DNA of 58,706 nt from an uncultured Christensenella sp. (GTDB lineage: Bacteria; Bacillota; Clostridia; Christensenellales; DTU072): assembly GCA_905210905.1 (NCBI GenBank), contig CAJLYQ010000002.1, forward strand, positions 1 through 58,706. Reading direction: 5' to 3'. The position numbers were made by a program, and so were the translations under genes. Under the pieces are notes generated by a model that was not told where the DNA came from, made no database searches, and saw nothing but the letters and a program-made list of their open reading frames with translations. This document shows positions 1 through 58,706 of this stretch, one piece after another. Numbering within the stretch: the first letter of the stretch is position 1; every line of letters starts with the position of its first letter.

Positions 1-656
1 AAATCGTTTACCTGCTTTGCCGTCCGATTAAAATCGATTATTCCGTCTTCTTTGGTAAGCATTCTGCAGTGCGTCGCTTCGCTCTCGTCCTGTTTTACCC
101 ATTTAAGGTTACCCTTTTCAGTATCGTCGAGAGCCTTAACTATGAGTTCCGCTCCGACTTCGGATAATTTTAACAACGCTTCTTCGCTGTTTTCGTCGGT
201 AAGTCTTATCGCCTTTTTTAGAAGCATATCGCCGGTGTCGACGCCGAGTTCGGTTTTCATAATCGTTACGCCGAGTTCTTCGTCGCCGTTTATGATCGCC
301 CACTGAACCGGGGAAGAGCCGCGGTACTTCGGCAGTAAAGACGCGTGCACGTTGTATATAGGGCATATATCGAGTATGTTTTGGCGTAAGATTTGTCCGT
401 AAGCGCAAGTAACCATAACGTCGGGATTTAGCGCGCGCAAAGTTTCTTCCCCTTCTTTGGATACCTTATCGAACTGCATTACGTTAAGTCCTTTGCCGAG
501 TGCATAAGCCTTAACCGCTCCGACGGTAATTTTTTTTCCTCGTCCGTTCACTCTGTCGGGTTGCGTAACGACGCCTACGACTTCGTGAGAAGAATTTACT
601 ATTGCGTCGAGAACGTTAACCGCAAAAACGGGCGTTCCGAGAAAAACAACTTTCAT
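1..656 (-). CDS. fmt: methionyl-tRNA formyltransferase (3' end cut by window edge)
   Basis: Manual minus-strand translation from ATG at 656 gives MKVVFLGTPVFAV...NVHASLLPKYRGSSPVQWAIINGD. The ATG overlaps the def stop (TAATG), and def-fmt synteny is conserved. Confidence 0.9.
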   Translation of the reverse strand, partial: MKVVFLGTPVFAVNVLDAIVNSSHEVVGVVTQPDRVNGRGKKITVGAVKAYALGKGLNVMQFDKVSKEGEETLRALNPDVMVTCAYGQILRQNILDICPIYNVHASLLPKYRGSSPVQWAIINGDEELGVTIMKTELGVDTGDMLLKKAIRLTDENSEEALLKLSEVGAELIVKALDDTEKGNLKWVKQDESEATHCRMLTKEDGIIDFNRTAKQVND

Positions 657-1108
657 TACTCTTTTCCCTCGTATTTTTTCGTATAGAAAAGTATGCCTTC
701 GAGATGGTCGAGTTCGTGGCAAACCGCTCTGGCTGGCAATCCGGTAAGTTCTTTTTCGTATTTTTCACCCTTTCTGTCGTAGGCTCTGAGCGTTATTTTA
801 TAAGGACGCAAAACTTTGCAATTCTTAGAAGAATCCACGCTTAAACAGCCTTCTTCGTCAATTTGTTTACCTTCTGCCGCTATAATCTGCGGATTTACCA
901 TTTCGAGTTTTTCGTCGTCCGCTTCGACTACCGCAATTCTTCTCAAGTATCCGATTTGCGGTCCCGCAAGCCCGACGCCGTCCGCTTTGCGCATCGTGTC
1001 GAACATATCGTCGAGAAGTTCTCCGAGTTTATCGTCAAAAACCGTCACCTCACGGCATCTTTTGAAAAGTATATCGTTGTCTTCCTGAAAAATCTTTCTT
1101 ACTGCCAT
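656..1108 (-). CDS. def: peptide deformylase
   Basis: 150-aa ORF with the GVGLAGPQIG, EGCLS and HELDH motifs. Confidence 0.95.
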   Translation of the reverse strand: MAVRKIFQEDNDILFKRCREVTVFDDKLGELLDDMFDTMRKADGVGLAGPQIGYLRRIAVVEADDEKLEMVNPQIIAAEGKQIDEEGCLSVDSSKNCKVLRPYKITLRAYDRKGEKYEKELTGLPARAVCHELDHLEGILFYTKKYEGKE

Positions 1109-1123
1109 TTTTCGCCTCCGTAG

Positions 1124-3298
1124 TTATCTCATATTCGTCGGATTGATTTCGACGAAAGTGGTTACGCCTTTTACCGCTATTTTTTCCGCCGCCTTATATA
1201 CGAGCGGCAAAACTTCGTTCACTCCTTCTTCCCGTATCCATACCACTATCTGAAAACGGAACTCGTTGCTTATTCTCTTTATCGGCGCACGCATTGCCTG
1301 AACTCTGAAAAGCGCAGGATTTTCCGCTTTTATCGCGCGCATATATTCGTACCCTTGTCTTGCCGACGCTATCGCTTTTTGCTCGTTTTCGCTTTTAACA
1401 AGCACTCTCGCTATCTTCGAAAACGGCGGAAAGGACGTATTTTCTCTTATATTGTTTTCTTTTTCAAAAAATCCGACGTAATCGTAATTTCTTGCAAAGC
1501 GATAAACGTAATGATTCGGGTTATACGTCTGAATTATTACTTTCCCTTCTTTTTCGTCCCTTCCCGCTCTTCCCGCTACCTGCGTAATTTGCTGGAAAGT
1601 GGTTTCGTTGCTTCGGTAATCGCTACCGTACAAACTTAAATCCGCGTCGGGAACACCCACGAGCGTAACCGATGCGAAATCGTGTCCTTTTACTATCATT
1701 TGCGTTCCGACGAGTATATCCGCTTCTTTACGGGCAAACGACGACAATATCTGCGCTGTTGAATCCTTACCCGACGCAGTGTCGTTGTCCAAACGCAAAA
1801 GTCTTGCTTTCGGAAACAGTTCGGCAAGTTTTTCCATTACCGTTTCCGTTCCCATTCGTCCTAAACTTAACTTATCGCTGCCGCACTGCGGACACAGGTC
1901 CAAATTGTAGAACTGCTTTCCGCAATAATGGCATTTAAGCGTGTTGTCTTCTTTATGATACGTTAGGTTGACTTCGCAGTCCGTACACATCGGAACGTAA
2001 CCGCACTGCTTGCACCGTACGAACGAAGCGAACCCCCTTCTGTTGATGAAAATCATCGCCTGATTTCCGTCTTTCAGGGTTTTGTCGAGTTCGCTCAGAA
2101 GTTTGCGAGAGAACAAACCGTTGTTCCCTTCTCGTATTTCCCTTCGCATATCGACGAATTCCATATCCGGAAGAGAACGCTTGTTGGCGCGATTTTTCAG
2201 CGTAATAAGTTTATATTCGCCTTTAACGGCTCGATAATAGGTCTCAAGCGACGGAGTCGCACTGCCGAGTACAAGTTTCGCTCCGTTGTATTTTCGCCTG
2301 AATTCCGCAATATCGTGCGTATGGTATCTAGGATTCGACTCGCTTACGTAACTAGTGTCGTGTTCTTCGTCGATTACGATTATTCCTACGTTTTTAAGCG
2401 GCGCGAATATCGCGCTCCTTGCCCCCAAAGCGACTTTCGCTTCGCCTGTAAGAAGTTTTCTCCATTCGTCGAAACGTTCTCCGTCGCTCATTCCGCTATG
2501 GATAAGAGCAACGCCGTCGCCGAACCTTCTGCGAAAAACTCCGAGCATTTGCGGTGTAAGACTGATTTCGGGAACGAGCATAATCGCGCTTTTGCCGAGT
2601 GCGAGCGTTCTTTCTATTGCCGCCATATATACTTCCGTCTTACCGCTGCCCGTAACCCCGTGCAAAACGCAGGGCTTGTCGCTCGTCATTATGCTTTCTA
2701 CGGCGTTTTTCTGTTCGTCGGTAAGCGTTATTTTCTTTGCTTCGGCAACCACTCCTTTAAGCGGAACTCGGTTTACCGTAACCGTTTCTTTATGTAAAAT
2801 CCCTTTTTCGATAAGGGCTTTGACGCAACCTGCGCCGTATTTTGCGGATAAAACGGTTTCAAACTCTCCGTTTTCGTTTATTTCTTCGATTAAAGCAAGT
2901 TGTTTCGGCGAGTTCTTCCTTATCAAGGTCACTGCAAGTTTTTTGTCTACGTCAAGCGTAATAAAACCGCGCGTAAGTTCTCTTACCTGTCCGCCCCTGA
3001 GTTTGGAAGGTATGCTAAGCCTTAAAGTATCGGCGTATCGGAGATTGTTGTATTTTTTGAGATATTCGCTTAACGCTATCATCTCGGGAATTATCGGCGT
3101 AAACTCGTCGAGTTTTCGAATAATGTTTTTCGTAGCGATGTCGGTGCTTTCTTTCGTTCCTACGACAAACCCTTCTATCGTGCGCTTGCCGAAAGGAACC
3201 AGCACTCTGCTCCCGACTTCCACGTCGAATTCGGACGAATAATCGAAAACTCTGTCCACTTCGGAGTTGCTTACGTCAACGATAACTCTGTAAATCAT
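1124..3298 (-). CDS. priA: primosomal protein N' (replication restart helicase)
   Basis: 724 aa with Walker A GVTGSGKTEVY, a DEEHD box and the Cys-rich Zn module CKQCGY..CTDC..CHYCG..CPQCGS. Confidence 0.95.
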   Translation of the reverse strand: MIYRVIVDVSNSEVDRVFDYSSEFDVEVGSRVLVPFGKRTIEGFVVGTKESTDIATKNIIRKLDEFTPIIPEMIALSEYLKKYNNLRYADTLRLSIPSKLRGGQVRELTRGFITLDVDKKLAVTLIRKNSPKQLALIEEINENGEFETVLSAKYGAGCVKALIEKGILHKETVTVNRVPLKGVVAEAKKITLTDEQKNAVESIMTSDKPCVLHGVTGSGKTEVYMAAIERTLALGKSAIMLVPEISLTPQMLGVFRRRFGDGVALIHSGMSDGERFDEWRKLLTGEAKVALGARSAIFAPLKNVGIIVIDEEHDTSYVSESNPRYHTHDIAEFRRKYNGAKLVLGSATPSLETYYRAVKGEYKLITLKNRANKRSLPDMEFVDMRREIREGNNGLFSRKLLSELDKTLKDGNQAMIFINRRGFASFVRCKQCGYVPMCTDCEVNLTYHKEDNTLKCHYCGKQFYNLDLCPQCGSDKLSLGRMGTETVMEKLAELFPKARLLRLDNDTASGKDSTAQILSSFARKEADILVGTQMIVKGHDFASVTLVGVPDADLSLYGSDYRSNETTFQQITQVAGRAGRDEKEGKVIIQTYNPNHYVYRFARNYDYVGFFEKENNIRENTSFPPFSKIARVLVKSENEQKAIASARQGYEYMRAIKAENPALFRVQAMRAPIKRISNEFRFQIVVWIREEGVNEVLPLVYKAAEKIAVKGVTTFVEINPTNMR

Positions 3299-4467
3299 AG
3301 CGAAACTATCCCGTCGAGTATCACGTCCGCAAGTTCTCTTTTCGTCATTATCGGCAAACTTTCCGTTCTGCCGTCGGCAAAAATAATCGTCGCGACGTTC
3401 GTGTCGCAGTTAAACCCTGCGCCTTCTTTCGTCACGTCGTTTGCGACGACCATATCGGCATTTTTCTTAATGAGTTTTTGCGCGGCGTTTTCAAGCAGAT
3501 TTTCCGTTTCCGCAGCGAACACGACAAGCGTTCGTCCGCCTTTGATCTCGCCTATTTTAGCGGCGATATCCGGGTTTTTAACAAGTTCGAGAGTAAGCGT
3601 ATCCGACTTGATTTTTTGCGAAAACCTGTTTTTCACTCTATAATCGGCAGGAGCCGCGCTCATAACGAAAGCGTCGCAATTCTTTTCCTCGTTCATAACC
3701 GCTTCGAGCATATCGTTCGTGCTTTTAACGGACACGACTTTGCAATCCGCAGGAATTTTTGCGCTTACCGAACCGCATATCAGCGTAACCAGTCCGCCGC
3801 GGGCAATCACCGCTTCCGCTATGGCAAAACCCATTTTCCCGGAAGAACGGTTACCGATAAACCGCACTCCGTCGATGTCTTCCGTAGTTCCGCCTGCGGT
3901 AACGAGAACTCGTTTCCCGCGGAAGTCGGCTATCGGCGTGAGCAATTTATCGACATACCCGACGATATTGACGGGTTCTTCCATTCTTCCTACGCCTTTA
4001 TCTCCGCACGCAAGAAGTCCTTCGGTAGGTTCGACGATATGTACGCCTCGTTCTTTCAGTATTTGCAGGTTTTTCTCGTTTGCGTCGGCAACGTACATTT
4101 TCGTGTTCATTGCAGGGCAAACTACTTTTATCGCCTCGGTTGCGGCAAAAGAGGTGGTCAGCATATCGTCGGCGACTCCGCCGGCAAATTTTGCGATAAC
4201 GTTCGCCGTTGCCGGAGCAACGAGAAAAACGTCCGCCCATTTGGCGAGCGATATATGCTCCACGTCGTAGTGCGGTTTTTCTTCGAACATATCTTTGATA
4301 ATCGCATTTTTTGAAAGCGTCTCGAAAGTAAGCGGAGCAACGAACTCCGTCGCATGCTCGGTCATAACGACTTTTACGTTATATCCGAGTTTTTTTAACC
4401 TAGAAACGATTTCGCACGACTTATAAGCGGCTATGCCGCCGCTGACGCCGAGAACAACGTTCTTCAC
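3295..4467 (-). CDS. coaBC: bifunctional phosphopantothenoylcysteine decarboxylase/synthetase
   Basis: 390 aa with an N-terminal flavoprotein motif GVSGGIAAYK and a C-terminal GNRSSGKMG. There is a 4-nt overlap with the priA start. Confidence 0.93.
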   Translation of the reverse strand: MKNVVLGVSGGIAAYKSCEIVSRLKKLGYNVKVVMTEHATEFVAPLTFETLSKNAIIKDMFEEKPHYDVEHISLAKWADVFLVAPATANVIAKFAGGVADDMLTTSFAATEAIKVVCPAMNTKMYVADANEKNLQILKERGVHIVEPTEGLLACGDKGVGRMEEPVNIVGYVDKLLTPIADFRGKRVLVTAGGTTEDIDGVRFIGNRSSGKMGFAIAEAVIARGGLVTLICGSVSAKIPADCKVVSVKSTNDMLEAVMNEEKNCDAFVMSAAPADYRVKNRFSQKIKSDTLTLELVKNPDIAAKIGEIKGGRTLVVFAAETENLLENAAQKLIKKNADMVVANDVTKEGAGFNCDTNVATIIFADGRTESLPIMTKRELADVILDGIVSL

Positions 4468-4469
4468 TT

Positions 4470-4667
4470 TTATTGACCGACCTTAACTATTACTTTTCCG
4501 TCGTAAATTTCCTGAGCGGCGTAAGAAATCGGTTTCATTCCGCTTTCTTCGAGTTCTTTCGCTTTCGTCGCGCTGAGTTCCCTCGCTCTTTTTGCAAGTC
4601 CGCATACGAGTGCATAACGGCAAGGCGTTTTGGTAATAAGTTTGTCAATGGGGGGTTCGATCATCAT
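4470..4667 (-). CDS. rpoZ: DNA-directed RNA polymerase subunit omega
   Basis: 65 aa beginning IEPPIDKLITKTPCRYALVCGLAKRAREL. It sits in the gmk-rpoZ-coaBC synteny. Confidence 0.85.
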   Translation of the reverse strand: MMIEPPIDKLITKTPCRYALVCGLAKRARELSATKAKELEESGMKPISYAAQEIYDGKVIVKVGQ

Positions 4668-4694
4668 AATGCAAAATTCTCCTTTTACTTTATT

Positions 4695-5315
4695 TTACAG
4701 GTCCTTGTGACCTAAAATGATTTTGTCGATGTTTTTTATGTTCCGCGATACTTTCTGCCGTTCCGCTTCGATTATCGCGTCAACTTTGCGTACGCAACTG
4801 TCGAGATCGTCGTTGAGTACGACGTAGTCGTAATCGTACGCGCAGGGAAGTTCTTTCTTGCACTTCGCCATTCTTTTCGCAATTTGCTCTTTCGTTTCCG
4901 TCTTCCTGTCTTCCAAACGTCTTTTCAGTTCGGTCAGATCGGGCGGAACGATAAAAATGCTTACGCACTGATGCTTTTTTCTTACGTTTTCGGCACCCGT
5001 CGTTTCGATTTCCAGAATTACGTCCTCGTTTCTCGAAAGTTTGTCGTCTACTTCCTTTCTCGGCGTGCCGTAACCGGTGTCGAACGCTTCCACGTATTCG
5101 TACATTCCGTCGCTTTCCACGAGTTCGCGAAAACGCTCTTTCGTGATAAAGTAGTAATGAACGCCGTCTATCTCGCCCTCTCTCGGTTTTCTCGTGGTAA
5201 CCGACACGTTGACGGATATGTCCTTCATATCTTCGCAGACGCGCTTAAGAACCGTTCCTTTCCCGACTCCGCTCGGTCCGCTTATTACGAATAAAATTCC
5301 TCTTCCTCTACTCAA
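4695..5315 (-). CDS. gmk: guanylate kinase
   Basis: P-loop GPSGVGKGT. The listed ORF extends to 5363, but that extension overlaps the yicC tail. A TTG at 5315 gives MSRGRGILFVISGPSGVGKGT. Confidence 0.9.
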   Translation of the reverse strand: MSRGRGILFVISGPSGVGKGTVLKRVCEDMKDISVNVSVTTRKPREGEIDGVHYYFITKERFRELVESDGMYEYVEAFDTGYGTPRKEVDDKLSRNEDVILEIETTGAENVRKKHQCVSIFIVPPDLTELKRRLEDRKTETKEQIAKRMAKCKKELPCAYDYDYVVLNDDLDSCVRKVDAIIEAERQKVSRNIKNIDKIILGHKDL

Positions 5316-6180
5316 TGTTTTGCACCTGTTCCCTGAATTTTTCCAGTTCGTTTTTAGCGGCAAGCACCTTTTGCGTAAGCGTAAGGTCGTTGCTCTTAGA
5401 ACCGGTCGTGTTTATTTCTCTGTTGATTTCCTGCACGAGAAAATCAAGTTTTTTGCCGACTTCGTTCTTCTCTTCCATAAGGGAAAAACCGTGACTTAAA
5501 TGTGCGCGAAGTCTTGTGATCTCTTCGTCAATGTTGCATTTATCTGTAAAGCACGCAATTTCGGTAAGAAAACGCGATTCGTCGATTTCTACCCCGGACA
5601 AAACTTCTTCCATTCGTTGTTTCAGTTTTTTTGCGTAGTTTTCCGCAACCGCAGGCGCGCGCAGCGCTATCTCTTCAACGATTTTTTCCAAATTTCCCAG
5701 TCTGAAACAAAGTTCTTTCTTTAACGCTTCCCCTTCCTTTTCTCTCGCTTTCAAAAGATTAAGACACGCCTCTTCCGTGGCTGCTTTCGCAAGCGAAACG
5801 AGTTCTTCTTCGTCCGCTTCGTCGGGTTCGACCGTAACGACTTCGGGCATACGAAGAATTTGAGACGCCGTCAAATCGTTGTTTACGCCGATTTTTTCGA
5901 GTTCTTTCGCCGCCGTAAGGTATTGCTTTGCAAGCGGTAAGTCGACGAGCACTTCTCCCCTGTCGTCACGCATATCTCTGTATCCGACGAAAACGTCCGC
6001 GTGTCCGCGTTTTACGTATTTCTTGACAACTTCTCTGATCGCGTCCTCGGCAAAGAAAAGCGCGCGCGGCGATTTAACCGACAAGTCGAGAACTTTATGA
6101 TTAACCGTCTTTACGTCAACCGTAATTTTTATCCCGTTCCGTTCGGCCAAACCTTTCCCGAACCCCGTCATACTCTTCAT
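5308..6180 (-). CDS. yicC: YicC-family stress-induced protein
   Basis: Family-typical N-terminus MKSMTGFGKG from the ATG at 6180; the ORF track extends to 6240. The C-terminal DUF1732-like segment reads LDFLVQEINREINTTGSK. Confidence 0.88.
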   Translation of the reverse strand: MKSMTGFGKGLAERNGIKITVDVKTVNHKVLDLSVKSPRALFFAEDAIREVVKKYVKRGHADVFVGYRDMRDDRGEVLVDLPLAKQYLTAAKELEKIGVNNDLTASQILRMPEVVTVEPDEADEEELVSLAKAATEEACLNLLKAREKEGEALKKELCFRLGNLEKIVEEIALRAPAVAENYAKKLKQRMEEVLSGVEIDESRFLTEIACFTDKCNIDEEITRLRAHLSHGFSLMEEKNEVGKKLDFLVQEINREINTTGSKSNDLTLTQKVLAAKNELEKFREQVQNIE

Positions 6181-6268
6181 TTCAGCATTCTCCGATTTTC
6201 GATTTTTCGATAGTATACCACACATCTTAAACACTGACAAACGTTTTTATATATTTTATATAAATAAA

Positions 6269-6286
6269 TGCGCCCGAACGGGCGCA
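6269..6286 (-). terminator. hairpin downstream of ligA
   Basis: Hairpin tgcgccc-gaac-gggcgca, followed on the minus strand by a T-rich tract. Confidence 0.55.
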
Positions 6287-6356
6287 CAAAAAGCGAACAA
6301 AGCGTAGACAGAAACGAAATAAAGGTTAATTCCGTATTCGGCAAAACGAACGCCGA

Positions 6357-8312
6357 TCAAAGTATCAGACCGTTCTCTCTGAGCACCGACAAAAACTTGT
6401 CTTCGTCCCAAATTTCCACACCGAATTTTTTTGCTTTATCGAGTTTGCTTCCGGCTTCCTCTCCGGCAATAACGAGATTGACGGATTTAGAAACGCTGTC
6501 CGAAGTTTTTCCGCCGAGTTCTTTTATAACTTCCGCCGCCTGCGATCTTTTGAACGCAACGAGTGAACCGGTCAAAACCACGTTTTTACCGCTTAAAACG
6601 CCTTCTTTCTTCTCTTCCGTGCGGATTTTTACGCCTTTTTCGAAAAGTTTTTCTATTTGAGCGGAATTTTCTTCGTCGTCGAAAAACTTGCGTACGTTTT
6701 CCGCCATAATAAGACCGAAATCGTCGAGAGAAACGAGTTCTTCGACGCTTGCCGCTCTGATTTTTTCGAATGATCCGAAATGGTCGGCAAGTTGTTTTGC
6801 CGTTTTCTTCCCGATAGCCGGAATACCCAAAGCAAATACGAACCTGTCAAGGGTTACGTCCTTACTTTTTTCGATTCCGGCAAGTAAATTCGTTATTTTT
6901 TTATCCTTAAAACCGTCTAATTTGAACAATTTTTCGGCGGTAAGTTCGTATAGTTGATACGGATGTTTCAGTCCGAATTCGTTATAAAGTTGCTCTGCGG
7001 TTTTTTCGCTGAAACCGTCTATATCCATACACGATTTTTGCGCAAAATGATCCAAAGTCGCAACGATTGCGGGCGCGCATTTATCGGGATTCGTGCAGTA
7101 CAAAAACGCCCCTTCTTCCTTGACCGGCGCACCGCAGGCAGGACACTTGTCGGGCTTGGGCACGTCAACGGATTCCGGCAACAAAGCGGCTAGCCCCGTT
7201 ATCTCGGGTATTACGTCGTTACTTCTTCTGATGAAAACTCTGGAATGTAACTTTATTCCCTTCTTTAGGATATCGGAATAGTTGTTTAGGGTAGCCCTTT
7301 TAACGGTTACGCCCATAAGATCAACCGGTTCGAGAACGGCAAGCGGATTTAGTTTGCGAGTTCTGGACACCTGCCACACGACGTCGTCGAGAACGGTAGT
7401 AACCTCTTCCGCTTCGAATTTATACGCAAGCGCCCATCTTGGGAATTTCTCGGTAAATCCGAGTTCTTCTCTTATAGCCATCGAGTTGATTTTTAACACC
7501 GCCCCGTCTATCAAAAAATCAAGATCAGGTCGATTTTTTTCAATTTTATCAATTACTTTTTGTGCCTCGTTTTGCGACTTTACAAGCGTAAAAACATCGT
7601 CTGTCAAGAAACCGTTTTCTATTAAAAACGAATGAACTTCTTCTTGCGTTTTGAAAGTTTTACCGGCAGAATAACCGATATTATACGCTACGAAATCGAG
7701 TTTCCTCGCAGCGGTTACCGACGGATCGAGATTTCGAATCGCGCCGGCTACGCCGTTTCGGGCGTTTTTAAGCGGAACAGCCGCCGTTTCGTTATAACTT
7801 TTTAACGAACTCAAACGCATAAGCCCTTCGCCCTGAATTTCTATTTCGCCTTTATACGGGATCGTGAGCGGCACGCTTTTTATCGTTTTTACCTGAGCGG
7901 TAACGAGTTCTCCCGTTATTCCGTCTCCGCGCGTAGCGGCAGAAACGAGCAAACCGTCTTTGTACGTTATTGACAAGGTCAAACCGTCGAATTTATTTTC
8001 TACCGTCATTTCGGGGATAAATCCGAGTTGTTTTTCTATGCGCTGAAAATAGGCGGTAAGTTCTTCACTGCCCTTTGCTTTGTCAAGAGAATACAGTTTA
8101 AGTTTATGCTTATAAGAAACAAATTCTTTAAGCGGCGCGCCGCCTACCCTGTGCGTCGGCGAATCCGGCAACGCTCCGTATTCTTTTTCGAGTTCGACGA
8201 GTTCGTAATACATCGCATCGTATTCGGCGTCCGATACCGTCGGATTGTCGAGTTCGTAATATTCTTTTGCGTATCGATTAAGCAAATCGACGAGTTGGCG
8301 CATTCTTTCCAT
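6357..8312 (-). CDS. ligA: NAD-dependent DNA ligase
   Basis: 651 aa with the KxDG adenylation motif (ENKFDGLT), the Zn finger CPACGAPV..CTNPDKC, and HhH and C-terminal BRCT regions. Confidence 0.96.
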   Translation of the reverse strand: MERMRQLVDLLNRYAKEYYELDNPTVSDAEYDAMYYELVELEKEYGALPDSPTHRVGGAPLKEFVSYKHKLKLYSLDKAKGSEELTAYFQRIEKQLGFIPEMTVENKFDGLTLSITYKDGLLVSAATRGDGITGELVTAQVKTIKSVPLTIPYKGEIEIQGEGLMRLSSLKSYNETAAVPLKNARNGVAGAIRNLDPSVTAARKLDFVAYNIGYSAGKTFKTQEEVHSFLIENGFLTDDVFTLVKSQNEAQKVIDKIEKNRPDLDFLIDGAVLKINSMAIREELGFTEKFPRWALAYKFEAEEVTTVLDDVVWQVSRTRKLNPLAVLEPVDLMGVTVKRATLNNYSDILKKGIKLHSRVFIRRSNDVIPEITGLAALLPESVDVPKPDKCPACGAPVKEEGAFLYCTNPDKCAPAIVATLDHFAQKSCMDIDGFSEKTAEQLYNEFGLKHPYQLYELTAEKLFKLDGFKDKKITNLLAGIEKSKDVTLDRFVFALGIPAIGKKTAKQLADHFGSFEKIRAASVEELVSLDDFGLIMAENVRKFFDDEENSAQIEKLFEKGVKIRTEEKKEGVLSGKNVVLTGSLVAFKRSQAAEVIKELGGKTSDSVSKSVNLVIAGEEAGSKLDKAKKFGVEIWDEDKFLSVLRENGLIL

Positions 8313-8331
8313 TTTTTTATTCCTTTCCGCT

Positions 8332-10563
8332 CTAATCGCAAAGCGTAAGCGGCGCGTTCATCAGTGCGAATTTCTTTACGCCAAGTCCCGGAAAAGCAAC
8401 GCTTACCGTCGTTCCGTTTCCGCTTCCGCCGGTAGTAATTACCGTTCCTTTTCCGTACTTCGGGTGGGAAACTTTTGCTCCGGGCTTAAACCCTTCGCCC
8501 GAGATATTGTATATTTTGGGTTTAACCTGTATGTCGGTTTTTACAACGGGCTGCACTGCTTTTTGAGTAAAGTCGATACTCGTCGGTATTGCCGATTCGT
8601 ACGTATCCTCGTATCTTTCTCTTCCAAAGAAATCTCTGCGGTCGACTTTTACGATCGGTTGCGGCGCTTCCCCTTTTGCCTCCGAGAAAAATCTTGAAGG
8701 AATGGCGGATTCCGTTCTGTTGTACTTGCGACGAACGCCTCTGACCGCCGAAACGTAAAGACGTTCTTTCGCACGGGTAAGCGCAACGTACATAACTCTT
8801 CTTTCTTCTTCGACGCCATTCGCGTCACGCAAACTTTGCGACGAAGGAATTATTCCCTCTTCGCAGGCAATGATAAACACCACCGGGAATTCAAGTCCTT
8901 TCGCCGCGTGCATCGTTGCCAAAACAACGGAATCGGTGTCTTCTTCGTCAGCCGCCGCGTCGGTGTTTAACACCAGAGTTTGCAAAAACTCGCTGAGAGT
9001 AATCTCGGAATCTTCATAGTTTTCTTGCAAGTAAGTCAAAAACTCTTCGATGTTTTCCCAACGGTTTATATCTTCTTCTTTGCCCGTCGAGCGATAGTAG
9101 CGTTCGAACCCCGCTTTCATAACGAGTTCGCCGACGAAATCCACGAGATTCATATTAGACAGATCCGTCTGTAAATCGCCGATTAAATCTCTGAAAACTC
9201 CGACTTTGGATTTAATTACGGGCGAAAAATCGGAATAATTTATATCCATTATTGCGTCGTAAAGGGTGATACCTTTTTCTTTTGCATAGTCGGAAAGTTT
9301 TTCTACGGTCGTATCGCCTATTCCCCTTGCCGGGAAGTTTATTACCCTCGTGATAGCGTCGCTGTCTTTACTGTTAATAAGCAGTCGCATATACGCTATT
9401 ACGTCGAGAATTTCCTTTCTGTCGAAAAATTTATATCCGCCGTAAACCTTATAACTTATGCCGCGCTTGTTAAAACTCGTTTCAAACACACGAGTAAGGG
9501 CGTTGTTTCTGACAAGTATGGCAAAATCGCTGTTTCTGTATCCCTGGCTACGTTTAAGCGACACAATTTGAGATATAACTCTGTCAACTTCTTCGTACTC
9601 GGTGCTACTCGTCATAAATTCGACGCGTACGCCGTCTTTTTTATCGCAGTACAAACTTTTTTCCGTTCTGCTTTTATTGTTGGCGATAAGTCTGTTTGCG
9701 CAGTCGAGTATTTGTTGCGTAGAACGATAGTTTTGTTCTAACTTATATATCTTAGCGTCGGGGAAGGATTTGCCGAAATCGAGAATATTCCTTACGTCCG
9801 CTCCGCGCCAGCCGTATATGCTTTGATCGTCGTCGCCGACCGCAAAAATGTTTCCCCATTTAGACGAAAGCATTTTTAACAGTTCAAACTGAATTTTGTT
9901 AGTGTCCTGAAATTCGTCTACGTGAATATACTTAAACTTGTTGGCGTAATACTCTCTTGCTTCTTCGTCGGTCGCGAGCAAAGTTCTGCACTTAAGCAAT
10001 AAATCGTCAAAATCCATTGCGTTGTTTTCAAAAAGCGTTCTGTCGTATGCGTCGTACACTTCGCAAATAAGCATCGCGTCTTTTTCGTACGCTCTGATAC
10101 TGCGGAAATAGTCGTCCGAACTAAGCCCTGCGTTTTTCGCTTTTCCGATATGAAACGCATACTTGTCTTTATCTTTTTCTTCGAGATGCTTTTCGCGTAA
10201 TACCTTCAAAAGGGCGCGTTTCGACGCACTTTCGTCGTATATCGTAAAGTTTTGCGTATACCCGATCTTTTGTGCGTATTTATGTAAAATCACCACGCAC
10301 AGGGAGTGGAACGTCGATACCCAAACGTCGTTCGGTCCGAGCATATCGGACAATCTTTCTTTCATCTCCCGAGTCGCTTTGTTTGTAAAAGTTATCGCAA
10401 GTATATTCCACGGAAAAACCTTTTTTTCGTCGATAAGATACGCAATTCTATGCGTAAGAACTCTTGTTTTTCCGCTTCCCGCTCCCGCAAAAACCAGTAC
10501 TGCGCCTTCGGTATCGGTTACCGCACTTCTTTGCTGCGGATTTAGTTTTTCTAAATCTGTCAT
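8332..10563 (-). CDS. pcrA: ATP-dependent DNA helicase PcrA/UvrD family
   Basis: 743 aa with AGAGSGKT and DEFQDT motifs. pcrA-ligA synteny is typical of Firmicutes. Confidence 0.94.
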   Translation of the reverse strand: MTDLEKLNPQQRSAVTDTEGAVLVFAGAGSGKTRVLTHRIAYLIDEKKVFPWNILAITFTNKATREMKERLSDMLGPNDVWVSTFHSLCVVILHKYAQKIGYTQNFTIYDESASKRALLKVLREKHLEEKDKDKYAFHIGKAKNAGLSSDDYFRSIRAYEKDAMLICEVYDAYDRTLFENNAMDFDDLLLKCRTLLATDEEAREYYANKFKYIHVDEFQDTNKIQFELLKMLSSKWGNIFAVGDDDQSIYGWRGADVRNILDFGKSFPDAKIYKLEQNYRSTQQILDCANRLIANNKSRTEKSLYCDKKDGVRVEFMTSSTEYEEVDRVISQIVSLKRSQGYRNSDFAILVRNNALTRVFETSFNKRGISYKVYGGYKFFDRKEILDVIAYMRLLINSKDSDAITRVINFPARGIGDTTVEKLSDYAKEKGITLYDAIMDINYSDFSPVIKSKVGVFRDLIGDLQTDLSNMNLVDFVGELVMKAGFERYYRSTGKEEDINRWENIEEFLTYLQENYEDSEITLSEFLQTLVLNTDAAADEEDTDSVVLATMHAAKGLEFPVVFIIACEEGIIPSSQSLRDANGVEEERRVMYVALTRAKERLYVSAVRGVRRKYNRTESAIPSRFFSEAKGEAPQPIVKVDRRDFFGRERYEDTYESAIPTSIDFTQKAVQPVVKTDIQVKPKIYNISGEGFKPGAKVSHPKYGKGTVITTGGSGNGTTVSVAFPGLGVKKFALMNAPLTLCD

Positions 10564-11540
10564 TCCGTCACTCCGTCAGGTATAAATATTTTTTTAGCAA
10601 GTCCGATTGCATAAGTATCGCTCATCGACGCAAGATAGTCGCACACGAAAGTCGTTACGTCCGTAACGCATTCCGGATGCGGAACTTCGTCCGGGTGAGT
10701 AATAAAGTACTTGAAAAGTATATTAAGCATTCTGTCCGCTTTCATTTGCAACGCTTCGCCCGAGGCGTTAAAATAAACTCTGTCAAACATAAAATCACGA
10801 AGTTTATTCATATAATAATCCCCTTCGTCGCTTAAAGAAATTTTGTTTTTTCCGTAACTGTGTTCGACGATATCGTTTACGAGCGTATTTATTCGTTCGC
10901 CTTTGGTTTTGCCCAAAAACTTAACGCAATCGACGGGCAAATCGCTTTCTTTAATAACTCCTTCCCTTATCGCGTCGCTTATATCGTGGTTAATGTAAGC
11001 AATTCTGTCGGCATACGACACGACTTTACCTTCGAGCGTACAAGGCTTGCCGCTGCTTTTGTGCTGCAAAATACCGTCTCTTACTTCATAGGTAAGATTA
11101 AGCCCTTTACCGTCGTTTTCCAAAATATCGACAACGCGCAAACTTTGTTCGTTGTGCATAAAATGTCCCGTCAACGCATTAAGCACTCTTTCTCCAGCAT
11201 GGCCGAACGGCGTATGCCCCAAATCGTGACCTAAACCTATTGCCTCGGTAAGATCTTCGTTCAAAAGCAATGCTCTGGAAATCGTCCTTGCAATCTGCGT
11301 AACTTCAAGCGTATGGGTAAGACGAGTACGATAATGGTCGTCAAGCGGACGAAGAAAAACCTGAGTCTTATGTTTAAGCCGCCTGAACGCTTTGCAGTGA
11401 ATTATTCTGTCCCTGTCGCGTTGATATTCCGTCCTGTAAGGACAAGGCTCGATCTCTACGAGCCTTCCGCGAGTATCTTCGCTTTTCTGCGCGTAAGGAC
11501 TAAGAAAATTCCTTTCGTATTCGAGTTGATGCTCTTTCAT
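10560..11540 (-). CDS. dgt: dGTP triphosphohydrolase-like HD-domain protein
   Basis: HD motif GHDLGHTPFGH. The ATG at 11540 follows a GGAGGG RBS; the ORF track start at 11567 is less likely. Confidence 0.85.
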   Translation of the reverse strand: MKEHQLEYERNFLSPYAQKSEDTRGRLVEIEPCPYRTEYQRDRDRIIHCKAFRRLKHKTQVFLRPLDDHYRTRLTHTLEVTQIARTISRALLLNEDLTEAIGLGHDLGHTPFGHAGERVLNALTGHFMHNEQSLRVVDILENDGKGLNLTYEVRDGILQHKSSGKPCTLEGKVVSYADRIAYINHDISDAIREGVIKESDLPVDCVKFLGKTKGERINTLVNDIVEHSYGKNKISLSDEGDYYMNKLRDFMFDRVYFNASGEALQMKADRMLNILFKYFITHPDEVPHPECVTDVTTFVCDYLASMSDTYAIGLAKKIFIPDGVTE

Positions 11541-11683
11541 CGTCCCTCCTTTCCGTTTCGACCGCAATGCTTTTTATTGCTTACGATAATATGTTATTAT
11601 ATCAAAATCAGGCTCGTTTTTCAAGTAATAAGCGAAACTTTCACTTCTCTTCGCCGTTGTCCCAAAACAATCGCATAGAAAAC

Positions 11684-11707
11684 AGGACGCCCTTTTTAGG
11701 ACGTCCT
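11684..11707 (-). terminator. hairpin downstream of trpB2
   Basis: AGGACG..CGTCCT stem followed by GTTTTCT on the minus strand. Confidence 0.5.
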
Positions 11708-11728
11708 AAATCGATTTAACGGTTACCT

Positions 11729-13120
11729 TTAATCGCGATTCAACTCTTCCGGAACGTTCGGCAGATTAGCAAGTCCGCGCGAGATATCTTCGTCGGTAGG
11801 AATATAATCGCTCATCTCACGGTCGTTATACGCTTTGTATGCTTTAAGGTCGAAATACCCTGTGCCGGTCAAACCGAAAAGAATTACTTTCTTCTCGCCG
11901 GTTTCTTTACACTTAAGCGCTTCGTCTATCGTCGCTTTTATTGCGTGAGAACTCTCCGGCGCGGGCAAAATTCCTTCACACCTTGCAAAGCGTTCCGCCG
12001 CTTCGAAGACTTTAGTCTGTTCTACCGAAACGGCTTCCATATATCCGTCGTGATATAGTTTGCTGAGCGTAGGACTCATACCGTGATATCTTAAACCGCC
12101 TGCATGGTTGGGTGACGGCATAAAACCGCTACCGAGAGTGTACATCTTAGCGAGCGGAGTCATTTTGCCGGTATCACAGTAATCGTATCTGTAAGATCCG
12201 CGTGTAAGCGACGGACAACTTGCCGGTTCTACCGCAATAAACCTATAATCTGCCTCACCGCGTAACTTCTCACCCATAAAAGGTGCGATAAGTCCGCCTA
12301 AATTGCTGCCACCCCCGGCGCAACCGATGATTATATCGGGTTTAACGCCGTATTTATCCAATGCAGTTTTGCACTCCAAGCCTATTATGCTTTGGTGAAG
12401 CATTACCTGATCCAATACGCTTCCGAGAACGTATTTGGAATTCGGTACGCTCGTCGCGCACTCTACCGCTTCGCTTATAGCGCAACCCAAACTACCGCCC
12501 GTTCCGGGAAATTCTTTAAGAATTCGTCTACCTACTTCCGTCGTATCGCTCGGACTGGGAATAACGTTTGCTCCGTACGTTCTCATTACTTCGCGCCTGA
12601 ACGGTTTTTGCTCGCTACTTACCTTAACCATAAAAACGTCAAGCGGAATTTTATAAAAAGCACATGCCATCGAAAGAGCCGTACCCCACTGCCCTGCGCC
12701 GGTTTCGGTGGTTAAGTGCGTTATTCCTTGTTGTTTTGCATAGTAAACCTGCGCGACAGCCGAGTTAAGTTTATGCGACCCGGAAGTATTGTTGCCTTCA
12801 AATTTGTAGTATATTTCGGCAGGAGTATCGAGTTCTTTTTCCAACCAATACGCCCTGACGAGCGGCGACGGACGGAACATCGTGTAAAAGTCTCTTATTC
12901 CTTCGGGTATTTCTATAAATTGCGTGCTTTGGTCAAGTTCTTGCTTAACGAGTTCGTCGCAAAAAATGTGTCCTAAGTCCTCTGCCGTAACCTTTTCAAG
13001 CGTGGCGGGATTAAGATAAGGCGCATGTTTAACTTTCATATCCGCACGCAGATTATACCAGTATCTCGGCATCTCGTCTTCTGTCAGGTAAATCTTTGTC
13101 GGAATGCGTTTGTTTTTCAT
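11729..13120 (-). CDS. trpB: TrpB-like PLP enzyme (tryptophan synthase beta, type 2)
   Basis: 463 aa with the PLP-lysine motif GSHKLNSA. The long N-terminus and overall pattern fit the TrpB2 class. No trpA or other trp genes are adjacent. Confidence 0.85.
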   Translation of the reverse strand: MKNKRIPTKIYLTEDEMPRYWYNLRADMKVKHAPYLNPATLEKVTAEDLGHIFCDELVKQELDQSTQFIEIPEGIRDFYTMFRPSPLVRAYWLEKELDTPAEIYYKFEGNNTSGSHKLNSAVAQVYYAKQQGITHLTTETGAGQWGTALSMACAFYKIPLDVFMVKVSSEQKPFRREVMRTYGANVIPSPSDTTEVGRRILKEFPGTGGSLGCAISEAVECATSVPNSKYVLGSVLDQVMLHQSIIGLECKTALDKYGVKPDIIIGCAGGGSNLGGLIAPFMGEKLRGEADYRFIAVEPASCPSLTRGSYRYDYCDTGKMTPLAKMYTLGSGFMPSPNHAGGLRYHGMSPTLSKLYHDGYMEAVSVEQTKVFEAAERFARCEGILPAPESSHAIKATIDEALKCKETGEKKVILFGLTGTGYFDLKAYKAYNDREMSDYIPTDEDISRGLANLPNVPEELNRD

Positions 13121-13410
13121 TTTTTCTGTTCTCCTTCTCTTTTTTATATGAAAAAACGGCGAATCCGCTTTGGGACGAATTCACCGTGTTGCCACCCAAT
13201 TTCATAGTCTAATCGCTTAAACTACCTTAATAACAGTACTACCATACTGTCTTCCTTTAACGCAGGAACTTACGTCGGAAACTACTACAATTTTCGCTCC
13301 CGCCCTCAATAGTCCATTCAACAAATTTCCGCTGTTCCGTCACACCACCCCGAAACTCTCTGAAAACTTCGATATGTCTACTACTCTATCTCAACGGTTT
13401 GTTAAGTTAT
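13121..13410 (-). promoter_or_regulatory. T-box riboswitch leader, Trp specifier (TGG)
   Basis: Read on the minus strand. Stem I has CAGAGAG..GGTGGTGTGA. The specifier loop is GAA-TGG-A (TGG at 13316..13314). The T-box is AAATTGGGTGGCAACACGG (13200..13182). The terminator is CGGTGAAT..ATTCGCCG+TTTTTT (13186..13151). Confidence 0.85.
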
Positions 13411-13416
13411 ATTTTC

Positions 13417-13445
13417 ATAATAACATCGCGTTAAGTCGATGTCAA
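13417..13445 (-). promoter_or_regulatory. sigma-A-type promoter for the Trp T-box/trpB2
   Basis: TTGACA (13445..13440), a 17-nt spacer, then TATTAT (13422..13417). Confidence 0.65.
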
Positions 13446-13461
13446 ACGTTTTTCTTAAAAA

Positions 13462-14232
13462 TTATAAATTTATTTCAGGCACATTATGCGTCGTTTTCCC
13501 ACCTACGACGTAAAATCCTTCGGCGTAAAACTTGAACGAACGCAATCCGTTTCTCAATGCCGTCAATTTGATAAGGCTTTTATACGCTCGCATATAACCG
13601 AATTTATCCAAATCCTTCTTCGGTAAAAGAGAATTCTGCGCCATAACCGCTTGAAGTTTCATCTCTAAACATCCGTTTACACATATATATGCGTTATTCC
13701 TTACCGAATTGTAAAAAGATAACGCTTTAATTCTTAACGTATTGCAGTTTAGTTTTTCTGCAGTAGTTACGTTTTTCAACAATTCAATCGCTCTGACTGT
13801 CGCTTTCGAAGTAATTTCGTCGGCAAAAAGAAGTTCGTTCGGCGTAGTATAATCGTCTACGAAAACTACGTCCGGGCGAAAAGCGTCGATTACTTTTGCG
13901 ATTTCGTTCGTTATCTCTTCGAATTCGATTTTATCGCACTCGCTAAACGGTAAAAATTCGACTTCCTTAACGCCTAATATCGCCGCAGACAGAAGCGCTT
14001 CTTTTTTTCGTAACTCCGCTCTTTCCGTAATATTTTCGGGTTGAGCGATCGATAAACAAGAGTCGGTCGTAATTAAGAACTTAACTTCTTTTCCCGATCC
14101 GATAAGTTTTTTAACCGTTCCGCCGGCGGCTTTGGGAATATCGTCCGCGTGAGCGGCAACGAATAAAAATTTATCGTATTTCTCGATTTTCGGTGTAGGC
14201 GCAACCTTTTTTATAAGTTTTGAATAGCACAT
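13462..14232 (-). CDS. PIG-L/LmbE-family deacetylase-like protein
   Basis: 256 aa. FVAAHADDIPKAAGG resembles the AHPDD motif of the PIG-L family. Confidence 0.55.
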   Translation of the reverse strand: MCYSKLIKKVAPTPKIEKYDKFLFVAAHADDIPKAAGGTVKKLIGSGKEVKFLITTDSCLSIAQPENITERAELRKKEALLSAAILGVKEVEFLPFSECDKIEFEEITNEIAKVIDAFRPDVVFVDDYTTPNELLFADEITSKATVRAIELLKNVTTAEKLNCNTLRIKALSFYNSVRNNAYICVNGCLEMKLQAVMAQNSLLPKKDLDKFGYMRAYKSLIKLTALRNGLRSFKFYAEGFYVVGGKTTHNVPEINL

Positions 14233-14326
14233 ATTTCTCCGTTGTTATTTGTTGATAATTAAACGCCGTATTTTGAAAAAAAGTGCGAGAAATTCTCGCA
14301 CTGTTTCGTGGTTCGTTAAATTTAAT

Positions 14327-14638
14327 TTATACTTCGGTCTCGTCCTTAACTTCGGGTTCGAGGTCGGACGCGACTTCGGCTTTGTTCTCTTCTTCCGCAT
14401 AAGGAGTGAAAGGCGCAATTTTACCTTCTTCCTTAAACTTCTTGTATGCGTTAAGATACTGATCTATATAATCGTTTTTGTATGCATTATAATACTCGGT
14501 AAAATAATCCCTGTTACCGTTTGCGTCATAAGCAGGCTCGGGCTTTTTCAGTTCGAAACTGTCAAACGGATTTGCCGGCGCAACTTCCGCTACGGCGGGA
14601 GCAACTTTTTTCTTTCTTTTACACATACTATCCTCCAT
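14327..14638 (-). CDS. hypothetical small acidic protein
   Basis: 103-aa ORF with no recognisable motif. Its true start is probably an internal Met. Confidence 0.35.
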   Translation of the reverse strand: MEDSMCKRKKKVAPAVAEVAPANPFDSFELKKPEPAYDANGNRDYFTEYYNAYKNDYIDQYLNAYKKFKEEGKIAPFTPYAEEENKAEVASDLEPEVKDETEV

Positions 14639-14788
14639 TTCGTCGAATATGATAAAATTATATCACATCACAACGCTAAAATCAATATCTTTTTCTTGTA
14701 AAAACCATCGATTATAAGTGTTTTTGCAAAAATCGAACTTAATATTTCCCTTTTGTCCGATTTTTTCGTCACACCCGATAGTCGTAAA

Positions 14789-16312
14789 TCAATACAACGC
14801 TTTGCCCGTCATTTCTTCGGGTTGCGGAACGTTCATCATTTTGAGAAGCGTAGGCGCAACGTCGGCAAGAGTACCGTTATGCATTTCGCATTTTTTGTCG
14901 GTAACGAGCACGATCGGAACAGGGTTCGTCGTGTGTGCGGTAAACGGTCCGTTTTCGTCAAACATCTTGTCCGCATTGCCATGGTCCGCAGTAACGATTG
15001 CTTCGCCGCCGGTATAAATTATCGCGTCGATAACCTTTTTAAGTTGTTCGTCAACGGTTTGTACTGCCTTAACCGCCGCGTCGAAAACTCCGGTATGTCC
15101 GACCATATCGCAGTTGGCGAAGTTTAGAATTAAAACGTCGTATTCTCCGCTTCTTACGAGTACGGCGGCTTTGTCCGCTACCTCTACCGCGCTCATTTCG
15201 GGTTGCATATCGTAAGTGGCAACCTTCGGCGACGGAATAAGAACTCTGTCTTCGTTTTCGTTGGCTTTTTCTACACCGCCGTTAAAGAAAAACGTTACGT
15301 GCGCATATTTTTCGGTTTCCGCAATTCTAAGTTGTTTCAGTCCGAGCGAAGAAATGTATTCTCCGAGCGTATTTTTCAAACTTTGCGGTTTGAAAGCAAT
15401 TTCAAGATACGGAGCAAACGAAGCGTCGTACTGCGTCATACCCACGTAAAAAGGTTTCAAATACCCCTTCTTTCTTTCAAAACCGGTAAAATCGGGAGTT
15501 ATGAACGCTCTCGAAATTTCACGCGCTCTGTCGGGACGGAAATTATAGAAGAAAATACTGTCGCCTTCGTCAACCGTAGCAACGGGTTTCCCGTTTTCGC
15601 AAACAACCTTAGGCTTCACGAATTCGTCGGTTACTCCTTCCGCGTAACTGTTCTCCACCGCCGCAATAGGATCGGTGCATTGTTCGCCTTCTCCCAAAGT
15701 AAGCGCGTTATACGCTTTTTCCACTCTTTCCCAACGGTTATCTCTGTCCATTGCGTAGAATCTGCCCTGAACGGTTGCGATTTTGCCGAACTTTTCCGCT
15801 TTTATAAAATCGGAAAGTTGTCTGATAAAATCTGCGCCGCTCTTCGGCGGAACGTCACGACCGTCAAGGAAGCAGTGAACGTAAACGTTGTCGAGTCCTT
15901 CATTCTTCGCCATCTTAATGATTGCAAAAAGATGTTCGATATGAGAATGAACGCCGCCGTTGCTCAAAAGTCCGTAGGTGTGGAACTTTTTACCGTTCTC
16001 TTTTGCGTGGTGCATAGCGTCGAGTATCGCTTGATTCTTTTGAAACTCCCCGTCTTTTATCGCTTTCGTTATTCTCGTAAGTTCCTGATAAACCACGCGA
16101 CCGGCACCCATATTAAGATGTCCTACTTCGCTGTTTCCCATTTGTCCGTCGGGAAGACCGACGTCCATTCCGGACGCACCGAGTTGCGCGTGCGGATATT
16201 TGGCAAGAAGGGACTTAAAGTACGGCGTGCCTTCGGTTGCGATGGCGTTACCTTTGATTTCGGGGTTAATACCGAAACCGTCAAGTATAATCAGTCCGTA
16301 TGTTTTTTTCAT
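14789..16312 (-). CDS. gpmI: 2,3-bisphosphoglycerate-independent phosphoglycerate mutase
   Basis: 507 aa with GNSEVGHLNMGAGR and ADHGNA motifs. Confidence 0.96.
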   Translation of the reverse strand: MKKTYGLIILDGFGINPEIKGNAIATEGTPYFKSLLAKYPHAQLGASGMDVGLPDGQMGNSEVGHLNMGAGRVVYQELTRITKAIKDGEFQKNQAILDAMHHAKENGKKFHTYGLLSNGGVHSHIEHLFAIIKMAKNEGLDNVYVHCFLDGRDVPPKSGADFIRQLSDFIKAEKFGKIATVQGRFYAMDRDNRWERVEKAYNALTLGEGEQCTDPIAAVENSYAEGVTDEFVKPKVVCENGKPVATVDEGDSIFFYNFRPDRAREISRAFITPDFTGFERKKGYLKPFYVGMTQYDASFAPYLEIAFKPQSLKNTLGEYISSLGLKQLRIAETEKYAHVTFFFNGGVEKANENEDRVLIPSPKVATYDMQPEMSAVEVADKAAVLVRSGEYDVLILNFANCDMVGHTGVFDAAVKAVQTVDEQLKKVIDAIIYTGGEAIVTADHGNADKMFDENGPFTAHTTNPVPIVLVTDKKCEMHNGTLADVAPTLLKMMNVPQPEEMTGKALY

Positions 16313-16373
16313 ATTAGCCTCTTTTCTTAAAAGTGCGTGTCGCTAAAAAAACGGCACGCACGGAATTTATAAA

Positions 16374-17120
16374 TTAGTAGTTTACGACTTTTGCGAAGTC
16401 TTCCGCTTTAAGGCTTGCTCCGCCGATAAGCCCGCCGTCGATTTGTTCCATCGCCATAAGTTCGGAAGCGTTCTTCGGGTTCATACTGCCGCCGTACTGG
16501 ATACGAATGGAATTCGCACTTGCTCTTCCGTAGAGTTTTCTGACAACTTTACGAATAATCTTAATGGTGTCGTTTGCGTCCTGAGCGGTAGCGGTTCTTC
16601 CCGTTCCGATCGCCCATACGGGTTCGTACGCAATAACGATATTCTTAAGTTCTTGCTTGGTGATGTCTTTGAGTGCGCCGATGGTTTGTCTGGTAACGAC
16701 TTCTGCGGTCTTTCCGCTTTCTCTTTCTTCGAGAAGTTCGCCTACGCATACGATAACTTTAAGTCCTGCGTTGAGCGCCGCTTTCGTTCTGAGATTGACG
16801 GTTTCGTCGGTTTCGCCGAAGTATTGACGTCTTTCGCTATGTCCGGTGATAACGTAACTAACTTTGAGTTCTTTGAGCATTTGCGCGCTGATTTCTCCGG
16901 TAAACGCTCCTTTTTCTGCCCAGTGTACGTTTTGTGCGCCGATTTGTATATTCGAACCTCTCGCCGCTTTTCTTGCGGTAACAATATCCGTGAAAGGAAC
17001 GCAGCAAACGACTTCGCATTTAGCGTCCTTAACCAAAGGAATCAACTCGGTGATAAGTTGCTTCGTTTCTTCGTTGGTCTTGTTCATTTTCCAGTTTCCT
17101 GCGATAATGTTCTTTTTCAT
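16374..17120 (-). CDS. tpiA: triosephosphate isomerase
   Basis: 248 aa with the AYEPVWAIGTG motif. Confidence 0.96.
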   Translation of the reverse strand: MKKNIIAGNWKMNKTNEETKQLITELIPLVKDAKCEVVCCVPFTDIVTARKAARGSNIQIGAQNVHWAEKGAFTGEISAQMLKELKVSYVITGHSERRQYFGETDETVNLRTKAALNAGLKVIVCVGELLEERESGKTAEVVTRQTIGALKDITKQELKNIVIAYEPVWAIGTGRTATAQDANDTIKIIRKVVRKLYGRASANSIRIQYGGSMNPKNASELMAMEQIDGGLIGGASLKAEDFAKVVNY

Positions 17121-17195
17121 TCTTTATTTTCTCCTTATAACGTTTATAAATTGAATTTGTTAAGTCACGATCGGCATTACGCCGACCAGAGTTTA

Positions 17196-18509
17196 TTACT
17201 TGTTGTTAAGGCAAGCAATACCGGGCAATACTTTTCCTTCGAACAGTTCGAGAGACGCTCCGCCGCCGGTAGAAATGTGGGTCATCTTATCCGCATAACC
17301 GAGTTGCGCAACCGCAGCCGCACTGTCTCCGCCGCCGATAATCGTGGTAGCGTCTTTTGCGTCGGCAAGCGCTTTCGCAACCGCGTTCGTTCCTGCCGCA
17401 AGTACGGGGTTTTCGAAAACGCCCATAGGTCCGTTCCAAATAACCGTCTTTGCAGTGCTGACCGCTTCCGCATAAAGTTTACGCGTTTCAACGCCGATAT
17501 CGAGAGCCATCATATCCGCAGGGATCTCGTGAATATCTACGTTCTTAATTTCGATAGGCGCGTCGATGGGGTTCGGGAAATCTTTAACGATGGAAGCGTC
17601 AACGGGCAAATAAAGTTTTTTGCCGTTTTCTTTCGCTTTCTTAATCATATTAAGACAATACTCGATTTTCTCGTCGTCAACGAGGGAAGTTCCTACTTCG
17701 ATACCTTGCGCTTTAAGGAAGGTGTAAGCCATTCCGCCGCCGATTATAAGCGTATCGCACTTGTTGAGAAGATTGTCGATAACGTTAAGTTTGTCGGCAA
17801 TTTTCGCTCCGCCTAAGATGGCAACGAACGGACGAACGGGATTTTCGAGTGCGTCTGCCATAACGGAAAGTTCTTTTTCGATAAGGAATCCGCAAACCGC
17901 AGTCTTAACGAAACCGTATTCAACGATTGCAGCGGTAGAAGCGTGCGAGCGGTGAGCCGTTCCGAATGCATCGTTTACGTAAATGTCGCAGAAAGATGCA
18001 AGTTCTTTACAGAATTGCTCGTCTCTTCCTTCTTCGCCTGCGTCGAAACGAAGGTTTTCGAGAAGTACGCATTCTCCGTCTTTAAGAGCGGCGACTTTCG
18101 CTTTCGCGTCTTCGCCTACGATATCTTTGGCAAAAGTAACCTTGCCGTCAAGAAGTTGGTTAAGTCTGTCTGCAACGGGTTTAAGCGTAAACTTCTTAAT
18201 ATCGTTTTTCGCTTTTTCAAGCGCAGCCGCTTTTGCCGCCGCCTGTTCCGCTTCGGGAAGCGCGGCTATCGCTTTCTTTTCTTTTTTGTTCAGTCCGAAT
18301 CCGGGCGTGAAAATATTATGCGGTTTCCCCATGTGAGAACACAGTATAACTTTCGCTCCGTGTTCCATAAGATATTTGATGGTGGGCAGAGCGCCGTTGA
18401 TACGGTTTTCGTCGGTAATCACTCCGTCTTTCATCGGTACGTTAAAGTCGCATCTAACTAGACACTTTTTGCCTTTTACGTCAACATCTCGTATGGTCTT
18501 TTTATTCAT
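17196..18509 (-). CDS. pgk: phosphoglycerate kinase (long form with ~37-aa insert)
   Basis: 437 aa with RCDFNVP and GGGDSAAA motifs. There is an insert after SHMGKP. Confidence 0.95.
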
Positions 18510-18563
18510 AAATCGTTCTCCTTTTTAAGGGTAATTATCGTACCGCTTTCCGCGGTTATTTAT

Positions 18564-18592
18564 ATTGTACCATTATTTTTCCCCTTAGTAAA
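18564..18592 (-). promoter_or_regulatory. candidate promoter of pgk-tpiA-gpmI
   Basis: TTTACT (18592..18587), a 17-nt spacer, then TACAAT (18569..18564), preceded by TGg (extended -10). Confidence 0.5.
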
Positions 18593-18660
18593 CTGTTTAT
18601 TTGCTTTTTATCGCAAATAACTTACAAAAAAGCCTTTTTTGCAACTTAAAAATAGAACGC

Positions 18661-19287
18661 TTATTCTAAGCGACCGAGTTTGAGAAAAGCAATGGGTGAG
18701 CGGGCGGGGCTTTCTCGTACGTCGAAAGCAAACGGTTCGCCAAGCGGTACGCACTCTGCACGCGTATCGTTTTTCACGACGACGTCGGAATAAACGGAAA
18801 CAAACTCGTCGCCAAACGCTCCGTGTCCTTTAACCGCCTTAACGTACTCTCCGGAAAACTCGTCGAGCGTCTGATGCAAAATAAAATCCGCTCCGCACGA
18901 AAAACAGTTCGCGCTTTGCGGACAAATAAAGTCTTTGCCGACGCTTACTCCGAATTTAACTCCACCGGCGGAAAAAACTTTTATAGACTTACCTTTAGAA
19001 ACGTCTTTTTCTGTTATGGCGTCCGCAATCCCCATAAAATAACCGCCGTCAAAAACGGCAACCGAATAGAAATCTTCGTCGTCGATCTTAACCTTTGCGC
19101 AAATCGTAACCACCTTTCCCGTTTCGAACGAAAGCGTTCTTACGATTTTAATAGCCTGCGGAATTTCATAAAACTTTGAAAAAATTATCTCTTTATGATA
19201 GTTTATTGCAATTACGTCGCTTTCCAAAACGCAAAGCGGAGCAATTTCACGATTGTTTTCAATATTAACCGCTACGATATTAACCAT
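18661..19287 (-). CDS. hypothetical protein (possible degenerate CN-hydrolase-like fold)
   Basis: 208-aa ORF. GVSVGKDFICPQS..GADFILH loosely resembles the nitrilase-superfamily core, but there is no clear catalytic Cys. Confidence 0.35.
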   Translation of the reverse strand: MVNIVAVNIENNREIAPLCVLESDVIAINYHKEIIFSKFYEIPQAIKIVRTLSFETGKVVTICAKVKIDDEDFYSVAVFDGGYFMGIADAITEKDVSKGKSIKVFSAGGVKFGVSVGKDFICPQSANCFSCGADFILHQTLDEFSGEYVKAVKGHGAFGDEFVSVYSDVVVKNDTRAECVPLGEPFAFDVRESPARSPIAFLKLGRLE

Positions 19288-19311
19288 ATTAAAAAATATG
19301 GTTTTTACGTT

Positions 19312-19959
19312 TTATTTGTTCTTAACGGACGCTCTTTTTTTTCTTAGGAGTACGATTACCGTAAACGCAACGGCAAGTCCGCCGCCAATAAGTCCGCCCG
19401 ATATGATAAGTGCCAGTTTTTGATTATAAGTAAGTCCCGTCGTAACGTTTTCCGACTTAACGAAATAATATTCCCCGTCGTAAATCACTTTCAGATATTC
19501 GCCGTAAGAAGTGTTTTTTTCTACCACAACGCTGACTTTTTGTCCGTCGTGTAAAACCTTCCCTGCCTCGCTCTTCTCGTCGTAATACTTATACAGTTTA
19601 ATTCCGTCGCCGGTTTTCTTCCCCGTTACTTTCGCAACGTAAACTTCGTATCCGTCACCGCCTACGGTATAATACAGATACGAATACGGAACGTATCCTT
19701 CATAATGAGAATTGTATCTGATTTTTACCCATTTAACGCCGTTTCCGTCAGAAATCGGTTGTTCGATTTGTTCAACGGTTTCGTTTTGTTTTATCTCGGG
19801 TATTATTTTTTCCGAAGAAAAGGACGTCTCGGAATATAGCGGCGTTTTAATTAAGGTTTTTACTACGTCGGCATTACCGGCCGCACCCGCAAAAAAGCAA
19901 AATACGACGAGCAGACACATAGCAAAAACCACTACTAACGCGCGCCGTATGCTTTTCAT
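19312..19959 (-). CDS. SH3b-like repeat membrane-anchored protein
   Basis: 215 aa with an N-terminal signal/TM (ALVVVFAMCLLVVFCFFAGA), two SH3-like segments (WVKIRYNSHYEGYVPYSYLY) and a C-terminal TM. Confidence 0.5.
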   Translation of the reverse strand: MKSIRRALVVVFAMCLLVVFCFFAGAAGNADVVKTLIKTPLYSETSFSSEKIIPEIKQNETVEQIEQPISDGNGVKWVKIRYNSHYEGYVPYSYLYYTVGGDGYEVYVAKVTGKKTGDGIKLYKYYDEKSEAGKVLHDGQKVSVVVEKNTSYGEYLKVIYDGEYYFVKSENVTTGLTYNQKLALIISGGLIGGGLAVAFTVIVLLRKKRASVKNK

Positions 19960-19982
19960 AAATCCTCCGTTTTTCGTCCCGA

Positions 19983-21176
19983 TTATTTATTATTGGTATT
20001 CATAAGGTTATGAATACGTTCGGACGAGTTGAGTAAGTCCGCTACGGACTTGTTCTGGTTGCAATAAGCAACGATATAAGCAATATATTTGCTCAAATCC
20101 GCTTCGATAAACCATTCGCAATCCTTTACGTCGGGACTCGTGTACGTAAGGTTGGTGCTGAGAACTGCCGTAAACAGTCCCTCTTCGTACGCTTTCTGAA
20201 ATTTTTCCTTTCCTTCGGTAAAGATAGCGAAAGTTGCGTTAAGGAAAATTCTCTTCGCTCCGTCTTCTTTAAGATGACGGCAAAGCCTGAGCATCGAATC
20301 TCCGGTCGCGATAATATCGTCCGCTACGAGAATATCTTTGCCTTTTACGGACGTTCCTATATAATCGTGGCTCACGATCGGGTTACGACCGTTAATAATC
20401 GTCGTATAATCTCTTCTCTTGTAGAACATACCGAGATCGAGACCGAGAACGGACGCGTAGAAAATGTTTCTGTTCATTGCGCCTTCGTCCGGCGAAACGA
20501 TCATAAACGTATCCTTGTTTATGTTTTCGTCCGGGAAATGCGTTCTGAGTGCCTTAAGAATTTGATAGGTCGGGAAGAAATTATCAAAACCCATCAACGG
20601 AACCGCATTTTGAACTCTGGGATCGTGCGCGTCGAACGTGATAATCTCGCTTACGCCCATAGCGTAAAGTTCTTGCAGCATTTGCGCGCAATCGAGCGAT
20701 TCTCTCGAATTACGTCTATGTTGTCTTCCTCCGTAAAGAATAGGCATAATAACCGTAATTCTCTCCGCTTTGCCGCCGGTTGCGGAAATAATGCGCTTAA
20801 GATCGGCATAGTGATCGTCCGGGCTCATTCTGTTCTGACTGCCTAGCATATTATAGGTAACGTTGTAATTACCCGTGTCGACGAGAATGTACAAATCCAT
20901 TCCGCGAACGCTGTCGTTTATCATTGCTTTTCCGTCGCCGGTCGTAAAACGCGGACAGGAAGAAGACAAAATAAAAGTATCCCGTTTAACAAAATCGGCA
21001 TTTCTCTTCGCTAAGTCGCGATTATACCAATTTACGAGATACCTGTCGACGAGTCTACCCATCTCTTTCGCACCCTCGAGAACGATAAGTCCGAGCGGTC
21101 CGACGGAAGACGGTTTGTCAAATACTTCTGTAAAAAATGTAGGCATATATTGCTCCCGTGTTCTTTGATATTTCAA
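19983..21176 (-). CDS. prs: ribose-phosphate pyrophosphokinase (long form)
   Basis: 397 aa with the PRPP-binding loop VADDIIATGDSM and YGGRQHRR. Confidence 0.8.
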   Translation of the reverse strand: MKYQRTREQYMPTFFTEVFDKPSSVGPLGLIVLEGAKEMGRLVDRYLVNWYNRDLAKRNADFVKRDTFILSSSCPRFTTGDGKAMINDSVRGMDLYILVDTGNYNVTYNMLGSQNRMSPDDHYADLKRIISATGGKAERITVIMPILYGGRQHRRNSRESLDCAQMLQELYAMGVSEIITFDAHDPRVQNAVPLMGFDNFFPTYQILKALRTHFPDENINKDTFMIVSPDEGAMNRNIFYASVLGLDLGMFYKRRDYTTIINGRNPIVSHDYIGTSVKGKDILVADDIIATGDSMLRLCRHLKEDGAKRIFLNATFAIFTEGKEKFQKAYEEGLFTAVLSTNLTYTSPDVKDCEWFIEADLSKYIAYIVAYCNQNKSVADLLNSSERIHNLMNTNNK

Positions 21177-21243
21177 ATTATATCACATCGTTTCGGTTTA
21201 AGCAAACGATTAACGCGTGCACGCCCTAATTTAGGAATCAAAA

Positions 21244-21265
21244 AAGCGACGTTTTTTCCGTCGCT
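21244..21265 (-). terminator. terminator after the ABC exporter operon
   Basis: agcgacg..cgtcgct stem followed by a T-run on the minus strand. Confidence 0.6.
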
Positions 21266-21282
21266 TTTTCTTCCTTTTCTCG

Positions 21283-23214
21283 TTAGGTCTGAATAAATTG
21301 TGCGCCTGCGCCCTCGGCTTCGCCTTCCCCTGCTTGCTTGCCTTGGAATTGCGACAAGTACAAGTCGCGGTAGAAACCGCCTTTTGCCATAAGCGTTTCG
21401 TGGTTTCCTTGTTCGACAACGTCGCCGTGGTTCATTACAAGTATTACCTCCGCGTGCTTAATAGTTGAAAGTCTGTGAGCGATGACGAAACTCGTCTTTC
21501 CTTTCATCATATCGAGCATTGCGCTTTGTACGTATTTTTCCGTTCTCGTGTCGACCGAACTCGTCGCCTCGTCGAGTATGATGATTTTCGGATCTTTCAA
21601 AATCGCTCTCGCTATCGTAAGCAACTGTTTCTGTCCCTGAGAAATATTCGTAGCGTCGTCGTTGAGTTCGGTATCGTATCCGTGCTCCATACTCTCGATA
21701 AACTCGTGAGCATGCGCCTTCTTTGCCGCTTCGATTACGTCTTCTCTCGTCGCATTCTCTTTGCCGTACGCTATGTTGTCGGCTACAGTTCCCTTAAACA
21801 GCCAGGTGTCTTGCAGAACCATTCCGTACAAACTGCGCAAATCGTCTCTGTGCATTTTCTTAATATCTACGCCGTCAACTGTAATGGTACCTTTGTTCGT
21901 TTCGTAGAAACGCATAAGCAAGTTAACGAGCGTCGTTTTTCCTGCTCCGGTAGGTCCGACGATTGCAATACTGTCGCCTGCGTTTACGTGCAGGTTCATA
22001 TCCTTAATAAGCGGTTTGTCTTCGGTATAACTGAACGCAACGTGCTCGAAGTTTACTTCGCCTACCATTTTGCTTACGTCGGTATGCTCTTTGTCCGGTT
22101 CTTGTTCTTCAAGGTCGAACATCTTGAATACACGCTCCGCACTCGCTATCGAAGACTGAATCGTGCTTGCAATGTTACTGATGTTTTCTACCGGTTGCGC
22201 AAACTGTTTGGTGTATTGTATACAAGCCTGAATGTCGCCTATACTGATTACCCCCAATCCCGCGCGATAACCGCCCAGAATACAGATACTTACGTACGTC
22301 GCGTTATTGACGAGTTTTATAAGCGGTAGAATTATACCTGCAAGGAATTGCGCCTTTCTCGTCGCTTTAAGCAGCATAGCGTTTATCTCTTCGAATTTTT
22401 CTATGCTGTCTTCTTCGTGATTGTAAAGCATAACCACTCGATGTCCGGCATACATCTCTTCGATGTGTCCGTTCAACTGTCCGATGAGTTGTTGCTGCTT
22501 GGCAAATTCTTTTTGGCTCTTCTTGATTACCAGCATACTGACAAGCAGCAGCAACGGTACGCTCGCTATGGTAACGACCGCCATAACCCAGTCAAGCCTT
22601 GCCATCATGAAAATAACGCCGGCAACCGTCGTAACAACGGTGATAACTTGGTTTACCGTATCTTGAAGAGTAACCGATACAAGTTCAACGTCGTTCGTAA
22701 GCCTGGATAGTATTTCACCGGTAGGCGTTCCGTCGAAGTATTTAAGCGGAACTTTGTCCAGTTTGACTTTTATGTCGTAACGCATACGACGAACGACGTG
22801 TTGCGCCATAGAAGCGGCTATCATTCCGCCGGTAAAGGCGAATATTGCGTTAAGACAGTACAGACCGCCGGCGATAAGACAGATTCTCGCCACGTATCCC
22901 ATATCCATAGATCCCGTCTTGAAATACTGAATACTTTCCGCCATATAGTTGGTGACCTTTTTCAGTATATCGGGAACCCAAACGGCGAACCACGCACCGA
23001 CTGCGCTGATAACCATCATCAGTATAAGCGCGATAAGTTCGGGACGCATATACTTAATAAGTCTTACGACGGTTTTGCCGAAGTTTTCCGCGCCTTTGAC
23101 CTTTTCGACGTTAATCGAACTCGCGCCGAACGCACCCGACATATCCATCTTGCCGACGGCGGAAACTTTAGGTTGCTCTACCTTAAATAACTCTTGGTTT
23201 TGGTCTTCGTTCAT
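21283..23214 (-). CDS. ABC exporter, fused permease/ATPase (heterodimer half)
   Basis: 643 aa with a six-TM N-terminal half, Walker A GPTGAGKTT, signature SQGQKQ and Walker B IILDEATS. Confidence 0.9.
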   Translation of the reverse strand: MNEDQNQELFKVEQPKVSAVGKMDMSGAFGASSINVEKVKGAENFGKTVVRLIKYMRPELIALILMMVISAVGAWFAVWVPDILKKVTNYMAESIQYFKTGSMDMGYVARICLIAGGLYCLNAIFAFTGGMIAASMAQHVVRRMRYDIKVKLDKVPLKYFDGTPTGEILSRLTNDVELVSVTLQDTVNQVITVVTTVAGVIFMMARLDWVMAVVTIASVPLLLLVSMLVIKKSQKEFAKQQQLIGQLNGHIEEMYAGHRVVMLYNHEEDSIEKFEEINAMLLKATRKAQFLAGIILPLIKLVNNATYVSICILGGYRAGLGVISIGDIQACIQYTKQFAQPVENISNIASTIQSSIASAERVFKMFDLEEQEPDKEHTDVSKMVGEVNFEHVAFSYTEDKPLIKDMNLHVNAGDSIAIVGPTGAGKTTLVNLLMRFYETNKGTITVDGVDIKKMHRDDLRSLYGMVLQDTWLFKGTVADNIAYGKENATREDVIEAAKKAHAHEFIESMEHGYDTELNDDATNISQGQKQLLTIARAILKDPKIIILDEATSSVDTRTEKYVQSAMLDMMKGKTSFVIAHRLSTIKHAEVILVMNHGDVVEQGNHETLMAKGGFYRDLYLSQFQGKQAGEGEAEGAGAQFIQT

Positions 23215-26003
23215 AGTCCTAATTCCTCCGGGCTCATTTGGCTAAGCGCGATATCGCGATAAACCTGACAGTTTCTGACAAGGTCGGCGTGTTTGCCTTT
23301 CCCTACCATCTTACCGTCGTCCATTACGATGATTTCGTCGGCGTCCATTATAGTACCGATACGCTGCGCAACGATAATAACGATACTTTCGCTCGTCACT
23401 TCTTTAAGCGCGGTACGCAATCTCTTATCCGTCTTGAAGTCGAGCGCGCTGAAACTGTCGTCGAATATATATATTTCGGGGCGACGTGTAACCGCTCTCG
23501 CTATGGACAATCTTTGTTTTTGTCCGCCGGAGAAGTTTTGTCCGCCTTGTTCTACGGTATATTCGAGTTGTCCTTCTTTTTCTTTAACGAAGGTGTCGCT
23601 CTGCGCTATCTTCAACGCCGACCACATTTCTTCTTCGGTCGCGTCTTCCTTTCCGTAACGAAGGTTGTCCGCAATCGTTCCGCTGAACAATATGCTTCTC
23701 TGCGGTACGAAACCTATTTTCTTTCTGAGTTCCGCTTGCGGGTACGTCTTTACTTCCTGTCCGTCGACAAGCAAACTTCCTTCCGTTATATCGTAGAAAC
23801 GCGGTATAAGATTGATTATAGAACTCTTCCCGCTCCCCGTTCCGCCGACGATTGCGGTCGTTTTTCCCTTTTCGCATTTGAAACTGATATGGTCGAGTAC
23901 GTTCTTTTCTGCGTCAGCGGCATATTTGAAACATACGTCCTTGAACTCTATCGTTCCCGTAGTATCGTTTTCGACTTTGCAACCTTCTTCGTCTTTTACC
24001 GTAACTTCTTGATCGAGAACTTGAAGAATACGTTCCGCACTCGCAGTCGCTCTCGGGTAAATAACGACGGCACTCGCAATAAATACCATTGCCATTGCAA
24101 TTTGCGTTATGTACTGAGATACTTCGAGCATCGTCGCAACGTCGTTTATTTTCTCGCTCTTGAACTCCAACCAGTGATGAGCAAGGAAGTTGGCGTCGCC
24201 GTTTACCATCATAGCCGCACGCCAGTAGATACCGACCGCGCAGCAGTTCAAACATATATTGATAAGCGGAACGAGTACCGCGCACCAGTATTGCAACGTG
24301 GTCGCCGCTTTACTTGTTTCCTTATTAACAACGTTAAACCTTGCGTTTTCTTGGTCTTGTTTGTTAAACGCGCGTACAACCCTTATTCCCGTTATTCCTT
24401 CACGCATTATAAGCGTAAGTTGATCGACTTTTTTCTGTATAATTTTGAAATACGGCTGAACGATTATTGCCGCAACGATTGCAGACGCAATCAAAATAGG
24501 CAAAACGTATACCAAAACCATAGTAAGGTTTTTGCTCGCCTTAAACGCAAATACAAAACCGCCGATAATGGTTACGGGCGTACTGAGCGTCGTTCTGAGT
24601 ATTACTAAAAATACGTTTTGAATTTGGTTAATATCGTTTGTCGAACGAGTAACAAGGCTCGCCGTACTGAACTTATCGAACTCTGCAAGAGAATAACCTT
24701 CGACCTTGCGGAATACCTTGCTACGCAATACTTTACTGAAATAAGCCGCTATCTTACTGCTCATCATCATTGCAAGTATCGTGCAGCCGGACGAACAGAA
24801 AGTAATAAGGAACATCAACAAACCTTTCTTCAAAATGAAGTTCAGATTGCTCGTCTGAATGGTAATCCCGTCCGGAGATTTCCATTCGTCTTCCGTTTTT
24901 TCGACTTTTTCGCTCAAATCCGCCGTCGTACTTCCCGTCTTGCTGAGAGAAATTATTTCGACAAACTCGTTCCAACGCGCCTTGATCTTTGCGCCCAAAC
25001 TGCTGTCTTCCGTCTTTTCGGTATAACTGTTTACCGCGTCGGTTATTTCTTTGTCGGTAATTCCAAGTTTGTTTTTAATCCATTTTTTTTGATTTACGTA
25101 GCGATACGCATATCCGCCTATATCGTGGCAAAGAATAATTTCGTAATCCAAGAAAGGTTCTACTCTCTCGGTATCTTCGTTATAAATATACGTGAGTTTG
25201 GATTTATCGATCGCTTCGCCGTAAGAATCGACTTCGAGCGTAACGAGTTGCCCGAATTCGTCGACGACCTTATTGCCGTCTTTATCGCAAAGCACCGGTA
25301 TAGGTAAGATATTGCCGTAACGGCTGTGTTTCATATTGAGAACGCACGCTGCAAGAAGTTTTTTTGCGTTTTCGTCCCCCCAAACGCCTTCGTCATCGAC
25401 TTTTTTTTCGTCTTCTTCATCGACTTTTTTTTCGTCTTCTTCTTTGAACATATCCAAAAACGTATTTACGTTTATCGATTCTCCATCGGCTGCTCTGAGA
25501 CTTTGATAGTCGATTAAAATCGAAAATGCGTTTTCGACTTCAACGAGTTCGGACGGGGTGTATTCGCTGATATCGACGTGCCCGGTTTCCTTAAACGATA
25601 CGCGTTCGAGAGCGTTCATAAACGGAATGAGAACTTCGTTAAAAAGCGTTTCGCTGTCGCTTACGGGTATATCTTTGAAGTTAAACTTCAAACTGCTCCC
25701 CGATAAATCGTCGTTCCACGCGGTTTTTATATCGACAGTCGAAAATCCGTCTTTCATCTCAAATACCGGTATGTACCCTTCGTGATAGACTAAACTCTCG
25801 AAGTCTATATCGATATCGCCGAACGGGTTTTCCATCTCTTTATGAACGTATGCTTTTTCATAATCGAGATAAATTCCGTCGTTAATTATATCCGCCATTA
25901 AACCCGGCAAATACAATTCGGCCATTGCCCCCGACGCAAGAAGTACCACCACTACGATGAATATCTTCAACATCGGCTTCAAATTTTTTAGCAGTCTTGT
26001 CAT
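23211..26003 (-). CDS. ABC exporter, fused permease/ATPase with a large extracytoplasmic insert
   Basis: 930 aa with GGTGSGKSS, FSGGQKQRL and IFDDSFS. About 350 aa lie between the first TM and the next TM. There is a 4-nt overlap with the partner gene. Confidence 0.9.
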   Translation of the reverse strand: MTRLLKNLKPMLKIFIVVVVLLASGAMAELYLPGLMADIINDGIYLDYEKAYVHKEMENPFGDIDIDFESLVYHEGYIPVFEMKDGFSTVDIKTAWNDDLSGSSLKFNFKDIPVSDSETLFNEVLIPFMNALERVSFKETGHVDISEYTPSELVEVENAFSILIDYQSLRAADGESINVNTFLDMFKEEDEKKVDEEDEKKVDDEGVWGDENAKKLLAACVLNMKHSRYGNILPIPVLCDKDGNKVVDEFGQLVTLEVDSYGEAIDKSKLTYIYNEDTERVEPFLDYEIILCHDIGGYAYRYVNQKKWIKNKLGITDKEITDAVNSYTEKTEDSSLGAKIKARWNEFVEIISLSKTGSTTADLSEKVEKTEDEWKSPDGITIQTSNLNFILKKGLLMFLITFCSSGCTILAMMMSSKIAAYFSKVLRSKVFRKVEGYSLAEFDKFSTASLVTRSTNDINQIQNVFLVILRTTLSTPVTIIGGFVFAFKASKNLTMVLVYVLPILIASAIVAAIIVQPYFKIIQKKVDQLTLIMREGITGIRVVRAFNKQDQENARFNVVNKETSKAATTLQYWCAVLVPLINICLNCCAVGIYWRAAMMVNGDANFLAHHWLEFKSEKINDVATMLEVSQYITQIAMAMVFIASAVVIYPRATASAERILQVLDQEVTVKDEEGCKVENDTTGTIEFKDVCFKYAADAEKNVLDHISFKCEKGKTTAIVGGTGSGKSSIINLIPRFYDITEGSLLVDGQEVKTYPQAELRKKIGFVPQRSILFSGTIADNLRYGKEDATEEEMWSALKIAQSDTFVKEKEGQLEYTVEQGGQNFSGGQKQRLSIARAVTRRPEIYIFDDSFSALDFKTDKRLRTALKEVTSESIVIIVAQRIGTIMDADEIIVMDDGKMVGKGKHADLVRNCQVYRDIALSQMSPEELGL

Positions 26004-26057
26004 CTCGTTACCCTTTTAACCGACTTTTTTATCAATACCGTTCATAAAAACGGATTT

Positions 26058-26630
26058 TTACTGTTTTACTACAATTGCAAGGAACTTGCACCCGTTTTCG
26101 GTGGTTGCTACCATTCCGTGCGGTTCGGACGAATCAAGCATAATGCTGTCGCCTTCGTTCAAATAAATTATACGACCGTTTACCGTGTATTTTAGCCCGC
26201 CTTCGAGTACGTAGTCGAACTCCTGCCCTTCGTGCGTGTTCGTTACGATGGGTTTGTCGAGAGCGTCCTTATTATAAGGAACGACAACGTATAACGGGTC
26301 TATCTTGTGATTGTAAAATCTGCTCGCAAGATGTAAATACTTGAAGTTTTCCCTTCTGTCTACGGGAAGTCCGTTACCTTTTCTTTCTACGGCATAAGAA
26401 TGCAGACACGAAAGATTGCTTCCGGTAAGAAGTTCGGCAATGTCAACTCCAAAAATACCTGCGCAACGATTGAGAAAACTAAAAGTGAAATCCACTTCTC
26501 CGTTTTCCAGCGCGTTATAATCTTTTTCGGATAATCCGCAAAGTTCGCACATCGTCTGAACGGATATTTCCAAATCTTCCCTTATGCACTTTATTCTTTG
26601 CGCTATAACTTTAACGTCCATCAAATTCAC
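26058..26630 (-). CDS. XRE-family HTH + cupin transcriptional regulator
   Basis: 190 aa with an N-terminal HTH_3-like segment and a C-terminal cupin (EGQEFDYVLEG..GDSIMLDSSEPHG). It lies directly upstream of the ABC pair. Confidence 0.8.
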   Translation of the reverse strand: MNLMDVKVIAQRIKCIREDLEISVQTMCELCGLSEKDYNALENGEVDFTFSFLNRCAGIFGVDIAELLTGSNLSCLHSYAVERKGNGLPVDRRENFKYLHLASRFYNHKIDPLYVVVPYNKDALDKPIVTNTHEGQEFDYVLEGGLKYTVNGRIIYLNEGDSIMLDSSEPHGMVATTENGCKFLAIVVKQ

Positions 26631-26834
26631 CTTAAAAAGAGCATACTTACACTCTTAATTTACATTGTATTTATTATAATACATATCAATAAAAAATGCA
26701 ACCCCCGAATTATCCGTTATTTCCCCCTTTTCACAAGACGAAAAACTGCGTTTTCCGATAAAGTATCCGTTTCGTCGTTCGGAATCGTCTTTTTGCTCGA
26801 ACCGCCAAAACGCAGAAAAGTTTTACTTACAAAG

Positions 26835-26860
26835 AAAAAAGCGACCGAAGTCGCTTTTTA
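26835..26860 (-). terminator. terminator after the lipoprotein gene
   Basis: gcgac-cgaa-gtcgc hairpin flanked by A/T runs. Confidence 0.6.
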
Positions 26861-26882
26861 TCTTTAATCGTTTTACGAAGTT

Positions 26883-29450
26883 TTATCTTTTTGCTTCTTT
26901 TTTTACTTCGTATCCGGCGTAAAGCGTCAGATTTACGTCGATATTGTCGTTTTCGCTGAACTCGTAAAGACAGTCTTTGTCAAGATACCAGCCTTTGAAC
27001 GTGTAGGTGTAAGTATAAGTAATCTTGCTGCCGCTGTATTCTTCGATCTGTTCTTTACTGTCACATTTAGCGTTCTGTCCTTCCGTTTTGTTAGCCGCCC
27101 ACCATTTAGCGTCGGTATCGGACGCTTTTTCGATTTCCGACAAGAATGTAGAACCGCTTCCGATAGTGATCGCTTTCTTTTCGCTGTATAACATATCCTG
27201 AGATACGAGCGACTTGTTTTGTCTGAGCGATTTAATGTCGCCGGTATATCCGGTCGTCCAGGTTCTCGATTTGTTTTCGTTGGTCAAGTAACCTTTGTTT
27301 GCGGTCTGGAAGGATACTTCCGCTTGTCCCGCAATATGATACAGAACCGCTTCGTAGTTGCTTACGAAATAAGAAATCGCGTGGTCGGTAGCGTAGTCTT
27401 TTCTTGCCGCCGTGCCGTCTTTGTTGTTGTTGTGACTGTAAGGACATTTCGTTACGTCCGCTTCGGAAACTTTCTGATCGCAGCAACTCCATTTTCTTGC
27501 GATAACGAGGTCTTCGAGTCGTTCGCATTTTTCCTGCCATTTCTGGTTGGTTGCAAAACTCATACTTTCGTAATCGTAGGTGATTGCCGTGTTAATTTCA
27601 TTGAGCATCGTGCTCCATTCTTGCGAACCTACTTTTTGCGCAAGGTTGTCTACGCCCGCCGCTTTCCATTGATCGTAGGTTTGACCGTACAAAACGGTAA
27701 TCTTGCCTTTCGCGTACGCTTTTTCTTCGGTCTTGCCGGTGTATTCTCCGGTATCGGTGTAGTAACTACCGAGTTCCATATCTTTGTTGACGTAAACGTA
27801 ACTCTTAACTCTGTCGGACATTTTTCTTACCATATTTGCGCTGTAAGCGTAAACGTTGTAATAAAGCGCGCCGCTGAGTTCGCTCTTGTCCATTTTTTCG
27901 AGAAGATATTTTACGAGATAAAGTTGTTGCATTTCAAATCCGAACTTACCTTCGTATTCTTCTTCGCTGCTTCCGCCGTTCTTTTGTTTGGAGTTTTCGT
28001 ACTTCGTGTTGGCTTCGTTGTACTCCTTCATTCTGGATTCGCTTCCGCCGTAGCACCACGTCCAGTCGCTGAGCGCGAGTTGTCCTTTAAGTCCGTCTAT
28101 CGTTCCGTTTACCTGAATGGCTTTTCTCATATCTCCGGTATAAGTGGAAGACGCAGACGTCATCTTCATATCGGAAATATTGCTCTTAATTTCGTACACG
28201 CTTGCGTCGAACGTTTCGATTTCTTCCTGGAATCCGAAGTGATAGATGTAGAAGTCACGATAGAACGTATCGCTGTATCTGTATGCTTTTTCGTAGTTAT
28301 TACGTTGCATAGAAACGTATTCCGCCCACTCCGCGTTGGTGAAAACGCTTTGCTTTTCATATTTAAGTTGTTTAGCGTAGTCGTCTTCGTTTTTCAGAGA
28401 TACGTTGTAGTATTTCTGGTTGTAGTCGTAATAATATCCGTAAAGGCTTACGCAGTTTTGAAGTCCTTCGCTTTTTTGGTATCTGTACGAGTTAAAGGAA
28501 AGTAAGTAAGAGAGCGTCTCATAATCTCCGAGTCCTTTCATCGGATCTTCGCTTCCGGTAGGTTTGTACATACAGTACGACGCAAAAGAGTTATACGAAA
28601 CTTTTCCCGAAGAAGTGGTGATCGCTTCGTTCGCTTTGCCGCCGGATTTTTCTTCGACGAGTTTGATAGCGTACTGGAGCATATGGGTTGCGGTTCTTGC
28701 CGCGGCGTCGCCGCTCAAACCGACTTGTTCGTAAACCTTTGCAAGGATACTTCTGTACTGCCACGCCGCATTGTCTTCCGCAAGGTGCTTTTGATCTTTA
28801 TTCTTGTTGTCGGAAGTAAAGTTGCTGCTGTCGTTGACGTAGTTTTTAAGTCTGTCGTACATATCCCAGTCGTCAAGGAAAGACCAACCGGCATTGAAAT
28901 AACCGTTCGTGCCTTTTTGCTCTCTCCAGGTAGACGAATGATCGGAGAAAATACCGTCCCAACGCGTATCGTTGTCTTTAAGATACTTATCGATGTCGGG
29001 GTTTTCTTCCGAACCGTACAGATATTCTACGACTTTGTTCATTTCGTCGTAGGTAAGCGCGGCGTCCGCCATCGCCTGCAACAATCCGTCCGGGGTAGAC
29101 AAAGTAAAGATTTTTACGAAAGACGAAGTGGATTTTCTTTCCTTAACGTCGTCTTTTTTGGTATCTATACGTTTTTTCAATTTGCTTACCTGTTGAGTTG
29201 CGTCCTGTCCGGCATACTTGCCTTCGGAAAAAGAAACCGCGCTTTTTGCGTACTGGGTCGCGCTCTTGCCGTAGTTGGTAAGGTTTGCGAGTTTCTTTAT
29301 GTCGCTCGGTTTCAGGTCTTCTTTGTTTCCGTTACCCGTGTTTCCGCCGTTGGGCTTAGGGTCAACTTTAGAGGTACAAGCAAACACCGTACAGACCATA
29401 ATAGCGAGAAGAAGAACGAACAATACTCTCTTCAAAACTTTCATAATCAA
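26883..29450 (-). CDS. large lipoprotein of unknown function with a C-terminal Listeria-Bacteroides-type repeat
   Basis: 855 aa. The lipobox-like signal is LLLAIMVCTVFAC. The C-terminus YTYTFKGWYLDKD..LTLYAGY resembles a Flg_new repeat. Confidence 0.7.
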   Translation of the reverse strand: MIMKVLKRVLFVLLLAIMVCTVFACTSKVDPKPNGGNTGNGNKEDLKPSDIKKLANLTNYGKSATQYAKSAVSFSEGKYAGQDATQQVSKLKKRIDTKKDDVKERKSTSSFVKIFTLSTPDGLLQAMADAALTYDEMNKVVEYLYGSEENPDIDKYLKDNDTRWDGIFSDHSSTWREQKGTNGYFNAGWSFLDDWDMYDRLKNYVNDSSNFTSDNKNKDQKHLAEDNAAWQYRSILAKVYEQVGLSGDAAARTATHMLQYAIKLVEEKSGGKANEAITTSSGKVSYNSFASYCMYKPTGSEDPMKGLGDYETLSYLLSFNSYRYQKSEGLQNCVSLYGYYYDYNQKYYNVSLKNEDDYAKQLKYEKQSVFTNAEWAEYVSMQRNNYEKAYRYSDTFYRDFYIYHFGFQEEIETFDASVYEIKSNISDMKMTSASSTYTGDMRKAIQVNGTIDGLKGQLALSDWTWCYGGSESRMKEYNEANTKYENSKQKNGGSSEEEYEGKFGFEMQQLYLVKYLLEKMDKSELSGALYYNVYAYSANMVRKMSDRVKSYVYVNKDMELGSYYTDTGEYTGKTEEKAYAKGKITVLYGQTYDQWKAAGVDNLAQKVGSQEWSTMLNEINTAITYDYESMSFATNQKWQEKCERLEDLVIARKWSCCDQKVSEADVTKCPYSHNNNKDGTAARKDYATDHAISYFVSNYEAVLYHIAGQAEVSFQTANKGYLTNENKSRTWTTGYTGDIKSLRQNKSLVSQDMLYSEKKAITIGSGSTFLSEIEKASDTDAKWWAANKTEGQNAKCDSKEQIEEYSGSKITYTYTYTFKGWYLDKDCLYEFSENDNIDVNLTLYAGYEVKKEAKR

Positions 29451-29638
29451 GTCTCCTTCAATGATTTGTAATTTACGTACGCACGCGCGTACATTTTAAT
29501 CCATAGTTTATTCTACCCTACAACTTTCGTTATGTCAATAGGCTTTTTGTTTTTACGGGTGATTTAAGAGCGTTTACGCTCCGTACGTAGCGTAAAAAAT
29601 CTCGCAAGTTCGTTCTCGAAACGGTTACGCAAAAAATA

Positions 29639-29661
29639 AAGCGGCGAATTTTTCGCCGCTT
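29639..29661 (-). terminator. terminator after hydA
   Basis: gcggcgaa..ttcgccgc stem followed by a T-run on the minus strand. Confidence 0.65.
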
Positions 29662-29683
29662 CGTTTTCTCGTTCGTTATCGGA

Positions 29684-31426
29684 TTAGAATCTGTCGCGTT
29701 TAACGTATTCCGTGTGCAGAATTTCGTGCGCTTTGTGACTGTTGGGTTGACCGAGATAAGTGTCGTACAATTCCTTAATAACGGGATTTTCGTGACTCTT
29801 TCTGAGTTTCATCGACTTATCGGAGTCGTACATACCCTTAATTCTTGCCGCCTTGTAATCAACGTTGTTTCTTTCGTAAGCAGTCTTGATAGGTTGACCG
29901 CCGCCGTTTACGCAACCGCCGGGGCAGGACATGATTTCAATGAAGTGATAGTTGCATTTGCCTTGCTTAATCATATCGCAAAGTACTTTTGCGTTACTCA
30001 AACTGCTTGCTACGGCAACCCTAACTTCGATTCCTGCAATATTATAGGTCGCTTCTTTGATTCCTTCCAGACCTCTGACTTCGTTGAAGTCGATAGCGTC
30101 GAAACTCTTTCCTTCGAGAACTTCCCTTACGGTACGGAGAGCCGCTTCCATAACGCCGCCGGTTACGCCGAAGATAAGACCCGCGCCGCTTCCGATTCCG
30201 AGAGGAGCGTCGAATTCCGCGTCCGGAATTTCGTTATAGAGAATACCTTCTCTCTTGATAAGTCTTGCGAGTTCTCTCGTTGTAAGAACCGCGTCGATGT
30301 CGGGTACGCCCGCCGCGTTTTGATGCGCTCTCGTTTTTTCAAACTTCTTAGCGGTACAAGGCATAACGCTTACGACGTAAATATCTTTGGGATCTTTGCC
30401 GATTTTTTCCGCGTAATAAGTTTTTACGATCGCACCGAACATTTGTTGCGGAGATTTGCAGGAAGAAAGGTTGGGGATAAGTTCGGGATAGTAGTGTTCT
30501 ACGTACTTAATCCAAGCCGGAGAGCAAGAAGTCATCATCGGCAATACTCCGCCGTTCTTAACTCTGTTAAGGAATTCGTAACCTTCTTCCATAATGGTAA
30601 GGTCTGCGGAGAAGTCGACGTCGAATACTGCGTCCGCGCCGAGCGCTTTGATAGCCGCTACCATTTTCTTTTCGGTGTTCGTTCCGATAGCGTATCCGAA
30701 TTCTTCACTTATTCCCACTCTTACCGCAGGAGCCGTTCCGAATACTACGTATTTGTCGGGGTTATTGATTGCAGCCGTTACTTCGTCGATTTCGTCTTTT
30801 TCTCTGAGCGCGCCCGTCGGGCAAACGGTGATGCACTGTCCGCAACCCACGCATGCGACTTCGTTAAGATTTTTAAGGAAGTAACTTCCTATGCTCGTAT
30901 CGAAACCACGGCTGTTCGCGCCGATAACCGCAACGCCCTGATATTTTTTGCACGCCGCTACGCATCTGCGGCAGAGAATACATTTATTGTTGTCTCTTAC
31001 GATATAAGGCGTGGTTTCGTCGATTGCGTATTCGTTCTTCATTCCCGCGTATTTTCCGCTTTCGCAACCGAGTTCTCTCGAAAGGGTTTGCAGTTCGCAA
31101 TTTTCGCTTCTTACGCAACTCAAACAATCCTGATGATGATCGCTGAGCAAAAGTTCTACCGTCATTTTTCTGGAATTAAGAACTCTGGGGGTGTTGGTGA
31201 ACACTTCCATACCTTCGTTAACGGGATATACGCACGCCGCAACAAGGCTTCTCGCGCCCTTAACTTCGCATACGCAAACACGGCAAGCGCCGATCGCGTT
31301 GATATCTCTCAAATAGCAAAGCGTGGGAATTTTAATTCCTGCGGTTCTCGCCGCGTCGAGAATGGTAGTCCCTTGAGGCACGCTTACCGCTTTTCCGTTT
31401 ATTTTCAAATTAACCATATTTTCCAT
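29684..31426 (-). CDS. hydA: [FeFe]-hydrogenase catalytic subunit (HydA/HndD-like)
   Basis: 580 aa with N-terminal 2Fe-2S and 4Fe-4S Cys motifs. H-cluster motifs are TSCSPAW (non-canonical), MPCTAKKFE and EIMSCPGGCVNGGGQP. Confidence 0.93.
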   Translation of the reverse strand: MENMVNLKINGKAVSVPQGTTILDAARTAGIKIPTLCYLRDINAIGACRVCVCEVKGARSLVAACVYPVNEGMEVFTNTPRVLNSRKMTVELLLSDHHQDCLSCVRSENCELQTLSRELGCESGKYAGMKNEYAIDETTPYIVRDNNKCILCRRCVAACKKYQGVAVIGANSRGFDTSIGSYFLKNLNEVACVGCGQCITVCPTGALREKDEIDEVTAAINNPDKYVVFGTAPAVRVGISEEFGYAIGTNTEKKMVAAIKALGADAVFDVDFSADLTIMEEGYEFLNRVKNGGVLPMMTSCSPAWIKYVEHYYPELIPNLSSCKSPQQMFGAIVKTYYAEKIGKDPKDIYVVSVMPCTAKKFEKTRAHQNAAGVPDIDAVLTTRELARLIKREGILYNEIPDAEFDAPLGIGSGAGLIFGVTGGVMEAALRTVREVLEGKSFDAIDFNEVRGLEGIKEATYNIAGIEVRVAVASSLSNAKVLCDMIKQGKCNYHFIEIMSCPGGCVNGGGQPIKTAYERNNVDYKAARIKGMYDSDKSMKLRKSHENPVIKELYDTYLGQPNSHKAHEILHTEYVKRDRF

Positions 31427-31440
31427 TGTGTACCTCCGAA

Positions 31441-33222
31441 CTATTTCTTAATGATCGCGCCGAACTTACAGTTTTCGATACAAGCGCCGCACTTAATGCA
31501 CTTCTTCGTGTCGATTACGTGTTTTTGTCTTACCGCACCGCTGATCGCTTCTACGGGGCAGTTACGCGCGCACTTCGTACAACCTTTACATGCGTCGGTA
31601 ATCTGGAACGTGATAAGTTTCTTGCATACGCCGGCAGGACATCTCTTCTCTACGATATGCGCTACGTATTCGTCTCTGAAGTATCTGAGCGTGGATAGTA
31701 CCGGGTTGGGCGCGGTTTGTCCGAGTCCGCAGAGCGAGTTGTCTTTGATGTAATAGCAAAGTTTTTCCATATCGTCCAAATCCTGAAGCGTCGCCGTTCC
31801 GTTGGTTATCTTATTCAGATATTCGAGCAATCTCTTGTTACCGATACGGCAAGGCGTACATTTTCCGCAACTTTCGTCTACGGTAAACTCAAGGAAGAAT
31901 TTCGCTATGTCGACCATACAGTTGTCTTCGTCCATAACTATCATACCGCCCGATCCCATCATAGAACCGATGGAGATAAGGTTGTCGTAGTCGATCGGAA
32001 TATCGAAATGTTCGGCAGGAATACAGCCGCCCGAAGGACCGCCGGTTTGCGCCGCCTTGAATTTCTTTCCGTGCGGCACTCCGCCGCCGATATCGTCGAT
32101 AACTTCTCTCAGAGTCGTACCCATAGGAATTTCTACGAGTCCGGTGTTGGTTATTTTACCGCCGAGCGCGAAAACTTTCGTTCCTTTGGATCTTTCCGTA
32201 CCCATCGACGCAAACCAATCGGCGCCTTTAAGAATAATTTGCGCGATGTTTGCGTAAGTTTCTACGTTGTTAAGGATAGACGGTTTTCCGAACAAACCTT
32301 TAACCGCCGGGAACGGAGGTCTGGGTCTCGGCTCACCGCGGTTTCCTTCGATACTCGTCATAAGAGCGGTTTCTTCACCGCATACGAACGCGCCCGCGCC
32401 GAGCCTGATGTCTATATCGAAATCAAATCCCGTACCGAGTATGTTCTTTCCAAGCAATCCGTATTCACGCGCCTGTTTTATCGCTATTTTACATCTTTCA
32501 ACCGCAATCGGGTACTCCGCGCGACAATATATATAACCTTGATGGGATCCGATTGCAAAACCCGCAATAGCCATTGCTTCGAGTACGGCGTGCGGATCGC
32601 CTTCCAAAACCGACCTGTCCATAAACGCTCCGGGGTCGCCTTCGTCCGCGTTACAGCAAACGTATTTCACCGGTCCGGGTTGCATATACGCAAACTGCCA
32701 TTTCTTACCGGTCGGGAATCCCGCGCCTCCTCTTCCTCTGAGTCCGGATTTGGTGATTACGTCGATGACTTCTTGCGGTTTCATTTCCGTAAGAACTTTG
32801 ATAAGTGCCTGATAACCGTCGTGCGCTATGTATTCGTCGATATTTTCAGGGTCGATTACGCCGCAGTTACGGAGCGCAACCCTGGTTTGCTTCTTATAAA
32901 AATTCGTATCCGAGAGCGACTTAACCGCCGCTTCGTTTTTCTCTTGGTGAAGGAGTCTGGTTACTATTCTGCCTTTAATAATATGTTCGCAGACGATTTC
33001 GTCTACGTCTTCCACTCTGACGCCGTGATAAAACGCGCCTTCGGGGTATACGATGATAACGGGACCTACCGCACAAAGACCGAAACAACCTGTTCTGATA
33101 ACCTGTACATCGTTTTCCAGTCCCTTTTCTTTAAGAATTCTGTCAAATTCATCGTGAATTTTTCCGCTGTTGTTGGAAGTACAGCCCGTTCCGCCGCAAA
33201 CTAATATATGGTTTCTGTACAT
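31441..33222 (-). CDS. hydB: NuoF-like flavoprotein subunit of the hydrogenase (HydB/HndC-like)
   Basis: 593 aa with GRGGAGFPTGKKW, ESCGKCTPCR and C-terminal 2x[4Fe-4S] ferredoxin motifs. Confidence 0.92.
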   Translation of the reverse strand: MYRNHILVCGGTGCTSNNSGKIHDEFDRILKEKGLENDVQVIRTGCFGLCAVGPVIIVYPEGAFYHGVRVEDVDEIVCEHIIKGRIVTRLLHQEKNEAAVKSLSDTNFYKKQTRVALRNCGVIDPENIDEYIAHDGYQALIKVLTEMKPQEVIDVITKSGLRGRGGAGFPTGKKWQFAYMQPGPVKYVCCNADEGDPGAFMDRSVLEGDPHAVLEAMAIAGFAIGSHQGYIYCRAEYPIAVERCKIAIKQAREYGLLGKNILGTGFDFDIDIRLGAGAFVCGEETALMTSIEGNRGEPRPRPPFPAVKGLFGKPSILNNVETYANIAQIILKGADWFASMGTERSKGTKVFALGGKITNTGLVEIPMGTTLREVIDDIGGGVPHGKKFKAAQTGGPSGGCIPAEHFDIPIDYDNLISIGSMMGSGGMIVMDEDNCMVDIAKFFLEFTVDESCGKCTPCRIGNKRLLEYLNKITNGTATLQDLDDMEKLCYYIKDNSLCGLGQTAPNPVLSTLRYFRDEYVAHIVEKRCPAGVCKKLITFQITDACKGCTKCARNCPVEAISGAVRQKHVIDTKKCIKCGACIENCKFGAIIKK

Positions 33223-33232
33223 TATTGCCTCC

Positions 33233-33601
33233 TTACTCGTTGGTAATTAAATATTCCGTGCAGATATTGCCGTTTACGATGTGATTGGCAATAATATTTC
33301 TGGCCTTTTCGGGCGTAACGTGAACGTAAGTAACCTTTTCTTTCCCCGGAACGAAAACTTCGATGATCGGTTCCAGTTTACACATTCCCAGACAACCGGC
33401 GCGGCTTACCTTTACGTCGGTAAGTTTTCTTGTCGCTACTTCGTCCACCAACGCGTTGAAAACGGGTCTTGCGCCTGCGGATATACCGCAGGTCGCCATT
33501 CCGACCACTATTCTCGTTTCCTGTGCGTCGGGATTATCTCTCAATATAATCTGAGACTGCATTTTTTCGCGTATTGCTTTTATATCGGCGATACTTTTCA
33601 T
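33233..33601 (-). CDS. thioredoxin-like [2Fe-2S] ferredoxin (HndB-like)
   Basis: 122 aa with MATCGISAG..RAGCLGMCKLEP. Confidence 0.8.
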   Translation of the reverse strand: MKSIADIKAIREKMQSQIILRDNPDAQETRIVVGMATCGISAGARPVFNALVDEVATRKLTDVKVSRAGCLGMCKLEPIIEVFVPGKEKVTYVHVTPEKARNIIANHIVNGNICTEYLITNE

Positions 33602-34146
33602 AGAACTACTCCTCCTAGTATTGTTTGTATGTTTTCTTGTATTGTTTCTTTTACGAACCGCAACACGTACGGTTCGTCAATCGGCGCGTCTTCGAGTTGC
33701 TCCTTTAACTCCCCGGTATCGAACGCAAACTCGTTTCCCTTGTATCGGAAAGAAAATCTCAGTTCGATATCCGTACATGCCGGTAGCAACGCTATAATCG
33801 TTTCTGACAAGTCTCCGAGCGGCGGTCTGTCTATATTTTCGATAACGAACGACGCAAAGACCCTTGTCCCGACGCCTTCGGTCGAGTAGATCGCAAATTC
33901 TCCTCCGCTCATTTCCGCTTCCATCTTGAACAGCGGTATTCCCAGTCCGACGGTCCTGGTATTACGCGTCGTCGTATACGGGTCGGTTACTTTCGCTAAG
34001 AACTCTTTGCTCATTCCGCAACCGTCGTCGGTAATCTCTATCGTCAGCAGTCCTTTGTCCGCTATAACTTTTATTTCTATGTTCTTTGCCCCGGCTTTAA
34101 TCGAGTTATCCGCGATGTCGAGCACGTTCAACGCAAGTTCACGCAT
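33598..34146 (-). CDS. histidine-kinase-like ATPase (HATPase_c only)
   Basis: 182 aa with NVLDIADNSIKAGA, DDGCGM and GLGIPL. Confidence 0.75.
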   Translation of the reverse strand: MRELALNVLDIADNSIKAGAKNIEIKVIADKGLLTIEITDDGCGMSKEFLAKVTDPYTTTRNTRTVGLGIPLFKMEAEMSGGEFAIYSTEGVGTRVFASFVIENIDRPPLGDLSETIIALLPACTDIELRFSFRYKGNEFAFDTGELKEQLEDAPIDEPYVLRFVKETIQENIQTILGGVVL

Positions 34147-34148
34147 AG

Positions 34149-34838
34149 TTATTTCCCCGTCAGGTAATCCAGCAACGCTTTCGCCGAGCAGTCTTCAAGT
34201 TCGATTTCGCTCGAACTTCCTATATCTTCCGCTTTGTGCGCGTCGGAATTAACCAGAACTTTATATTTTTTCGCATAATGACTTACTACGTCACGTTTTG
34301 CCGACAAAGACAACTCAATCGCTTCGTAACCTTCTTCCACCATCCCCAAAACCTGCACCATACCGTTCGCTTCACGATCGATATGAGCCGCAACCGCCAC
34401 ACCGCCGTATTTCTTAACTGCTGACGGTAGGTGCCTTGACGACACCGTTGCGGATACCAAAAGAAGGTTTTCGCGTTTACCGATAACGTTATCGTCCTCG
34501 TCCATAATCAGTTGTTCTCCGAAAATTTCTTCCTTGTTTTTGATTTCGGGGAAAACCAAAGTTTTGTAAAATTTTTCAAGGTTCTCATACGTTTCAAACA
34601 GACATAGCACATGTATGTCTTCGGCAGTTTGAACTTCAATGGCGGGTACGACCGTTACGCCGAACGCATCTCCCGCTTTCATAGCGGTCGGAACGTTGTC
34701 GATTGCGTTATGATCCGATACCGCTATCATGTCTAACCCGTTAAGTTTGGCTTGACCGACTATATTGACGGGCGTCATATCGTTTTCCGCGCATGGGCTC
34801 AACGCGCTGTGGATATGACAGTCATAACGTATTTTCAT
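34149..34838 (-). CDS. PHP-domain phosphoesterase
   Basis: 229 aa with DCHIHSALSPCA and AVSDHN. Confidence 0.75.
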   Translation of the reverse strand: MKIRYDCHIHSALSPCAENDMTPVNIVGQAKLNGLDMIAVSDHNAIDNVPTAMKAGDAFGVTVVPAIEVQTAEDIHVLCLFETYENLEKFYKTLVFPEIKNKEEIFGEQLIMDEDDNVIGKRENLLLVSATVSSRHLPSAVKKYGGVAVAAHIDREANGMVQVLGMVEEGYEAIELSLSAKRDVVSHYAKKYKVLVNSDAHKAEDIGSSSEIELEDCSAKALLDYLTGK

Positions 34839-35161
34839 TTCGACGAATACTTTATTATCGCTTCGTATATGTCAAGATCGGTCCCCAACATATTTACGTT
34901 ATGCTCTTTCGCCTTTTCAAGTAATTGCGGCATAGGCTCGCAACCTTCGCAAAGGACTATTACCCCGACGTCGGCAAGCGTTGCGACCGCGCAAACGTTT
35001 ACGTTCGTCATTACCGTGAACCAAGCGCACGACGACGGCGCCCTGCCCATAACGAAACTGAGAAAATCTCCGGCATAGCCGCCGCTTATTTCTCTGTCGG
35101 GATCGCCTACGTTATATATTGTCGCGTTAAGTGCTTTCGCTACGTCTTGTATCTTATTCAC
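34835..35161 (-). CDS. DRTGG-domain protein
   Basis: 108 aa, paralogous to 36841..37188, in the hydrogenase regulatory context. Confidence 0.6.
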   Translation of the reverse strand: MNKIQDVAKALNATIYNVGDPDREISGGYAGDFLSFVMGRAPSSCAWFTVMTNVNVCAVATLADVGVIVLCEGCEPMPQLLEKAKEHNVNMLGTDLDIYEAIIKYSSK

Positions 35162-36389
35162 AATAATCCTTAAAAGTACATTTCGATTCGGGCGGTATAA
35201 CGCCGTTTACCAAATCTTCGGCAAATGCGCGACACGAAGGCGCTCCGCACATTCCGCAGTCGCGATGCGGTAACTCGTTAAAGATTTTTTCTATCTCCAA
35301 CATTTTCTTCATCGCAGTTACTCTATCCGTAGATAACGAATATACGTCTTTTAATTCCGGTACTCGTTCCCACATATAGAATTCCAACCCTTGCCCCTCG
35401 TCGGCAAGTTCGTTATATTTAATAGGCAGTTTTTTTCGTAACTGTCTTATTCTCGCTTTCGCTACGAAGGGGTTTTCGACGTTCATTACTCCGCCGACGC
35501 AACCTCCGACGCATGCGTTAAGTTCGATAAATTCCACGTTGCCGAGTTGCCCGTCTTCAAGCGCGTTAAGCACTTTTATGACGTTTTCTATCCCGTCGGC
35601 AGCAAGATATTTTTCTCGAGAACAATTTCCGGATTCTCCTCCGCTTGACGCCCACGAAATGCCTTGCGCGCTTAGTCTTGTCATAGGTTTCGGCTCTACG
35701 TTTTTCATTATAGGTACTAACTGCATATACACTTCACTTGCGGACAATACCCCGTCCACGTACGGACTGTCTACGCCGATTCCCTGTTTAAGCGCAAAAA
35801 CCTTTGCAGGACACGGAGATATAAAAAACACGCCCATGTCCTCTCTTTTTATTCCTTTGTCAAACGCCCTCTTTATCGCAAGTTTTGCCGCAACGTCAAC
35901 CGGTGCGAGCAATTCTAATAAATGCGACTTCAAATCGTGAAACCGTACTAAAATCAAATCCAGTATTGCCGGACACGCGGTACTGATTACCGGTTTTTTT
36001 AACGCGCCTCTGTCAAAAAGTATTTTAGTAAGTTCCGAGCAAAGATTTGCACCTTTGCCTACTTCGTATACGTCGTCAAACCCCATTTCCAACAATCCGT
36101 TAAGCACGTAGTCGATGTTTGTGAGATTATCGAACTGTCCGTAAAACGACGGCGCGGGCAACGCGATTTTATATTTGTAATTTTTTATCACTTCGAGCGA
36201 GTCATACGACGGCAACTTCGCTTGATGCGGACAAAGTCTTACGCACTCGCCGCAACCGATACAGCGTTCGTACATTACGCTGGCTTTACCGTTCCTAACG
36301 CGAATCGCTTCCGTAGGACAACGTTTCATGCAGGTGACACAACCCTTGCATTTGTTCGGATCAAGAATAACGGTATTGTGTTTCGGCAC
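35154..36389 (-). CDS. HydS-like putative sensory [FeFe]-hydrogenase
   Basis: 411 aa with N-terminal 2x[4Fe-4S]. H-cluster-like motifs are STACPA (Ala at the proton-relay Cys position), SPCPAK and ELNACVGGCVGG. The C-terminus carries the CGMCGAPSC Fe-S motif. Confidence 0.8.
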   Translation of the reverse strand: MPKHNTVILDPNKCKGCVTCMKRCPTEAIRVRNGKASVMYERCIGCGECVRLCPHQAKLPSYDSLEVIKNYKYKIALPAPSFYGQFDNLTNIDYVLNGLLEMGFDDVYEVGKGANLCSELTKILFDRGALKKPVISTACPAILDLILVRFHDLKSHLLELLAPVDVAAKLAIKRAFDKGIKREDMGVFFISPCPAKVFALKQGIGVDSPYVDGVLSASEVYMQLVPIMKNVEPKPMTRLSAQGISWASSGGESGNCSREKYLAADGIENVIKVLNALEDGQLGNVEFIELNACVGGCVGGVMNVENPFVAKARIRQLRKKLPIKYNELADEGQGLEFYMWERVPELKDVYSLSTDRVTAMKKMLEIEKIFNELPHRDCGMCGAPSCRAFAEDLVNGVIPPESKCTFKDYCE

Positions 36390-36411
36390 TTTCAGTTCCT
36401 CCCTCGTCGTC

Positions 36412-36837
36412 TTAACCGAAATTAACTCTCAGATATACTTTTGTCCCTTTTCCTACTTCGCTCTCGATTTTGAATTCGTCCGTATATTTTTTAATATTCG
36501 GCAAACCCATACCTGCGCCGAACCCCAACCCTCTTATGTCGTCGCTTGCGGTTGACCAACCGGGTTTCATTGCAAGTTCTATATTCTCAATTCCTTTTCC
36601 GTGGTCTTCAAGGAAAACTTCGATTCTGTCCGTATAAATTTCCGCGCGCGCTTTACCTCCGCACGCGTGTATAACCATATTGATTTCCGCTTCGTACATG
36701 GCAATCGCGATACGTCTGACGTCGTGATTCGAAACGCCTAAATTTTTAAGCGTATCCTTTACGTGATTAGTTGCCGCCCCGGCAGAAGTAAAATTATTGC
36801 CTGCGACGTCAAATTCCAAGCAAAGAGCGCCCAGCAT
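36412..36837 (-). CDS. anti-sigma/serine-kinase-like HATPase protein
   Basis: 141 aa with AMYEAEINMVIH, DHGKGI and GFGAGMGLPNI. Confidence 0.75.
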   Translation of the reverse strand: MLGALCLEFDVAGNNFTSAGAATNHVKDTLKNLGVSNHDVRRIAIAMYEAEINMVIHACGGKARAEIYTDRIEVFLEDHGKGIENIELAMKPGWSTASDDIRGLGFGAGMGLPNIKKYTDEFKIESEVGKGTKVYLRVNFG

Positions 36838-36840
36838 TTA

Positions 36841-37188
36841 TCAGCCCTCCGATTTCAGTCCCGCCTCATAAAGCATTCCGCACGCGGCAAACATCCTAAG
36901 CGGCGAGGACAATATCGCTATTCTTTTTTCTTCTGCAAGTTGTAACATAACGGAATCCGGCTCTTTTCCTCGCACGAGAACCACGCATACCATATCCATC
37001 ATTACGGCCGTACGTATAACCTGCGGATTACATAATCCCGTAATAAGTACCGCTTGGTCTTTCACAAATGCCAAAACGTCGCTCATCATGTCCGACGCGC
37101 AAGCGGAATTAACTTCGGTATTCATCATCGCGTCGTCCGCAAACAACACGTTGGCATTCAAAACTTTGACTATGTCTTTTATCTTCAC
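36841..37188 (-). CDS. DRTGG-domain protein
   Basis: 115 aa, with context and paralogy to 34835..35161. Confidence 0.6.
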   Translation of the reverse strand: MKIKDIVKVLNANVLFADDAMMNTEVNSACASDMMSDVLAFVKDQAVLITGLCNPQVIRTAVMMDMVCVVLVRGKEPDSVMLQLAEEKRIAILSSPLRMFAACGMLYEAGLKSEG

Positions 37189-37221
37189 GCTTGTTCTCCC
37201 TAAAATTATAACCGCAAAAAA

Positions 37222-37719
37222 TTATTGATATTTAGCGATAATGGCAGGGATATCGTCGGGAACGATTTTGCCGTAAACGTCGCCGTTGACCGTCATAACG
37301 GGAGCCAATCCGCAACAACCTATACAACGTGTCGCGCAAAGCGAGTATCTCCCGTCCGCGCTGGTCGCGCCGTCGACAAGTCCGAGTTCTCTTTCGAGTC
37401 TGGACATTATGTCGCCCGAACCTTTTACGTAGCACGCCGTACCCAAACAAACCGCCATAGCGTATTTTCCTTTCGGATTAAGCGAGAACTGAGCATAAAA
37501 AGTGGATACTCCGAAAACTTCTTCAAGCGATAATCCGAGTTCTTCGGCTACCATTTTTTGAACTTCTATCGGTAAGTATCCATAGATTGCTTGTGCTTCT
37601 TGTAAAGCAGGCATTAGCGCGCCGCCCATATCTTTCATCGAAACCAGACGAGAACGCAGTTCTTTTTCTTGTTCCGCAGTTCCCGCGAAAGGAACGTCGC
37701 TGATGTTAATTCTTCCCAT
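37222..37719 (-). CDS. hydC: NuoE-like [2Fe-2S] subunit of the hydrogenase (HydC/HndA-like)
   Basis: CLGTACYVKG..CIGCCGLAP. The ATG at 37719 follows a GGAGG RBS. The ORF-track extension to 37800 runs into the promoter. Confidence 0.88.
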   Translation of the reverse strand: MGRINISDVPFAGTAEQEKELRSRLVSMKDMGGALMPALQEAQAIYGYLPIEVQKMVAEELGLSLEEVFGVSTFYAQFSLNPKGKYAMAVCLGTACYVKGSGDIMSRLERELGLVDGATSADGRYSLCATRCIGCCGLAPVMTVNGDVYGKIVPDDIPAIIAKYQ

Positions 37720-37771
37720 TATGTACCTCCGGTGATAAAATCCGTAATGATATATAGTTATATCAAAAGAT

Positions 37772-37800
37772 ATGTTACCATAACAAACACGCTTTGGCAA
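37772..37800 (-). promoter_or_regulatory. candidate promoter of the hydrogenase operon
   Basis: TTGCCA (37800..37795), a 17-nt spacer, then TAACAT (37777..37772) with an upstream TGg. Confidence 0.5.
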
Positions 37801-37914
37801 TATCTTTTTCTAAAAAAAATCGTTTTGTCGAATGGCGTCGAAAAAAAATACGCGGTATTTCGTTTTGCGGATAAAATAACCGTAAAAAAAGAATTATATT
37901 TTCCTTATAATTCG

Positions 37915-37943
37915 TTGACAACGATTTTTTGTAATGTTATGCT
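37915..37943 (+). promoter_or_regulatory. sigma-A-type promoter of the second T-box leader
   Basis: TTGACA (37915-37920), a 17-nt spacer, then TATGCT (37938-37943). Confidence 0.6.
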
Positions 37944-37949
37944 TGAAAA

Positions 37950-38216
37950 GTCGAACAACAAAAGGCTTTGACGAAGACGGTCGAAAAAAATGCTTCCAGA
38001 GAGTCCGCGGTCGGTGCGAGCGGATAAGCGGATTTTCACAAACCTATCACTTCCGAGCCGAAACCAAGAAAGCGCGAAGCGCAAGTAGACGGTTTCCGTG
38101 AATGCACGTCACAGCATAGGGCTTGATTGAGCCGTAGAGAGGCGCACTTCGTTGCGCAATTTGAGTGGTACCGCGGGCTGAACCCGTCTCAAAGTTTATT
38201 TTGAGGCGGTTTTTTT
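37950..38216 (+). promoter_or_regulatory. T-box riboswitch leader (best-guess specifier ATC, Ile)
   Basis: Stem I has CCAGAGAG (37996-38003) and the distal loop GGTCGGTGCGA. There is a K-turn-like GGC-TTT-GA / GA-GCC. The candidate specifier is ATC-A (38046-38049) just before the CTTC/GAAG helix. The T-box is TTGAGTGGTACCGCGGG (38161-38177). The terminator is CCGTCTCAAA/TTTGAGGCGG plus T7 (38184-38216). Confidence 0.8.
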
Positions 38217-38246
38217 ATCGACAAAAACCGTCGGGAGGATTAAATA

Positions 38247-40529
38247 ATGATAGAAAACGAACTTCGCGAAGTCGGCGCGCGCATCAAAGCGTTACGCGAA
38301 ATCAGCGGTTTGACCGAAGAACAGGCGGCGGAAAAAACCGAAGTTTCTCTTGCCGAATACCGAGAACTCGAATCGGGCAAAAAAGACTTCCCGTTTACGT
38401 TTATTTATAAGGCGGCAGACACTTTCGGCGTAGAAATGAAAGACCTTCTTTCGGGTAGCAGCCCTATCCTTTCGCTGTACACCGTAGTCCGCGGCGGCAA
38501 AGGTCTTCCCATTACGAGAAGAACGGGTTTCACTTACGAAAACCTCGCCCCGTCTTTCAAAAACAAACTTGCCGAGCCGTTTTGGGTAAACATCCCCTAC
38601 TCCGACGAAAAACCCGTTTTTACCAAACATAACGGACAGGAAATCGACATCGTCGTGAGCGGCAGACTGGAAATTCAAATCCACGACAGCAAAGAGATAC
38701 TTAACCCCGGCGACACGATTTATTACAACAGTTCGTTTCCGCACGCGCTCCGCGCGCTCGACGGCAAAGACTGCACCCTGTACGCTATCGTTATTAAATC
38801 CGATAAGGACGAAAACATCGACATAAAAGAATTCCCGTGCGAACCGGCAAAAAGCGACGCACGCAAAAAAATGCGCTCGGTCGCGGACGAGTTTATCGAA
38901 ACGACCGTCGATAAAAACGGCGTTTTACAGTCAATAAAGTTCAAAAACGAAGAAAACTTTAACTTTGCTTTCGATATCGTGGACAAACTAGCCACCAAAT
39001 CTCCGAACAAGACGGCTATGCTCTGGGTCAGCGCCGACCACAAATCGCACGCTTTCACTTTTGCCGATATGAAACGCTATTCGAATATGACGGCAAACTA
39101 CTTCGCTTCGCTCGGCATAAAACGCGGCGATTGCGTTATGCTCGTGCTGAAAAGACATTATCAGTTCTGGTTTTCCATTCTCGCTCTGCATAAAATCGGT
39201 GCGGTGGTTATTCCTGCAACCAACCAACTCGTCGAACACGACTTCACTTATCGCTACGAAAAAGCGAAAGTCAAAGCAATCGTTTGCACTTCGGACGGCG
39301 ACACCGCCGTTCACGCGGAGAACGCCTGCAAAGAATTCCCCGATATGATTAAAGTTATCGTCGGATCGAAACGCGAGGGCTGGCACGATTTCAATACCGA
39401 AATGCTTCTCGCCGACGACGTATACGAAAGAAAAGCCGATTCTCCTTGCGGCAGCGACAATATGCTTATGCTGTTCACTTCGGGTACGTCCGGTTATCCA
39501 AGAATCGCCGCACATTCCTATAAGTATCCGCTCGGACACTACGTTACCGCAAAATACTGGCACAACGTTAACCCGAACGGACTGCACTTTACCATTTCCG
39601 ACACCGGTTGGGGCAAAGCGTTATGGGGCAAACTTTACGGACAATGGCTTTGCGAAGCCCCGATTTTTACGTACGACTTCGACAAGTTCAAATCGGACGA
39701 TATCCTTCCGATGTTTGCTAAATACGGCATAACGACGTTCTGCGCTCCCCCCACTATGTATCGTTTCTTTATTAAGGAAGACCTTTCGAAATACGATTTA
39801 AGTTCTATAGAATACGCTACCACCGCAGGCGAAGCGTTAAACCCGGAAGTATTCAATCAGTTCTACAAAGCGACCGGACTTAAAATAATGGAAGGGTTCG
39901 GACAAACGGAAACCACCCTTTCGGTAGCGAACCTCGTCGGATCGACGCCAAAAATCGGCTCGATGGGCAAACCCAGTCCCCTTTACGACGTACATTTACT
40001 CGATGCGGACGGAAACGAATGTAAAAACGGCGAAGTCGGCGAAATATGTATAAAAACGAAAGATAAAATTCCTTGCGGATTGTTCACCGGATACTATCTC
40101 GACGAAGAAAAAACAGCCGAAGTATGGCACGACGGTTTTTACCATACCGGCGATCAGGCGACGCGCGACGAAGAAGGCTACCTTTGGTATGTAGGCAGAA
40201 TCGACGACGTAATCAAGAGCAGCGGATATCGCATCGGACCGTTCGAAATCGAAAGCGTCATTATGGAACTTCCGTATGTTCTCGAATGTGCGATCACCCC
40301 CGTTCCCGACCCCATCCGCGGACAAATCGTAAAAGCAACGATAGTTCTTACCAAAGGAACGGTCGGCACGGAAGAACTCAAAAAAGAAATTCAGCATTAC
40401 GTAAAAACCAATACCGCGCCTTATAAATATCCGCGTATCGTGGAATTCAGAGACGAACTTCCCAAAACGATCAGCGGCAAAATCCGCAGAGTACAGTTGC
40501 GCGAAGAATCGAACTCAAAAAACGAGTAA
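38247..40529 (+). CDS. XRE-HTH + cupin + AMP-forming acyl-CoA synthetase fusion protein
   Basis: 760 aa. The N-terminal ~190 aa are HTH plus cupin, paralogous to 26058..26630. The remainder is an AMP-binding enzyme with LFTSGTSGYPR, TGD, and a GKIRR-type C-terminus. A GGGAGG RBS precedes it. Confidence 0.88.
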   Translation: MIENELREVGARIKALREISGLTEEQAAEKTEVSLAEYRELESGKKDFPFTFIYKAADTFGVEMKDLLSGSSPILSLYTVVRGGKGLPITRRTGFTYENLAPSFKNKLAEPFWVNIPYSDEKPVFTKHNGQEIDIVVSGRLEIQIHDSKEILNPGDTIYYNSSFPHALRALDGKDCTLYAIVIKSDKDENIDIKEFPCEPAKSDARKKMRSVADEFIETTVDKNGVLQSIKFKNEENFNFAFDIVDKLATKSPNKTAMLWVSADHKSHAFTFADMKRYSNMTANYFASLGIKRGDCVMLVLKRHYQFWFSILALHKIGAVVIPATNQLVEHDFTYRYEKAKVKAIVCTSDGDTAVHAENACKEFPDMIKVIVGSKREGWHDFNTEMLLADDVYERKADSPCGSDNMLMLFTSGTSGYPRIAAHSYKYPLGHYVTAKYWHNVNPNGLHFTISDTGWGKALWGKLYGQWLCEAPIFTYDFDKFKSDDILPMFAKYGITTFCAPPTMYRFFIKEDLSKYDLSSIEYATTAGEALNPEVFNQFYKATGLKIMEGFGQTETTLSVANLVGSTPKIGSMGKPSPLYDVHLLDADGNECKNGEVGEICIKTKDKIPCGLFTGYYLDEEKTAEVWHDGFYHTGDQATRDEEGYLWYVGRIDDVIKSSGYRIGPFEIESVIMELPYVLECAITPVPDPIRGQIVKATIVLTKGTVGTEELKKEIQHYVKTNTAPYKYPRIVEFRDELPKTISGKIRRVQLREESNSKNE

Positions 40530-40557
40530 CCAAACCGAAACGAAAAAAAACAATAAT

Positions 40558-40587
40558 AAAAGCCGCATCGAAAAATGCGGCTTTTTG
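40558..40587. terminator. bidirectional terminator between convergent genes
   Basis: agccgcat-cgaaaa-atgcggct hairpin flanked by A-runs and T-runs. Confidence 0.7.
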
Positions 40588-40625
40588 TTGCTATGGATAC
40601 AAATAAGAGAATTATTCGTTTACCA

Positions 40626-42647
40626 TTATTTGATAGGCGTTCCTTCGGGAACGATATCGTCTACAAAAACGAGTTGGCAACCGCAAGCGTTGTTCGTTGC
40701 GGCAAGCAACATACCGTTGCTCGTTACGCCCGTAATTCTTGACGGTTTAAGGTTGGCGATAACGATAATTTTACGACCGACGAGTTGTTCGGGTTTGTAA
40801 TCGTTTTTAATGGAAGAAACTATCACTCTTTGATCGATACCGTCAAACAAGGTAAGTTTGTAGCAACTGTGCGATTTTCTTATTTCTTGGCATTTAAGAA
40901 TTTTACATACGCGCATATCGATTTTCGAGAAGAAGTCTATATCTATTTCTTCTTTAACGGGTGCGACGGGGTCCGGATCTCCGTATACTTTGGTTTCTTC
41001 GACAGGTTCGATTATCTCCTCTTCTTTTTTCATTTCGTCTTCCGTCATAGGCGTAGAGAAGTCGAGAAGTTTAAGGTATTTGTCCGCTTCGATTGCATAT
41101 AAGAACAAATAAAGTCTCGGTCCTTTTTCTTTATCGATAAGCAGTTTATAAACATTTTGGAAGAACTTGCCCTGTAAGGGTTTTAACGCCTTGTCTTCTT
41201 TGGACAAACCGTGTTCTCTCGCGGGAATAGCGTAAAGTTCGGTCTGAAGTTCGTCAAGCGTGTATCCGCCCTTGCTTAAATAGGAGTGAAGGTCGCTTAT
41301 CTCTTTCTTTTCGGTCTCGTCAAGGGTTTCGTAAACTTCCCAGTTACGTTTTGCGCAAAGGGTATTTACGTTTTCGGGCGAGCATTTTTCCAGCCAGAAT
41401 TTCGCTCTTTCCAGTCTGTCGCCGAATTCCGCATATTTATAGGGAGTTCCTATCTTTTCAAAAACCACTTCGAGCATCGGTACGTTAAAATCTACTACCG
41501 AGCCGAGTTGTACGATAAGTCCCATAGGCACGCAATGGACTTCTCTTCCTTCGATTTGGCAAAGTTCCATTATTTCTTTGGTCGCCTCGTTCGCTTTGCC
41601 CGTTCTTACGTCGGTAAGCATTTTATCGAATTCGAAATACTGACGAAGAATTCCGTCGTCGAGACAGAAGTTAAACGCCTTTAAGGGTTCGTTCTTCGAG
41701 TAAAGCCAAAGCAGAACTTCGGGTTCGTAAAGTTTAAGCAACGTTCCCGGCGTAAGGTTAAGTCCGCTCGAACCCGACATCTTACCGGTGGAAACGTTGT
41801 TATCGCTTATTCCGATAAACTCGTATCCTTGGAAAAGCGGCGGTTCGTATCCGAAAATTTTACGGGATATGTCTTTCGCCGTATCGTAACTGCCGTTCGC
41901 GCTTGCGTGATCCTTTCCGCCCGGCTCGAAGTCAACCCCTTCGTAAAGCCAACGCATAGGCCAGTCGATTTTCCAGGCAAGTTTGCAGTTGTGATTTTTC
42001 GTGAAATCGAAAGTTCCGTGATGACCGCATTTACATTCGTATTCGGCAACCGTGCAATCGTCCGACAAAGACGTAATCTTGGTCGTATCTCTTCCGCATT
42101 CCGGACAATAAATGCTGACCGGATAATACGCGTCGCGTTCGCCTTCCGTCGCGTCCTGCGTGCGGTGACTGTCCAGAATATCGAAAATCTCCTTGCGCTT
42201 TTGCAACGCAAGCAAAACGTAATCGGTGTATTTACCGTTTCTGTACATCTCCGCCTGATGACGATAGTCCATATCGATTCCGAACTTAACGATGGATTCT
42301 TCGAATTCTTTCTCAAAATATTCCGCATAGGTTTTTGCGTCGGAATCGGTGAAAGGATTTATTACGTCGACGTACGGACAGCCGATGTACTTTTCCATAT
42401 CTGAATTAACTTTGGCTACGTTTACGGGCACTTTTCTCATTCTGTCAAATTCGTCCCACGAGAAAAGCAAACGCGCTTTTTTACCGAGTTTTCTAAGCGC
42501 TTTAACTACGAAATAACTCGTCGCGATATCGCGAAAATTACCTATATGAATGGAGCCCGAAGGACTTATACCGGCAGCGCAGACGTACTCTTCTTTATCG
42601 GGTTTTCTCTCGATAATCTGCCTAGCCAATTTTTCCGACCAATGCAT
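40626..42647 (-). CDS. lysK: class I lysyl-tRNA synthetase fused to a C-terminal tRNA-binding (Trbp111/EMAPII-like) domain
   Basis: 673 aa. MHWSEKLA..GISPSGSIHIGNFRD and KMSGSSG match class I LysRS. The last ~110 aa (KIDMRVCKILKCQEI..GRKIIVIANLKPSRITGVTSNGMLLAA) match the OB-fold tRNA_bind domain. Confidence 0.85.
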   Translation of the reverse strand: MHWSEKLARQIIERKPDKEEYVCAAGISPSGSIHIGNFRDIATSYFVVKALRKLGKKARLLFSWDEFDRMRKVPVNVAKVNSDMEKYIGCPYVDVINPFTDSDAKTYAEYFEKEFEESIVKFGIDMDYRHQAEMYRNGKYTDYVLLALQKRKEIFDILDSHRTQDATEGERDAYYPVSIYCPECGRDTTKITSLSDDCTVAEYECKCGHHGTFDFTKNHNCKLAWKIDWPMRWLYEGVDFEPGGKDHASANGSYDTAKDISRKIFGYEPPLFQGYEFIGISDNNVSTGKMSGSSGLNLTPGTLLKLYEPEVLLWLYSKNEPLKAFNFCLDDGILRQYFEFDKMLTDVRTGKANEATKEIMELCQIEGREVHCVPMGLIVQLGSVVDFNVPMLEVVFEKIGTPYKYAEFGDRLERAKFWLEKCSPENVNTLCAKRNWEVYETLDETEKKEISDLHSYLSKGGYTLDELQTELYAIPAREHGLSKEDKALKPLQGKFFQNVYKLLIDKEKGPRLYLFLYAIEADKYLKLLDFSTPMTEDEMKKEEEIIEPVEETKVYGDPDPVAPVKEEIDIDFFSKIDMRVCKILKCQEIRKSHSCYKLTLFDGIDQRVIVSSIKNDYKPEQLVGRKIIVIANLKPSRITGVTSNGMLLAATNNACGCQLVFVDDIVPEGTPIK

Positions 42648-42763
42648 TATATTTATTCCTCCTTGCGATAAAACCGCAATTTTCTTTTAGTTATATTTTA
42701 CCTTACGAAAAAGGATTTTGCAAGTAAAACGCCTTTACGCTTTGCACAAAACGCCCGAAAAAC

Positions 42764-43213
42764 TTAAATATTTTTCGTTAAAGTAACAAATCCGTCGGGA
42801 ACAAGCCCGTCTCTTGCGTATAACGACTTCGCGTCCTGATTAGTATTAAGTACTTCAAGCGTGATGGATACCGCTTTCCCCTTAAATCTCTCTTCCAACC
42901 ATTTCAAAAACCGTCCGCCGTAGCCGTGATGTCTGCTCGTCGGACAAATGTACAATTCGTCCAGTACGAGTACCGAACCGCCTTCTTCGTTGCACCAGTA
43001 CGACGAAGTAAGCGCATACCCAATCGCCTCGCTCGTAACACCGTCAAACAGCATAAATCCCCATAAGTTTTCGTGCCGCTCAAGCACTCTCTCAAAGGTA
43101 ACCAGACACGTGCTTTCACAATAATTTTTTATCGTAGAACGTGAAGAATAAAACTCTTTGCATAGTTGTAAAAATTCGTCTTTATCTTGCTTTTCAAATT
43201 CTCTGATCGTCAT
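42764..43213 (-). CDS. GNAT-family N-acetyltransferase
   Basis: 149 aa with the acetyl-CoA loop RHHGYGGRFLKWL. Confidence 0.8.
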   Translation of the reverse strand: MTIREFEKQDKDEFLQLCKEFYSSRSTIKNYCESTCLVTFERVLERHENLWGFMLFDGVTSEAIGYALTSSYWCNEEGGSVLVLDELYICPTSRHHGYGGRFLKWLEERFKGKAVSITLEVLNTNQDAKSLYARDGLVPDGFVTLTKNI

Positions 43214-43269
43214 AAGTAAACCAATCGAAAACCCTACCGAATATCCGCCGTTTCCGATTTCGTGCGGTC

Positions 43270-43298
43270 AGTATATCATAAGCGACTTGAGTTGTCAA
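43270..43298 (-). promoter_or_regulatory. promoter of the GNAT gene
   Basis: TTGACA (43298..43293), a 17-nt spacer, then TATACT (43275..43270). Confidence 0.6.
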
Positions 43299-43524
43299 CG
43301 AACGGAACATAATTCTCGGTCGAAAATAGTTCCGACTGCAGCGTATAGTTTACATTAACAAAACAGCGCAACTCGCTTCGCTCGTCAGGTTTGCGCGCTA
43401 CGCACTGCAAACTTGCGAACCAACGATCATTTTTTTACGTTATTTTCTTTTTGGGTGTCGTTGATTCGCGGTAATCGGGTGCGCCAAACAAAAAAAGACG
43501 AACTTAAGGGTGTTACCATTAGGG

Positions 43525-43559
43525 AAAACAGGCGCAGGCGAATAGCTTGCGCCTGTTTT
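43525..43559 (-). terminator. 12-bp hairpin just downstream of the recombinase genes
   Basis: aaaacaggcgca / tgcgcctgtttt arms with an 11-nt loop. Confidence 0.5.
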
Positions 43560-43568
43560 CTTGCCTTT

Positions 43569-45071
43569 TTACGGTAAATCTATCTCTCCGACGTGCGTTA
43601 GACATATCGTTACCGTTCTTTTATAGCCGTCTTCCGTTTTTACCTTTTCCGAAACGATGACTTTATCGATCAGCAGTCTGACGATTTCGGGCGTTAGTTT
43701 CTTGATTCTGCCCGTTTTGACCACAAGAGAAACGAAATTATTGATGTTATCATTTATCTCGTCGTATCGGTCGATTTCGCTTTGACTGTTTTCAACCGTT
43801 TCTTTCAGTTGCCGTTGCTCCTGCTCATATGCCTCGGACATCAAAGCAAACCGTTCTTCCGTTATCTTGCCCATAACCTTATCTTCATAAAGGCTTTGAA
43901 TGATCTTGTTCAGAGCCTTTATTCTGTTTTCGGCTTCGGATACTTGTCTTGCCTTCTTCGCAACTTCCTTTCTTGACAGCAATCGGGAGTGTTGGATGGC
44001 AATATCGACAAAGTCTCCTTCATGATCGATGACAAAGTCGGAAACTCTTTTTAAGTAACTCAGAACGATTTCTTCAATGGCTTCTACGGTTATCTGATGC
44101 GAAGTGCAGGTCGATTTCTTCTGCTTGCGGTAGGACGAGCAGTTAAAATATTCCTTTTGCTTCATAGTAGATGAGCGGCAGAGATACATTTTCTTTCCGC
44201 AGTCCGCACAGTAAACCATTCCCGAAAACACGTTCATCTCGCCCATCGGCGTCGGTCTTCGTCTGCCTTCGCGTATTTTCTGTACGGTATCATACGTCTG
44301 TTTGTCGATGATCGCTTCCTGCGTATTCTCGAAGGTAACCCATTTAGACGGATCGTTCCATACCTTCTTCTTACACTTATAGGACTTCTTTGTCGTCCGG
44401 AAGTTTACGGTACAGCCCGTATAGTGCGGATTGCTCAGGATTCGTTTTATCGTATCCGAGCACCATAATTCAGGCATGGGTGATGTTGCCGGGTGCTTAA
44501 TGCCGAGTCTGTCGTAATGGCAGATTGGCGTTTCAACTTTTCTTTCGTTGAGAATCCGTGCAATATGCGTCGGACCGAACCCCTGCATACAGAGAGCGAA
44601 AATCTCTTTTACCGTTTTTGCCGCTTCTTCATCGATGATCCATTGTTCCTTGTCGTCGGGGCTTTTCAGATAACCGAAAGGCGGAACAGTACACAGGTGT
44701 TTTCCCGAATTGCCTTTGGAACGGAATACCGCGCGGATCTTCTTGCTTGTGTCCTTTGCGTACCACTCGTTGATGATGTTACGGAATGGGGTAAAATCGT
44801 TGTCTACCTGACTTTCACTGTCCACGCCGTCATTGACCGCGATAAATCTTACGCCCGCTTCGGGAAAGGTTATCTCGGTATACACGCCGACTTTCAGATA
44901 ATCCCTGCCGAGCCTCGACATATCCTTGACAATAATTGTACCGACCTCGCCGGCGTCGACTTTACGCATTAAACGCTGAAAGTCGGGGCGATTGAAGTTC
45001 GTACCCGAATATCCGTCGTCCACAAACGTTTCAAGATTGCGGAAACCGTGTTCTTTTGCATATTTGCTCAA
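43569..45071 (-). CDS. large serine recombinase, N-terminally short or degenerate (TTG start, no catalytic-Ser segment in the callable ORF)
   Basis: 500 aa with [15 protein letters not shown], the Zn ribbon CADCGKKMYLCRS, a coiled coil and a DUF4368-like C-terminus. See the finding on its N-terminus. Confidence 0.8.
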   Translation of the reverse strand: MSKYAKEHGFRNLETFVDDGYSGTNFNRPDFQRLMRKVDAGEVGTIIVKDMSRLGRDYLKVGVYTEITFPEAGVRFIAVNDGVDSESQVDNDFTPFRNIINEWYAKDTSKKIRAVFRSKGNSGKHLCTVPPFGYLKSPDDKEQWIIDEEAAKTVKEIFALCMQGFGPTHIARILNERKVETPICHYDRLGIKHPATSPMPELWCSDTIKRILSNPHYTGCTVNFRTTKKSYKCKKKVWNDPSKWVTFENTQEAIIDKQTYDTVQKIREGRRRPTPMGEMNVFSGMVYCADCGKKMYLCRSSTMKQKEYFNCSSYRKQKKSTCTSHQITVEAIEEIVLSYLKRVSDFVIDHEGDFVDIAIQHSRLLSRKEVAKKARQVSEAENRIKALNKIIQSLYEDKVMGKITEERFALMSEAYEQEQRQLKETVENSQSEIDRYDEINDNINNFVSLVVKTGRIKKLTPEIVRLLIDKVIVSEKVKTEDGYKRTVTICLTHVGEIDLP

Positions 45072-45156
45072 TATTTCTTTTTGATGTACGATGCTGTTGC
45101 TGTCACCTTCCTGTTCGTCGTCGGATGAGTGTACGAGGGGGATATTGGCGTAATCC

Positions 45157-47030
<1,874 letters not shown>

Positions 47031-47351
47031 TTCACTTATTCGGACTATTTTCGAAATTCTATTTCGCGTCCTTATTGCGCTGAATACTATGTTCTCTCTT
47101 CATTGCTTTTCCTCCTCATTCAAAAAAATATGTTTTGGCAAAGCAACGCAAAGAAATACGTTACGGCTTTACTTGTCGGAGTGACACAGTTGGTGAAATT
47201 TTTCGCGAAAATGAACTTAGCTGTAGTAGACTACTGCAAGTGAAATTTTTGCGAAAGTTCATAAAACTCTTATTTCTGTCCGCTTTTTTGCTTTAAGCAG
47301 TAAAAACAATCAAAGACATCTTTTCGATTTCGTTTTATGAACGTAAACCAC

Positions 47352-47588
47352 TCAATCTGTGACGCTCCTTTCGCCGTCTTCTTTCTTTCTCTTCAAGGCT
47401 TCATATCCCTCGCGGATAAGCGTAACCTTTGTGATGCGATTCTCTTGTAGGAAAGCGTTTATCTCTTCAAATAACGGTCTCGGTATCATCGTCCCGAAGT
47501 TGCCGCTGGCTTGCTTTCTCTTCTCTTTCACTTTCTCCTCGTATCTCCTGCGTGCTTTGCGCACAGGGGTATCTTCCTTTCTTTCCAT
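47352..47588 (-). CDS. small basic DNA-binding-like protein (MobC/RHH-like accessory)
   Basis: MERKEDTPVRKARRRYEEKVKEKRK.. from the ATG at 47588, preceded by a GGGAGG RBS. It lies next to the relaxase. Confidence 0.45.
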   Translation of the reverse strand: MERKEDTPVRKARRRYEEKVKEKRKQASGNFGTMIPRPLFEEINAFLQENRITKVTLIREGYEALKRKKEDGERSVTD

Positions 47589-47684
47589 CACAGCCTCCCA
47601 AATATGTAGCGTCCATATCACATTCTTTTACATCGACAAAACGGGAATTATCAGAAACATAACATTTTTTGTTATCCATCGGCA

Positions 47685-47790
47685 AAAGCGGATATATTAT
47701 CTTAGTTTTGTCGACTTCCGCGAAAACGTCGACTACCGTACATCAGTACGCCGACGCTCCGTTTTCTCGGAAAAATAATGCAATCTAACC
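47685..47790 (-). repeat. copy A of a ~105-bp repeat module with a long hairpin
   Basis: The core 47723-47765 matches 52848-52890 at 40/43 positions, with flanking similarity (AAAGCGGAT.. and a T/A-rich tail). Confidence 0.7.
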
Positions 47791-47884
47791 ACTACACAAG
47801 TTTGTTTCGTATCAATACATATTATATCCATCCCTGGCATATTTGTCAAGGTCTATGGGATAGAAAAGTCGATTTACCTCTTAT

Positions 47885-49285
47885 TTATTTGCTCCAATAA
47901 TATTGGGAGCGTCGTTGTTCTTCGGCTTGCGCCTTTTGCTCTTCTTCTTTCCTCTTTTCTTCGATCTCTTCCTCGATGTCTTGCAGTCTGTGCGAAAAGT
48001 CACGTTCCAAGTCGAGTATGCTCGTTGCAAAACTCATAAAGAGCGAATCGAACCTCTTGGCGACGTTCCGTTCCGAGATGGCAAGACTTCGTTTTAGCTT
48101 GTTGTCGTTGACCTCGTACTTCCGGCGCGGGCTACGTTCATAGTGTTCGGCTTTGATAAACTTTGCCGCGTGTAAGACAATGTTCCCCACTCTGCGGTCA
48201 TAGTCTTTCTCCAGTACGTCCACAAGGGTTATCGTATCGGGATCGATCTTGAAGTGATACTTTTCGTCCGTGGCTGTGCCTTCGCATATCTCTTTGAACC
48301 GTTGCCGTATCTCCCCGAACTTCTCACTCACCCGCTCGTCGGCTTTCAACGCTTCACGATCCCTCAAAAAGAGCATCGTAGCGACCTTGTCGATTTTTGC
48401 TCGATAGGGTTGCATTTCTTTTCTTCCGTACTCAAACGGTATCCCCTTGGGTAAATCTTTACAGAGCGATAATAGTTCCTTCTTAATATCGTCTTGGGTA
48501 TACATGGAACCGGCGAACGCCGTTATAGCTCTGAGCCGTCGTAACGCATCGTCCCTTGCATAATGCACTTCGTCCGTCTTGCCCGTAACGTATAAGGATA
48601 ACCGCACGCGCATATTGTCTATGACCTTCTGCTCTATCTTCCCTTTGTGGCGGTATTCCATTTCCTTTTTCCGATACTTGCATTTCGGCTCTTTCTCCCA
48701 AAAGGCGAAGTGAATGTGGTAGTGTTTTTCTCTGTCGAGGTGCAAGGCGCACAGTAAATCCACGTTCTTCGGCTCCAGTCCCATCTCTCTGAAAAACTGT
48801 CCGAAGTTACGTTTGACGAGGCGCATACATTGTTCGGGCGTTTCTATACGGAACGAGTTTTCTTTGTTCAGCGATACGAACCCGTGCCAAATGTTTTTCT
48901 TGCCGTCTTGGGCGCGTTTCTTCATCTCTTCCACCTGAATAGGCGAGAGGAAGCCGTCGCCGTTAAATACGCCGTGGTTCTTCTCGAAATACTCCTGTAC
49001 CGTTTCCGCTTCCTTCCCTTGTCGTTTTTTCCCCGCGTTTATGTATTCGTAGACGTTCTTCTCTCCGGACATATCGAAGAAGGCGCGCTCTTGTCTGTGC
49101 TTCTCGATCTCTTTTTCCGTCGCCCCTTTCTTTAAGGCGTAGGGTGTGTACCTGATGTTAAAAATAACCGGTTGATTACTGATAATAATTTCCTCCTTTT
49201 CATTTTCTCCGTTGTCAAAACGAGGCGGGTTTCCCGCTCGTACGTCCGCCGTCGGGCGGACAAGCAAAAAAGTGTTTTGCAACAA
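47885..49285 (-). CDS. putative conjugative relaxase/mobilization protein
   Basis: 466 aa. The His-triad-like LHLDREKHYHIHFAFWE fits the HxDx3HxH pattern. The start codon is uncertain: a TTG was called, and a strong AAGGAGG RBS lies further downstream before ATT/ATC codons. Confidence 0.6.
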   Translation of the reverse strand: MLQNTFLLVRPTADVRAGNPPRFDNGENEKEEIIISNQPVIFNIRYTPYALKKGATEKEIEKHRQERAFFDMSGEKNVYEYINAGKKRQGKEAETVQEYFEKNHGVFNGDGFLSPIQVEEMKKRAQDGKKNIWHGFVSLNKENSFRIETPEQCMRLVKRNFGQFFREMGLEPKNVDLLCALHLDREKHYHIHFAFWEKEPKCKYRKKEMEYRHKGKIEQKVIDNMRVRLSLYVTGKTDEVHYARDDALRRLRAITAFAGSMYTQDDIKKELLSLCKDLPKGIPFEYGRKEMQPYRAKIDKVATMLFLRDREALKADERVSEKFGEIRQRFKEICEGTATDEKYHFKIDPDTITLVDVLEKDYDRRVGNIVLHAAKFIKAEHYERSPRRKYEVNDNKLKRSLAISERNVAKRFDSLFMSFATSILDLERDFSHRLQDIEEEIEEKRKEEEQKAQAEEQRRSQYYWSK

Positions 49286-49370
49286 AAAATACTTTTTTCT
49301 TATCCTGCTCTAAAAATGCACCGGATAGCCAAGAAAATCATATTTCTTTGCTTGCACGTTTGCTTCGGGT

Positions 49371-50015
49371 TCATCTCGTTTTTTCTCTGAATTTCTCCAC
49401 GATTCCGTACATATTCAGACGTCTGATTTCCTCGTTTTCCTTGATGAATTTGTAAAGTTCATTGAGGTTCACGCCCTCTAAAATCGGATTGTTCTCGTGC
49501 AAGTTTCCCGTGATCTCAGGAAAATCCTCTCGGATCTTTGCAAGCGTCATCGGCGGTTTTTTCTTCTGTCCGCCTTTCTTTCCGCTTTCACTCCGTGCCT
49601 TGCTGATGTCAAACGTCTTCTTGAAAATGTTGAACGCGCCCTGCAATTCGGGCGGCAAGCCTGTCGGCGTAACGCCGTTAAACATATATTCGCACATCGC
49701 TTTCACGTACATTCCGGCGTTCTTGTTATTTACCATCGTCCGGATCATATTGGCGTAGCTCTCGTGGAATGTAAAATGTTTCATCTTCCGATTGAGATAA
49801 TACGGCGTCTTTCCCGCTTTCTCTATCTCTGTCGCGCTTTGTAGCGTTGGATAGATCAACTCCCAAAGTACGTTCGATTGTTCGTCTTTGGACGGAACGT
49901 CTTCCGCTTCATACACGGCGTAATTGCAAATCCGTTTGATAAAGAATCCGGCTTCGTTATCCGATAACTGGCTGATCGCGTCATAGTACAGATCATAAAA
50001 TGTAAATTCTTTCAT
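49371..50015 (-). CDS. hypothetical mobile-element protein (DUF6291-like)
   Basis: MKEFTFYDLYYDAISQL.. from the ATG at 50015, preceded by an AAGGAGG RBS. The domain assignment is from memory only. Confidence 0.45.
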   Translation of the reverse strand: MKEFTFYDLYYDAISQLSDNEAGFFIKRICNYAVYEAEDVPSKDEQSNVLWELIYPTLQSATEIEKAGKTPYYLNRKMKHFTFHESYANMIRTMVNNKNAGMYVKAMCEYMFNGVTPTGLPPELQGAFNIFKKTFDISKARSESGKKGGQKKKPPMTLAKIREDFPEITGNLHENNPILEGVNLNELYKFIKENEEIRRLNMYGIVEKFREKTR

Positions 50016-50449
50016 TGTTTTTCCTCCTTGTTTTAATATCGTTTTGTTGTTGTCGCCGACGTTTAACGACCGTCGGCACGTCATAAGTAACGCATAGGCA
50101 TCACCTCCCGTTTGATTGATTCGCCCACAAAAGGGTATAAAAAAGCCGCCGATATATCCTACCGCCGACTTTGATATTTGTTATTCAGTTGTGGTTGTCG
50201 CTATCTTTATTACATCATCAATTACATCTCCTTGTCAGATTCATAGCATACGAAAACGGAAGCCTTGTGCAGACTCCCGCCTTTGTTGCGTTATTCAGTT
50301 AGTCGAGTAAAACGTTTATTCCCCTCTATAATATATTCGCGGGGCGAATAGATTACGATCGGGTGAGCAATTGTGCAAGCACTTGCTAACCCTCCCATAA
50401 TATAGCCAGGAGAGCGTTGAAAAATCGTACCCCCTGTTAAAAATGTCGA

Positions 50450-51049
50450 TTATTTGCCGAAAAGTGCCTTTAATAAACGTAGCTTAGCCAACTCTTCTTC
50501 AGTTTGTTTTAAGGCGCGCTCGCGCTCTTTTTTACGTTTCTGAGCTTCCTTTTTCTTCTGCCGTTTCTTCTCTTTTTTGGCTTCAATGGCTTGCTGACGG
50601 AGTTTTTCAAGGTTCTCTTCCGCCTTCAGAATAAGTTTGCGGACGGCGCCTTCCGTCACGCCCATCTCTTTGGCTATATCGACTTTCTTCATTACGAAAT
50701 ACTTGAACTTGAAATAGGCTTGTGCTTGCCGCGCCGTGAGCCGCGACTCCAACCACTTCTGTTTTTGCTCAAGTCGCTCGCATTCGCGCCAAGCTAATTC
50801 GTTTTCCCGTTCTTCCGCTTCCTGCTTCTCCCACACGATTTCAATATCCGATTCCGGATCGGCGAACTCAAAACCGGCTTCTTCGAGCATATCTAAAGAA
50901 ACGTGCCGCCGCGTTTCTTTCCTGTTCACTTTCTGCTCGTACTTCTCAAGCTCGTAGAACACTTCCGCAACTTCGTCAGTTACTTCCAATTCTTCTTTAT
51001 GCCCATCGGCAAAGGTATATAATATCGTTTTCATATCCATATTATACAA
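50450..51049 (-). CDS. sigma-70 region-4-like HTH protein
   Basis: 199 aa. LTARQAQAYFKFKYFVMKKVDIAKEMGVTEGAVRKLILKAEENL fits a sigma region 4 HTH. The C-terminal tail is Lys/Glu-rich. Confidence 0.55.
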   Translation of the reverse strand: MYNMDMKTILYTFADGHKEELEVTDEVAEVFYELEKYEQKVNRKETRRHVSLDMLEEAGFEFADPESDIEIVWEKQEAEERENELAWRECERLEQKQKWLESRLTARQAQAYFKFKYFVMKKVDIAKEMGVTEGAVRKLILKAEENLEKLRQQAIEAKKEKKRQKKKEAQKRKKERERALKQTEEELAKLRLLKALFGK

Positions 51050-51180
51050 TTTTTCACAATTGAATTCAATTTTTTATGTCCCGTTATAGGGACAATAAGG
51101 TATATCTCTTCCATTATTTATAATCTAAATCTATAAATTACTTCGGAAAGTTTGAAAAACTGTGGCAATTCAGCGTTTAT

Positions 51181-51399
51181 ATGCGCGATAAAGGTATAAC
51201 CGTGCTTGCCGTGTCGAAAGACGGATATTTCCTCGATGGAAATATCAAACGTGTGGAGTACGACAAAGAACATATCTTTATCCGAGCCACGAAACACGGT
51301 CGACCGGAATTTATTCCGTATGAGGTGGACGGCATAAAATATAATGCCGTAAAGGTGAATGAATCAATTTACATACCCAATAAAGAATCTATTATATAA
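51181..51399 (+). CDS. hypothetical small protein
   Basis: 72-aa ORF, the only plus-strand ORF in the element. It is followed by the hairpin terminator at 51407-51442. Confidence 0.4.
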   Translation: MRDKGITVLAVSKDGYFLDGNIKRVEYDKEHIFIRATKHGRPEFIPYEVDGIKYNAVKVNESIYIPNKESII

Positions 51400-51406
51400 A
51401 AGAACA

Positions 51407-51442
51407 AGCCGGGAGTGAAGACAATTTGCTCTCGGCTTTTTT
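51407..51442 (+). terminator. rho-independent terminator
   Basis: agccgggag / ctctcggct stem plus TTTTTT. Confidence 0.65.
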
Positions 51443-51637
51443 CATATAATCACTAAGTTCAAATATATCCCTTAACCCAGCAAATAACATTGTTTTTTGA
51501 TTTTATCCGTTATTTCAAAAAGTTATTTCAATAGCCTAAATCGCTTGCAAAATTAGTCGGCAGGAAGTGACCGATCATTTTGCCGAGGTCAGCAAATTGA
51601 TAGATATCGCAAAAGGCAACCAAAGAATAGTGACGGA

Positions 51638-51823
51638 TTATAAACCCCACTCGTTACGTTTGTTTTTTCTCACCCGTTTCCCAAGCAATTCACGATTGGT
51701 CTTTTGCAAGAATTTATAAGCGTTTCCATGCTTTAAGTGTCCGTGGTAACTTACGGAAACGATTTTCAAATCCTCTCGTTTCAGTTTCCCGATATCGTAT
51801 AAATATCGCTTGTACTTTACCTT
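51638..51823 (-). other. in-frame continuation of the DGR RT beyond a TAA (C-terminal ~61 codons)
   Basis: The same frame as 51824..52744 continues KVKYKRYLYDIGKLKREDLKIVSVSYHGHLKHGNAYKFLQKTNRELLGKRVRKNKRNEWGL, with a stop at 51640..51638. Confidence 0.75.
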
Positions 51824-52744
51824 TTAAAGTATTCTCTTTTTCGTTTGTTTCAGCGGTTTCTGGACGATTTTTCCGTTCTCGCCGTAAAAGATATGCCATC
51901 CTAAAAAATTGATACCGTTTTTCACTGCGCAAATCTGGGTCTTTCTATTGGGATAAATTTTGTCGCGGACGATCATTTCTTTGATCTTTTCCAAATACTT
52001 GGCGCACTTTTCTTTCTCTTCTCCGCAAAGAAGTATCATATCGTCCATATACCGAAGATAATGCTTTACGCGCAATCTCTCTTTGATGAATCTGTCCACG
52101 TCGCTTAAATACAACAGCGCAAAACATTGGCTCGTCTGATTTCCCATCGGCAAGCCTTTATCCTCTTCTTTATTATAACTGTCGATTATATCGTACAGCA
52201 AACCAAGAACATCATCCCTTTTTACTATTCTTTTCAGTTTTTCTTTCAAAACCGTATGATCGATGCTCGCAAAATACTTTTTCACGTCGATCTGGATAAA
52301 ATATCCGTTTTTTCCGTAATTTTTATAATGTTCCGTCATAAAGCGGCGAAGTCTCTTGATTGCAAAATGCGAGCCTTTATTCTTTCTACAAGCGGCGTTA
52401 TCGTAAATAAGATGACGATCGAGGAGCGGCGTCAGAAAGTTGTCGCAAAAAGTGTGCTGTACGATCCGATCGCGATAATGTATCGCCTGTATCTCCCGTT
52501 CTTTCGAATCATAGATCATAAAAGTGTGATACCCGCCGACCCGGTATTTTCCGTATTTGAGGTCGTAATGAGTCGCCCAAAGATTCTCGGACAGATTCAT
52601 TTCGAACTCTATCACTTCCTTTTTGTGTCTTTTACTTAGTCGCGCCCTTCGGTGCGCTTTATACAAACCGGTAAAACCGATCATAGTATCCCATTCATTC
52701 ATAATGCCAATAAATAAAGTCGTCGGAAAGTGTCCAAAGCGCAT
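51824..52744 (-). CDS. DGR-type reverse transcriptase (ORF ends at an internal TAA)
   Basis: LPMGNQTSQCFALLYL fits the DGR [I/L/M]GxxxSQ signature, the catalytic motif is YMDD, and the N-terminus reads LYKAHRRARLSKRHKKEV. The start is uncertain (Met at 52744, 52702 or 52684). Confidence 0.88.
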   Translation of the reverse strand: MRFGHFPTTLFIGIMNEWDTMIGFTGLYKAHRRARLSKRHKKEVIEFEMNLSENLWATHYDLKYGKYRVGGYHTFMIYDSKEREIQAIHYRDRIVQHTFCDNFLTPLLDRHLIYDNAACRKNKGSHFAIKRLRRFMTEHYKNYGKNGYFIQIDVKKYFASIDHTVLKEKLKRIVKRDDVLGLLYDIIDSYNKEEDKGLPMGNQTSQCFALLYLSDVDRFIKERLRVKHYLRYMDDMILLCGEEKEKCAKYLEKIKEMIVRDKIYPNRKTQICAVKNGINFLGWHIFYGENGKIVQKPLKQTKKRIL

Positions 52745-52810
52745 TTATTTGCGCCGAAGAAAACGGAATAATCAAAAAATAGAAAAACTATATGAAATCG
52801 TTAAAAAAAT

Positions 52811-52915
52811 AAAGCGGATTATAATCATAATTTTCTTCGGCTTTTATAAAAACGTCGACTAACGTACGTCAGTACGCCTACGCTCCGTTTTTATAAAAAA
52901 TCAACACACTTATGC
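52811..52915 (-). repeat. copy B of the ~105-bp repeat module with a long hairpin (in the TR-RT spacer)
   Basis: See copy A. The hairpin is AAAACG..CGTAC-GTCA-GTACG..CGTTTT. Confidence 0.7.
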
Positions 52916-53094
52916 CACTTTGAGTCGTCGGGAACTTTCGTTCGCAAAGAGGTAAAGAAATAATTTCCGTAACTCTTACCGACGACTGAAATTTGTGCCG
53001 TCCTGTGGACGACCCCGGGAAAAGATTCCTTTGCTTCAGAGTACGCAACGAAAGTACGTACCTTCGCCCTCCGACCTTTTCTCTTTCGATAGGA

Positions 53095-53220
53095 GCAAAT
53101 CGGGCACGACCCCATTATTAGTGTTGTTTACGTTGTTGTTGTTATTAGCGTTGCCATTGTTATTGACTTCGCGCGCGTTATTACTATTATTATAGTTCGG
53201 CGAGCGGAGCCACCACCAAC
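53095..53220 (-). repeat. DGR template repeat (TR)
   Basis: 126 bp that align without gaps to 53850-53975. The coding-strand sequence is rich in AAY codons. It lies between avd and the RT. Confidence 0.92.
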
Positions 53221-53297
53221 AGGGGTGGCAAACAAACCGGCATAAACGTGCGTAACCTTTTCCCATATCTACCGCTTCTTTTGCGGATGATACCATA

Positions 53298-53660
53298 TTA
53301 TGCAGAGCCTGTGGCTTGAATCCATTTATTTAAGTATAATAGCGCTTCCGCCACTTGCTTGCTGATCTGTTCGTATTGCTTAGGCAAAATGCACTCCTGT
53401 TCATAGGCAATACCGGAAAAATAATCCAACATGGAAAGAAGCGTTTTCGCCTTCTTTTGATGAATCAGCCTTTCTTCCTTTTCCGTACTGCTGTTTGCCA
53501 AATACTCCTCTTCCAGCGCGTCCAATATATAATTTTGCAATCGTACAACCAACGTAAAACGGAATTTTTTTGGTGATTTTTCCGTCACCGTTATTATGTA
53601 TTTCGCCAAATCTTTCGTCTTGGTGATCACGAACAAATTATTCTTTTTTTGCATTTCCAA
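53298..53660 (-). CDS. avd: DGR accessory variability determinant (Avd-like four-helix-bundle protein)
   Basis: 120 aa with a helical pattern like the 23S-rRNA-IVS/four-helix-bundle family (KSPKKFRFTLVVRLQN..). It is positioned between the VR and the TR. Confidence 0.75.
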   Translation of the reverse strand: MEMQKKNNLFVITKTKDLAKYIITVTEKSPKKFRFTLVVRLQNYILDALEEEYLANSSTEKEERLIHQKKAKTLLSMLDYFSGIAYEQECILPKQYEQISKQVAEALLYLNKWIQATGSA

Positions 53661-53835
53661 AAAAAATTTTCGTCGCGCTTTACGCGCGATCCCTCGCTTC
53701 AGGCAATCGCGGGAAGAGGCGTAAAACGCTTATCTCTTCCCTTGATTGCGGAGTCATGCCTTGCGGCATGGGAGCCCTTTGCGTATCGCCACTGTGAGGC
53801 AATTTGCTTTTTATTGTTTCGGGTTATCCACAGCC

Positions 53836-56800
53836 TCACAGCTTTATACGCAAAGCGGGCACGACCCCATAACTAGGGCTGCTCACGCCGTTGCTGCTAT
53901 CAGCGTAGCCATTGTACTTGACGTCGCGCGCGAGACTACTATAATAACAGCCCGGCGAGCGGAGCCACCACCAACCGTTGCCATAATCGTCTGTAGACGT
54001 ATTCATATATGCGCCGGTAGCTCTGCTGTAATCGCTTGTTTGCATACATCTTGCCGTATCATAATTGCTGTAATCGGCATTAAATCCATACGCGCTGTTC
54101 GTTACTTCCTGCTCGCTGAGCAAGAACACCCTGTCCTGTGTATTCGAGCAAGCGTAACTATTGTTTCCGCTGGTAAATGCCGTTGCGTTGTTGTTCGGGT
54201 TCGTGCTTCTCGCGCTGTTATCTACGGTTGTCAGTTGAATAATTTCCTTTTGCAAATCGTTAAACGCCGTGTTGTAGAACGTGTCGTTCAACCAAGCGCG
54301 GATTTCACTGTTTGCATAGTTATTGCTATTTGAAGCATATCTATGATTTGCGATTATGCTTTCGCATAGGATAAACAACTCTCCGTTCGTTTCCGAAAGA
54401 ATACGCCATTTAATGGGTTCCACCTTAAAGTAGTATACCGTCCCGCTCGTCACGCTTGCTCCGGTAGAGAACATATAACCACTTTGAAACGGTCTTGCCG
54501 AAACTATGGCGTAGTAATATCCGTCGGAACCGAGATAATAACCTTTTTCGTTCGTGGTGTTCGTAATGGTCACGTTATTGGCTTTTATGGTTTGCGGATA
54601 TTCTCCGAAGTAAATATAATTTCCTTCACGCGAATTAGTATTAGTAGTAGACGTAGTTTCGCTCCACTTGGCGTACAGTACGACGTTATCCCCCGTGTAC
54701 GTTATTTCCGTCACTTCGTTATCAAACGTACTTTCCGTATACCAACCGAGGAAGGTATACTCAGTTATTTCTTTCGTTATACGATAATTGCCGTTTCCGA
54801 GATATTCGCTACTGATCGTCGTTTCCGAAGTCACTTTCGCAGGATCGTTCAACGCGATCCCGCCTTCCGCACTCACGATGGTAAAGGTCGAAGGATTGTT
54901 CCCGTTGGTGCCGCCGTTCAGATTGTAGGTCACGGTATAGGTGATGATCGTCGTCTTCGCCGTCAATTGATAGATGCCGGAATCTTTATCCCATGCAAAG
55001 AGGCTATCGCCGTTACTGTCTGTAATAAGAGTATTGTTGTATTGCCATCCGACGAAAGTATAGCCTTCGAACATATTACAAAATGAATAATTATCTCCTT
55101 TATATACCCTTTGCGTGCCTATATATAAACCGTTAAAATACAGTTCAAGTATAGATTGATCGGTATCAAGAACGACCAACGTATATTCTTGGCAGAAATC
55201 ATTGCCGACTCTGTCGGTTGTGGTAATTCTGTAAGTAATGGTTTCGTTTACTTCAAGAGAACCCGAAAGCGTTTCAACGTTAAACAACAATTCTTTATCG
55301 AAACTGTCAAGAACTTTAAAAAGCGCGTAAGGACTATCACCGTTCTGGATATAGTCATAATCTCTCGAATAGACGAGCGTCGGCATATCGTAAATCTTAA
55401 TGCCCGTAATCAATTCGCTCTGTGTGGTATTCCCGAGAGCGTCGGTCGCAACGATATAAAGATTGATCGTGTTTCCGCCCGCAAGGGTATATCCACTTGC
55501 CGCTACGATAGACGTTTCGCAAGTCTCACCGAAACCGTTTACGGCTTGGGCATTGAATTCTTCGCCGACAGACAATTTTCTGATGTTGTTTGCCGTAGTT
55601 GTGTACGTCAACGTGATATCATCACTGGAATACACTTTAACGTTTTGCGAAATCACTTCGTAGTAATTGCCGAGATGATCCGTCGTAGAAAGTTTGAAGG
55701 TTACGACGTTGCCGCCCGCCGCAATCGTACCGCTATTCAGAACAACGCTTACGCTCAAATTATCGTTGAAACTGTCTTTCGCCGTAGCGTTCAACAATGC
55801 ACTGTTTACGGTATCGGTTACTTTCATCGAAGTTTTTTCGGTATCAAACGTGATCGTCGGCGTTCCGTAAATCTTGATGCCCGATATTTCTTTCGTGTTT
55901 ACGTTGCCGAGATGGTCGGTTGCAGTCACAAGATAAGTAAGCGTTGCACCGGAAATCTGCGAGCCTGAAATCAATTCCAAAGTCACGTTGGATAAAGTCT
56001 TTGCAAAACTGTCTTTTGCAACTATACCGAGAGTTTCAAGCGTTATTTCATCTTCAACCTTAAAGTTGGTCGTCGAAGCACCGCTGATAGAGGGCAATCC
56101 ATAAACCTTTACAGAATACGTAACGTAATTCGTATTGCCTTTGCTGTCGGTCGTAGAACTCTTGATAGTGATTGTGTTGCCGCCGGAGAACGTTCCGCTG
56201 TATTGAATGGTGGTAACGTCAAGCTGGGCGCCGAAACTATCTACTGCGGAAACGCCGAATAATGCATTGCCGATAGTATCCGACGCTTTTATATCCACAA
56301 CGTCGATATTCCGTGTAATAACGGGTGTACCGTAAACTTTCACGTTCGGTATTTCAACTTCGGTCTCATTACCCGTTTTATCGGTCGTGGAAATAACGAC
56401 GGTAACGATATCACCGCCATTATATGTACCTTCTTTTACCGAAACGTTGACAGCCACGGCATCACCGAGAGTATCAATCGCGCTTGCGCCGAAAAGCGAA
56501 GCGTTGATCGTATCGGACATATTGAAATAGTCTTTTTCGGTGTTGTATGTAAGCGTAGGCGCGCCGTAAACGTTGATATTCGATATCGTTTCAACAGCAT
56601 AGATATCGTAAAGTCCCATAGCGACCAATCTTACGGTTATCTTGCCGCCAACGACTTTTGAACCGCCTGTAATTTGTGCCGTTACTTCAACAGGATTTCC
56701 GTCGGTATCCACTGCGGTCGCACTGAACGTTTCGGCGACTATTGCATCGTTAATACTGATTTCCGTCCTCTTATTGCAAGTTAAAGAAACATCATAATCA

Positions 56801-58578
56801 ATCCATTTTGCATACAAGGTAATGTCTGCTGCCTGCATTGTAGAGAAGACGTATTCAGTCGTCAAAGAACTGTCAAACCAACCCACGAAGGATTTTTCTT
56901 CAAGCGTAGGTTTAACAGGCGCGGTTACCGCCGTGCCGTAATCTTGCGTGATGGGAGCAACGTTGCTTCCGCCGTTGGAAACGAATGTAATCGTGTATTG
57001 GTTGACACTCCATTTTGCCGTATAAACAATACTTTCTTCGGGCATTGTGAAAGTGTAGGACAGATTGTTCGTCAACAATTCGTCCCCGTCAAACCAACCA
57101 ATCCAAGTATAGCCGACGTTCGTTGTTGCAGTTATGGTCTTGCTTGTTCCGGCAGTCACGTTTGTATTGTCATAAGCGGAAACCGTGCCGGCGTTTGCAA
57201 TATTCTTTTCGGTAGTCAAGGTATAAGCAATCCATTTAGCGTAAAGCGTTGTATTTGCCGCTTTATCCCAAACTTTTACGCTGTCACCGTTTTTATCGGT
57301 ATATTGCGTTCCCGTTCCGCCGAGTCCATCGTACCAACCGGCAAAGGTATAACCTTCTTTTTCGCAATCGGTTGAAAGAGTAAAGGCAGAATCGTAAGTA
57401 ACGTTTTGGGTAATCGCCGCAACGCCGGAACCGGTCGCTTTACCACCGGCAGCAGGTGTAGCCGCACCGGACATACAAAGTGTAAGAGTTATACTACTAC
57501 CGCTATAAGCGCATGGTGCAATATAATACAATATTCCTGCCGTTACGGAATAGGTAATGCTGAAATTATTACCGTTTCCGCTGTCATTGTCTGATTTTAA
57601 CCAAGACTTGCTACTGTTATATAAATATCCGTAGCTGTCACTACTTCCGGTAGAATACAATGTAATGTTTCCACTGGTTAAAGGAACAAACGCATAGTAT
57701 TTATATGAAGTCGTCCTTGATTTAGAAGGTGCGGAAATACCTGAAATACTTCCGTTCAAACTCAATACACCTGCTCCGCTATACGATATCCACTTCGCAT
57801 AAACGGTCGTATCTCTCGTTACGGTAGCCGTAAAGTCAAACAAAGTAGAACAACTGCTTGTTGTATACCAGCCGCCAAAGACGTAACCGCTTCTCGTTGG
57901 AATGCTCGGATACGTCAAGCCAGTTGTGGTCGTAACTGTTTGCGAAGGAATACTTCCGCTTGCGCCGTTCAAGTTAAAGGAAACCGTATAAACGGGATCA
58001 AGATCAACATAAGTTTCTGTTTCGCTCAAAGTAACAGTATACGTATTTGCAGTCCATTTTGCGTAGAGAATAACGACGTCGTTATTAACGGAAGACAAGT
58101 TGCTCACGCTTTGTCCGTTCGTATAAGACGTTCCTGTTCCGTCCGAATTAGTCGTCCAACCGGCAAACGTATATCCCATTCTTGTATATGCGTTGGTCGT
58201 TAAGGCTTTCGACGCGTCATAAGTATACGTTTCATTGCTCATCGAACCGGACGTAGCATCGTTTCCGTCAAACCTTACCTGATAAGTTATTGCCTGCCAA
58301 TTTGCATAAAGCGTTGTTGCAGAAGTCTTATCCCAATTAGCCGCACTCGTCAGATCTGCGTTGTAATACTTTTTACCACCGCTTGAAGAGTCAAAGTAAC
58401 CCAAGAAAGTATAGCCCGTTTTCGTTGGGATTGTAGTAATAACAGGCATAGCGGAATCATATGTCGCAGAAACATTGCTTTGCGTTCCCGTTCCACTATT
58501 TGCATTGAAAGATATGTCATAATTATTTGCAGTCCATTTCGCATAGAGAATAACAACTGCGTTATTGACGGAAGACAA
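53836..58578 (-). CDS. DGR target: giant repeat-rich surface-type protein (Listeria-Bacteroides repeats, Ig-like tandem modules, C-terminal DUF6273/CLec-type domain with VR)
   Basis: 1580 aa called from a TTG. The frame is open up to the TGA at 58656..58654. Repeats of GYTFAGW..LYAKW are present. The C-terminus reads YFGEYPQ..EPIKWRIL..IRAWLN..WWWLRSP..GVVPAL. Confidence 0.85.
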   Translation of the reverse strand: MSSVNNAVVILYAKWTANNYDISFNANSGTGTQSNVSATYDSAMPVITTIPTKTGYTFLGYFDSSSGGKKYYNADLTSAANWDKTSATTLYANWQAITYQVRFDGNDATSGSMSNETYTYDASKALTTNAYTRMGYTFAGWTTNSDGTGTSYTNGQSVSNLSSVNNDVVILYAKWTANTYTVTLSETETYVDLDPVYTVSFNLNGASGSIPSQTVTTTTGLTYPSIPTRSGYVFGGWYTTSSCSTLFDFTATVTRDTTVYAKWISYSGAGVLSLNGSISGISAPSKSRTTSYKYYAFVPLTSGNITLYSTGSSDSYGYLYNSSKSWLKSDNDSGNGNNFSITYSVTAGILYYIAPCAYSGSSITLTLCMSGAATPAAGGKATGSGVAAITQNVTYDSAFTLSTDCEKEGYTFAGWYDGLGGTGTQYTDKNGDSVKVWDKAANTTLYAKWIAYTLTTEKNIANAGTVSAYDNTNVTAGTSKTITATTNVGYTWIGWFDGDELLTNNLSYTFTMPEESIVYTAKWSVNQYTITFVSNGGSNVAPITQDYGTAVTAPVKPTLEEKSFVGWFDSSLTTEYVFSTMQAADITLYAKWIDYDVSLTCNKRTEISINDAIVAETFSATAVDTDGNPVEVTAQITGGSKVVGGKITVRLVAMGLYDIYAVETISNINVYGAPTLTYNTEKDYFNMSDTINASLFGASAIDTLGDAVAVNVSVKEGTYNGGDIVTVVISTTDKTGNETEVEIPNVKVYGTPVITRNIDVVDIKASDTIGNALFGVSAVDSFGAQLDVTTIQYSGTFSGGNTITIKSSTTDSKGNTNYVTYSVKVYGLPSISGASTTNFKVEDEITLETLGIVAKDSFAKTLSNVTLELISGSQISGATLTYLVTATDHLGNVNTKEISGIKIYGTPTITFDTEKTSMKVTDTVNSALLNATAKDSFNDNLSVSVVLNSGTIAAGGNVVTFKLSTTDHLGNYYEVISQNVKVYSSDDITLTYTTTANNIRKLSVGEEFNAQAVNGFGETCETSIVAASGYTLAGGNTINLYIVATDALGNTTQSELITGIKIYDMPTLVYSRDYDYIQNGDSPYALFKVLDSFDKELLFNVETLSGSLEVNETITYRITTTDRVGNDFCQEYTLVVLDTDQSILELYFNGLYIGTQRVYKGDNYSFCNMFEGYTFVGWQYNNTLITDSNGDSLFAWDKDSGIYQLTAKTTIITYTVTYNLNGGTNGNNPSTFTIVSAEGGIALNDPAKVTSETTISSEYLGNGNYRITKEITEYTFLGWYTESTFDNEVTEITYTGDNVVLYAKWSETTSTTNTNSREGNYIYFGEYPQTIKANNVTITNTTNEKGYYLGSDGYYYAIVSARPFQSGYMFSTGASVTSGTVYYFKVEPIKWRILSETNGELFILCESIIANHRYASNSNNYANSEIRAWLNDTFYNTAFNDLQKEIIQLTTVDNSARSTNPNNNATAFTSGNNSYACSNTQDRVFLLSEQEVTNSAYGFNADYSNYDTARCMQTSDYSRATGAYMNTSTDDYGNGWWWLRSPGCYYSSLARDVKYNGYADSSNGVSSPSYGVVPALRIKL
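53850..53975 (-). repeat. DGR variable repeat (VR) within the target gene's 3' end
   Basis: It differs from the TR at 24 positions, 23 of which correspond to A in the TR coding strand. Confidence 0.92.
55170..56800 (-). repeat. about seven tandem ~78-aa Ig-like coding modules inside the target gene
   Basis: The periodic protein pattern is ..(V/I)K(V/I)YG(T/A/L)P..(S/T)D(T)(I/V)N..L..(A/V)(K/V)DS(F)..; coordinates are approximate. Confidence 0.6.
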
Positions 58579-58706
58579 ATTACTTACATTCTGACCATTC
58601 GTATAAGATGTACCAGTTCCGTCCGCATTAGTCGTCCATGAAACGAAGCTGTATCAATTTGTCAATGCGTACAAATTCTTGAAATGTTACTTGAAATACT
58701 ACGAGT

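Follow-up and report, generated by a model that had tools for sequence, protein, structure and literature searches.

Work going back to the 1960s established that valine, isoleucine and leucine are made by numerous rumen and gut anaerobes from isobutyrate, 2-methylbutyrate and isovalerate, acids that they require or use. To our knowledge, the enzymes that activate branched acids in Clostridia, and the regulation of these enzymes, have never been tied to genes. In rumen anaerobes, 2-methylbutyrate is converted to isoleucine and isobutyrate to valine by carboxylation (Robinson & Allison 1969 and Allison & Peel 1971, both through PMC7356843). For Prevotella, the reverse route was still called 'not proven yet' in a 2020 paper (PMC7709123). 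Among the ligases of short branched-chain acids, MacsMa of Methanosarcina acetivorans prefers 2-methylbutyrate, and its pocket has Gly in place of Trp414 of AcsSe together with an alternative Trp259 (PMC10455477). MbcS of Staphylococcus aureus selects 2-methylbutyrate and isobutyrate as substrates and acts poorly on isovalerate (PMC10026030). T-box riboswitches have been used by Wels et al. (2008) to predict, from the specifier, the substrate specificity of the regulated genes; these were transporters and standard biosynthesis genes, and acyl-CoA ligases or oxidoreductases are not mentioned in that paper (PMC2494555).

The window analysed here, 58,706 nucleotides of DNA from an uncultured Christensenella sp. 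(GCA_905210905.1, contig CAJLYQ010000002.1), carries a T-box leader in front of an acyl-CoA ligase gene. We compared this leader and its gene with their relatives in other species.

T-box leader of the ligase gene

The leader occupies positions 37959–38216 of the forward strand and is complete, with Stem I, Stem II, Stem IIA/B, Stem III and an antiterminator/terminator. In an Rfam scan restricted to 37850–38300, nucleotides 37959–38194 (+) aligned with positions 1–219 of the model RF00230 at 93.0 bits (E 3.5e-21). This is exactly the gathering score of 93, and when the whole window is scanned the leader is absent from the gathering-score listing. The match is borderline for automatic annotation, yet far beyond chance. 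The T-box proposed in the first-pass annotation is confirmed by this full-length match, and the leader is of the transcription-attenuating type.

A promoter-like site (TTGACA, a 17-nt spacer and TATGCT with an extended TG), recognised from a consensus match of 10/12 alone, lies upstream at 37915–37943 (+). Stem I spans 37964–38059 and has the base helix GGC/GCC, as placed by the covariance-model alignment and the pairing test. The K-turn at its base is formed by UUUGAC (37967–37972) opposite CGA (38054–38056), and is followed by the helix GAAG/CUUC (37973–37976/38050–38053), which is 100% paired in the aligned leaders with compensatory changes in 4/4 pairs. The AG bulge AGAGAG (37998–38003) and the distal loop GGUCGGUGCGA (38009–38019) make up the platform for the tRNA elbow and fall in nearly invariant alignment columns; the distal hairpin covaries across the leaders. 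Stem II (38060–38065/38091–38096) and the Stem IIA/B region, together 38060–38109, show many compensatory changes (alignment columns 128–133/171–176 and 177–180/187–190). Also supported by the covariance-model alignment is the Stem III hairpin at 38142–38157, where compensatory changes are seen in all pairs (columns 266–270/300–304).

The T-box sequence AAUUUGAGUGGUACCGCG (38158–38175) and the antiterminator together occupy 38158–38194, and the antiterminator is a canonical bulged helix of −10.5 kcal/mol; the antiterminator-forming T-box sequence with the UGGN bulge reads AGUGGUACCGCG. The bulge has 7 nt, UGGUACC, and contains UGGU (38166–38169), which would pair with the tRNA 3' end ACCA, where A73 is the discriminator. 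The fit to A73 of tRNA-Ile, already pointed out in the first reading of the DNA, agrees with the invariance of UGGU in all ligase leaders and with the UGGC of a Trp T-box elsewhere in the window, which matches the expectation for G73 of tRNA-Trp. No tRNA genes, tRNA-Ile included, were found within the window. The intrinsic terminator (38184–38216) consists of a stem at 38184–38209 and seven U residues at 38210–38216; it has −14.2 kcal/mol (z −5.2, 0/200 shuffles) and is more stable than the antiterminator. Nucleotides 38184–38193 are common to the 3' arm of the antiterminator and the 5' arm of the terminator, so that the two structures are mutually exclusive. The minimum free energy of the whole leader as a single sequence is uninformative (z −1.25), which is to be expected of a switch with alternative folds. 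A ribosome-binding site, GGGAGGA (38233–38239), is located 7 nt 5' of the ATG.

The specifier loop is atypical. The AGUA/GAA S-turn is missing (AGUA is deleted in the covariance-model alignment) and the 5' side has 2 nt, in keeping with the earlier remark that the loop lacks the usual GAA; the same reduced loop is common to all 69 aligned leaders. S-turns are common in T-box specifier loops and are neither universal nor definitional. With the reduced loop, the ligase leaders score no higher than the Rfam gathering threshold, and only 2/6 of the ligase leaders scanned were reported by Rfam.

Specifier codon

The first-pass annotation had read ATC-A at 38046–38049 as an isoleucine specifier from a manual fold. 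The covariance-model alignment puts the same codon, AUC at 38046–38048 followed by A at 38049, in the specifier position. In the alignment of 69 homologous leaders, with 36 consensus pairs of which 25 have compensatory changes, the primary matches have ATC (59), GTA (9) or GTC (1) in the specifier column, and when second leaders are included the count is 62 Ile versus 26 Val (GTA/GTC). The bases flanking the invariant ATC vary, being T or C before the codon and A, C or G after it; the following base is C in 19 leaders, not the usual purine. RNAalifold did not call the specifier-flanking helices on the leader alignment, and an explicit structure was tested instead: 92.7% of the Stem I cells are paired in register versus at most 56% when the structure is slid by one column. 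The placement by the covariance model, the constancy of ATC in 59–62 orthologous leaders and the covarying helix confirm the predicted Ile specifier; the paralogues have GTA or GTC at the same column.

The ligase

The T-box precedes a gene for a 760-residue protein (38247–40529, +). According to Pfam it combines an XRE-type HTH (HTH_3/HTH_19, residues 10–70, nt 38274–38456), a Cupin_2 domain (residues 114–181, nt 38586–38789), an AMP-binding domain of AMP-forming acyl-CoA synthetases (residues 248–617, nt 38988–40097) and AMP-binding_C (residues 667–745, nt 40245–40481). It is the sole gene of its transcription unit, as the first-pass annotation had stated for an AMP-forming acyl-CoA synthetase fused to an HTH-cupin module; a hairpin terminator (40558–40585, −) separates it from the convergent class-I lysS, which comes next.

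The ANL catalytic motifs TSGT(S/T)GYP, YHTGD, GRxDDVIKSSGYRIGPFEIE and PKTISGKI are intact and, where visible in the alignment, invariant. The closest solved structure is MacsMa (PDB 3ETC, 667 bits over ligase residues 204–757). FGQTET (551–556) and AKYW (435–438) align with MacsMa and provide its pocket signature, namely Gly552 for the Acs pocket Trp and Trp438 as the alternative Trp, both invariant in the ligase alignment. The best NCBIfam match is MbcS (NF047394) with 437.9 bits, so far under the equivalog cut-off of 850 that family membership does not license a substrate. Judged by these matches, the window ligase is a related short branched-chain ANL ligase, not a member or orthologue of MbcS. 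MacsMa and MbcS are its closest characterised enzymes, and its own substrate is most likely 2-methylbutyrate. The HTH-cupin module may serve in autoregulation of transcription or as a metabolite sensor.

Paralogues with isoleucine and valine specifiers

The T-box core is located 5' of the same HTH-cupin-ligase fusion in 70/80 orthologous loci, each from a different GTDB species; seven full-length loci, five of them Ruminococcus-type, have no T-box. The fusion is conserved in many Oscillospirales, and relatives of the ligase occur in at least 599 species-level loci. The 26 leaders with a Val specifier (GTA/GTC) precede a sister paralogue of the ligase, and in about 20 loci an Ile-T-box-ligase unit is followed in tandem by a Val-T-box-ligase unit. 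The specifier class is that of the nearest-neighbour ligase in 77/79 cases.

Only one ligase column, residue 456, fully separates the two paralogues: it is Gly in 56/56 Ile-leader ligases and Ala in 22/23 Val-leader ligases, a correlation that may reflect one or two evolutionary events since the Val-type ligases form one contiguous group in the tree. The window ligase has Gly456 (codon 39612–39614, +) in the motif S-D-T-G-W-G-K. By motif homology, residue 456 may correspond to the Acs pocket residue Val310. The bulkier residue, Ala, goes with the smaller putative substrate. MacsMa was reported to have an 'alternate' acyl pocket (Shah et al. 2009), and residue 456 may therefore not contact the substrate. 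Specifier and enzyme can be uncoupled, as seen from one locus (L030) with near-identical tandem ligases behind different specifiers and another (L183) in which a Leu specifier precedes a Val-like ligase.

Two further ideas were dropped. One was a long-range pairing or operator bracketing the leader: a 10-nt inverted repeat is confined to one subclade and absent from the window. Nor do paralogous ligases form an Ile/Val/Leu triad: the 'third ligase', which adjoins LeuA-like genes and Leu T-boxes, belongs to a different ANL family, has a ligase domain of only about 25% identity and carries an AP_endonuc_2 TIM-barrel in place of the HTH-cupin. When metagenomes were scanned by pattern for leaders of the same Stem I type with a Leu specifier, about 68 T-box-confirmed matches included a single HTH-cupin ligase, the Val-type-like L183, and thus no evidence for a clade of Leu/isovalerate ligases.

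Link to 2-ketoisovalerate:ferredoxin oxidoreductase

Among the 66 loci with enough downstream sequence, a P-loop gene directly follows the last ligase in 23, and a subunit of a 2-oxoacid:ferredoxin oxidoreductase (OFOR) is found downstream in 22. In the four loci examined, the P-loop gene is separated from the gene of the alpha subunit by a small delta-ferredoxin ORF, and the alpha subunit is VorB by NCBIfam (552.9 bits against a cut-off of 399). These assignments identify the partner at the related loci as a four-subunit (delta-alpha-beta-gamma) 2-ketoisovalerate:ferredoxin oxidoreductase (VOR). No VOR or other OFOR genes and no Val-type paralogue are present within the window; a weak OFOR-alpha match at 12065–12541 is spurious and lies inside a TrpB-like gene. 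In both the window and its closest relative (L001) the ligase is monocistronic, and no VOR operon partner stands beside it. The pathway link for the organism of the window rests on orthology. A check for an oxidoreductase of the vor/ior type had been suggested in the first reading of the sequence: it is positive for the 22 orthologous loci, where a VorB-type enzyme is co-operonic with the ligase, and negative for the window.

Discussion

We think it quite likely that the window contains a tRNA-Ile T-box controlling a Macs/MbcS-like 2-methylbutyryl-CoA ligase that feeds a VOR-type carboxylation towards isoleucine. The anticodon of uncharged tRNA-Ile(GAU) would pair with AUC in the specifier loop of Stem I, and its free 3' ACCA would pair with the bulged UGGU of the antiterminator. 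Thus stabilised, the antiterminator, although the weaker of the two structures, would prevail over the terminator, and RNA polymerase would read into the ligase gene. The ligase would activate 2-methylbutyrate to 2-methylbutyryl-CoA, which a VOR-type oxidoreductase would carboxylate reductively to 2-keto-3-methylvalerate, and transamination would give isoleucine. The sister paralogue under the tRNA-Val T-box would serve the same route from isobutyrate to valine. The idea that a branched acid is activated to its CoA ester and then reductively carboxylated had been put forward in the first-pass annotation; comparative genomics, through the VOR operons and the Val-specifier paralogues, now lends it strong support.

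One may ask whether the specifier is mis-read, the other frames being CUA (Leu), UAU (Tyr) and UCA (Ser), or whether the switch is a relic that constitutively terminates or reads through. The S-turn-less loop with its 2-nt 5' side, the C found after the codon where a purine is usual, and the Rfam score exactly at the threshold would fit such a reading. However, ATC alone is invariant while both of its neighbours vary, the paralogue group alters exactly these three columns and always to a Val codon, and the register is set by covariation. Moreover, the functional elements are nearly invariant in 69 leaders from diverse species, which points to selection and not to decay. Mis-reading or decay is already largely refuted and in our view highly improbable.

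The function of the ligase can also be seen differently. If it worked like MbcS, whose documented role is to provide primers of branched-chain fatty acids (PMC10026030), it would supply 2-methylbutyryl-CoA for anteiso fatty acids under isoleucine scarcity. MbcS is the best-scoring curated family, the window ligase is monocistronic with no VOR nearby, and low charging of tRNA-Ile would equally signal a shortage of primer. The co-operonic VorB-type oxidoreductase at the related loci argues against this, as it leads from acyl-CoA to a 2-keto acid and not to FabH. That each paralogue has a T-box of its own, for Ile or for Val, also suits amino-acid supply better than membrane homeostasis, and the supply of aminoacyl-tRNA is what T-box regulons otherwise serve (PMC2494555). 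We find it unlikely that primer salvage is the main role; the two roles are not mutually exclusive. Alternatively, the protein could be a regulator in the first place, a BirA-like enzyme-repressor whose HTH responds to an acyl-adenylate or acyl-CoA made or bound by the ANL domain as co-effector, while the T-box tunes the level of the protein. The XRE-type HTH and the cupin are conserved family-wide and many residues of positions 1–200 are invariant, which is in line with this, the inverted repeat around the leader in one subclade could be an operator, and the seven loci without a T-box must have other control. Yet the catalytic motifs are intact and invariant, the ligase domain scores 667 bits to MacsMa, a kinetically competent enzyme, the operon partners are metabolic enzymes, and no operator is conserved family-wide or found in the window. 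We consider a primarily regulatory protein rather improbable, while a dual role as regulator and enzyme is compatible with the tRNA-Ile-controlled 2-methylbutyrate ligase that we favour.

A broader proposal, for which we would put the chances at about even, is that the window gene belongs to a widespread tRNA-sensing regulon for salvage of branched-chain fatty acids in gut and rumen Clostridia (Oscillospirales and Christensenellales). Its paralogous ligases would be labelled by the specifier as Ile/2-methylbutyrate/Gly456 and Val/isobutyrate/Ala456, both would feed a dedicated VOR run as a synthase, and through the HTH-cupin the system would also respond to a metabolite, as a second level of control. 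If so, the genes that account for the need of fibre-degrading anaerobes for branched-chain volatile fatty acids, an observation sixty years old, would have been found.

As an RNA, the leader belongs to a known kind of switch, and the acyl-CoA ligase appears to be new as a member of a T-box regulon. No earlier description of a link between T-box, acyl-CoA ligase and VOR was found in the full-text literature that could be searched, nor in Wels et al. (2008); within this scope, the suggestion of the first-pass annotation that the link is undescribed stands. The specifier acts as a built-in functional label, by which two paralogous ligases and the adjacent VOR operon may be assigned to Ile/Val supply in uncultured species of the gut and rumen, dozens of them at the least, and the number of ligase-relative loci suggests that the distribution may be much wider. 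Thereby the analysis points to the long-sought genes for making isoleucine and valine from branched-chain fatty acids in these bacteria. The T-box regulon, beyond synthetases, de novo pathways and transporters, would then take in a route that salvages acids and fixes carbon. A specific prediction on structure and function concerns residue 456, Gly in one paralogue and Ala in the other. Automated annotation likely misses the subfamily with the reduced specifier loop, which is at or under the Rfam threshold. The findings are relevant to branched-chain volatile fatty acid supplementation in ruminant nutrition and to the fluxes of branched-chain amino acids and branched short-chain fatty acids in the human gut.

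Compared with the canonical T-boxes of Firmicutes (ileS, ilv-leu, tyrS, glyQS), the leader has the same K-turn, specifier loop and AG bulge/distal loop platform, the same Stem II, IIA/B and III, and the same UGGN-bulged antiterminator competing with an intrinsic terminator. The logic is also predicted to be the same, uncharged tRNA inducing a gene that restores the amino-acid supply. Unlike in the canonical systems, the target is an acyl-CoA ligase, joined in relatives by a VOR operon, and not an aminoacyl-tRNA synthetase, a de novo biosynthesis gene or a transporter, and the specifier loop of the ligase leaders is reduced and has no S-turn. Our reasoning is that of Wels et al. (2008), who read from the specifier codon which amino acid a regulated protein serves. 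MacsMa shares with the window ligase the Gly at the site of Trp414 in the AcsSe pocket and the alternative Trp (259 in MacsMa, 438 here), but it is archaeal, has no HTH-cupin extension and no T-box, and its physiological role is unsettled. The substrates of MbcS are the same two acids to which the Ile and Val specifiers point; unlike the window protein, MbcS feeds fatty-acid primers and has no regulatory N-terminal domain, whereas the T-box and VOR context here points to amino-acid synthesis. The rumen studies, including that of Allison et al. (1966), were, as they are cited, physiological labelling work on Bacteroides/Prevotella, Megasphaera and mixed cultures, which named no genes for the activating enzymes or for their regulation. 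The carboxylation route that these studies describe would be the same chemistry as predicted here, an acyl-CoA and a ferredoxin-dependent 2-oxoacid synthase.

Results

The first-pass annotation had placed a T-box leader in front of an acyl-CoA synthetase gene, and the assignment holds. When 37850–38300 was scanned, positions 37959–38194 (+) matched the Rfam T-box model end to end (model positions 1–219; 93.0 bits, E 3.5e-21), and all functional elements are present. The score equals the gathering score exactly, and the leader is absent from the output of the whole-window Rfam scan. A promoter-like TTGACA-17-TATGCT can be read at 37915–37943 (+). On the same strand, the sequence and the covariance model (CM) alignment give the Stem I base helix with the K-turn, a GAAG/CUUC helix (37973–76/38050–53), the AG bulge (37998–38003), the distal loop (38009–38019), Stems II, IIA/B and III, and the T-box sequence (38158–38175) with UGGU at 38166–38169. 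The antiterminator is a canonical helix with a 7-nt bulge (−10.5 kcal/mol); the terminator hairpin with its U7 tract is more stable (−14.2 kcal/mol, z −5.2), and 38184–38193 are common to both structures. CM alignment sets AUC followed by A at 38046–38049, exactly where the specifier had been proposed, and the loop that had been described as atypical has its AGUA S-turn deleted. The window leader is a genuine T-box, of a subtype with a reduced specifier loop. Leaders of this subfamily, without the Stem I S-turn, score at or below the Rfam gathering threshold; two of six such leaders were reported among the scanned loci (L030, L063, L064, L070, L073), and automated annotation is likely to miss some of them.

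The whole-window scan did list another T-box, with a higher score (119.5 bits; 13168–13403, −). It has the specifier UGG (Trp) and the bulge UGGC, and it lies upstream of a TrpB-like PLP enzyme (11729–13120, −; NF009057, 678 bits). UGGC is the bulge expected for G73, and this T-box provided an internal check on the discriminator rule; it is an ordinary member of the Trp regulon.

At least 599 loci turned up in a scan of one genome per GTDB species; the 80 best were retrieved, all of them MAGs picked as best matches to the window protein. The T-box core AGUGGUACCGCG lies no more than 450 nt upstream in 70 of the 80 loci, with UGGU in every one. Three of the remaining ten are truncated; no T-box was detected upstream in the other seven, which are full-length and comprise five Ruminococcus-type loci (L022, L025, L027, L029, L035), L003 and the second ligase of L070. 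The five and L003 all encode Gly456.

In a MAFFT alignment the column corresponding to the window AUC holds ATC in 59 leaders, GTA in nine and GTC in one. The preceding base is T or C and the following base A (39), C (19) or G (1); the triplet alone is fixed. RNAalifold, applied to an alignment of 69 leaders, finds 36 consensus pairs, and compensatory changes occur in 25 of these; the antiterminator, the distal Stem I hairpin and Stems II, IIA/B and III are all recovered. An explicit structure was used to test the three helices that surround the K-turn and specifier loop in Stem I: 92.7% of cells are paired versus 46–56% with the 3′ strand slid by one column, and none of 500 shuffles reached this value. 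The GAAG/CUUC helix immediately 3′ of the codon+1 position is 100% paired, with compensatory change at 4/4 pairs (GAGG/CCUC, GGAG/CUCC, GGGG/CCCC). This pairing and the slide test show that the specifier triplet is structurally anchored, and the change from Ile to Val is a change of exactly those three columns. In one subclade (L004, L007, L009, L011, L015, L016, L052) a 10-nt inverted repeat, AATTTGAATA ... TATTCAAATT, matched by 0–3% of shuffles, flanks the whole leader; it was not found in the window. The fused HTH might bind it as an operator, or its arms might pair as a long-range RNA helix.

The ligase ORF (38247–40529, 760 aa) combines HTH_3/HTH_19, Cupin_2, AMP-binding and AMP-binding_C domains. 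The gene is monocistronic and shares a hairpin (40558–40585) with the next, convergent gene for a class-I lysyl-tRNA synthetase. The fusion protein is common in MAGs of Oscillospiraceae, Ruminococcaceae, Acutalibacteraceae and Christensenellales; the closest of the fetched loci (L001, an 'uncultured Christensenella sp.' MAG) is 90% identical and has the same neighbours. The MAG most closely related to the window's organism is CAYQKV01. When whole loci were scanned for T-box cores, about 20 proved to have a tandem pair of fusion genes, both preceded by a leader of their own: the specifier is ATC in the upstream leader and GTA in the downstream one (GTC, GTA-A and an odd GCA once each). The complete leaders collected comprise 62 Ile and 26 Val. 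In 77 of 79 cases a ligase and its nearest neighbour share the specifier class, and Val-type ligases are contiguous in a neighbour-joining distance tree. The exception is L030, where the two tandem ligase domains share 99.6% identity. Both copies (1317–3623 and 3983–6271) have Gly456, but their leaders differ (ATC for one, GTA for the other), which suggests a recent gene conversion or an artefact of assembly.

Residue 456, in S-D-T-G-W-[G/A]-K (codon 39612–39614), is the sole ligase-domain column that fully separates the two classes: it is Gly in 56/56 Ile-type and Ala in 22/23 Val-type ligases, L030 being the exception. Most Val-type ligases also have Leu459 changed to Met. Because the Val types are a single contiguous group, one or two events may account for the correlation with the specifier. 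MacsMa, the acyl-CoA synthetase of Methanosarcina acetivorans, likewise has Gly at the equivalent position. By motif homology residue 456 would correspond to Val310 of S. enterica Acs (D-V-G-W-V-T-G-H), reportedly one of the four acetate-pocket residues (Ingram-Smith et al. 2006). A bulkier residue 456 paired with a one-carbon-shorter substrate would make chemical sense. An 'alternate' pocket has been ascribed to Macs enzymes, so residue 456 is at most a candidate substrate contact.

Other leaders depart from the Ile/Val pattern. The second leader of L051 (T-box core at 6536) has GCA-T in the specifier column, not GTA-G; an Ala codon, a sequencing error and a change of register are all possible. 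On the metagenome contig L183 a leader at about 234–520 (−) has CTC (Leu) at the anchored position; its HTH-cupin ligase is Val-type-like (71% identical to L061, motif GWAKSMW), the single such case found. In L081, L085 and some 40 other metagenome loci, a leader with CTC-C at the specifier position stands upstream of a 438-aa threonine-dehydratase-like protein with a PALP domain (Pfam) and, by eye only, a C-terminal ACT-like region; in this provisional register a Leu-type codon would be paired with an Ile-pathway enzyme. A fusion of about 840 aa, which joins a xylose-isomerase-like TIM barrel (AP_endonuc_2) to an AMP-binding ligase and differs from the HTH-cupin fusion, directly follows Leu-specifier T-boxes or a LeuA-like gene under a Leu T-box (L105, L179, L197; also L004, L024, L045, L074, L075, L014, L036, L041, L066). 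An Amidohydro_2 protein often comes next. This is a further unexplained ANL enzyme in a branched-chain amino acid T-box regulon.

Neighbouring ORFs were clustered across loci and representatives annotated; 66 loci had enough downstream sequence. Directly after the last ligase, 23/66 encode a CbiA/ParA-like P-loop protein of about 220 aa, and 22/66 carry subunits of a 2-oxoacid:ferredoxin oxidoreductase after it. These are alpha (POR_N + PFOR_II), beta (TPP-binding), gamma (POR) and a delta subunit of about 68 aa with 2x[4Fe-4S], which was identified in four loci. Against the NCBIfam model 'VorB, 3-methyl-2-oxobutanoate dehydrogenase' the alpha subunit reaches 552.9 bits (cut-off 399 bits). This is the kind of oxidoreductase (VOR) that the first-pass annotation had suggested looking for; it is seen in these related loci, and no vor genes were found in the 58.7 kb of the window. 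The P-loop protein always lies between the ligase and vorD (e.g. L039 6274–7137, L069 6252–6900). It gave a weak CbiA/ParA match and no NCBIfam match; a role in VOR maturation or in Fe-S delivery to VOR is possible.

Upstream of the window ligase and divergent from it, a cluster at 31441–37800 (−) encodes NuoF-like, HATPase, PHP, [FeFe]-hydrogenase-like, anti-sigma-like HATPase, DRTGG and NuoE-like proteins. Similar regulatory and electron-bifurcating hydrogenase clusters occur in Clostridia, and the reduced ferredoxin required by a VOR working as a synthase might come from this one. A probable integrated mobile-element region follows lysS and a GNAT gene; it has two large serine recombinases, both with DUF4368, an RVT_1 reverse-transcriptase ORF and an ORF of 1580 aa (43569–46842, 51824–52744, 53836–58578).

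Discussion

The functional roles proposed here for the ligase, the T-box and VOR are drawn from sequence and genomic context. 2-Methylbutyrate is abundant in the gut and rumen. Uncharged tRNA-Ile would stabilise the antiterminator, the ligase would be made and would convert 2-methylbutyrate to its CoA ester; VOR, running in the synthase direction on reduced ferredoxin and CO2, would then yield 2-keto-3-methylvalerate, to be transaminated to Ile. The Val-type paralogue would follow the same route from isobutyrate. Such a route to Ile would account for the coupling of induction to tRNA charging. It agrees with classical labelling studies, as cited in PMC7356843.

The closest solved structure to the ligase is that of MacsMa (PDB 3ETC; 667 bits, residues 204–757), for which 2-methylbutyrate is the preferred substrate (PMC10455477). 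Two features of Macs, the replacement of the Acs pocket Trp by Gly and the alternative Trp of the motif AKYW, are both present in the window ligase and invariant across the family. Among curated families the best match of the ligase domain is MbcS (methylbutyryl-CoA synthetase), which acts selectively on 2-methylbutyrate and isobutyrate and uses isovalerate poorly (PMC10026030). The match reaches 438 bits, far under the 850-bit cut-off; the window protein is therefore related to MbcS and not a member. An MbcS-like salvage of lipid primers has a lower likelihood than the route to Ile, and the same is true of a primarily regulatory, BirA-like role for the protein with its fused HTH; both are compatible with the Ile route. 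We also rank a mis-read specifier lower in likelihood. The earlier Ile call came through the comparison of leaders, with ATC in 59 of them, varying flanking bases and a register held by the covarying helix.

The link between a T-box, an acyl-CoA ligase and VOR was not found in full-text literature searches that included Wels et al. 2008; the survey of Vitreschak et al. 2008 lay outside their scope, and earlier priority is possible. The reverse VOR route was still called unproven in Prevotella in a 2020 paper (PMC7709123). With the present results, an old physiological question can be put to the test through specific gene assignments. The logic is that of the canonical T-box, in which uncharged tRNA leads to more amino-acid supply; what appears to be new is the regulon member, the implied pathway and the split of Ile and Val specifiers over paralogous ligases.

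Follow-up and report, generated by a model that had tools for sequence, protein, structure and literature searches.

The reverse transcriptase (RT) gene of this locus is most likely interrupted by a recent nonsense substitution, in which a CAA glutamine codon in the region encoding the thumb has become TAA in an otherwise complete DGR, leaving the element frozen. The window, by which we mean the whole stretch of Christensenella sp. DNA analyzed here (58,706 nucleotides), carries the RT on its minus strand as an ORF from 52744 to 51824, which reads ..KQTKKRIL and then stops at TAA (51826..51824). Past this stop, 61 sense codons follow in the same frame (51823..51641, KVKYKRYLYDIGKLKREDLKIVSVSYHGHLKHGNAYKFLQKTNRELLGKRVRKNKRNEWGL) until a second TAA at 51640..51638. 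A preliminary, sequence-only reading had described an RT split in this way, and both its coordinates and its translation proved exact. An open continuation of 61 codons has a chance of ∼3% at the base composition of the window (estimated from ∼0.055 stops per codon), and it is because of its homology, beyond this low chance, that we regard the tail as real RT sequence.

The part of the RT upstream of the stop matches Pfam RVT_1 (E 4.6e-18) and contains both the DGR-type MGNQTSQ motif and the catalytic YMDD. In phmmer it matches Bordetella bRT (PDB 8ub7) with E 2.5e-36. An SQ in motif 4, a YxDD motif and bRT as the closest solved structure together place the enzyme in the DGR clade; the SQ dipeptide has been used as a criterion for DGR RTs (PMC3521204). 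The bRT match and the two motifs thus confirm the initial assignment of the gene as a DGR RT.

Joined across the stop, the RT sequence matches 3263 database proteins at E ≤ 1e-10, and nearly all of the best 120 of these are 330–365 aa long. Full-length homologs span ∼330–460 aa (most 330–365), and their alignment crosses the stop and enters the tail. The tail alone aligns with residues 294–342 of the nearest full-length relative, P0001, at 67% identity over 49 aa (E 2e-20), and with the family profile at an hhalign probability of 97.4%. Had DGR RTs of this clade naturally ended at ..KKRIL, as the sequence-only reading allowed, the tail would have no such homology; the homologs instead align past that point. 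A 58-member family profile aligns with bRT from residues 10 to 321 of 328 (E 7.5e-54). The tail carries a motif with the family consensus SYxGxLxxGN, which falls on ASWSGHAQWAD of bRT (the ASWSGH motif) and whose Ser318 is invariant among the 57–58 homologs of alignments A2 and A3. The “SxGH” C-terminal motif picked out earlier is therefore real. On the strength of these alignments, the 61 downstream codons are genuinely homologous to the C-terminal thumb of DGR RTs.

P0001, which is 85% identical, stood in for the window RT in structure prediction. Its AlphaFold2 model (pLDDT 92, pTM 0.87) superimposes on bRT (8ub7_A) with TM scores of 0.82/0.87, over 327 alignment columns for a chain of 328 residues. 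The model forms three thumb helices, comprising residues 285–303, 309–323 and 329–339, and the residue equivalent to the stop, Q293, lies within the first of them. By this model, the truncated RT would keep its N-terminal extension, fingers and palm and lose most of the thumb, in agreement with the earlier suggestion of a product without its C-terminal part.

In most of the 22 homologs aligned with the RT (alignment A1), the protein starts at the position of Met15 of the longest ORF (ATG 52702, MNEWDT..); longer N termini are called in two, P0008 and P0029. Because the homologs start at Met15 and the codons upstream of it sit in an insert (see further results below), the truncated product is probably 292 aa long, rather than 306, and the ancestral protein was 354 aa. 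RT translation probably does not include the 14 upstream codons. The joined sequence does have a normal DGR RT length, as had been proposed, although the 306 aa given for the truncated product and the ∼353–367 aa given for the joined one become 292 and 354 aa. What remains is not an intact RT ORF, since the TAA at codon 293 of 354 takes away most of the thumb. For annotation, the 306-aa protein in public gene calls is best regarded as the truncated product of a pseudogene whose true RT was 354 aa long.

Table 1. Coordinates of the DGR, its RT gene and the surrounding element in the window
Feature	Position	Strand	Description
DGR-bearing integrative element	43505..58706	.	at least 15.2 kb, runs off the window
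Two tandem large serine recombinase genes	43569..45071, 45157..46842	-	Resolvase + Recombinase + Zn_ribbon_recom + DUF4368
Stranded in-frame RT tail	51638..51823	-	61 codons + original stop TAA 51640..51638; rest of thumb helix 1, helices 2 and 3 (..SVSYHGHLKHGNAYKF..)
Premature TAA in RT gene	51824..51826	-	codon 293 from ATG 52702, codon 307 from ATG 52744
RT N-terminal extension, fingers, palm and 8 residues of thumb helix 1	51827..52702	-	292 codons
Codons upstream of RT, within longest ORF	52703..52744	-	14 codons, non-homologous; inside strain-specific 205-nt insert
AT-rich segment between TR-proximal spacer and RT start	52718..52931	-	205 nt, flanked by 9-bp direct repeat
Template repeat (TR)	53095..53220	-	126 nt, 43 adenines
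Avd accessory gene	53298..53660	-	120 aa if started at TTG, 118 aa if started at ATG 53654
Variable repeat (VR), 3′ end of target gene	53850..53975	-	126-nt repeat
DGR target gene	53836..58578	-	1580 aa; Flg_new repeats + C-terminal DUF6273 domain carrying VR

The remainder of the DGR cassette is complete, with the gene order target-avd-TR-RT on the minus strand. The avd gene adjoins TR and matches Pfam bAvd with E 1.4e-9 and 38.9 bits, slightly below the 40-bit gathering score; an identical avd gene is marked bAvd in public gene calls too. VR falls within the last 50 codons of the target gene, at its 3′ end. Of the 43 adenines in TR, 23 are changed in VR; the sole other mismatch, a T>G, sits where the homology ends on its 3′ side. 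Because the differences are confined to adenines, mutagenic retrohoming clearly operated in the past. By descent and layout the locus is a DGR, but with most of the RT thumb removed it probably no longer functions. In the same region, an 86-aa “protein” with DUF6273 hits in public gene calls (53036..53296, minus strand) corresponds to TR read as an ORF (..WWWLRSPNYNNSNNAREVNNNGNANNNNNVNNTNNGVVP..).

The nature of the lesion is indicated by the nearest RT relative, found in a Clostridia MAG (GCA_045601385.1; L003, also retrieved as L005) and 85% identical in amino acid and 87% in DNA sequence. At the aligned stop site this relative reads CTT CAA AAG, and the window reads CTT TAA AAG, a difference of one C-to-T transition. 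The stop column of alignment A1 holds Q, E, A, D, K or T in the full-length homologs, always a sense codon. A comparison with orthologs, suggested at the outset as a check on the stop, therefore yields a sense codon at this site and CAA in the closest case. A single-base difference from an ortholog, followed by a downstream frame that is intact and homologous, is the pattern of a recent nonsense pseudogene. Protein-seeded locus searches returned only this relative and a distant viral locus (L006, 38% identity), with none from the JGI metagenomes. The 30-nt stop context, searched with any base (N) allowed as the first letter of the stop, gave no exact-pattern match in the viral, genome and JGI metagenome collections.

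The tail has accumulated no extra decay. Comparison of the window RT with L003 gives a dN/dS of 0.087 for the part upstream of the stop and 0.096 for the part downstream, the latter a weak estimate from 53 codons with saturated dS (2.4). With more distant homologs as outgroup, the tail has 8 lineage-specific changes in the window and 9 in P0001, and all of its conserved residues in alignment A1 are retained. Because the tail shows no excess of change and TR and VR have no non-adenine mismatches apart from that at the edge, the lesion is evidently recent by these sequence measures. An intact tail with low dN/dS would also be expected from continued selection acting through readthrough, a possibility weighed below. 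Among the three explanations originally offered, namely a recent nonsense mutation, a sequencing or assembly error and regulated readthrough, the first is favored by the CAA in the nearest relative, the adenine-only TR/VR differences and the undecayed tail.

The lesion is a single base, and could in principle be an assembly or sequencing artifact, or a minority variant that entered the consensus, in which case the real gene would have CAA and the DGR would be intact. The same TAA is present, however, in a 52.5 kb contig from a human gut metagenome (L001; ENA ERZ916494). This contig differs from the window by 2 substitutions elsewhere over 12,883 nt, so the two do not simply repeat one consensus. 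Three contigs (NCBI, ENA and Logan) are on record with exactly the 306-aa product; they are perhaps not independent samples, and the contigs sharing the TAA could be re-assemblies of one sample or host. Short-read consensus sequences seldom contain substitution errors. An assembly error, and an artifact of any of these kinds, is accordingly quite unlikely.

We also considered functional leaky termination, in which regulated or basal readthrough of the UAA would supply a little full-length RT and keep the DGR active at a reduced rate. The state of the tail is compatible with this, since it is intact, keeps all of its conserved residues and shows no relaxation of constraint. DGRs, moreover, need very little RT activity, with retrohoming frequencies of ∼1e-5 (PMC12875486), and an unrelated DGR RT (L004) also has in-frame TAAs no more than 6 codons from the same position. 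Against this, the stop is lineage-specific, with a sense codon in every full-length A1 homolog, rather than conserved as programmed readthrough would have it. TAA is also the commonest terminator in the window, ending 28 of 42 long ORFs (TGA 9, TAG 5). UAA is recognized by both class I release factors, and conspecific contigs carry a gene for one of them, either RF1 or RF2 (PCRF and RF-1 domains). No tRNA gene, and hence no suppressor tRNA, was found in the window. The stop is followed by A, neither a leaky context nor one with a stimulatory structure: the RNA from 51860 to 51700 (161 nt) folds no better than its shuffles (z = −1.16; 29 of 200 shuffles as good). Rfam gave no match in the DGR region, and a promoter and terminator scan together with Rfam found nothing specific to the RT region.

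The coincidence of position with L004 is itself weak, because K, Q and E codons one step from TAA abound there and because a score-ranked search mostly picks up late truncations. The two stops of L004 and its non-adenine TR/VR mismatches point to decay rather than regulation. In known programmed readthrough, such as the UAG of MuLV gag-pol or the leaky UGA of Q-beta A1, a stop likewise stands between a functional N-terminal product and a conserved in-frame extension. Those stops are conserved among relatives and are UAG or UGA codons with leaky surroundings, with a stimulatory pseudoknot in addition in MuLV, whereas the stop in the window is a UAA, unique to its lineage and without notable downstream structure. 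A literature search for DGRs and readthrough returned nothing relevant. Regulated readthrough, as first suggested, is thus unsupported, and leaky termination of either kind is very unlikely.

Two further candidates were rejected. Recoding of TAA as a sense codon is inconsistent with its use at the end of 28 of the 42 long ORFs, with the full length of the housekeeping genes in the window and with the lack of a tRNA gene there. Frameshifting or slippage at CTTTAAAAG was discarded since the tail can be reached without a change of frame and the T-TTA-AAA heptamer lies out of register.

Given a nonsense substitution, translation would end at the TAA to give a product of ∼292 aa with only 8 residues of thumb helix 1. 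Judging from the bRT structure, such a thumb-less enzyme would be unable to make cDNA; without cDNA, mutagenic retrohoming would have stopped and the present VR sequence would be fixed. Inactivity is expected because the bRT thumb touches the template:primer duplex, and because the “Thumb Ring” RNA, mutation of which reduces cDNA synthesis, encircles this domain (Handa et al. preprint, doi 10.1101/2023.10.23.563531). A literature search for a C-terminal truncation series of bRT returned no usable data. Most likely, the element was switched off recently.

The lesion could be real and the DGR nevertheless not frozen, if a thumb-less or split RT were active or a second DGR RT acted in trans. The second piece of a split RT, next to the N-terminal one, could be a 43-aa peptide over thumb helices 2 and 3, whose ORF begins with TTG at 51769 and has GAGAGGA upstream; gut bacteria often have several DGRs. 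However, the GAGG lies only 2 nt from this TTG, too close for normal initiation, and thumb helix 1 would still be absent; owing to this SD spacing, we judged re-initiation at TTG 51769 to be unlikely. DGR RTs know their own spacer RNA via specific contacts (doi 10.1101/2023.10.23.563531), and because of this specificity help in trans is not expected unless the other RT is closely related. The VRs of the two contigs compared are identical, which may also argue against continuing activity. We regard an unfrozen DGR as the least likely of these alternatives.

Relatives of the element have lost their RTs in other ways. In L002 (Logan SRR23253344), RT homology stops after codon 212, before the YMDD, at positions 943/944. 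In L007 (Logan SRR17241636, 16 kb), it stops after ∼codon 104, at 7678/7679, as it does in P0122 (ENA). These three RTs are 92–98% identical to the window RT, and unrelated genes follow the break; short Logan contigs may be chimeric, but the L007 junction is also present in the independent ENA contig. The sister elements keep TR (1–2 bases different) and Avd, the same 118-aa Avd being found in L007/L008, L009 and L010. RT decay thus looks recurrent in this element lineage, whether by neutral erosion or by selection that fixes a VR variant.

A more distant DGR RT, that of L004 from another MAG (NCBI GCA_040767345.1, 4001..5030), is 59% identical to the window RT and has two in-frame TAAs (..LAEL*KT*LTSK..), 3 and 6 codons after the position of the window stop. 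Its thumb tail is still recognizable (..CSYLGYLACANAF..), and its TR and VR differ by 17 A-to-N and 4 non-adenine mismatches. By these mismatches L004 is evidently an older decayed DGR, and the lesion in the window is recent by comparison.

The window and its three close relatives thus contain three RT lesions, a nonsense codon at 293 and truncations after codon 212 and ∼codon 104, with target, Avd and TR kept. This raises the possibility that RT loss in the lineage is recurrent and selected, rather than accidental, or else that the TAA allele is a leaky, low-dose RT, although we find either rather doubtful. The three-lesion pattern would fit a selection that disables the mutator time and again and so preserves a VR variant that is useful (“locking-in”). 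Considered together, the data are best read as ordinary recent pseudogenization of the RT gene in a DGR that is carried by an integrative element of a Clostridia bacterium from the human gut. The locus would then be one further DGR caught just after the loss of its mutator, and opens no new mechanism. With its differently broken sisters, it could form a small natural series in which to study how, and how often, gut DGRs switch off.

The window is a further example of a situation published in 2012. Schillinger et al. (DiGReF; PMC3521204, Fig. 4A) described a DGR RT of Ruminococcus gnavus ATCC 29149 cut by a nonsense mutation, as well as other DGR RTs cut by an IS insertion or a frameshift, with adenine-only TR/VR differences, and read these as recent inactivation or possible sequencing error. 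Like the window, the R. gnavus DGR has a premature stop in its RT ORF, an intact TR/VR pair and adenine-only differences. It is a different element in a different host, that of the window belonging to an uncultured gut Clostridia MAG lineage. Beyond the R. gnavus case, here an ancestral CAA is inferred, the stop is placed in thumb helix 1 and independent sister lesions are seen.

The DGR of Bordetella phage BPP-1, whose bRT-Avd-TR RNA complex is represented by PDB 8ub7, has the same target-avd-TR-RT order. Its bRT shares the fold of P0001 (TM scores as given above) with 29% identity in the Foldseek structural alignment. The S-[WY]-x-G-H thumb motif is common to BPP-1 and the window, as are adenine-specific TR-to-VR differences and a GC-rich stretch at the 3′ end of VR. 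In contrast, the BPP-1 target is the Mtd tail fiber, and that of the window is a surface-type protein of Flg_new and DUF6273 domains. The BPP-1 DGR resides on a phage, whereas that of the window is on a serine-recombinase integrative element and has an interrupted RT gene.

Immediately upstream of the RT, the 205-nt AT-rich segment is flanked by a 9-bp direct repeat (CCGACGACT) at 52931..52923 and 52726..52718 and contains nested inverted repeats, of 13 bp (52898..52886 with 52854..52842) and 10 bp (52840..52831 with 52763..52754). It is not present in the relatives L002, L003 and L007. The segment resembles a small insertion that duplicated its target site. Because it pushes away what would otherwise directly precede the RT start codon, it may represent a second DGR lesion. 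A 43-nt copy of its hairpin core, 93% identical, lies at 47723..47765, between the serine recombinase genes and a 466-aa ORF (47885..49285), so that the motif is repeated within the element.

The first 43.5 kb of the window are ordinary chromosome, with PGK, iPGM, class I LysRS, hydrogenase and PcrA genes. Three conspecific contigs (L011–L013), 99.7–99.8% identical, match the window only to 43504. They carry tsaD-GNAT-lysS without the element, and past 43504 run into tsaD, prfB-like and secA genes. In the larger conspecific set, L011–L013 together with L016–L020, identity is 99.1–99.8% and the match likewise extends only up to 43504. Because these contigs match only to that position and have no insertion, we infer that the DGR rides on a strain-specific insertion adjoining GNAT/lysS, with the first serine recombinase gene at its edge. 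L017, L018 and L020 stop at most a few tens of bases from the 43504/43505 junction, and L016 ends ∼160 nt before it.

The cargo of the element includes genes for a DUF6291 protein and for a protein whose match to sigma-70 region 4 is weak and below threshold. In the first recombinase (500 aa), the Resolvase match begins at profile position 25, and the protein may be N-terminally shortened or mis-started. Both long DGR contigs end ∼130–170 nt upstream of the target start (58579..58706 in the window, 1..166 in L001). Such ends point to a repeat, or to a junction that varies among strains, and may mark where the element ends on its other side. In the chromosomal part, a T-box leader (Rfam RF00230, 119.5 bits) is found at 13168..13403 on the minus strand, upstream of a gene for a PLP-dependent enzyme (13120..11729).

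Follow-up and report, generated by a model that had tools for sequence, protein, structure and literature searches.

Does a cassette in which all the parts of a diversity-generating retroelement (DGR) can be recognised still work as one? No other prokaryotic system of targeted protein hypermutation is known; tens of thousands of DGR examples have been catalogued, and their highest known density is in the human gut. The window analysed here is a whole stretch of 58,706 nucleotides (58.7 kb) from an uncultured Christensenella sp., and a preliminary description of it had reported a complete DGR with adenine-specific differences between its two repeats. The reading that we consider likely is that of a canonical Avd-type DGR, carried on a strain-specific integrative island in the chromosome of a human-gut Clostridia (Christensenellales-like) bacterium, whose lineage has been active while this copy was recently inactivated, its variable repeat being frozen unless a reverse transcriptase (RT) is supplied in trans.

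The repeat pair and its adenine-specific differences

A repeat search of the window returns one direct repeat pair, 126 nt long and ungapped, with an offset of 755 nt and 81% identity. The following elements were delimited by this search and by a base-by-base recount:

53095-53220, minus strand: template repeat (TR)
53850-53975, minus strand: variable repeat (VR)
53856-53868, minus strand: adenine-free, GC-rich, IMH-like 3' end of the VR, GGGGTCGTGCCCG, with an identical TR copy at 53101-53113

The recount gives 24 mismatches. In 23 of these the TR base is an adenine when read on the minus (coding) strand, so that 23 of the 43 TR adenines are substituted. On the plus strand the changes from TR to VR are T>C (13), T>A (6) and T>G (4), and the sole mismatch not involving an adenine is an A at 53162 (TR) facing a C at 53917 (VR). 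With 43 A among 126 positions, the binomial probability of at least 23 of 24 mismatches falling on A is P = 2.9e-10. Such a bias bears directly on one alternative, namely that the 3' end of the gene was copied in an ordinary segmental duplication and then diverged by random mutation, the RT next to it being unrelated; nothing beyond the presence of a repeat can be adduced for it. Indeed, the differences are concentrated on a single base in a single copy, 51 of 80 genome loci encoding homologues of the RT show this asymmetry too (with the TR nearly always just upstream of the RT), and from sample to sample the VRs vary but the TR is conserved, making this alternative extremely improbable.

The design of the TR fits the same mode of mutagenesis. 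In the frame of the target open reading frame (ORF) it contains 18 AAY codons, no stop can be reached from any of its codons by substitution of A, its theoretical repertoire amounts to about 1.9e24 proteins, and the mismatches are distributed 10/11/3 over the three codon positions. The VR encodes approximately residues 1535-1576 of the 1580 codons of the target ORF, and its anchor sequence is TGGTGGTGGCTCCGCTCGCC. Both ends of the repeats are invariant and both are devoid of adenines, so that their invariance is itself a prediction of adenine-specific mutagenesis. At the shared 3' end TR and VR have a single difference, A (TR) versus C (VR), at 53100/53855, and the 13-mer GGGGTCGTGCCCG is unchanged in all relatives whose avd is at least 90% identical. 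By analogy with the IMH of phage BPP-1, it may reasonably be labelled IMH-like. No further copies of the VR, of the RT or of DUF6273 were found in the 58.7-kb window. All of this agrees with the preliminary description, which had put forward the geometry of the pair, the mismatch tally with its one exception, the AAY codons, the invariant ends, the VR as the last ~42 residues of the ORF and the single VR; it had also held that mismatches spread over all four TR bases would speak against a DGR, and the spectrum has stayed adenine-specific. A spurious ORF of 86 codons (53036-53296) encloses the TR and is named DUF6273 by gene callers.

Genes and structures of the cassette

The repeats are accompanied by the following genes and structures:

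53298-53654, minus strand: avd (accessory variability determinant), 118 aa from ATG, matched by Pfam, NCBIfam and PHROG profiles
51824-52702, minus strand: RT ORF, 292 codons from the ATG matching its homologues (RVT_1, E=3e-18), closed by a premature TAA at 51824-51826
53836-58578, minus strand: target (variable protein) ORF, 1580 codons from TTG (Flg_new, E=3.8e-68; DUF6273, E=2.9e-23)
53842-54387, minus strand: DUF6273 domain, residues 1398-1579, by profile match, with the VR at its C-terminal end
53777-53855, minus strand: nested hairpin directly after the VR homology, including the target stop codon
52919-53099, minus strand: structured spacer (Sp) RNA downstream of the TR, from covariation over 10 loci
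52718-52922, minus strand: 205-nt insertion between Sp helix 3 and the T-run and RT start, present in neither close nor distant relatives

The order target/VR, avd, TR, RT on the minus strand, given in the preliminary description as canonical, is supported by the relatives, and avd adjoins both the TR and the RT, as is expected of the accessory protein of a DGR. Avd matches the PHROG 'Avd protein of DGR' with E=4e-18, NCBIfam DivGenRetAVD with E=5.5e-15 (55.6 bits, below the cutoff of 80) and Pfam bAvd with E=1.4e-9 (38.9 bits, narrowly missing the gathering score of 40); a phmmer search of the PDB gave no match of the window Avd to solved Avd. Scans of 51400-54100 for promoter and terminator consensus gave no useful excess over the shuffled expectation.

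The closest solved relative of the RT is the bRT of BPP-1 (8ub7, E=1.1e-35), the next match being at 1.5e-10. The protein has the motifs YMDD and PMGNQTSQ, and PMGNQ[TS]SQ is conserved across its family, A-biased TR/VR pairs being present in 51 of the 80 loci gathered with it; compared with the signature [I/V/L]GxxxSQ of the DGR clade (PMC7826257), MGNQTSQ retains the SQ and has a Met in place of I/V/L. The assignment to DGR RTs, by clade, SQ motif and YxDD, is one made on PDB matches, motifs and the TR/VR pairs of the homologues. The gene might otherwise belong to a retron, to a group II intron or to the defence RTs (Abi/DRT), and NCBIfam does return group II RT/maturase (92.8 bits, cutoff 300), Drt3a (74 bits, cutoff 200) and retron RT (45, cutoff 235). 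All of these scores lie far under their cutoffs, retron and group II matches in the PDB trail that to bRT by 25 orders of magnitude, the motif is MGxxxSQ and not QGxxxSP, no maturase or X domain and no msr/msd or intron RNA (Rfam) was found, and the homologues have TR/VR pairs and avd beside them, so that an RT of another class is hardly credible. Among GTDB species representatives the best match of the RT is 88% identical and comes from a Clostridia metagenome-assembled genome (MAG). Treponema MAGs are among the annotated sources of RT homologues.

The target ORF combines at least six Listeria-Bacteroides (Flg_new) repeats with the C-terminal DUF6273, and only four codons, RIKL, lie between the end of the VR and the stop. 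An AlphaFold2 model of the DUF6273 domain (pLDDT 95.5) matched DUF6273 phage proteins in a Foldseek search of the BFVD library. Against the PDB the sole significant match was the DUF6273 N-terminal domain of the T. ramosa IgA peptidase (9qa6); Mtd and TvpA were not recovered, matches to C-lectins were not significant, and a sequence search with the target C-terminus gave no useful match. Published work presents DUF6273 as a C-type-lectin-like domain that DGRs target (PMC10743442, PMC11792537), and following this literature for its C-type-lectin nature, the domain can be read as a ligand-binding scaffold that carries the VR. The other end of the protein is less clear. Its TTG start falls within a repeat unit, the repeat homology extends past it to 58638, three in-frame stops lie upstream of it, no signal peptide is found in the ORF as it stands, and both assemblies end at the target 5' end. 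With its TTG inside a repeat unit and stops shortly before it where the contig ends, the target ORF is probably truncated at its 5' end or incompletely assembled there. The apparent truncation lies in repetitive DNA and may reflect a limit of the assembly and not biology. Of the 1580-aa target given in the preliminary description, the 1580 open codons stand, but the N-terminus has no recognisable form.

An inverted repeat just past the VR is a feature of DGRs (PMC3240598), and one is present here as a nested hairpin with long AU-rich stems and no GRNA tetraloop. Its outer stem (CUUUGCGUAU/AUACGCAAAG) pairs 53846-53855 with 53777-53786 and its inner stem (CUGUGAGGC/GCCUCACAG) pairs 53833-53841 with 53792-53800; none of 200 shuffles folds as well (z = -5.2). 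In most relatives with the order VR, avd, TR, RT, a hairpin with unrelated stem sequences occupies the same place, as judged from folds read by eye. On the other side of the TR, the Sp RNA comprises helix 1 (53099-53092 with 53037-53030), helix 2 (53068-53060 with 53055-53047) and helix 3 (52987-52979 with 52931-52923). The structure is supported by covariation and not by folding energy, as the window spacer folded alone is not significant (z = -1.3). Across 10 loci 87.6% of the cells of these helices are paired, compared with 41-57% in slid controls, compensatory changes occur in 16 of the 25 pairs, and the covariation score is reached by none of 500 shuffles. In DGRs a structured RNA past the TR recruits RT-Avd and primes cDNA synthesis (10.1101/2023.10.23.563531), and the helices may correspond to Avd-binding elements, to the Stop of cis-primed reverse transcription (cPRT) or to bRT-binding elements. 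The 205-nt insertion that follows them consists of 196 nt plus one copy of a 9-nt direct repeat, CCGACGACT, and its core (52811-52891) has a second copy, 82% identical, at 47685-47765.

By homology with BPP-1, the avd-TR-spacer RNA would be transcribed from the minus strand, and its structured spacer would be bound by the RT and an Avd pentamer. Primed in cis, cDNA synthesis would then take the TR as its template and misincorporate at random opposite adenines, and opposite no other base; the cDNA would replace the VR, with the A-free GC-rich 3' end and the post-VR hairpin as guides. As a result, as many as 24 codons of the C-terminal DUF6273, including 18 AAY codons, would be rewritten in what is a very large surface protein with Flg_new repeats.

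The premature stop of the RT and the history of the lineage

The RT is followed in the window by the rest of its own reading frame:

51638-51823, minus strand: remnant of the RT C-terminus, still in frame but untranslated, with 61 codons and then the original TAA stop (51638-51640)

This remnant matches the conserved C-terminus (thumb region) of full-length homologues of 330-350 aa, which cover 94-97% of the read-through RT sequence. The in-frame TAA at 51824-51826 is CAA (Gln) in three relatives (L087, L088 and L005), and P0001 has RILQKVKYKRYLYDIG where the window has RIL*KVKYKRYLYDIG. The RT is thus not intact: about 60 conserved C-terminal residues, the thumb, are cut off. A 306-aa product is the same in the NCBI, Logan and ENA assemblies (the mechanical start of the ORF is 52744); these three TAA-bearing assemblies probably all derive from one run, ERR321646, and the stop may not be fixed in the population. 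Past the TAA the frame is still open with no further lesions, which indicates that the nonsense mutation is recent. An alternative genetic code was considered for the in-frame stops and rejected: read with table 11, the target ORF and all housekeeping ORFs stay open, and at the RT stop relatives have CAA.

On the stop alone, this copy of the DGR is probably off. Taken together, the loss of the RT thumb (CAA>TAA), the 205-nt insertion and a target without its 5' end indicate that the window copy was most likely inactivated, recently, with the VR frozen, barring an RT elsewhere in the genome. Such an RT may act in trans, the search having covered 58.7 kb. The preliminary description had called the DGR complete, a term that is not supported for a cassette with an RT cut by TAA, a 205-nt insertion and a target whose N-terminus is not recognisable.

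The DGR could instead be complete and fully active, the TAA being a consensus or sequencing artefact, a minority allele, a codon that is read through or a lesion compensated by another DGR RT in the genome. Avd, the TR, the spacer helices, the VR frame and the post-VR hairpin are indeed intact, the RT remnant is undamaged past the stop, and the truncated-RT records may all stem from one run. Low-level read-through may occur. UAA followed by A is not known to form a read-through context. The same stop is moreover present in three different assemblies, the remnant has no start codon for separate expression of the thumb, and the window has no second RT. Together with the unambiguous deletions of TR and RT in sister loci, which point to decay as a common event in this island family, these observations make full activity unlikely.

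Recent inactivation of the window copy is compatible with a lineage that has been active. For a population comparison, four metagenome loci were used in which avd is at least 90% identical (100% in three), and they yield three further VR alleles: those of L001, of L003 (with L004 as a matching fragment) and of L086. The samples of L001, L003 and L004 are SRR17241636, SRR23253224 and SRR23253373. Between loci the VR cores are 56-61% identical compared with 91-99% for the flanks, and most of the differences are at TR adenines. The TR, in turn, is identical in L002, L003 and L004, has one change in L001 and is lost in L086. The L003 VR differs from this TR at 23 A and 2 C positions; the VR of L001, whose TR has the one change, has 22 A and 9 other substitutions, and that of L086 has 25 A and 5 others. 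Four VR alleles facing an essentially unchanged TR imply that the lineage has really diversified the VR site, and repeatedly; this diversification is shown for the lineage and not for the window copy. With these population data, the TR/VR pattern, the parts of the cassette and the relatives all agree with the identification as a DGR made in the preliminary description.

The sister loci also document independent deletions of the TR and the RT. In L086 the 3' part of avd, the TR and the RT are deleted and in L001 the RT is truncated, the VR-bearing target C-terminus being kept in both; two pig-gut samples share a deletion of the TR and of the 5' part of the RT, and no VR match was found there. 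A reading that goes further, and that we regard as doubtful, is that, in about seven sampled loci of the island family, the mutator has been lost on at least four independent occasions, the nonsense codon of the window included, and that these losses reflect selection to preserve a useful VR allele ('lock-in') instead of neutral decay. In three of the four knock-out cases the VR-bearing target C-terminus is retained, the pig-gut loci being the exception, and, were the reading true, the loci would form a natural series for how and when DGR hypermutation stops.

Both the Avd-type DGR and the DUF6273 target have already been described, so that little is new in kind here. A literature search found no paper joining a DGR with the Listeria-Bacteroides repeat. 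The value of the locus is that of a clean documented case, with textbook adenine specificity, VR alleles that differ between samples against an unchanged TR, RNA and DNA structures supported by covariation in an experimentally unstudied Clostridia clade, and sister loci exhibiting several routes of DGR inactivation. It also carries a warning for annotation, as a cassette with all parts present can be non-autonomous.

The island and comparison with known systems

The island that carries the cassette is strain-specific and has serine recombinase genes at its boundary:

43569-46842, minus strand: two tandem large serine recombinase genes, chromosomal edge of the DGR-bearing island

In most conspecific contigs tsaD adjoins the GNAT and lysK genes, which represents the empty site, while other conspecific contigs have a different island at this tsaD / GNAT-lysK site. 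The neighbours of the DGR include a protein that matches Sigma70_r4 below threshold, DUF6291 and the serine recombinases, with PcfJ and others in L001, and this gene set suggests an integrative or conjugative island. No phage structural genes were found in the window.

The best-known relative is the DGR of BPP-1 (Guo et al. 2011, PMC3240598; Handa et al. 2018, PMC6182149, and 2020, PMC7826257; bioRxiv 10.1101/2023.10.23.563531; PDB 8ub7). The two systems share the gene order (mtd-VR / avd / TR / Sp / brt) on one strand, an Avd-type accessory protein, an AAY-rich TR, a VR that occupies the very 3' end of the target gene, an A-free and GC-rich 3' end of the repeats, an inverted repeat right past the VR and a structured spacer RNA between TR and RT; the window RT is nearest to bRT (E=1e-35), with the equivalent of R74 conserved and an SQ-type motif 4. 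They differ in that the window DGR is chromosomal and island-borne whereas that of BPP-1 is phage-borne, and in that the target is a Flg_new-repeat protein of >1500 aa with DUF6273 instead of the 381-aa tail-fibre tip Mtd. Moreover, the RT motif begins with Met and not I/V/L, the hairpin is long, nested and AU-rich with a large loop where BPP-1 has an 8-bp GC stem capped by a GRNA tetraloop, the spacer measures ~180 nt plus the 205-nt insertion compared with 140 nt, the 3' ends of TR and VR are identical bar one A/C with no clear IMH/IMH* distinction, and the RT is truncated by a stop codon.

The DGRs of Faecalibacterium prophages (PMC11792537) and of gut phages ('tentaclins', PMC10743442) likewise have a C-type-lectin-like DUF6273 target and a gut Bacillota setting, and the Faecalibacterium prophage targets (PMC11792537) also share a VR at the C-terminal end of DUF6273, while in tentaclins (PMC10743442) the VR-bearing DUF6273 domain is N-terminal. 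The targets of these phage systems are tail proteins, in contrast to the giant multi-repeat protein of cell-surface type encoded in the window, which has neighbours of integrative or conjugative type in place of phage structural genes.

Among bacterial DGRs, TvpA and LdtA have scaffolds of the FGE-type C-lectin fold. The window target differs from them in having DUF6273 as its scaffold, and neither sequence nor Foldseek searches matched it to the TvpA or LdtA folds. With Treponema denticola TvpA, Legionella LdtA and the Bacteroides pilus adhesins (bioRxiv 10.1101/2024.11.15.621889) the window nonetheless shares a DGR that is bacterial and not viral and that diversifies a presumably surface-exposed ligand-binding domain.

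Repeat pair and adenine-specific mismatches

[quoted passage not shown] A repeat search of the window returned a single 126-nt pair (53095-53220 and 53850-53975; spacing 755 nt, identity 81%), placing the template repeat (TR) and the variable repeat (VR) exactly where the preliminary description had put them. Explicit column-by-column comparison gave 24 mismatches, and this recount agrees with that description in assigning 23 of them to TR adenines, read as T on the plus strand and A on the coding minus strand, where VR carries C (13), A (6) or G (4). The only other mismatch is 53162 (A) versus 53917 (C). TR contains 43 coding-strand adenines per 126 nt, and the probability of finding at least 23 of 24 differences on A by chance is 2.9e-10.

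The family was represented by 80 genome loci encoding homologues of the reverse transcriptase (RT), taken from GTDB species representatives; these are mostly Clostridia MAGs (Christensenellaceae, Lachnospiraceae, Oscillospiraceae), with some Treponema. A simple self-BLAST filter detects an A-biased TR/VR pair in 51 of the 80, almost always with TR located 200-400 nt upstream of the RT. Collectively, the mismatch probability and these 51 loci effectively exclude a chance duplication as the source of the repeat pair.

The proposed AAY-codon design also holds: TR has 18 AAY codons in the frame of the target ORF, and at no codon can adenine substitution reach a stop, while about 1.9e24 protein variants are reachable. 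The invariant ends of TR and VR contain 0 adenines, so their constancy is a simple prediction of adenine-specific mutagenesis. Elsewhere in the window there is no second copy of the anchor (an invariant repeat end), no second RT and no second DUF6273 domain, in line with the earlier count of one VR. An 86-codon ORF over TR (53036-53296, minus strand), annotated by gene callers as a DUF6273 protein, is a template copy and no gene.

Parts of the cassette, all on the minus strand
58578-53836: target ORF, with Listeria-Bacteroides (Flg_new) repeats and a C-terminal DUF6273
53855-53777: nested post-VR hairpin, beginning immediately after the VR homology
53654-53298: avd (accessory variability determinant), with Avd profile matches in PHROG (4e-18), NCBIfam (5.5e-15) and Pfam (1.4e-9), scoring below the curated cutoffs
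53095-53220: TR, followed by a spacer of about 180 nt
52718-52931 region: insertion of 205 nt, made up of 196 nt and a second copy of a 9-mer; it separates the final spacer helix from the RT start with its T-run, ribosome-binding site and ATG

By homology, the machinery would consist of RT and Avd acting on a structured spacer RNA, with cDNA synthesis primed in cis and homing via the GC-rich 3' end and the hairpin.

Reverse transcriptase and its premature stop

The best solved relative of the RT is the Bordetella phage enzyme bRT (8ub7, E=1.1e-35), with retron and group II RTs next at 1e-10. A non-DGR RT is effectively excluded. The protein carries the motifs YMDD and PMGNQTSQ, the latter with Met at the first position of the DGR-type signature [I/V/L]GxxxSQ (PMC7826257), and the residue equivalent to bRT Arg74 is kept.

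The RT ORF ends with a TAA at 51824-51826 (minus strand), past which the frame is open for 61 more codons up to a second stop at 51638-51640. When used as a query, the read-through product matches hundreds of homologues of 330-350 aa, which span 94-97% of its length; in the nearest full-length homologue (85% identity) the sequence is RILQKVKYKRYLYDIG, against RIL*KVKYKRYLYDIG in the window. In DNA comparison the corresponding codon is CAA in three related loci (L087, L088 and L005), and the TAA is thus a nonsense change, C>T, restricted to the lineage of the window. Since the identical 306-aa product is present in NCBI, Logan and ENA assemblies, the stop is no slip of one assembler; the assemblies may share one sample, and over 11.4 kb the ENA contig (source run ERR321646) and the window disagree at a single base.

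Judged by position in the alignment with bRT, the lost part would correspond to about the last 45 residues of bRT, that is, the thumb. In the BPP-1 ribonucleoprotein the thumb touches the template:primer duplex and the spacer RNA rings it (10.1101/2023.10.23.563531), so that thumb loss should abolish cDNA synthesis. The element had been described as a complete DGR; its identity as a DGR stands but its completeness does not, as the RT is cut by an in-frame nonsense codon, because of which the window copy is most likely non-autonomous. The main rival, in which read-through, a polymorphic allele or an RT acting in trans keeps the cassette active, is considered rather unlikely.

RNA elements, VR alleles and mutator loss in relatives

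Three spacer helices could be aligned over 10 loci, with 87.6% of cells paired and compensatory changes at 16 of 25 pairs; the observed covariation was not attained in any of 500 column shuffles, and pairing falls to 41-57% in slid controls. In relatives, the T-run and RT start directly follow the third helix. Compared with L001 and L003 (92-95% identical) and with six relatives at greater distance, the window carries 205 additional bases, flanked by a 9-nt direct repeat, CCGACGACT, at 52931-52923 and 52726-52718. No clear terminal inverted repeats were seen in the insertion, and its 80-nt core has a second copy 5 kb away (47685-47765, 82% identical), an arrangement suggestive of a small repeat or a miniature mobile element.

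The post-VR region folds with z = -5.2, and 0 of 200 shuffles are as good. In most relatives with the order VR - avd - TR - RT, a hairpin starts right after the conserved GCTTTG that ends VR, and its stem sequences are unrelated between loci, in agreement with the BPP-1 rule that the structure of the stem matters and its sequence does not (PMC3240598). Compared with BPP-1, the window hairpin is longer, AU-rich and without a GRNA tetraloop. When 53740-53870 (minus strand) is folded as RNA, the GC-rich 3' end of VR, GGGGUCGUGCC, forms a long-range pairing with GGCAUGACUCC, which lies some 100 nt further downstream, so that the post-VR hairpins fall between the two; the copy in TR lacks a partner of this kind.

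An exact-sequence search found the Avd of the window in 4 other metagenome contigs, and 3 further loci were reached via members of its 90% cluster.

TR and VR alleles in the window and related loci (substitutions relative to the window TR)
L002 (same as the window): TR identical; VR same as in the window
L003: TR identical; VR with 23 A and 2 C substitutions, plus 1 AAY-derived codon
L004: TR identical; VR a 35-nt fragment matching L003 exactly over the overlap
L001: TR with one change; VR with 22 A and 9 other substitutions, plus 9 bases
L086: TR deleted; VR with 25 A and 5 other substitutions

In this lineage, information flows adenine-specifically from an invariant TR to a variable VR. Between alleles, VR cores are 56-61% identical, against 91-99% for the 400-nt flanks, a contrast that is the signature of mutagenic homing having recurred within the lineage. 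In L001 (5676-5805) and L003 (543-671) the VR is longer than the window TR by in-frame insertions, with a nearly unaltered TR in both: the 3 extra nt of L003 form a sixth AAY-derived codon of an (AAC)n run, while L001 has 6 + 3 extra nt. This suggests either that the RT slipped along the AAC repeat or that an older TR was longer.

DGRs have been catalogued in tens of thousands (PMC8144416), and the one in the window is a further example of a well-known type; its most interesting part is that this island family has lost the mutator repeatedly. Loci whose avd is at least 90% identical to that of the window have lost the DGR core independently. In particular, L087 (1657-2587) and L088 (1594-2524), from two pig-gut samples, have a common deletion of TR, spacer and the 5' two-thirds of the RT; in L086 (6630-8427) the avd 3' end, TR and RT are gone; and in L001 (6755-7070) RT homology is limited to about 105 codons. 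Where the RT of a closer relative is available in full, it is intact in L005/L006 alone (345 aa); the adjacent TR/VR pair has 25 mismatches, 24 of them at A. The recurrent loss might reflect neutral decay, or selection might have favoured freezing a VR allele.

Carrier island and target protein

The first 43 kb of the window are ordinary chromosome (priA, ligA, pcrA, pgk, iPGM, hydrogenases, class I lysS, a T-box leader), and its PGK shares 88% identity with a protein from a Christensenellales MAG.

Chromosomal features, minus strand
13168-13403: T-box leader (Rfam RF00230, 119.5 bits); the gene downstream of it (11729-13120) encodes a PLP-dependent enzyme
40626-42647: class I lysyl-tRNA synthetase with a C-terminal tRNA-binding domain, in a Clostridia-type chromosome

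The interval from GNAT/lysS to the DGR contains two genes for large serine recombinases, a DUF6291 gene and another whose Sigma70_r4 match is sub-threshold. In most conspecific contigs tsaD directly adjoins the GNAT gene, leaving the site empty, and in others this site is taken by another serine-recombinase island, which includes restriction and OLD-family genes; the DGR thus rides on what is, judging from these contigs, a strain-specific integrative island. The window showed no genes for phage structural proteins. The tsaD / GNAT-lysS junction (43213-46842 in the window; contigs L089-L096) is an integration hot spot, occupied in the window by the DGR island with two tandem large serine recombinases of the DUF4368 type and in other strains by type I restriction-modification, OLD-family and helicase genes with one DUF4368-type recombinase. 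Two minus-strand ORFs, of 855 aa (26883-29450) and 466 aa (47885-49285), have no Pfam match; the latter, which belongs to the DGR island, also lacks a PHROG match; it is conserved in L087.

VR encodes about residues 1535-1576 of the 1580 in the target ORF. The start of this ORF is a TTG within a Flg_new repeat, upstream of which homology to the next repeat unit runs to 58638, with three in-frame stops before the TTG; no signal peptide was found in the ORF, and both available assemblies stop within about 130 nt beyond the TTG. The N-terminus is therefore missing or lies beyond the assembly, and 58579-58706 may represent either a true 5' truncation or an assembly break within repeats. Another frame in this segment encodes the end of a different ORF.

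An AlphaFold2 model of the last 204 residues, comprising DUF6273, has a pLDDT of 95.5. Its one significant Foldseek match in the PDB is the DUF6273-containing N-terminal domain of the Thomasclavelia ramosa IgA peptidase (9qa6; PMC12402451), and among viral models DUF6273 phage proteins were matched. DUF6273 is a C-type-lectin-like DGR target (PMC11792537, PMC10743442), an assignment taken from these reports and not reproduced by Foldseek. As in Faecalibacterium prophage targets (PMC11792537), VR lies at the C-terminal end of DUF6273, whereas in tentaclins the domain is N-terminal (PMC10743442) and in the window target C-terminal.

Homology of the target to those of L001 (>2141 aa) and L086 (2625 aa) starts at exactly the same point (window 55065; L001:4569, L086:6630), and the three have in common a C-terminal module of about 410 aa with unlike N-terminal architectures. 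The variable protein thus looks like a product of modular shuffling; in the L005 target, VWA domains take the place of the N-terminal architecture of the window type.
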